The position numbers were made by a program, and so were the translations under genes. Below the pieces are notes generated by a model, which was given only the letters and a program-made list of their open reading frames with translations, was not told the origin of the DNA and did no database searches. Shown here one piece after another: positions 1 through 64,000 of a DNA stretch of 64,000 nt. Origin of the DNA: Thermoanaerobaculia bacterium (GTDB lineage: Bacteria > Acidobacteriota > Thermoanaerobaculia > Multivoradales > UBA5704); contig DATMZM010000208.1 in assembly GCA_035607445.1 (NCBI GenBank), forward strand, positions 1,286 through 65,285. Reading direction: 5' to 3'. Position 1 is the first letter of the stretch; the number at the start of each line of letters is the position of its first letter.

Positions 1-42251
<42,251 letters not shown>

Positions 42252-42255
<4 letters not shown>

Positions 42256-45200
42256 GCGTGGACGAACTAGCGAGCACCGGCTCGCTCTTCGACGAACAGC
42301 TGGCACTCTATGAGCAGCTGCTCGCGGAGGAAGGTATCGAAGCGCCCGAGAGCGAGAGCATTCCGCTTCGCCCGGCCGGCGAGGCCACGCCGCTTTCGTT
42401 TGCGCAAGCACGCCTCTGGTTTCTCGACCGATGGCAGCCGGGAAGTTTCAATTACAACGTCTACACCGCCTATCGGTTGGCCATCGCGATTTCGCCGTGT
42501 CTCCTGGCGGCGAGCTTGCGAGAGGTCGTCGGGCGGCACGAGGCCTTACGGACGACGTTTGCCGAAATCGACGGTCGACCGGTCCAGCTCGTGAATCCGG
42601 ACCTCGCAGCGCCGCTCGCGGTGGTCGAGCTCTCCTCACTGCCCGAAGCGAGGCGAGAGGCGGAGGCTCAGCGCCTGGCGACCGTGGAGGCGAGATGTCC
42701 CTTCGATCTCGGCCGCGGGCCGCTCCTACGCGTCACGCTCGTCCAGCTCGGCGGCAGCCTCTCGATTCTGTTTGCCGTAATGCATCACATCGTCTCGGAC
42801 GGTTGGTCGATGGGCGTTTTGATGCGGGAGATCGTCACGCTCTACCGTGCGTTCGCGGCGGGCTGGCCCTCGCCATTGCCGCCGCAGCCGATTCAATTCG
42901 GAGATTTCGCGGCTTGGCAGCGCCGTCGCCTCTCCGGCGAGCATCTCGAGGCCGAGATCGCGTGGTGGCGCGAGCGTCTCGCAGGTGCGCCGACCGTACT
43001 CGAGCTGCCGACCGATCGCCCGCGGCCGCCGTTGCAGAGCTTTCGGGGCGCCGTCCGCTACATCACGCTGCCGGTCGACTTGGTCTCACCGTTGCGGGCT
43101 CTCGGTCGAGAGGAGGGAGCGACCCTGTTCATGGTCCTCCTCGCCGGCTTGGCAATCCTCCTCGAGCATGCGACGGGCCAAGACGATCTTCTCGTCGGTT
43201 CGCCAATTGCGAACCGCAACCGGCCTGAGCTCGAAACCGTCATTGGATTCTTCGTCAACATGCTTGTGCTTCGAGTCGATCTCGCCGGCCGGCCGAGCTT
43301 CCGCGAGCTCGCCCGCCGCCAGCGTGAGGCGACCTACAGCGCCTACGATCACCAGGACATTCCGTTCGAAAAATTGGTCGAGGAGCTGAAGCCGGAGCGC
43401 GACCTGTCCCGCTCGCCGCTCGCTCAGGTTCTGTTCACTCTCCAGAATCTTTCCGCACTCTCGCGTGGCGGCGGTGGTGGCGACGACGCCGATGCCATCG
43501 CATTGTTACCGATCTCGAATGGCACCGCGAAGTTCGATCTCCTGATTGCCCTATCGGAAGTGGAGGGAGAAGCGGTAGGAGCGATCGAGTACAGCGTCGA
43601 TCTCTTCGACGCCGCGACGATCGACCGCTTTGCCACCAACTGGCAGATCCTGCTCGAGGGATTGATCCGCGAGCCGGATCGGCCTGCGGCAGAGATACCT
43701 TGCTTGACCGAGGCCGAGAGCCGAGCCCTCGCCTCGTGGGGCGCTCCACGCTTCCGCGCGCCGGCTTTTTGTCTCCACGATGGCTTCGCGGAGCAGGCAG
43801 CGAAGCGGCCGGATGCCGTTGCGATTTCCCTCGGAGCGGAGATCCTGACTTACGGCGAGCTTGCGGCTCGTTCGAGCGCTCTGGCGCTCTACCTCACCTC
43901 GCTCGGCGTCGAGCCCGGTGACCTCGTCGGGCTCTGCTTCGAGCGGTCGATCGAGATGGTCGTCGCGATTCTCGGAGCCTTGAAGGCCGGTGCGGCGTAC
44001 GTGCCCCTCGACCCGCACTATCCGCAGGAAAGACGCGAGCTTCTCGTTCAGGACAGTGGGGTTCGGGTCGTGCTCGCCCATGCGGGATTGGCCGAGAGTC
44101 TGCCGTCGCGCGGCGCACGCATGGTCACCCTCGACGAGGTTCGGTCCGGCTCCCAGCGTCGAGCAAGCATGCCTCTGGCGCAGGTCAGTCCGGAGTTTCC
44201 CGCTTACGTGATCTATACGTCCGGCTCGACGGGGAAACCCAAGGGTGTCACCGTGACGCATGCGAACGTCGCGCGTCTGTTCGCAGCGACGGACGAGTGG
44301 TTCGGCTTCGGCGAGAGGGACGTTTGGACGCTCTTTCATTCCTACGCCTTCGACTTTTCGGTCTGGGAGCTGTGGGGCGCTCTGCTCTATGGCGGGCGCC
44401 TGGTGATCGTGCCGTATTGGACGAGCCGTACCGCCGAGGAATTTCACGACCTTGTGGCGAATGAGGGGGTCACGATACTCAATCAGACTCCGTCCGCCTT
44501 CCGCCAGTTTGTCCGGGTGGACGAAGAGCGCCCTTGTGCCCTGCTCGCCTTGCGCTCGGTGGTGTTCGGTGGCGAGGCGCTCGATCTTGCGAGCCTCGGC
44601 CACTGGTTCGACAGACGAAGGGCGTCGAGCCCGCGCTTGATCAACATGTACGGCATCACAGAGACGACGGTGCACGTGACCTACCGCGAGTTGGCACCGG
44701 CGGACGTTCACCCCTGGGTGGGCACGCCGATCGGTGTCGGGATCGGCGACCTGACCGTGCGCGTGCTCGATCGGCGAGGTGAGAACACGGGGATCGGCAT
44801 CCCCGGCGAGCTTTCTATCGGCGGAGCGGGCGTGGCCAGAGGTTACCTCGGACGTCCGGAGCTGACGGCGGAGAAGTTCGTGCCCGATCCCTGGGGGGAG
44901 GCGGGCTCGCGCCGCTACCGGTCGGGCGATCTTGGGCGTTTCCGGGGCGATGGCGAGATCGAATACCTCGGGCGGATCGATCATCAGGTGAAGGTGCGCG
45001 GCTTCCGGATCGAGCTCGGGGAGATCGAATCGGCGCTCGCGAGCCATCCGGGAGTGCGCGAAGCGGTCGTCGTTTTACGAGGCGAGACGCTCGTCGGGTA
45101 TTGGGTTGGGCGCCAGGGAGAAGATCCGCCGGGGCGTGCGCTGCGCGAATTTCTTCTCGACCGCCTTCCCGAGCACATGGTGCCAGGCCGCTTGATGGAG

Positions 45201-48200
45201 CTGCCCGAGTTGCCGCTCACCGTGCATGGCAAGATCGATCGCCGTGCGCTGCCGGCGCCCGAAGGGCGTGACGCGGGAGTCGGCTACGAGGCGCCGCGAA
45301 CCGCGGTCGAAGAGGTGCTGGCTGGCGTTTGGAGCCGCGTGCTCGAAGTCGAGGTCGTGGGGGTCGGCGACAACTTCTTCGCGCTCGGCGGCGACTCGAT
45401 TCGCAGCCTGCAGGTTCTCTCGCTTGCACGGGAGCGGGGCTTGTCCCTTTCGGTCCAAGACATCTTCCGTCATCAGACGATCGCCGAGCTGGCCGTGCAG
45501 GCAGTCGGCACGGACGAAGTTGCGGCCGAGTCGGATGGCGGACCGTTCAGCCTGGTCTCCGACGAAGACCGGCGACTGCTTTCCGTACGCATTGCGGATG
45601 CGGAGGATGCCTATCCGCTCGCGCGGTTGCAAGCGGGCATGTTGCTCCATATGGCGCTCTCGCCGGACGAGCCTCCCTACCACAACGTCGATAGCTGGCG
45701 GCTGCGCGCCCGGCTGCAGCCCTGGGCTTTGCGGCGCGCTGCTCGGGAGGTGGCGGCGCGGCACCCGGCGATGCGCACTTCGTTCCATCTCGAAGGCTTC
45801 AGCGAGCCGCTCCAAGTCGTTCATCGCGAGGCGGCGTTGCCGATTTGGATCGCGGACTTGGGCGGATTGCCTCCCGCTTTTCGAGAGGGCGAGATCGCGC
45901 GCTATTCCCGCGGCGAGAAGGGGCATCTCTTCGAGCTCGGCCAATCGCCGCAATTGCGGTTCGTCATCCATCGGATCGATGGCGACCTGTTTCAGATGAC
46001 GATGACCGAGAACCATGCCATTTTCGATGGCTGGAGCCTGCACGCGACCCTACGGGAAATGTTCGGCCGGGCCTTCGATCTCCAGCGCGGCGACGAAACC
46101 CCCTTGCCCCCTCCTCCGCGTCTGACCTATCGGGAATTCGTGCGGCTCGAGCGCGAGATCGTCGCGTCGAAGGTAGCGGAGCGTTTTTGGGAAGACCAGC
46201 TTTCCGGGGCCTCCGTTCTTCTCCTGCCACGCCTGCGGACGGCACAAGAGGAAGGCGGTCCGCGCGTTCACGCGCAGGTCTTCCCGGCGCCCCCGGATCT
46301 CTCCGAGAGCTTGGAGCGCCTCGCCCTCGAAGTCGCCGTGCCCATCAAGTCCGTGATGTTGGCGGCCCACTTGCGCGCGCTCTCCGTCCTTACCGGCGCG
46401 ACGGATGTGATCACCGGCACCGTCTTCAACGGCAGACCCGAAGCGCCCGATGGAGCGGAAGTGAGAGGGTTGTTCCTCAACACCCTGCCGCTACGCGTCC
46501 AGCTGGGGGGCGGCACCTTCAGGCAGCTGATTCGAACGGCGTTCGAGGCGGAGCGGGAGCTTCTGCCAACCCGCCGTTTGCCGCTCGCAGAGCTGCAGAG
46601 GCGCCAGGGTGGCGGCGCCCTGTTCGAGGTTTTGTTCAATTACATCCACTTTCATGTCGTCGAGAGCTTGCTGCGATCAGGTGAGATTGAGGTTCTCGGT
46701 TTCGAAGGGCGCGAGGGAACGAACTATCCGCTGCACGTGGTCTGCACGCCCGGGCATCTCGACCGTGGGCTCAAGGTGACCCTCGAATACGATGCCGAGA
46801 TCTTCGGACGCCAGCAGATCGAGGCGTTCGGCGGTACGTACCTGCGAGTCCTTCAGGCGATGGCCGACGCCCCGGATGCGCGCTACGACGAGACCTCCTT
46901 GCTCTCTGAAGAGGAACGGCGACAGCTCCTCGTCCATCTGAACGCGACGGAACGAGCCTGGTCTCGCGAAGCGAAGGGGACCGTGCCCGCAGCGATCGCC
47001 GAGCGATCGCAGCGCGCTTCCGGCCGCGTGGCCGTCGTCTGCGGTGGAGAGGAGCTGACCTATGGGCAGCTCGTGCAGCGGGCGGATCGCCTGGCGTGGC
47101 TCCTCCGGCAGCTCGGTGCTGGCCGGGAGGTGCTCGTCGGGATTGCCCTCGAGCGGTCCCTCGCCCTCGCCGTCGGCACGCTCGGAGTACTCGCCACAGG
47201 CGCCGCCTACGTTCCGCTCGATCCCTCCTACCCAGCGGACCGGCTCAGCTTCATGGCCGAGGATTCGGGCGTCGCGGTATTGGTGACGGACGAGGCGATC
47301 GTCGACTGGCCCGGCTTCGCGGGCGAAGTCGTGCGGCTCACGACGGACGGTGTCCTCGTAACTTCCGCAGCCTGTGAGGGCGATTTATCTCTCGCGAGCA
47401 GCGCTCTGCCCGACAATCTGGCCTACGTCATCTACACCTCGGGTTCGACGGGGCGGCCCAAAGGCGTGCAGGTCTCCCATGCTGCGTTGTGGAATTTCCT
47501 TCAGTCGATGCTCGAGCGTCCCGGTTTTGTCGAGGACGATGTCCTCGTCGCGGTGACTTCGCTCTCGTTCGACATCGCCGGACTGGAACTCTATGGTCCG
47601 TTGCTCGCTGGCGCCCGCGTGGTGGTGGCGACCCGCGAGGAGACGACCGACGGCAAGCGCCTCGCCGCATTGATCGAAGCGAGCGGCGCGACGGTGATGC
47701 AGGCGACTCCCGCGGGGTGGCGTCTCCTCGTCGAGTCCGGTTGGCTCGGCTCACCGCGGCTCAAGGCCCTTTGCGGCGGTGAGGCGCTGGCTCCAGCGCT
47801 CGCCGCGACCCTCCTCGATCGAGTCGGTGAGCTGTGGAACCTCTATGGGCCCACCGAGACCACGATCTGGTCGACCATCGAACAAATCTCGAAGGCAGGG
47901 GACTTCACGATCGGTCTGCCCATCGCCAATACGCGAGTCTTCGTGGCCGATGCGTTCGGAAGGCTCGCGCCGGTCGGCGTTCCGGGCGAGCTTTGGATCG
48001 GCGGCACGGGTCTCGCGCGTGGGTACAAAGGGCGCCCCGACCTCACCGCCGAACGGTTCATTCCAGACGGTTTGAGTCCGAGTCCATCCGAGGTGGGCCC
48101 AGGCAGTGACGGTGGGCGGTTGTACAGGACAGGCGATCTCGCTCGCGTTCTGCCGGATGGGCGCATCGAATGCCTGGGCCGCCTCGACTCTCAAGTGAAG

Positions 48201-51200
48201 GTGAGAGGTTACCGAATCGAGCTCGGCGAGATCGAAGCGGTGCTCGGTGCGCATCCGGGAGTTGCCGCCGCGGCCGTCATCGCTTGGGATCTCGCGAGCG
48301 GCGACCGGCAGCTCGCGGCCTACGTCGTGCCCAACGGAGTTGAAGTTCCAGGGCACTTGGAGCTCGGCAGTTTTCTCCGCGAGCGCTTGCCGGACTACAT
48401 GGTGCCCGTCGTTTTCGTCGCGCTCGAGCGATTGCCTTTGACGCCCAATGGCAAGGTCGATCGCAAGGCTCTTCCCCGGCCGGCGGCGCGAGTGACCGCG
48501 GATTTCGTGGCACCGCGTACGCCCACCGAGGAAGTGCTTGCCGGTTTGTGGGCGGACGTGCTCAAGATCGATGGGGTCGGCGCTCACGATCGCTTCTTCG
48601 ACCTCGGCGGCCACTCTCTGCTCGCGACTCGGCTGGCTTCCCGCGTGCGCGAATCCTTCGGTGTCGAGCTGCCGCTACGCGTGCTGTTCGACAGCCCAAC
48701 TTTGGAGGGCTTCGCGGCGGCGATCGATACGGTTCTCGGGAACCCGATCGCCGCATTGGCACCGCCCCTCGTCAGGGTATCGAGGAACGGCGATCCACCG
48801 CTCTCGTTCGCCCAGGAACGCCTCTGGTTTCTCGACCGGCTTCAGCCCGGCTCCCCGGCGTACAACGTTCCTGCGGCAGTCCGCCTGACGGGCGACCTCG
48901 GCGTCAAGGCGCTGGCCGCGGCGCTCGACGAGGTCGTGCGACGCCACGAGTCATTGCGAACGACGTTTCGCATCGATCTGGGCCGCCCGGTCCAGGTGAT
49001 CGCTCCGGAGACCCAGTTCGCGCTTCGCCGGATCGACCTTGCCGGCCTGGATCTCGTTCGAACGGAAGGACACCTCAGCGATCTCGCCGCCCGCGAAGCG
49101 CTCCAACCGTTCGACCTTGCGACCGGCCCGCTCGTTCGAGCGACGCTGGTCTCGCTCGAGCGCGGCGAGCATGCGCTCCTTCTGACTCTCCATCACATCG
49201 TGTCGGACGCCTGGTCGATGGGAATTCTCGTCGCGGAAGTGGCACGGCTCTACGCATCGTTCGCGAGGGGCTTGCCGTCTGAGCTTCCGGCTCTTCCGGT
49301 TCAATACGCCGACTATGCCGTCTGGCAGCGAGAATGGCTCCGCGGCGATCCGCTCGCCGAACAGCTCGCCTATTGGCGTCGCATCCTCGAGGACGCACCG
49401 GTCTTGGTTTTGCCGGCCGACCGCCCGCGCGCGCCGCTCCAGAGTTACCGCGGAGCAAGCCGGCCACTCGGGATCGGCCGGCCGCTCGCCGAGCCGTTGC
49501 GCGCGCTCGGCCGCCAGCGCGGATCGACCCTCTTCATGACCTTGTTCGCCGCGTTCCAGGCGCTGCTGCATCGGCTCACCGGACAGGACGATCTCGTCGT
49601 CGGCTCGACGATTGCGGGACGGACGCACCGAGAGCTCGAGCCTCTGGTCGGTTTCTTCGTCAACGCTCTGGCGCTTCGCACCGACCTCGCGGGCGATCCG
49701 CCTTTCGATGCCCTCGTGGCCAGCGTACGGGAAACCGCTCTCGGCGCCTTTGCGCATCAGGACTTGCCGTTCGAGAAGCTGGTCGCGGAGATCCAGCCGG
49801 AGCGTGACCTCTCTCGCTCACCGATTTTCCAGGTGCTCTTTCAACTCCAGAACGCTCCCGCAGCTGCCCTGCCGAATGCCGGCATCGCGACTGGCGCGTC
49901 GGGGGTCGAGATCCGGCCGATGGGACAGGAAAGCCAGAGCGCGAAGTTCGATCTGGTGGTGACCGCCATGGATCGGGGCGGCGTGCTGTCCGGCGATTGG
50001 AAATTCAACACGGATCTCTTCGAGCCGGCGACGATCGAAAGGATGGCCGCGCGCTTCGAAAGGCTTCTGACCGCTATCGTCGCCGAGCCGGAGCGGCGAC
50101 TCTCGGAATTGCCGCTCTTGGGTGAGGAGGAGCGCGAGCAGCTCCTGGCGGAGTGGGGCGTGGCGACGGCCGTGTTCGAAACCTTCTGTCTGCACGAGCG
50201 ATTCTCCGCGCAAGCGGCCCTGCGGCCGGAGGCGATCGCCGTCAGCCTGGGTGATTCGGTGCTCACCTACGGTGCGCTCGAGCGGCAGGCGAACGCTCTG
50301 GCGAGCCGTCTCGAGAGCCTGGGCGTCCTTCCGGGCGATTTAATTGGGCTGTGCTTCGAGCGGTCGCTCGAGATGGTGGTGGCGGTCGTAGGTACTCTCA
50401 AAGCCAGTGCGGCGTACGTGCCTCTCGATCCTCAGTACCCGCAGGAGAGGCTCGCTTTCCTTCTCGAAGACAGCGGAGTCCAGATCCTTCTGACTCAGAC
50501 CTCATTGCTCGGTGCTCTCCCATCGCAGGGCGCCCAGGTGGTGACGCTCGACGACGGACGCCGCAAAGGCCTGGGCCAGGGAGGTGCAGGAGCGTCTGCT
50601 CCGCGCTCGTCAGCGTCGGAGCTTCCGGCGTACGTGATCTACACGTCGGGCTCGACGGGCCAGCCGAAGGGTATGGTCGTTACGCATGCGAACGCATCGC
50701 GGCTCTTCGTGGCGACGTCGCCGTGGTTCGGGTTTGGGCCCGAGGACGTGTGGACTCTGTTCCACTCGATGGCCTTCGACTTCTCGGTCTGGGAGCTGTG
50801 GGGTCCGCTCTTGTCCGGAGGCCGGTTGGTCGTGGTTCCGTACTGGTTGAGCCGTTCTCCCGCGGGCTTCTTCGACCTTCTGGCCGAGGAGCGGGTGACG
50901 GTGTTGAGCCAGACGCCGTCGGCATTCCGGCAACTGATCTGGGTGGACGCAGCGGCGGACCCCGCGGCTCTCGCATTGCGCGAAGTGGTCTTTGGAGGCG
51001 AGGCGTTGGACCTCGGCAGCTTGGCTCCCTGGTTCGCACGGCACGGCGATCGGCATCCTCGTCTGGTCAACATGTACGGGATCACCGAGACGACGGTGCA
51101 CGTGACGTACCGGCCTCTGCTCGCTGGGGACGTGGCGCGAGGGAGCGTCGTGGGGCAGGCGATTCCGGACCTGTCGGTGATCGTGATGGATCTGCAAAAC

Positions 51201-54200
51201 GGTCTGGAGCCGGCTCCGATCGGGGCTCCGGGGGAGATCTTCGTCGGTGGCGCCGGATTGGCGTTGGGCTACCTGGGCCGCCCGGAGTTGACGGCCGCAC
51301 GGTTCGTGCCCGACCCGTTCAGCGATAGGGGCGGCGAGCGCCTGTACCGTTCGGGAGATCGCGCGCGCCGCTTGGCGGATGGGGATTTGGAGTACCTGGG
51401 CCGGATCGATCATCAGGTCAAGATCCGGGGTTTCCGGATCGAGCTCGGCGAGATCGAGGCGGCGATCCTTGGCTTGCCGGGCGTGCGAGAGTGCGTGGTG
51501 CTAGCGCGCGCGGAGGCGAACGGTGAGACACGTCTGGTTGCGTATGCGGTAGGCGACGCGGTGCCCTCGCTCGCGGAGCTGCGGGCGGACCTGGCGGCGA
51601 GGTTGCCGGAGTACATGGTGCCGTCTGCGCTGGTCGAGCTGGCGCAATTGCCTTTGACGGCGCACGGCAAGTTGGACCGGCGGGCCTTGCCGGCTCCGGA
51701 GTGGACGCGTCCGGAGTCGGCGGAATCGGTGGCGCCGCGGACGGCTCTCGAGCGTTATTTGGCAGATCGCTGGCGCGAGGTGCTGGGGATCGAGCGCGTG
51801 GGCGCGGAGGGCGACTTCTTCGAGCTCGGAGGCAATTCGATCAGCGGCGCGGTCCTGATCAACCGCTTGCAGCAGGAGCTCGGCGAGATCGTACAGGTGG
51901 TGGTGATCTTCGATCGATCGCGGTTGTCGGATCTCGCGCGGTATCTCGAAGCGGAGCATCCGGCGGGCGTTGCGCGGCTGGTGGGCGCGGTGGGTGAGAC
52001 GCAGGAGCGATCGTCGTCGTCGCGGGTGGATGAAGCGAAGGTGGCTCTGCTCAAATCGCTCGTGCGTCCGCTCGCGCCGGCGAGCGGAGGGGAGTCGGTC
52101 AAGAATCCGCCGGTTCTGTTCGTGCTGTCGCCGCCGCGATCGGGGACGACGCTGTTGCGCGTGATGCTGGGCGGTCATCCGCGCCTCTTCGCGCCGCCGG
52201 AGCTGGAGCTGCTGTCGTATCGGACGATGTCGGAGCGCCGGGAGGCGTTTTCGGGTCGTGACAGCTTCTGGCTCGAGGGGGTCTTGCGCGCGGTGATGGA
52301 GCTGCGCGGGTGCGAGGTCGAGACGGCGCGCGAATTCGTCGAGTCGTGCGAGAGGGCGGGGATGACGACGCTGGCCTTCTACGGCGTGCTGGCTTCCGAG
52401 CTGGGCGACCGGATGCTGGTCGACAAGACGCCGTCGTACGCGCTCGATCCGGCGATCCTCCGTCGAGGAGAAGAGGAATTCGCGGGGGCTCGGTATCTGC
52501 ATCTGGTGCGGCATCCGGGCGGGATGGTGCGCTCATTCGAAGAGGCGAAGCTGGATCAGGTGTTCTTCCGCCGGGAGCACCCGTTCGAGCGCCGGGAGCT
52601 GGCGGAGCTGATCTGGGACGTGAGCCAGGAAAACATCCTGGAGCTCTTGGCGGACGTTCCTCGAGAGCGGCAGCATCGGGTGGTGTTCGAGGATCTGGTG
52701 CGGGACCCGGAAGGGGTGCTGCGGGGCGTGTGCGCGTGGATGGGTCTCGAGTACGCGCCGTCGATGGCAGCGCCGTACGAAGAGGTCTCGTCGCGGCGAA
52801 TGACGGACGGCCCGCACGCGGCGTCGCGAATGTTGGGGGACGTGAAGTTCCTCGGCCACGGAGGAGTCAAGGCCGAGGTGGCGGAAGGCTGGCGGGAGGA
52901 CCTCGCGGAGGGAGACCTCGGCGCGCCGACGTGGGACCTCGCGGAGAGGCTCGGCTACTCTCGGAGGGTCGAGAGCCGGGAGCGGTGGGAGGCGATCCCT
53001 GCCGGATTGAGCGTTGTAGAAGGAGAAGCCCCGCTGTCGTTCGCGCAGGAGCGATTGTGGTTCCTGGATCAGCTGACGCCGGGCAGCGCGGTGTACAACG
53101 TGCCGCTTGCCCTGCGTCTGAAGGGTCACCTCGACGTCGCGGCGATGCGGGTTGCCCTGACGGGAGTGGTCGCCCGGCACGCGGTGCTGCGCACAACCTT
53201 CGGCGCGGTGAATAGCCGGGCGGTGCAGCGGACCGGCGGCATCGAGCCGTTCCCCTTGCATTGCGCGGACCTGAGGTTTCTGCCGGTTCGGGAGCGCGAG
53301 GGGGAGGCGCGGCGGTTGGCGACGGCGGAGGCGCGGCGACCGTTCGACTTGGCGCGGGGTCCGGTCGCGCGGGGCCTGGTGGTCCGGTTGGCGGCGGAGG
53401 AGCAGGCGGCGGTCTTGACGCTACACCACATCGTCTCAGACGGCTGGTCCTTGGGCATCCTGGTCCAGGAGCTGGTCGCTCTCTATGGCGCGGCGCTCGC
53501 GCGGGAAGCGGCGGAGCTGGCGCCTCTCGCGGTGCAGTACACGGACTATGCGGCGTGGCAGCGGACGTGGCTCGCCGGTGAGCGTCTGGAGCGGGAGCTC
53601 GGCTACTGGACGGATCGGCTGGCGGGCGCGTCGCGGCTCGCTCTGCCGACCGATCGCCCGCGGCCGCCCGTGCAAACGTTCCGCGGCGCGAGCCGTGGGG
53701 TGCGCCTGGCTCCGGACCTCGCGAAGCGCTTGGAAGAGGAATGCCGCCGCGAGGGCGCGACGGCGTTCATGGGTCTCGCGGCGGGATTCCAGGCTCTGCT
53801 GCACCGGTGGAGCGGCCAGGACGACGTGCTCGTGGGCACACCGATCGCGGGCCGCACGCGCGCCGAGGTCGAGGATCTGATCGGGCTGTTCGTCAACACG
53901 CTGGTGTTGCGAACCGGATTCGACGACGGCCCGAGCTATCGCGAGCTGCTCGGACGGGTACGGGCCGGGGCGGTGGCTGCCTACGCGCATCAGGAGGTGC
54001 CGTTCGAAAAGGTGGTCGAAGCTCTCGCGCCGTCGCGGGATCTGTCGCGCTCGCCGATCTTCGAGGTGATGTTCGCGGTGCAGAACGCGCCGGTCGTGGC
54101 GTTCGAGCTGCCGGGTCTACAGCTCGCGCCCTGGTCTCTCGGCGAGCCGCTGTCGAAGTTCGATCTGACGTTGACGCTGTCGCCGGAGACTCTGGCGGGT

Positions 54201-57200
54201 GGGTTCGAGTACAACCGCGATCTGTTCGATGCGGCGACGATCAGCCGGCTGGGTTTGCAGCTCGAACGGCTGCTCGGGGGCTTGCTCGCGCACCCGGAGG
54301 TGCCGGTGGACGAGTTGGACCTATGGAGCGCGGCGGAGCGGCATCAGGTCGAAGTCGAATGGAACGCGCGGCCGTGGAGCTACGCGGGGGAGATCTGCCT
54401 GCACGAGAGGTTCGAGCGGCAGGTGGACCGGGATCCCGCCCGCACGGCGGTAGTGCCAGGTTTGGCGGGGGAGGACCCCTGGAGCTACGAGGAGCTCGAA
54501 GCCTGCTCGAATCGAGTCGCGCACTACCTGCGGCGGCACGGCATGACCGCGGGCGATCGGGTGGGCTTGTGCGGGGAGCGTTCGCCGCGTCTGGTCGCGA
54601 GCCTGTTGGGGATCTTGAAGGCGGGTTGCTCGTACGTGCCGCTCGATGCCGAGTATCCGCCGGAGCGCTTGGCGTTTTTGGTGGCGGACTCCGGCGTGCG
54701 GACGGTCATCGGCCAGCAGGCCTTCCGGGAGCGGATTGCTCTGCCGGAGCGAGTGCGGTGGCTGTCTCTGGAAGAGGAGTGGGAAGGGATCGGTCGCGAG
54801 AGCGCTTTACGTCCGCTGTGGAGTTTGGGACCGGGGTCCGCGGCGTACGCGATCTATACGTCGGGCTCGACGGGGGTGCCGAAGGGAGTGGTGGTGCCGC
54901 ACCGGGCGATCGCGAACCGGGTGCTGTGGATGCAGGAGGCGTATCCGCTGACCGTCGAAGACCGTGTTCTGCAGAAAACTCCCTGGAGCTTCGACGCGTC
55001 GATCTGGGAGCTGTTTCTGCCGCTTTCGGTGGGCGCGGAGCTGGTCCTGGCGGAGCCGGGTGGTCACCGGGACAGCGGGTATTTGGTCCGAGCCGTCACG
55101 GAATATCAGATCACGGTGTTGCAGCTGGTGCCGTCGATGCTGCAGGCGTTTCTCGAAGAGCCGAGCGCCTCGAGCTGCACGAGCTTGCGGTATCTGTTTG
55201 CGGGAGGCGAAGCGCTCTCGGGCGCTGTCGCTCAGCGGCTGGCGAGCCGTCTGCCGGCGGTGGAGCTGGTGAACCTCTATGGTCCGACGGAAGCGGCGAT
55301 CGACGTGGCGTCGAAGCCTCGCGTGGGATCCGAGACGCGGGCGGTGGTGCCTCTCGGTCGGCCGATCTCTTGCGTGCACCTGGCGGTGATGGATCGGATA
55401 GGGCGGGCGGTGCCGATCGGCGTCGCGGGGGAGCTGTGGATCGGCGGGGTGAACCTGGCCTTCGGCTACCAGGGGCGCGCGGACTTGACGGCGGAGCGGT
55501 TCGTTGCGGCTCCCTGGTCGAGCGGGGGCGAGCGGGCGTATCGAACGGGAGATCTGGCGCGTTGGCTGCCGGGAGGCGAGCTCGAGTACCTGGGCCGGAT
55601 CGATACGCAGGTGAAGGTACGGGGAGTGCGGATCGAGCTGGGTGAGATCGAGGCGGCTCTGTCGGCGCATCCGGGGGTGGCGCAGACGGCGGTGGCGGTT
55701 CGGGGAGCGGACAGCGGCCGGCGCCTGGTGGGGTATTGGGTGGGCCGGCAGGATCTGCGCGTGACGGCGGAGGAGCTGCGCGCGCACGTGGCGCGGCGCC
55801 TGCCGGAGGCGATGGTGCCGGGCGTGCTGATGGAGCTCGAGGCGCTGCCGGTTCTGCCGAACGGCAAGGTGGATCGCAGCGCTCTGCCGGAGCCGGAGGC
55901 GATCGCCGGAGGAGGCGAAGCGCCGCGCACAGTGGTGGAAGAGGTGCTGGCGGCGATCTGGTCGGAGGTGCTGGGTCTCGAGCAGGTGGGAGTGGAGTCG
56001 AGCTTCTTCGATCTCGGGGGCCATTCGCTGCTGGCGACGCGGGTGGTCTCGCGGATTCGGCAGGCGCTCGGGGTGGATCTGCCGGTCCGGTCGGTGTTCG
56101 AGCGTCCGACGATCGCGGGTCTGGCGAGCGAAATCGGGCGCCGGAGAGACGCGGGGTCGAAGACGCCGCCTTTGCTTCCGGTCGAGCGGAGAGGTGCGCT
56201 GCCGGCGTCGTTTGCTCAGTCGCGGCTGTGGTTTTTGCATCAGCTCGAGCCGGAGAGCGTGGCCTACCACCTACCTCTGGCGCTGCGGCTCGAAGGCGAC
56301 TTGAACGTCGGTGCCCTGGCCGGAGCCTTGCTGGAGATCGTCCGCCGGCACGAGGTGTTGCGGACGAGATATCCGGAGCATCCGGAGCGGGACGGCGAGC
56401 CGATGCAGGAGGTGCTGCCGGCCGGGTGGGTGAAGCTGCCGCTCGTCGATTTCGGGCAGCTGCCGATGGTCGCACGCGATGCGGAGTCGCGGCGGGTAGC
56501 CGGCGCGGAGGCGGCGCGGCCCTTCGATCTCGAGCGGGGTCCGCTGTTTCGGAGTGCCTTGTTGCGTCTGGGCGTGAACGATCATCTCGGCCTCCTGACG
56601 CAACACCACATCGTCTCGGACGCCTGGTCGCGCGGCATTCTGATTCGCGAGCTCTCGGCGCTTTACGGTGCCGCTCTCGCCGGCCGCCCGTCGCCGCTCG
56701 TCGAGCTACCGGTCCAGTACGCGGACTACGCAGTCTGGCAGAGATCCTGGCTCACGGGAGAGGTGCTAGAAGCGCAGCTCGGCTTCTGGCGCGAACGGCT
56801 CGCCGGGGTGCCCCAGGCGCTCGACCTGCCGACCGACCGGCCGCGGCCGCCGGTGCAGAGCTTCAGGGGCGCCTCGCGGCCGGTCACGATTGCGGCCGCG
56901 ACGGCGAACGGCCTCAAGGCTCTCGCGAGGCGCGAGAGCGCGTCGCCGTTTATGGCCTTTCTCGCCGGCTTCCAGGCTCTCCTCTGTCGCGCGGCGGCTC
57001 GATCTGAGGTGCTCGTCGGCTCGCCGATCGCGAACCGTGAGCGCCTCGAAGTGGAGGGACTGATCGGCTTTTTCACCAACACGCTGGTGCTGCGCGGAGG
57101 AATCGAGAGCGGCGAGGGCGGAACCGGTCTCCGCGATCTCGTCGGCCGTGCACGCGAAACCGTGCTCGGCACCTCGGTGCACCAGGATCTGCCCTTCGAG

Positions 57201-59513
57201 AAACTCGTCGAGGAGTTGAAGCCCGAGCGCGACGCATCGCGCACGCCCTTGTTCCAGGTTCTGTTCACTCTCGTCCCGGCGCCGGAATCAATCGCCCTCT
57301 CGGGTCTCGAGGTGCGGCCGTTCGGTGCTGCGGGGACGACGGCGAAATTCGATTTGTCGCTGGCGCTGACCGACGCGCCGAACGGTGTGACGGGTGCCTT
57401 CGAGTACGCGACGGCGCTCTTCGACCCGGCGACGGTCGAGCGGTTTGGACGGCACTTTGGCGTGTTGCTCGCGGCGGCGGTCGCCGACCCCGAAGCGGAT
57501 CTGCGGATGCTCCCTCTGCTCGCTCCGGCGGAGAGGCACCAGGTTGCGCTTGCTTGGAACGATACCGGCCGCTCGCTCGAAACGGCGCGAACGATCCACG
57601 AGGCGATCGAGGCGCAAGTCGACCGGACGCCGGATGCGATCGCGCTCCGATTCGAGGGCGAGCAGCTGAGCTACGCGGAGCTGGATCGACGGTCAAACCG
57701 GTTGGCTCACCATCTGCTCCGACGGGGCGTCTCGCGCGAGAGATTAGTCGGCCTTGCGCTCGAGCGCTCGCTCGATCTGCTCGTCGCTCAGATCGCGACC
57801 TGGAAAGCCGGCGGGGGGTACGTGCCGATCGATCCAAGTTATCCGGCCGAGCGGCTCGCGGCGATGCTCGCGGACGCCCGGGTATCTGCGTTGATCACGC
57901 GCTCGACGCTCGTCGATCGGCTTCCGGTAAAGCCCCCGGATGATCGGAAGCCCGAGGCTCCGATCGTTTGGCTCGACCGCGACGCTGCGGCGATCTCGGC
58001 GGAGCGCGAGGTGCGACCCGGGCTCGAGGTGCTACCGGAGCAGCTGGCGTACGCGATCTTCACGTCAGGATCGACCGGCCGCCCGAAAGGAGCGATGAAC
58101 GAGCATCGAGCCGTGCTCAATCGGCTGCTCTGGGGCGAGACGACATTCGGGTTCGATGCTCGCGATCGATTCATCCAAAAGACGCCGTTCAGTTTCGATG
58201 TCTCGGTGTTCGAGCTCTTCGGCCCCCTGTTGTGTGGCGCGCGGCTGGCGCTCGCGGTGCCGGGTGGGCATCAGGATACATCGTACCTGGCTCGGTTGTT
58301 GGCGGAGGAAGGGGCGACGACGGTGCATTTCGTGCCGTCGATGCTGCGGACATTCCTCGACGAGGCGGAGCCTTCGACCCTGCGGAGTCTGCGTCGGGTG
58401 ATGGCGAGCGGAGAGGCTCTGCCAGCCGCGCTTTCGGATCGTTTCTTTGCACGGCTTTGCCCGGGTGGCGCCAAGAGCGCGAGCGATGCCATCGCAACGA
58501 TCGAGCTGCACAATCTGTACGGACCGACGGAAGCCGCGGTCGAGGTGACACACCAACCGTGCCGTCCGGGAGCCCGTGCGATGTCGATCGGGCGACCGGT
58601 GGCGAATACCCGGATTCACCTGCTGGACCGGGAGATGGCGCCCGTACCGATCGGGCACGCAGGCCAGCTCGCCATCGGCGGAGGACAGGTCGGGCGCGGC
58701 TATCTCGATCGCCCGGAGTTGACGGCGGAGCGTTTCGTGCCGGATCCATTCGGAGGGCCGGGGAGTCGGCTCTACTTGAGCGGCGATCTCGCGCGGCATC
58801 GCGCCGAGGGTTCGATCGAGTTTCTGGGCCGCACCGACCAGCAAGTCAAAGTGCGCGGCTTCCGTATCGAGCTCGAAGAAATCGAGTCGGCCTTGACCGA
58901 GCATCCGAAGATCCAACAGGCCGCGGTGGTGGCGAGCGGCGACGACGAGCAGCGTCGCCTCGTCGCTTACGTGGCGTTCGTCGGCGAGCAGGTGCCGCTC
59001 GCGAAGATGCGCGAGCATCTCCGGCGCCGGCTGCCGGAATACATGATTCCGTCGCTGTTTCTGGAGCTCAAGTCGCTGCCGTTGACGGCGAGCGGCAAAG
59101 TGGATCGGCGGGCGCTACCCGCGCCGTCGCGATTGCAGCAGCAGCTCGAGAAGACCTACGTCGCCCCGCGCAACGCGGTCGAAGAGGTGCTCGCGGGGAT
59201 CTGGGCCGACGTGCTTGGCATCGGACGAGTCGGCATCGAAGACGATTTCTTCGATCTTGGTGGCCACTCCCTGCTCGCCACTCGCGCGGTCTCGCGGGTG
59301 CGCAAGATCTTCCGCGTCGATCTACCGCTGCGGAGCTTCTTCGGCGGGACGACCGTGGCGCGGCTCGGGCAGGTTCTTCTCGACCATGAAGCACAGCCCG
59401 GGCGGACCGAGAAGGTCGCGCGGCTCTTCCGCAACGTCGAGTCCATGAGCGAAGAGCGGATGCGCGAGTTGCTCGCGAAGAAGCGGAGCGATCCGGAACC
59501 CGGCGAAAAATGA
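42252..59513 (+). CDS. Nonribosomal peptide synthetase with 5 modules: C-A(Thr)-T, C*(variant)-A(Gly)-T, C-A(Thr)-T-ST, C-A(Gln)-T, C-A(Ser)-T. Has an N-terminal docking head and a C-terminal docking tail.
   Basis: The 5753-aa ORF has a TTG start at 42252 (alternative in-frame GTG at 42258) overlapping the gene 1 stop as TTGA. A GAAAGGA RBS lies at 42239-42245, 6 nt upstream. The N-terminus MSVDELASTGSLFDEQLALYEQLLAEEG leads straight into C1 motif [15 protein letters not shown]. A3 cores are near 44204, 47424, 50630, 54843 and 58048. The stop is at 59511-59513. Confidence 0.95.
42380..45510 (+). other. Gene 2 module 1: C-A(Thr, DFWNVGMVHK)-T(GGDS, E-domain-type PCP signature).
   Basis: [25 protein letters not shown] and [10 protein letters not shown]. 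A domain carries [92 protein letters not shown] and TVHGKIDRRALP. PCP motif [24 protein letters not shown]. Confidence 0.85.
45545..46960 (+). other. Variant condensation-family domain C* (gene 2 module 2 C position). C3 motif reads NHAIFDGWS (first His replaced by Asn) and the N-terminal motif reads [14 protein letters not shown].
   Basis: [36 protein letters not shown]...[22 protein letters not shown]...[21 protein letters not shown]...GLFLNTLPLRVQL...[13 protein letters not shown]. It shows no sequence similarity to the 16 standard '[10 protein letters not shown]...HHIVSD(G/A)WS' C domains in the window. About 55-60% aa identity to the gene 3 copy. Confidence 0.7.
46961..48740 (+). other. 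Gene 2 module 2: A(Gly, DILQLGLIWK)-T.
   Basis: A domain carries [74 protein letters not shown] and [12 protein letters not shown]. PCP motif FFDLGGHSLLATRL. Confidence 0.8.
48785..52990 (+). other. Gene 2 module 3: C-A(Thr-like, DFWSVGMVHK)-T(GGNS)-ST.
   Basis: [26 protein letters not shown] and HHIVSDAWS. A domain carries ...[54 protein letters not shown] and TAHGKLDRRALPAP. PCP motif FFELGGNSISGAVLINRLQQ. ST domain 3 spans 52010-52990. Confidence 0.85.
52010..52990 (+). other. Embedded sulfotransferase-like (ST) domain 3, between PCP3 and C4 of gene 2.
   Basis: KNPPVLFVLSPPRSGTTLLRVMLGGHPRLFAPPELELLSYRTMSERREAFSGRDSFWLEG...LVDKTPSYALDP...YLHLVRHPGGMVRSFEEAKLDQVFF...MTDGPHAASRMLGDVKFLGHGGVKAEVAEGWRE. 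Paralogue of ST2. Confidence 0.75.
53020..56150 (+). other. Gene 2 module 4: C-A-T, predicted Gln (DAWQFGLIDK, exact Gln code).
   Basis: [25 protein letters not shown] and [9 protein letters not shown]. A domain carries [55 protein letters not shown] and LPNGKVDRSALP. PCP motif FFDLGGHSLLATRV. Confidence 0.8.
56185..59390 (+). other. Gene 2 module 5: C('AYHLP' subtype)-A-T, predicted Ser-like (DVFHMSLVEK).
   Basis: LPASFAQSRLWFLHQLEPESVAYHLPLALRLEGDLN and QHHIVSDAWS. A domain carries [42 protein letters not shown] and TASGKVDRRALP. PCP motif FFDLGGHSLLATRA. Confidence 0.8.
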
Positions 59514-59640
59514 GCGACCTCGGATCGGGCCGTAAGGCGGAGCTGTCGATGGACCGCCTGGAGCTGCTCGAGCGCATGCTCGAGGAGGAGGGTCTGTTCG
59601 ACGACGCCGTGGACTCGGCGGACGCCATCTTGCCGCGTCC
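59391..59640 (+). other. Gene 2 / gene 3 junction: C-terminal docking-like tail, ATGA overlap, and N-terminal docking-like head.
   Basis: Tail ...LLDHEAQPGRTEKVARLFRNVESMSEERMRELLAKKRSDPEPGEK*. Head [47 protein letters not shown]. Both are paralogous to the gene 1 / gene 2 junction elements. Confidence 0.6.
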
Positions 59641-62600
59641 CTCCGGCGAGCCCGCGCCCCTTTCGTTCGCGCAGGCTCGCCTCTGGTTTCTCGACCGCTG
59701 GCAGCGCGGCAGCTGGGCTTACAACTTGTTCGGAGCCCAGCGGTTCACGATCCCGATCGAGCCACGGCTCCTCGCCGCCAGCTTCAACGAGGTCGTCCGC
59801 CGCCACGAATCGCTGCGTACCACGTTCACCGAAATCGACGGGAAGCCCGTCCAGAGCGTGGCGGCACAACTTCGACTGCCACTGCGCGAGATCGATCTCG
59901 GCGTGCTGCCGCGAGCGATCGCCGACGGGGAGGAGCGGCGCGCTCTCGGCGCCTGCGCTCGGCGGACGTTCGATCTCGAGCGGGGTCCTCTCCTCGCGAC
60001 CGAGCTCCTGCGGCGAGAAGGAGCCGGCAGCGTTCTTCTCGCGACGATGCACCACATCGTGTCGGATGGCTGGTCGCTCGCCGTCCTCCTCCGGGAGGTT
60101 CTCGCGATCTATCGGTCGCTCGCACGAGGCCGAAGCCCGCGCTTGCCGCCGATCCCGATTCAATACGGGGACTACGCCGCCTGGCAGCGGCAACGGCTCT
60201 CGGGAGAACGGCTCGAGGCGGAGATCGCCTGGTGGCGCGCGCGCCTCTTCGGCGCGCCCACCCTCCTCGAGTTGCCCGCTGACCGGCCCCGGCCTGCCGC
60301 GCAGAGCTTTCGCGGCTCCGTACGGCCGATCCGGCTCGACGATCGTACGGCGGACAACCTGCAGGCCTTGGCGCAGGCGGCAGGGGCGACGCTGTTCATG
60401 GCTCTGCTCGCAGGCTTCGCGGTGCTCCTGCGCCGCTACACGGGCCAGCGGGACTTGCTGATCGGCTCGCCGATCGCGAACCGCAATCGACCCGAAGTCG
60501 AAAACCTGATCGGCTTCTTCGCCAATACCCTCGTCCTGCGGGTGCGGTTCGCGGGCGAGCCCGGCTTTCGCAACCTTCTCGCCCAAGTGCGCGACGAGAC
60601 CTTTGCGGCTTACGAGCATCAGGACATTCCGTTCGAGAAACTGGTCGAAGAACTGAGGCTCGGCCGCGATCCCTCCCGCCAGCCGCTTTGCCAAGTCGTG
60701 TTCGCGCTCCAGAACGCGCGCGCCGAGACGGAGGTGGCGAGCAACGGTCCGCGTCCGGTCGCCGAGGCGCTTCCCATCGACAACGGGAGCGCAAAATTCG
60801 ACCTCCTGCTCAGCCTCGCCGAGACCGCCCAGGGCGTGCAGGGCGGGATCGAGTACAGCTTGGACTTGTTCGACGCCGCGACGATCGACCGCATGGCGGC
60901 GCACTTGGACCGCCTGCTCGGCGCGCTCGCCCTGCGGCCCGATCGCCCGGCCATCGAAGCGCCTCTCCTCACCACGGAAGAAATGCGCCAGATCTCGGCG
61001 TGGAGCGAGCCGCGCGGCAAGGGGCGGACGTTCTCGCTGATCGAGCGATTCGCGGAGCAAGCAACGACGAGGCCCGACGCGATCGCTGTTTCTCTCGCCA
61101 GCGAGCAGATGACGTATGGAGAGCTGTTGCGCCAGGCGAACGAGCTTGCGCTCCGCCTCGCGATCCTTGGCGTCGCTCCCGGCGATCTCGTCGGCCTCTG
61201 CTTCGAACGCTCGACCGCGATGGTGGTCGCGATCCTCGGTACCTTGCAAGGCGGGGCCGCGTACGTGCCGCTCGATCCTCATTACCCGCAGGAACGATTG
61301 TCGTTCCTGCTCGAGGACAGCGGAGTGGGGATTCTCCTGACCCAAGCATCCTTGGCCGAGAGGCTGCCCGCTCATGGAGCGCGGGTCATTACGCTCGATG
61401 ACCTGCGCTCCACATGCCGGGGATCAGGAGACAGCAGCAGCCCGCCATGTCAGATCTCACCGGAGTTCCCGGCTTACGTGATCTACACTTCCGGTTCGAC
61501 GGGGAAGCCGAAAGGCGTTGTGGTGTCACATGCGAACGTTGCGCGGCTTTTCGCGGCGACGGACGCGTGGTTTTTCTTTGATGAGCGGGACGTCTGGACG
61601 CTGTTCCACTCGACCGCGTTCGACTTCTCCGTCTGGGAGCTGTGGGGCGCTCTCCTCCATGGCGGACGGCTGGTCGTCGTGCCGTACTGGACGAGCCGGA
61701 CCGCGGAGGAGTTTCACGAGTTGGTAGTGCGCGAGGGGGTGACGGTGCTCAATCAGACGCCATCGGCCTTCCGCCAGTTTGCCACTGTGGACGAAGAGCG
61801 CGCGGGAGCACCGTTTGCCCTGCGCTCGGTGGTGTTCGGTGGCGAGGCTCTCGACCTCGCGAGCCTCGGCCCGTGGTTCGACAGGCGGGGCGATGAGCGG
61901 CCGCGCTTGGTCAACATGTACGGCATTACCGAGACGACGGTCCATGTGACCCATCGCGAGCTCGCCGCCGCTGACATTCGCGGCTGGGTAGGAACGCCGA
62001 TCGGGAAGCCGATTCCGGACCTCTCCGTGCGGGTGCTCGATCCGAGAGGGCAGGTGGCCCCGATCGGTGTTCCGGGCGAGCTTTGCATCGGCGGCGCGGG
62101 CGTTGCGCTTGGGTACCTCGGCCGTCCGGCGCTGACAGCGGAGCGCTTCGTTCCCGATCCTGCAGGCGAAACGGGCGGTCGACTCTACCGCTCCGGCGAT
62201 CTCGGGCGCTTTCGGGGCGATGGAGAGATCGAATATCTCGGGCGGATCGATCATCAGATCAAACTGCACGGATTTCGGATCGAGCTCGGCGAGATCGAGG
62301 CGGCGCTCTTGAGTTGTCTAGGCGTGCGCGACGCGGTTGCGGTGCTGCGCGACGAGATGCTCATCGGCTACTGGGTCGGACCGACCGAAGGAACGTTTCC
62401 GAGCAGCGAGGAGCTCCGCAAGCACTTGCGCGACCGGCTCCCCGAGTACATGGTGCCGGGACGTTTGGTTGCGCTCGAATCGTTACCGCTCACCGCTCAC
62501 GGCAAGGTCGATCGAAAGGCATTGCCGGACGTTGCGGGGCGAGACGAGGCGGTCGGGTTCGAGCCGCCACGGAACGAAGTCGAAGAGGTGCTCGCCGCGG

Positions 62601-64000
62601 TCTGGAGCCGTGTGCTGGGTCTCGAAGAAATCGGCGTGCGCGACAACTTCTTTGCGCTTGGCGGCGATTCGATTCGAAGCCTGCAGGTGGTTTCTCTCGC
62701 TCGCGAGCGAGGGCTTTCGTTCACCCTCCAAGACCTCTTCAGCTTTCAGACGGTTTCGGAGCTCGCGGAGCACGCGGAGAGGACCAGCGCCGAATCGGTC
62801 GTTGCCGAGGGCGAACCCTTCGAAATGATCTCGGCGGAAGATCGACGGCGTGTGGAGCAGCGAGTGCCCGGAGCCGAGGATGCCTATCCTCTCGCTCGCC
62901 TCCAGGCGGGAATGCTGCTGCACATGACGCTCGCGCCGAGCGATCCGCCCTACCACAATGTCGACAGCTGGCGTTTACGCGCGCGTTTCCACGCGCGGGC
63001 GCTCGAAGTTTCGCTCGACGAAGTGGCCAGGCGCCATCCGGCTTTACGCACGTCATTTCATCTCGAAGGCTTCAGCGAACCGTTACAGGTTGTGCATGCG
63101 GATGTCGCCGTACCCTTTGGCGTCGCGGACCTTCGCGGGCTCGTTTCGGCGGCGCAGGAGCGAGAGATTCGGCGCTACGTCCGTGCCGAGAAAAGGCGTC
63201 TCTTCGATTTTACACACGCGCCCCAGCTGCGCTTTTTCATCCATCGCTGTGGAGAGACCGCCTTCCAGCTCACGGTGACCGAAAACCACGCGATCCTCGA
63301 CGGCTGGAGCCTGCACGCGACGCTCGAGGAGATCTTTGCCCGATACCTCGACCGCATCGCCGTGTTGCCGATGCAGCCGAAGCCGATGCCGCCGCCGCCA
63401 CGGTTGACCTTTCGCCAATTCGTGCGCGCGGAGCGCGAGATGCTCGCTTCGGTGGAAGTGGGCAGGGTTTGGGATCGGCTTCTCGAAGGCGCTTCGCTCC
63501 TCGTTCTGCCGCCGCTTCCCAGTGCGCTCGACCGCCGCGAGCCGCGCGTGCGGAAGCGCGTTTTCCAGGCGCCGCCCGCTGTGACGACCGGGCTCAGGCG
63601 CTTTGCGCGCGAAGCCGCGGTTCCGATCAAGAGCCTTGTCCTTGCGGCGCATCTGCGGGTTCTGTCCGCATGGGGCGGTACGACCGACGTGATGACCGGG
63701 CTGGTTGCGAACGGGCGCCCGGAAGTCCCCGAGGGCACAGAGGTGCGCGGCCTCTTCTTGAATTCTCTGCCTCTGCGCCTCGATCTCGGCGGGGGCACTT
63801 GGAGCGATCTCGCTCGAACGGCGTTTCGCGCCGAGCGCGATCTCGTTCCGACGCGGCTCTATCCGCTCGCCGTGCTTCAACAGCGCCATGGCGGACCCTT
63901 GTTCGAGGTGCTGTTCAATTACATCCACTTCCATGTCGTCGAGGGATTGCTTCGTACCGGCGAGATCGAAGTGCTTTCGTTCGATGGGCGCGAAGGCACG
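59510..64000 (+). CDS. Nonribosomal peptide synthetase, 3'-partial (runs off window end). Domains: N-dock, C, A(Thr), T(GGDS), then a variant C* domain that is truncated by the window.
   Basis: The ATG at 59510-59512 overlaps the gene 2 stop as ATGA. Read in frame 2 it gives [32 protein letters not shown]...[25 protein letters not shown] with no stop to nt 64000. HHIVSDGWS is near 60046, the A3 core near 61476, the PCP GGDS near 62670 and C* '[14 protein letters not shown]' near 62882. This gene is absent from the ORF track because it lacks an in-window stop. Confidence 0.9.
   Translation, partial: [1497 protein letters not shown]
59640..62790 (+). other. Gene 3 module 1: C-A(Thr, DFWNVGMVHK)-T(GGDS).
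   Basis: [25 protein letters not shown] and [10 protein letters not shown]. A domain carries [92 protein letters not shown] and [12 protein letters not shown]. PCP motif [24 protein letters not shown]. Confidence 0.85.
62815..64000 (+). other. Variant condensation-family domain C*, second copy (gene 3), 3'-truncated by the window. C3 motif reads NHAILDGWS.
   Basis: [36 protein letters not shown]...[22 protein letters not shown]...[21 protein letters not shown]...[13 protein letters not shown]...[34 protein letters not shown]. Confidence 0.7.

Follow-up and report, generated by a model that had tools for sequence, protein, structure and literature searches.

A condensation (C) domain encoded by ORF2 (42252..59513; frame of nt 42252) of a giant nonribosomal assembly line belongs, as judged from its sequence, to the already described CmodAA or dehydrating C-domain clade (DHC), and it is likely to convert the Thr on its donor carrier to dehydrobutyrine (Dhb) before condensing it with Gly. 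A second copy of this variant domain, likewise preceded by a predicted Thr module, is encoded by ORF3 of the same 64,000-nucleotide stretch of DNA, the whole of which was analyzed (hereinafter the window). The assembly line is very large, with more than 19 modules, and is apparently uncharacterized.

Two variant C domains downstream of Thr modules

The domain in ORF2 (copy 1) lies between a donor and an acceptor module with the following features:

43662..45257, + strand: donor A domain of ORF2 module 1, predicted Thr (HMM, aa 471-1002; code DFWNVGMVHK)
45291..45506, + strand: donor PCP, TE type (HMM), with core FFALGGDSIRSLQV at 45375..45416, aa 1042-1055 (sequence)
45570..46946, + strand: copy-1 variant condensation domain, assigned to the CmodAA / dehydrating C-domain clade (HMM limits, profiles, PDB matches, NJ tree, AF2 and Foldseek)
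45609..45650, + strand: N-terminal motif AYPLARLQAGMLLH, a D-clade type C1 motif (aa 1120-1133; ORF2 sequence)
46008..46037, + strand: active-site motif ENHAIFDGWS (aa 1253-1262; DNA read)
46347..46370, + strand: KSVMLAAH, the CmodAA-specific [K/R]SVLLAAH motif (defined in PMC11342130)
46569..46595, + strand: TRRLPLAEL, with the CmodAA-specific Arg-Arg pair that opens the C6 motif (PMC11342130)
46623..46655, + strand: FEVLFNYIHFH, a C7-equivalent block typical of the clade (aa 1458-1468; sequence; FDTAFNFIHFH in McyA)
46860..48479, + strand: acceptor A domain, predicted Gly (HMM, aa 1537-2076; code DILQLGLIWK)
48510..48728, + strand: acceptor carrier domain, GGHSL type (HMM, sequence)

With HMM limits at nt 45570-46946, the span of 45545-46960 given by an initial annotation of this DNA is accepted as right. 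Its description of a variant N-terminal motif is borne out by AYPLARLQAGMLLH in ORF2, and the replacement of the first active-site His by Asn is seen in the DNA read of ENHAIFDGWS, which still has its second His, its Asp and its Gly. The Stachelhaus codes, from which both specificities are predicted, agree with its placement of the domain in a C position between a Thr donor and a Gly acceptor. FEVLFNYIHFH, which had been taken for the end of the domain, is instead the C7-equivalent block and lies about 100 residues before that end. An N-terminus of the AYPLARLQAGMLLH type is common to copy 1, McyA and AmbE, while McyB-C1 has the DCL form.

The upstream PCP bears the GGDSI signature attributed to it (core FFALGGDSIRSLQV). 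This signature occurs in only 2 of the 19 PCPs of the window, each directly upstream of one variant C domain (Fisher p = 0.006), and the donor carrier reads FFALGGDSI before both. The accompanying view that GGDSI marks PCPs serving E rather than C domains is out of date, as carriers of this type serve E, DCL, dual C/E and dehydrating C domains (review PMC10880069).

When scored with a profile built from the standard C domains of the window, copy 1 reaches 147 bits as opposed to 498-697 for the 16 others in ORF1 and ORF2, a departure far beyond chance. We count 17 standard domains (12 in ORF1, 4 in ORF2 and 1 in a third ORF) instead of the 16 claimed at first, and the HHIVSD(G/A)WS motif ascribed to all of them has an exception in ORF1 (aa ~2550-3009), which reads HHIACDDAS. 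Nor is the variant unique in the window, for a second copy is found at nt 62852-64000 with its own donor module:

60926..62530, + strand: second donor A domain, ORF3 (start ATG 59510), predicted Thr (HMM; hand-read residues match DFWNVGMVHK)
62564..62779, + strand: second donor PCP, GGDSI type (HMM, sequence), with FFALGGDSIRSLQV at 62648..62689
62852..64000, + strand: copy-2 variant condensation domain of ORF3, ending at the window edge (520 bits against the copy-1 HMM)

The segments read from the ORF3 donor A domain are FDFSVWE, VLNQTPS, VVFGGEA and VNMYGITETTVH. Copy 2 is 63% identical to copy 1 over 399 aa and displays the same series of motifs (AYPLARLQAGMLLH, ENHAILDGWS, KSLVLAAH, TRLYPLAVL and FEVLFNYIHFH). 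Its C6 motif has a single Arg, which is permitted by the published criterion that C6 in CmodAA domains opens with Arg (96%), usually followed directly by a second (78%) (PMC11342130).

Placement in the CmodAA clade

A phmmer search of the PDB with copy 1 recovered the McyA C domain as the top match (8JBR; E 1.9e-97, 330 bits), then AmbE-CmodAA (7R9X; 183 bits), followed by post-E or D-donor C domains (McyB-C1, PvdL-C3, TycB-C1 and SrfA-C); L-clade structures scored at most 60 bits. With a profile of known CmodAA domains (four McyA C domains plus AmbE), copy 1 and copy 2 score 399 and 342 bits, against 188 and 155 with the post-E DCL profile, 155 and 119 with the L-clade profile, and 14 and 17 with the E profile. 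Conversely, for all 16 other C domains of the window that were tested, the L-clade profile gives the highest scores (472-605) and the CmodAA profile only 74-116. In an NJ tree of 110 C domains (Kimura distances, 100 bootstraps), copy 1 falls outside LCL and groups with AmbE and with McyA from Microcystis and Planktothrix in a clade of 47 members (bootstrap only 74). The post-E DCL domains form the sister group of this clade, and the window's other C domains lie in the L-clade. The AF2 model of copy 1 (pLDDT 86) has 8jbr as its top Foldseek match (E 1e-45, 38% identity) and superposes on 7r9x with an rmsd of 2.7, which supports the placement at the level of fold only.

The clade-specific residues of PMC11342130 are all found in copy 1, namely KSVMLAAH, GRPE, the Arg pair at C6 and the DG, in addition to a Thr 15 residues past the His of KSVMLAAH and a Glu 7 residues before the Arg pair. 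The [K/R]SVLLAAH-type motif is absent from McyB-C1 and from the window's standard C domains, which at C6 read HQD[IL]PFEKLV as against TRRLPLAEL in copy 1. Across the CmodAA reference set the DG of HHxxxDG is strictly conserved and the histidines vary, the first being absent in 7 of 50. Copy 1 combines the sequence grouping, helix motif, C6 Arg, DG, Thr donor code and GGDSx carrier by which CmodAA domains are recognized; clade membership, motifs, the specificity codes of donor and acceptor, and carrier type are shown at this locus. The assignment of copy 1 is a sound annotation within a known class, not a new kind of enzyme, and by itself raises no new question.

Other C-domain identities were considered and rejected. 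LCL domains, for which we took a PLSFAQ..LW N-terminus, an HQD.PFE C6 motif and a GGHSL donor carrier as the test, differ from copy 1 in motifs, in carrier and in L-clade score (155 bits versus 472-605). An E domain, which would lie between a PCP and a DCL domain and lack its own A domain, is at odds with the E-profile score and with the A(Gly)-T that directly follows copy 1 as its own. A DCL domain fed by an E domain does not fit a window with zero E domains, and DCL is only the sister clade. Dual E/C domains, by a definition attributed to Balibar et al. in 2005, reportedly carry an extra N-terminal HH[I/L]xxxxGD beside HHxxxDG; the regular expression HH[ILV]....GD finds none in either copy.

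Relatives in 80 related loci

The associations of this clade were surveyed in 80 related loci with 97 related domains, cases that share phylogeny and are not independent. An initial homologue search had returned short fragments only, with at most 47% identity and uninformative names; the best related genomic locus is 59% identical among the matches listed. Where the donor could be read, it is Thr for 49/80 and Ser for 11/80 of the related variant domains (60/80 together), compared with 12/84 for ordinary C domains of the same loci (Fisher 1e-15, the cases being phylogenetically non-independent), and the ENH subgroup has Thr or Ser donors in 13/14. The remaining 20/80 relatives have other donor codes (Asp-like, Val/Ile-like and others); therefore, clade membership is by itself no guarantee of dehydration, unless such residues are beta-hydroxylated in trans. 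Donor PCPs are GGDS[ILM] in 93/95 cases for the clade and in 7/100 for ordinary C domains, and the first His is absent in 30/97 relatives (N 16, C 7, P 4, A 1, Y 1, L 1).

Asn in place of the first His runs through a largely acidobacterial subclade as a trait of that lineage, and the exchange is probably structural, with the chemistry unaltered. Both the link of GGDSI to dehydrating C domains and the loss of the first His have been published before; what the survey adds is that a GGDS[ILM] carrier is a near-perfect indicator that a dehydrating C domain follows (95 relatives), and that first-His loss, usually to Asn, is common (~30%) in environmental lineages.

Predicted reaction and comparison with characterized domains

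In the reaction that we propose, ORF2 module 1 would load L-Thr onto its TE-type GGDSI carrier, and the ordinary C domain upstream would join the growing peptide to that Thr. The variant domain would then take the peptidyl-Thr thioester as donor, with removal of the alpha proton and elimination of the beta-hydroxyl to give peptidyl-dehydrobutyrine, and the same active site, whose second His, Asp and Gly are intact, would condense peptidyl-Dhb with the Gly on the next carrier. Copy 2 in ORF3 is predicted to carry out identical steps at a second Thr. The dehydration, its timing ahead of condensation and the Dhb product are those expected by homology to AlbB, AmbE, LgnD and McyA; in characterized CmodAA domains, Ser or Thr is dehydrated on a GGDSx carrier first and condensed afterwards (PMC10880069). 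The initial annotation's suggestion of a role beyond condensation is supported in part: relatives, profile, tree, motifs and Thr/Ser donors all point to dehydration to Dhb, one of its three candidates, and epimerization, another of them, is not supported.

The McyA C domain (8JBR) is the best match of copy 1 in both sequence (330 bits) and fold. The two share EDAYPL..LQ.GM, KSV(L/M)LAAH, GR.E, RR.PLAEL and F(N)(F/Y)IHFH, and the donor PCP of McyA is likewise GGDSI (loci L048 and L040). McyA is entered as a 'dehydration only' CmodAA domain in Table S2 of PMC11342130, and in Planktothrix the Thr-activating McyA genotype yields microcystin with Dhb (PMC3827215); locus L040 shows this Thr-activating arrangement. 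Unlike copy 1, McyA has both His (SFHHSILDGWS versus TENHAIFDGWS), with a Foldseek identity of only ~38%, and it works in a cyanobacterial PKS/NRPS hybrid in which Ala is the acceptor and an E domain comes next. AmbE CmodAA (7R9X), with known structure and biochemistry, is of the same clade and is the second-best solved relative (183 bits, rmsd 2.7), sharing the E-x-H active-site context (AEHH versus TENH), [K/R]S.LLAAH and the Arg pair. However, its substrate for dehydration is beta-hydroxy-gamma-methoxy-Glu, and the product moves on to a second carrier instead of being condensed with an amino acid (PMC10880069); it also keeps the first His and has H1632 after GF.S, where the window domains and McyA have Asn.

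AlbB-C2/C3 (albopeptide) and LgnD-C2 (legonmycin) are likened to copy 1 by description. Their Ser/Thr dehydration is biochemically demonstrated, and the chemistry proposed for copy 1, in which Thr on a GGDSx-type carrier becomes Dhb ahead of condensation, is the same as theirs (PMC10880069); however, they belong to actinomycete pathways of two or three modules, as opposed to the giant assembly line seen here. Facts on AmbE and albopeptide are taken from the secondary accounts in PMC10880069 and PMC11342130. The post-E DCL domains (McyB-C1 [8HLK], PvdL-C3, TycB-C1 and SrfA-C) resemble copy 1 in the YPL-type N-terminus and the GGDSI-type class of donor carrier but are without KSVLLAAH and the Arg pair, and copy 1 scores 188 bits with their profile versus 399 with that of CmodAA. 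The module-5 C domain of NocB (nocardicin) also dehydrates its Ser donor while this is bound to a GGDSI carrier, yet is set apart by description as a DCL-clade, non-CmodAA domain that proceeds to a beta-lactam (PMC10880069). In the literature, a search for NHxxxDG-type motifs returned one unrelated wax-synthase paper only, Rausch et al. 2007 (PMC1894796) does not contain the term modAA or anything specific on McyA, and dehydrating C domains are not covered in the review PMC11546977.

Alternative reactions

With the exception of the second His and the K/R, residues that mutagenesis found important in AmbE vary across the clade (PMC10880069), and therefore no catalytic signature can be ticked off in copy 1. 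Copy 1 might be a D-clade C domain by descent only, joining L-Thr to Gly without dehydration, and this would agree with the lost first His, with the quarter of related domains whose donors have no obvious beta-hydroxyl, and with the view that no residue set is diagnostic of dehydration (PMC10880069). We consider plain condensation unlikely, given that both copies in the window have a Thr donor, as do, with Thr or Ser, nearly all ENH relatives, that every published CmodAA motif is present, and that both copies keep a dedicated GGDSI carrier unlike any of the other 17 PCPs in the window. Dehydration might alternatively lead on to conjugate addition of the Gly amine or another nucleophile to the beta carbon of Dhb, or to a rearrangement. 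Some CmodAA domains follow such routes (bleomycin, zeamine, fabclavine, pyrrolizidines), published ones with a changed first His (Cys in FclJ and Zmn17) catalyze side-chain conjugation rather than plain dehydration (PMC11342130), and the Asn variant is uncharacterized. This outcome is nevertheless improbable: copy 1 preserves the DG and the second His, which are linked to amide formation, whereas CmodAA domains that add instead of forming an amide have neither His (PMC11342130); the acceptor module has a normal C-A(Gly)-T layout and takes part in ordinary elongation, and the 16 ENH relatives also occupy ordinary elongation positions, with varied acceptors.

The D-clade ancestry and TE-type GGDSI carrier could suit a domain resembling dual E/C domains that turns L-Thr into a D-configured residue before condensation. 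We regard this as very improbable, since copy 1 scores a mere 14 bits with the E profile and does not group with E domains, lacks HH[ILV]xxxxGD, and has dehydrating domains as its nearest characterized relatives. Finally, the degenerate first position of HHxxxDG might mark a catalytically dead, X-domain-like scaffold. Yet the second His, Asp and Gly are kept, the exact Asn variant is retained in both paralogues and in 16 relatives, and copy 1 is the only C domain available to link the two loading-competent modules on either side of it, all of which makes loss of activity exceedingly improbable.

Consequences for the product and the sulfotransferase modules

If the preferred reading of dehydration followed by condensation is right, both Thr positions served by the variant domains are better annotated as predicted Dhb than as Thr or D-Thr. 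Two Dhb residues, each a Michael acceptor, would alter the predicted product in mass, reactivity and conformation.

Three other Thr-type modules of the assembly line carry a CurM-type sulfotransferase (ST) and are followed by ordinary C domains. The initial annotation's proposal of a second, ST-independent way of treating Thr fits this architecture, in which the ST modules precede ordinary C domains. A literature search on sulfotransferases with dehydrobutyrine in nonribosomal synthesis found nothing relevant. A more far-reaching idea, which we think distinctly unlikely, is that the TE-N-H subclade (mostly acidobacterial, with Asn, Cys or Pro for the first His), present twice here, is functionally distinct from the HH type and acts alongside CurM-type ST modules that possibly activate other Thr residues as sulfate esters. 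Such a subclade might, for example, impose one geometry on Dhb or link elimination with side-chain addition, and a single giant NRPS would then use two leaving-group strategies on one amino acid. The CurM-type sulfotransferases embedded in the other Thr modules are the more unusual feature of the locus.

A variant condensation domain recurs behind Thr modules in a giant NRPS

Three NRPS genes, all on the + strand, fill the window; we mapped their modules with HMMs made from the window's own domains, and Pfam confirmed Condensation, AMP-binding, PP-binding and Sulfotransfer_3 in ORF2.

Genes and modules
1-234 and 235-42255, +, ORF1: frame 1 open from nt 1 (mid A domain), ending at 42255; [A]-T, then twelve C-A-T, two of the twelve with a sulfotransferase (ST) domain added behind the PCP
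42252-59513, +, ORF2: 5753 aa, start overlapping the ORF1 stop (TTGA); C-A-T / Cvar-A-T / C-A-T-ST / C-A-T / C-A-T
59510-64000, +, ORF3: start ATG 59510, overlapping the stop of ORF2 (ATGA), running off the 3' end; C-A-T / Cvar, the latter incomplete at the window end

As its frame is open from nt 1, inside an A domain, ORF1 (>14,000 codons) is cut short by the window boundary, and neither a TE nor any other release domain was found within the window. The variant C domain (Cvar) of ORF2 (copy 1) lies between a donor module with the Thr code DFWNVGMVHK and an acceptor module with the Gly code DILQLGLIWK (codes read manually on PheA numbering, then with hmmalign), and a second copy ends the part of ORF3 inside the window.

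Variant C domains and their motifs
45375-45416, +, ORF2 frame: core of the upstream PCP, FFALGGDSIRSLQV
45609-45650, +, ORF2 frame: N-terminal motif AYPLARLQAGMLLH
46008-46037, +, ORF2 frame: ENHAIFDGWS
46623-46655, +, ORF2 frame: FEVLFNYIHFH
62852-64000, +, ORF3: copy 2, with AYPLARLQAGMLLH, ENHAILDGWS, KSLVLAAH and FEVLFNYIHFH

All four motifs quoted for copy 1 in the initial annotation are thus where it had placed them, although FEVLFNYIHFH is the C7-equivalent block and not, as claimed there, the end of the domain; likewise, the standard C domains number 17 rather than 16. Against a profile of the window's standard C domains copy 1 scored 147 bits versus 498-697 for the other 16 in ORF1 and ORF2, the lowest of which (498 bits; ORF1 aa ~2550-3009, about window 7882-9261) carries LHHIACDDAS, an HHxxxDD form with Trp replaced by Ala. 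Copy 2 is 63% identical to copy 1 and sits in the same order, C-A(Thr-type residues)-T(FFALGGDSIRSLQV)-Cvar2; GGDSI occurs in only 2 of the 19 window PCPs, those of the Thr modules before the two copies.

Placement in the dehydrating clade

In sequence comparison with solved structures, copy 1 best matched the C domain of McyA module 2 (8JBR, E 1.9e-97, 330 bits), its closest characterised relative at about 38% identity (Foldseek), followed by AmbE-CmodAA with 183 bits (7R9X, whose deposition names it 'a dehydrating condensation domain') and then exclusively by post-E or D-donor C domains (McyB-C1, PvdL-C3, TycB-C1, SrfA-C), with L-clade structures (TycC-C6, LgrA, CDA-C1) at <=60 bits. An AlphaFold2 model (12-sequence alignment input, mean pLDDT 86) likewise retrieved 8jbr first from the PDB (E 1e-45), ahead of DCL domains and of 7r9x (rmsd 2.7). 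We further scored the domains with four profiles whose labels are independent of the window, built from four McyA C domains plus AmbE (CmodAA), post-E C, E, and L-clade C domains of other genomes: copy 1 gave 399, 188, 14 and 155 bits, respectively, and copy 2 342, 155, 17 and 119, whereas the L-clade profile was best for all 16 other window C domains tested (472-605 bits; CmodAA 74-116). The phylogenetic placement suggested in the initial annotation (neighbour-joining, 110 C domains, 100 bootstraps) put the variant outside the L-clade, which holds the window's remaining C domains, and inside a 47-member CmodAA-type clade with AmbE and McyA of Microcystis and Planktothrix (bootstrap 74), sister to the post-E DCL group; its nearest neighbour among the matches listed is from a Thermoanaerobaculia MAG (59% identity, bootstrap 100).

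McyA C is listed among the 'dehydration only' CmodAA domains in the corallorazine paper, which also gives clade-specific features (PMC11342130). Copy 1 has them all: the [K/R]SVLLAAH motif as KSVMLAAH, the Thr 15 residues past its His, the clade-conserved Glu (probably that of GRPE), the Glu seven residues ahead of the Arg-Arg pair that opens C6 (AERELLPTRR), and the strictly conserved DG. The first His is absent from 7 of 50 CmodAA domains in that study (PMC11342130).

Relatives and their donor modules

Pattern scanning, with each species represented by a single genome, yielded at least 80 loci, which we annotated with the window-derived HMMs, taking the A domain upstream of each C domain as donor and reading every specificity code. 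Those listed belong to Acidobacteriota, Cyanobacteria, Actinomycetota, Myxococcota, Chloroflexota and other groups, with the mcyA loci of Microcystis and Planktothrix among them.

Donors among the matches listed (variant-like C; ordinary C of the same loci)
Code readable: 80/98; 84/125
Thr: 49; 2
Ser: 11; 10
Asp-like: 7; 9
Other: 13; 63
PCP with GGDS[ILM]: 93/95; 7/100
PCP with GGDSI: 88; 0

The excess of Thr/Ser donors before variant-like domains in these matches (Fisher 1e-15) is a rough measure, as the domains are not phylogenetically independent. Among the 97 listed relatives in which the His motif could be read, its first position holds His 67 times, Asn 16 times, Cys 7 times and Pro 4 times, with single cases of Ala, Tyr and Leu, and in the ENH subgroup 13 of 14 listed donors are Thr or Ser. 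These counts make the three oddities that had first drawn attention to copy 1 traits of a recognisable lineage, none a one-off mutation. Locus L040 has the arrangement of the Thr-activating Planktothrix McyA genotype, a succession of Thr code, GGDSI and variant-like C domain.

The literature already describes the link to GGDSx carriers, the YPL-type N-terminus as a D-clade trait, and a first His that can be dispensed with; modestly new are the frequency with which Asn (also Cys or Pro) stands in for that His in environmental lineages, a near-perfect association with GGDS[ILM] across a larger sample, and one giant assembly line with two variant-C modules and three ST domains.

In four actinomycete loci (L057, L074, L079 and L068; Streptomyces, Actinoplanes), three or four CmodAA-like domains follow in succession, their donors alternating between DFWSVGMVHK and the unassigned code D[NV]FHLGCTFK, a pattern suggestive of several dehydro residues in a row.

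Predicted function and alternatives

The characterised dehydrating C domains AlbB-C2/C3, AmbE and LgnD-C2 dehydrate the donor Ser/Thr on its carrier before condensing, require a TE-type donor carrier (GGDSx), and cluster with the DCL and dual C/E domains, which also begin by alpha-proton removal (PMC10880069). In Planktothrix, the McyA genotype with a Thr-activating first A domain gives Dhb at microcystin position 7 (PMC3827215). By analogy, copy 1 is probably a dehydrating C domain: peptidyl-Thr on T13, the carrier of the ORF2 Thr module, would be converted to peptidyl-Dhb, which copy 1 would then join to Gly, and copy 2 would perform the same conversion in ORF3. Dehydration, this timing and the Dhb product are the most likely course on that comparison. 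Among the possibilities the initial annotation raised, dehydration is the one that survives as predicted function, on the CmodAA profile, the tree, the motifs and the Thr/Ser donors of the relatives.

Plain condensation by copy 1 would be consistent with the quarter of the listed relatives' donors that have no obvious beta-hydroxyl, and dehydration has no known catalytic signature, the key residues of AmbE not being conserved (PMC10880069); we nevertheless consider it unlikely. Dehydration followed by a further reaction such as conjugate addition is known from CmodAA domains with an altered His motif (PMC11342130), but is improbable for copy 1, which keeps its second His and DG and sits in the module context of a normal elongation step. 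The epimerisation of Thr also entertained initially is very improbable, given the 14 bits against E domains and the absence of the dual-E/C motif, and we give hardly any credence to a catalytically dead domain, because the variant is kept in both paralogues and in 16 listed relatives.

Sulfotransferase modules

ST domains
17662-18543, +, ORF1 aa 5810-6103: after the PCP of a Thr-type module
34873-35757, +, ORF1 aa 11547-11841: after the PCP of a Thr-type module
52077-52961, +, ORF2 aa 3276-3570: after the PCP of a Thr-type module

The ST-bearing modules have the codes DFWNIGMVHK and DFWSVGMVHK, and among solved structures the ST domains come closest to the 'activating' sulfotransferases of CurM (4GBM, 211 bits) and OLS (4GOX, 195 bits). 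The preceding PCPs share an unusual core, FFELGGNS[IV]SGAVLI (ORF1 aa 5717 and 11460; ORF2 aa 3189); a fourth such PCP (GGSSITGAVLV, ORF1 aa 10376), in a Thr-type module with DFWSIGMVHK, has no ST behind it. The same HMM annotation detected an ST domain in none of the 80 related loci among the matches listed, and our literature search found no published account of a Thr module with an embedded ST. An ordinary L-clade C domain comes after each ST domain. The architecture, with ST modules before ordinary and GGDSI modules before variant C domains, fits the earlier proposal of two ways of treating Thr; the ST chemistry might be Thr sulfation or activation of the hydroxyl as a leaving group.

Module-block duplication and composition

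The assembly line is the product of duplicated module blocks: the tails of ORF1 (aa 10455-14001) and ORF2 (aa 2179-5748) are 76% identical over 3577 aa, and the ORF2 head (aa 34-1489) is 65% identical to ORF3 over 1462 aa. These duplications predict a peptide with a repeated unit, roughly Thr(ST)-Gln-(Ser-like)-Dhb-Gly. Several + strand A domains (ORF1 aa 838, 4063, 7629 and 13338; ORF2 aa 5076) have codes that to our knowledge match no common substrate (DVENIGAITK, DIEDLGAITK, DPRHLVLRAK and the Ser-like DVFHMSLVEK, which occurs twice). G+C drops steadily from 0.76 to ~0.65 within ORF1 and is then level (window 1-28000 versus 28000-64000), and several blocks (34-40 kb and 50-56 kb) show a rise in GC skew, which might point to modules of mosaic or recombinant origin.

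Follow-up and report, generated by a model that had tools for sequence, protein, structure and literature searches.

A putative in-line sulfotransferase of the CurM/OLS family after threonine modules of a nonribosomal peptide synthetase from Thermoanaerobaculia

Sulfotransferases and dehydrating domains in described assembly lines

The sulfotransferase (ST) domains of CurM, from the curacin A polyketide synthase (PKS), and of the olefin synthase OLS are the two characterised members of their family, and both use sulfate as a leaving group. Both are located directly after a carrier domain of a PKS termination module and take a beta-hydroxy thioester as the substrate. In CurM, the order carrier-ST-TE closes the assembly line, and the CurM-type TE removes the sulfate by decarboxylative elimination. 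Glu60 of the CurM ST was reportedly proposed by McCarthy et al. in 2012 as the catalytic residue, together with Arg39 and Lys133.

Sulfonation in nonribosomal peptide synthetases (NRPSs) has been described in other settings. Oci, the cyanopeptolin synthetase of Planktothrix, has an integrated ST whose substrate is a hydroxy acid held on a carrier, and the product keeps the sulfate (PMC2533009). SulN of the sulfazecin pathway uses PAPS to sulfonate a peptide that is still bound to an NRPS carrier and not yet released (PMC11298585). SulN is a free-standing enzyme that works in trans on Dap, and the sulfamate made by this N-sulfonation is then involved when the TE forms the beta-lactam. A sulfate ester is also retained on a peptide hydroxyl in the Thr O-sulfonation of methanobactins and in the products of tyrosylprotein sulfotransferases (TPSTs), although these enzymes are free-standing, act post-translationally on ribosomal peptides or proteins and do not use a thioester-tethered substrate.

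Dehydrating C domains (C_modAA/DHC) are the established route to Dha/Dhb in nonribosomal peptides (PMC10880069). AmbE-C2, McyA2-C and AlbB-C2/C3 directly follow the module that loads their carrier-bound donor, which is of the Ser/Thr type, and require neither sulfate nor a cofactor. No paper in the literature searched describes an ST located in an NRPS elongation module, and none reports Dha/Dhb formation that depends on sulfation.

Sulfotransferase domains of the synthetase

The window, which is the whole stretch of 64,000 nucleotides analysed here, contains three in-line STs, all of them intact. ST1 and ST2 belong to gene 1 and ST3 belongs to gene 2, and the next domain is a C domain in each case (Table 1). 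A preliminary description had placed a third in-line ST at 52010-52990. Both the Pfam match and the CurM-aligned core of ST3 fall inside this interval, and the two STs of gene 1 make it the third. The order around ST3 is C-A-T-ST-C in a single ORF, which is an in-frame fusion.

ST3 is a real sulfotransferase domain, a close homologue of the CurM ST, and a member of the CurM/OLS 'activating' family. It matched the CurM ST (4gbm) with an E value of 9.3e-62 over query residues 51-340, which is the whole domain, and the OLS ST (4gox) with 9.5e-57, at 38-42% identity to these STs. The AF2 model of ST3 (pLDDT 90) was aligned by Foldseek with 4gbm (TM 0.88/0.92, rmsd 2.5) and 4gox (TM 0.85/0.92), and the next matches were TPSTs at a TM of only ~0.6. 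The PAPS-binding loops tested, 5'-PSB PxRSG[ST]T and 3'-PB RHP...S, are both present in the window STs and in 40 relatives. The PSB loop, the equivalents of Glu60, Arg39 and Lys133 and the RHP motif are kept in the three window STs and in all 40 aligned relatives (L001-L031). The Glu60 equivalent of ST3 is residue 3318 of gene 2, and the Glu that occupies the CurM His62 position is residue 3320.

Table 1. Positions of the ST domains and neighbouring features in the window
Feature	Position (nt)	Strand	Basis or remark
ST1 (Pfam core), gene 1 module 5	17695..18342	+	After A code DFWNIGMVHK and GGNS T domain
T domain, module 9 (Thr-type A)	31303..31485	+	ST-partner signature GGSSITGAVLVNRLQ; no ST after
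ST2 (Pfam core), gene 1 module 10	34906..35553	+	ST3 paralogue in duplicated block
C domain, module 14, dehydrating (C_modAA/DHC) type	45615..46928	+	NHAIFDG replacing HHxxxDG; McyA2/AmbE matches
C domain, module 15 (gene 2), ordinary	48798..50144	+	HHIVSDA
A domain, module 15	50211..51671	+	DFWSVGMVHK (Thr type); among Thr codes of PMC12283262
T domain, module 15, ST-partner type	51759..51941	+	Motif GGNSISGAVLINRLQ; Ppant serine 51837-51839
ST3, in-line ST of gene 2 (CurM-aligned core)	52092..52961	+	CurM alignment, residues, structure model
ST3, Sulfotransfer_3 (PF13469)	52110..52757	+	E 1.6e-26, over Pfam cut-off
ST3 PSB loop	52131-52151		PPRSGTT
ST3 Glu60 motif	52194-52214		PPELELL; Glu60 equivalent kept, CurM His62 position Glu
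ST3 VDKTPSY	52419-52439		
ST3 VRHPGG	52503-52523		
C domain after ST3 (module 16), ordinary	53031..54350	+	HHIVSDG
A and T domains, module 16	54420..56129	+	DAWQFGLIDK (Gln type)
Module 17, C-A-T	56202..59372	+	DVFHMSLVEK (Ser-like, tentative)
Second C_modAA-type C domain, gene 3	62888..64000	+	NHAILDG; cut by window end

The window STs thus share with those of CurM and OLS the family, the fold, the PAPS loops, the active-site equivalents and the place directly after a carrier domain, with a beta-hydroxy thioester as the likely substrate. Unlike CurM and OLS, their host is an NRPS elongation module, an ordinary C domain comes next instead of a CurM-type TE, and the acceptor would be an amino acid side chain. 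In addition, PPELHLL with His62 in CurM/OLS is replaced by PPELELL in all 43 NRPS-embedded STs. This His62-to-Glu exchange was considered as a marker of ST-C versus ST-TE contexts and was rejected, since Glu occurs in both. Judged by the description of Oci, the likeness to that system is an ST built into an NRPS, whereas the Oci ST belongs to the loading region, where its substrate is glyceric acid, and the STs of the window are found in elongation modules after Ser/Thr. ST1-ST3 are probably active PAPS-dependent O-sulfotransferases of the CurM/OLS family, fused into NRPS elongation modules.

A-domain codes were assigned in part according to PMC12283262, and the extraction of Stachelhaus codes was checked on the GrsA control, from which DAWTIAAICK was recovered. 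The Thr-type A domain and the GGNS T domain preceding ST3 agree with the A(Thr-like)-T(GGNS)-ST unit proposed earlier. Because the in-line ST comes after a Thr-type module, the expectation of a sulfated or dehydrated Thr was reasonable. ST2 and ST3 lie in two copies of a three-module duplicated block (31613-42104 and 48799-59362; 78.5% nucleotide identity across 10.6 kb), within which the ST is conserved as had been suggested. They show 91% protein identity and are under purifying selection, with a dN/dS of 0.16 that is as low as that of the A and C domains. Within the duplication, A-T-ST-C-A-T forms the recent core (dS 0.3-0.43) and appears to be the natural exchange unit.

The modules downstream of ST3 had been read as C-A(Gln)-T-C-A(Ser)-T. 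The Gln assignment stands, and the code of the next module is Ser-like, a weak fit to Ser. The preliminary description also extended the order ST, Gln module, Ser module to all STs of the window. This order is confined to the duplicated block, in both of its copies, as ST1 is followed by an Ile/Val-like module (DAFFLGVTFK, branched-aliphatic type) and then by DPRHLVLRAK (aminoadipate/Asn-like). A recurring Thr*-Gln context is indeed present twice in the window and once in the relative L003, but the context downstream of ST1 differs from Thr*-Gln-Ser. The motif is present twice because three modules were duplicated, and the proposed periodic peptide does not follow from it. A polyanionic product is equally hard to reconcile with two Arg-like modules (codes DVENIGAITK and DIEDLGAITK, judged by a consensus) and only one Asp/Asn module in the window. 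The minus-strand ORFs at 59156-63934 were judged spurious, as they have no Pfam matches and overlap with gene 3.

Relatives of the ST and the C domains of the assembly line

The 40 relatives of the in-line ST all come from Acidobacteriota MAGs or metagenomes, described as uncultured soil Acidobacteria, and the flanks of all relative loci contain NRPS only. The closest STs show 69% identity in genome contigs, 63% in metagenome contigs and 66% in a search of 5.8 billion proteins. Strict Ser/Thr codes are carried by 26 of the 33 A domains that precede an ST in the relatives, compared with 9 of 68 elsewhere (p 1.3e-10). The STs group by the acceptor type of their own module, and the ST-partner signature is shared by 40/40 T domains located before an ST in the relatives. 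ST presence correlates with the A specificity of its own module, as expected of an in-line tailoring domain that acts on its own residue. The code enrichment, the clustering by acceptor and the shared T signature argue that the ST acts on a hydroxyl of its own module. The atypical acceptors before an ST in the relatives comprise one Hse-type (L004), two Tyr-like and one Dab-like module, as tentative code assignments.

The T domain of module 9 is of the ST type but is not followed by an ST, and may therefore be served by an ST nearby. A few relative STs come after non-Ser/Thr modules. Both points would suit an ST whose target is another tethered residue, a neighbouring module or the released peptide. 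Such a target is improbable given the strong Ser/Thr code association and the grouping of STs by the acceptor of their own module. The same low probability covers an inactive relic, against which stand the intact catalytic residues and the low dN/dS.

The C domain after ST3 (C16) is not of the dehydrating type. Its best PDB matches are Txo1/Txo2 and TycC6 (TycC6 4e-73, compared with AmbE 1.9e-18 and McyA2 4e-16), it falls outside the AmbE-C2/McyA2-C clade, and its HHIVSDG motif is intact. A special clade of post-ST C domains was rejected, as an NJ tree built from 107 C domains scatters them among the others. A signature column was also rejected, with the best column reaching 0.26 bit in an analysis of per-column mutual information and Lys/Arg enrichment. 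The dual E/C motif HH[ILV]xxxxGD was absent from all 17 C domains that genes 1 and 2 encode.

The C domain of module 14 matched McyA2 (8jbr) with 1.2e-95 and AmbE (7r9x) with 6.8e-53, and comes after the Thr module 13 of gene 2, whose T domain has GGDS. The second C_modAA-type domain comes after the first module of gene 3, which likewise is of the Thr type and has GGDS in its T domain. With two Thr modules served by McyA2/AmbE-type C domains, the established dehydrobutyrine route is already present in this assembly line. These Thr modules were overlooked in the preliminary description and bear directly on the purpose of the ST.

Among the C domains of the 40 relative loci, none of the C_modAA type was seen. 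One TE that comes after an ST in the relatives was tested, that of L008. It is of the ordinary NRPS type (AB3403, 4e-27), and the CurM TE is absent from its match list. A CurM-like ST-TE logic at the NRPS ends of the relatives was therefore rejected.

Fate of the sulfate and its meaning

On-line O-sulfonation of carrier-bound Thr is the best reading of these data. They show what the domain is, that its active-site residues are intact, that selection on it is purifying and that it is linked to modules for hydroxy amino acids. Which atom accepts the sulfate, when sulfonation takes place and especially what becomes of the sulfate are inferred. At the beginning, the A domain of the module would load Thr onto its dedicated T domain of the special sequence type. 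The T domain would present the thioester-bound Thr, in aminoacyl or peptidyl form, to the ST, which would move sulfate from PAPS to the side-chain hydroxyl. The sulfated residue would then be passed by the T domain to the ordinary L-donor-type C domain and coupled to Gln. In the predicted product, modules 5, 10 and 15 would each contribute an O-sulfo-Thr, and the Thr residues that meet the two dehydrating C domains would become dehydrobutyrine. The expected order of residues is ...Arg-Asx-Leu-Arg-Thr*-(Ile/Val)-X-Gly-Thr-Thr*-Gln-Ser-Dhb-Gly-Thr*-Gln-Ser-Dhb...

Retention of the sulfate ester on Thr is preferred, at somewhat less than an even chance. The argument is indirect and rests on the lack of a specialised partner domain, the co-occurrence of C_modAA domains and a few atypical acceptors. 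The C domains after the ST are ordinary (HHxxxDG) and have no discriminating column, the TE after the ST in L008 is of the NRPS and not the CurM type, and dehydrating C domains serve two other Thr positions without an ST in the same assembly line. STs also follow the Hse-type, the two Tyr-like and the Dab-like modules, where alpha,beta-elimination is impossible. Sulfate is kept in the known NRPS cases, Oci and SulN, and sulfonated Thr is known from methanobactins. Against retention, the two characterised family members use sulfate as a leaving group, and the thioester alpha-proton beside a beta-sulfate is primed for elimination. Nor is O-sulfo-Ser or O-sulfo-Thr known to us from any nonribosomal peptide, which counts against retention as well.

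Cryptic activation is the main alternative. The Thr beta-hydroxyl would be sulfonated as a leaving group, elimination on the thioester would give dehydrobutyrine, and the ordinary C domain would pass it on. The elimination would be spontaneous or base-catalysed by the ST itself, possibly by the Glu at the CurM His62 position that is present in 43/43 NRPS-embedded STs. This would be the NRPS counterpart of CurM ST-TE and of phosphorylation- or glutamylation-elimination in lanthipeptide dehydratases. It would fit the 'activating' family and the location of the STs mainly after Ser/Thr, the precursors of Dha/Dhb, and the ST route could replace C_modAA in the relative loci that lack it. Enzymes of the ST fold that sulfonate and then lose the sulfate without a partner also exist, namely retinol dehydratase and LGS1, both of which were among the fold-search matches. 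However, the route would be redundant beside the dehydrating C domains, no specialised elimination partner comes after the ST, and STs of relatives also follow Hse-type and Tyr-like modules. Gu et al. in 2009 reportedly found that, in CurM, the sulfated beta-hydroxyacyl-ACP does not break down before the TE acts on it, which counts against cryptic activation. A 2023 review of dehydroamino acids gives no sulfation route (PMC10880069), which counts against it too. Formation of dehydrobutyrine by this elimination is thus rather unlikely. The broader proposal is that a carrier-bound Ser/Thr, once sulfonated, loses the sulfate and becomes a dehydroamino acid or a strained ring with no dehydrating C domain involved. 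This is doubtful but slightly more probable.

Displacement of the sulfate was also considered. The attacking group could be the free alpha-amine, leading to a methyl-aziridine, or a nearby carbonyl or side chain, leading to a ring or cross-link. The vazabitide and ficellomycin pathways are known to form aziridines by sulfating a group and then displacing the sulfate, the 'activating' family agrees with it, and the Hse-type module with ST in L004 would suit gamma-substitution. This outcome is quite improbable, as no extra domain was found to guide such chemistry and the downstream C domain is ordinary.

The window provides an internal control, since some Thr residues of one assembly line are followed by an ST and others by a dehydrating C domain. 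To our knowledge, the natural products of Acidobacteriota are almost unknown. The A(Ser/Thr)-T*-ST module with its dedicated T signature recurs in at least 40 loci of uncultured Acidobacteriota, and therefore can serve as a genome-mining marker and a compact engineering unit. Whether the sulfate is kept or lost, such chemistry would have no precedent among nonribosomal peptides. A retained sulfate would make the products the first peptides of an assembly line to have O-sulfo-Thr or O-sulfo-Ser installed in cis. If the sulfate leaves, the STs would provide a second, cofactor-driven route to dehydroamino acids, an undescribed PAPS-consuming NRPS route that would be widespread in uncultured Acidobacteriota.

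Three sulfotransferase domains in one assembly line

The entire 64 kb window is a single NRPS assembly line on the + strand. HMMs made from the window's own domains resolve it into 19 full or partial modules (m00-m18), all C-A-T, and no separate epimerization (E) or thioesterase (TE) domain was detected among them. A motif search of genes 1 and 2 likewise found no dual E/C motif in those two genes. Four-base overlaps at both gene junctions (42252-42255, TTGA; 59510-59513, ATGA) suggest that translation is coupled across the three synthetase genes. G+C steps down along the line, from ~0.74-0.76 (nt 1-12000) through ~0.70 (12000-28000) to ~0.65-0.69 (28000 on), and two regions of strongly positive GC skew, 34-40 kb and 50-56 kb, correspond to the ST-C-A(Gln) portions of a duplicated block. 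These steps and skew peaks suggest that the modules are of mosaic origin.

Exactly three Sulfotransfer_3 domains (ST1-ST3) were found in the window, each inserted after a carrier (T) domain and ahead of the C domain that follows. The preliminary description had placed a third in-line ST at 52010-52990 in gene 2, behind a GGNS T domain and within a duplicated block, and all three points were borne out. The two copies of the block (31613-42104 vs 48799-59362) share 78.5% nucleotide identity over 10.6 kb. Domain-by-domain comparison identified A-T-ST-C-A-T as the recent shared core (dS 0.3-0.43); dS values of 1.0-1.4 mark the block's first C domain and its third module as older. ST2 and ST3 are 91% identical in protein sequence with a dN/dS of 0.16, and selection on the ST is as tight as on the A and C domains. 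That the ST acts on another substrate, or is an inactive relic, is improbable.

Features of the window and predicted A-domain specificities of its modules
Feature	Position (nt)	Strand	Code or evidence	Assignment	ST after
Gene 1	open from 1, end 42255	+	extends past left window edge		
Gene 2	42252-59513	+			
Gene 3	start 59510	+	ATG overlaps gene 2 stop (ATGA); extends past right window edge		
ST1	17695-18342	+	Pfam	Sulfotransfer_3	
ST2	34906-35553	+	Pfam	Sulfotransfer_3	
ST3	52110-52757	+	Pfam; CurM-aligned core 52092-52961	Sulfotransfer_3	
m14 C domain	45615-46928	+	NHAIFDG not HHxxxDG; best PDB matches McyA2-C 1.2e-95, AmbE-C2 6.8e-53	C_modAA/DHC	
Second such C domain, gene 3	62888-64000	+	NHAILDG not HHxxxDG; assigned by shared motifs only	C_modAA/DHC	
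m09 T domain	31303-31485		ST-partner signature		
m00			DLFNNALTYK	presumably Ala-like	no
m01			DVENIGAITK	Arg-like	no
m02			DLTKVGHVGK	Asp/Asn	no
m03			DAWFLGHVVK	presumably Leu-like	no
m04			DIEDLGAITK	Arg-like	no
m05			DFWNIGMVHK	Thr	ST1
m06			DAFFLGVTFK	presumably Ile/Val-like	no
m07	A domain 23251-24777		DPRHLVLRAK	aminoadipate/Asn-like	no
m08			DILQLGLIWK	presumably Gly	no
m09			DFWSIGMVHK	Thr	no
m10			DFWSVGMVHK	Thr	ST2
m11			DAWQFGFIDK	presumably Gln	no
m12			DVFHMSLVEK	Ser-like	no
m13			DFWNVGMVHK	Thr	no
m14			DILQLGLIWK	presumably Gly	no
m15			DFWSVGMVHK	Thr	ST3
m16			DAWQFGLIDK	presumably Gln	no
m17			DVFHMSLVEK	Ser-like	no
m18			DFWNVGMVHK	Thr	no

For the unit at ST3, the proposed order of Thr-like, Gln and Ser held by the codes for Thr and Gln, and for Ser only tentatively. 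The further claim that every ST is followed by Gln and then Ser is false for ST1, where modules presumably Ile/Val-like (m06) and aminoadipate/Asn-like (m07) come next. A fixed Thr*-Gln-Ser motif, Thr* being the Thr presumed modified, is therefore present twice in the window but not after ST1. Its repetition stems from the duplication of three modules, so a periodic product was not borne out; nor would the product obviously be polyanionic, given two Arg-like modules. In a relative locus from a Thermoanaerobaculia MAG (L003, 665-13467), Thr-ST, Gln, X and Thr (with GGDS in its T domain) follow in the order of modules 15-18. This is probably a homologous cluster with a different third residue (DLDTYGAVAK), and the recurrence of Thr*-Gln with Thr(GGDS) two modules on indicates that local context may matter.

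Stachelhaus codes were taken by alignment to GrsA-PheA, for which the control gave DAWTIAAICK, and Thr, Ser, Hse, Aad, Asp/Asn and Arg patterns were assigned after PMC12283262. The codes nearest to the unusual one of m07 are those for aminoadipate (DPRHLALLAK) and Asn (DPRHVSLLAK) in the same source. The m07-type code, same or similar, occurs again in the relative loci L031, L038, L040 and L041.

A CurM/OLS-family domain and its carrier partner

ST3 matches the STs of the curacin PKS (CurM; E 9.3e-62) and of olefin synthase (OLS; 9.5e-57), the two characterised "activating" sulfotransferases, and its sequence shows close homology to both. Its AlphaFold model (pLDDT 90) superposes on CurM ST with TM 0.88/0.92 and on OLS ST with 0.85/0.92, and the next structural matches are tyrosylprotein sulfotransferases (TM ~0.6). 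In the alignment, the three window STs and 40 related STs all keep the PAPS loops (PPRSGTT, RHP) along with residues equivalent to CurM Arg39, Glu60 and Lys133. The roles of these residues in CurM ST, with Glu60 as the proposed base, were reportedly described by McCarthy et al. in 2012. ST3 belongs to the CurM/OLS family by sequence, predicted fold and catalytic residues. In CurM and OLS, unlike in the window, the ST sits in a tridomain (carrier-ST-TE) whose TE is specialised, and the His62 of both is Glu (PPELELL) in every NRPS-embedded ST examined. A full-text literature search, which misses most subscription journals, found neither an ST inside an NRPS elongation module nor a sulfation-dependent route to dehydroamino acids, and a 2023 dehydroamino acid review is without any mention of sulfation (PMC10880069).

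The closest STs (<=69% identity) all come from MAGs or metagenomic contigs, and the taxon-labelled relatives are Acidobacteriota (Thermoanaerobaculia, Holophagales). The ST follows an NRPS T domain in 40/40 loci and usually precedes a C domain, with a terminal TE in about one-fifth. Strict Ser/Thr codes were found in 26 of the 33 scorable A domains before an ST vs 9/68 elsewhere (Fisher p 1.3e-10). The other seven were three DLWHLTLVEK, one homoserine-type and, presumably, two Tyr-like and one Dab-like. In clustering, STs group according to what their own module offers as acceptor, with the window STs in the Thr group. All 40 T domains before an ST bear the signature GG[NSTH]S-I-[ST]-G-A-x-x-x-N-x-L-Q, which is missing from ordinary T domains (GGHSLLATR). 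The code association, acceptor clustering and T signature together indicate that the ST acts in cis, its target being the side-chain hydroxyl of whichever residue is loaded on the specially adapted T domain of the same module.

The T domain of the Thr module m09 also bears this signature (GGSSITGAVLVNRLQ), and a C domain follows directly without an ST. L019, where the T domain at 17075 comes after a Ser module, and L028 (T at 3161) have orphans of the same type. For m09, either an ST has been lost or the ST of the neighbouring module serves its T domain. In L004 (1247-10855), each of three consecutive modules carries an ST, one after a homoserine-type A domain (DLKNFGTDVK), and pairs of consecutive ST modules occur in L009, L011, L016, L019, L021 and L022.

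Dehydrating C domains and the fate of the sulfate

Two C domains in the window are of the dehydrating C_modAA/DHC class, and each comes after a Thr module that lacks an ST and has GGDS in its T domain. Both are far nearer to cyanobacterial McyA2 than to any of the other C domains of the window or relatives, and McyA2-C lies directly downstream of an Mdha-forming module. Dehydration by the AmbE-C2 C domain has been proven biochemically (PMC10880069). Dehydrobutyrine (Dhb) is thus predicted at modules 13 and 18, where it would be made by an established route at Thr positions other than those of the STs.

It is rather unlikely that the sulfate is eliminated to give Dhb at the ST modules as well, since this would needlessly duplicate a route to that residue which the line already has. 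This outcome would fit the activating role of the characterised family members, and Ser and Thr are the exact precursors of Dha and Dhb. A beta-sulfate on a thioester is also primed to eliminate, and the universal His62-to-Glu change could provide a second base. As the relatives yielded no C_modAA domain, those lineages might use the ST instead. Other leaving-group chemistry of the sulfate is very doubtful.

Relatives with A(Ser/Thr)-T-ST-TE termini are L008 (14438-16087), L020, L024, L025, L028, L029, L030 and L039. Conceivable outcomes there include a sulfated residue at the C terminus, an enamide formed by decarboxylative elimination, and ring closure to a lactone or lactam.

Retention of the sulfate ester on Thr is tentatively favoured on indirect evidence, at slightly under even confidence. 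The C domains after STs are ordinary in type. Their HHxxxDG motif is intact, and among solved structures they come closest to TycC6 and FscG-type L-donor C domains and to Txo1/2, with AmbE and McyA2 far weaker matches. They are scattered among other C domains in the tree, and a per-column test found no alignment column separating the two groups. The TE after the ST of L008, the one tested, is of ordinary NRPS type without CurM-type character, and the window has its own dehydrating C domains at other Thr positions. In relatives, STs also follow Hse-type and presumably Tyr-like modules, where alpha,beta-elimination is impossible. Methanobactins carry sulfonated Thr as a stable residue. Retention would also agree with the known NRPS-linked sulfonations Oci (PMC2533009) and SulN (PMC11298585), in which the sulfate is kept.
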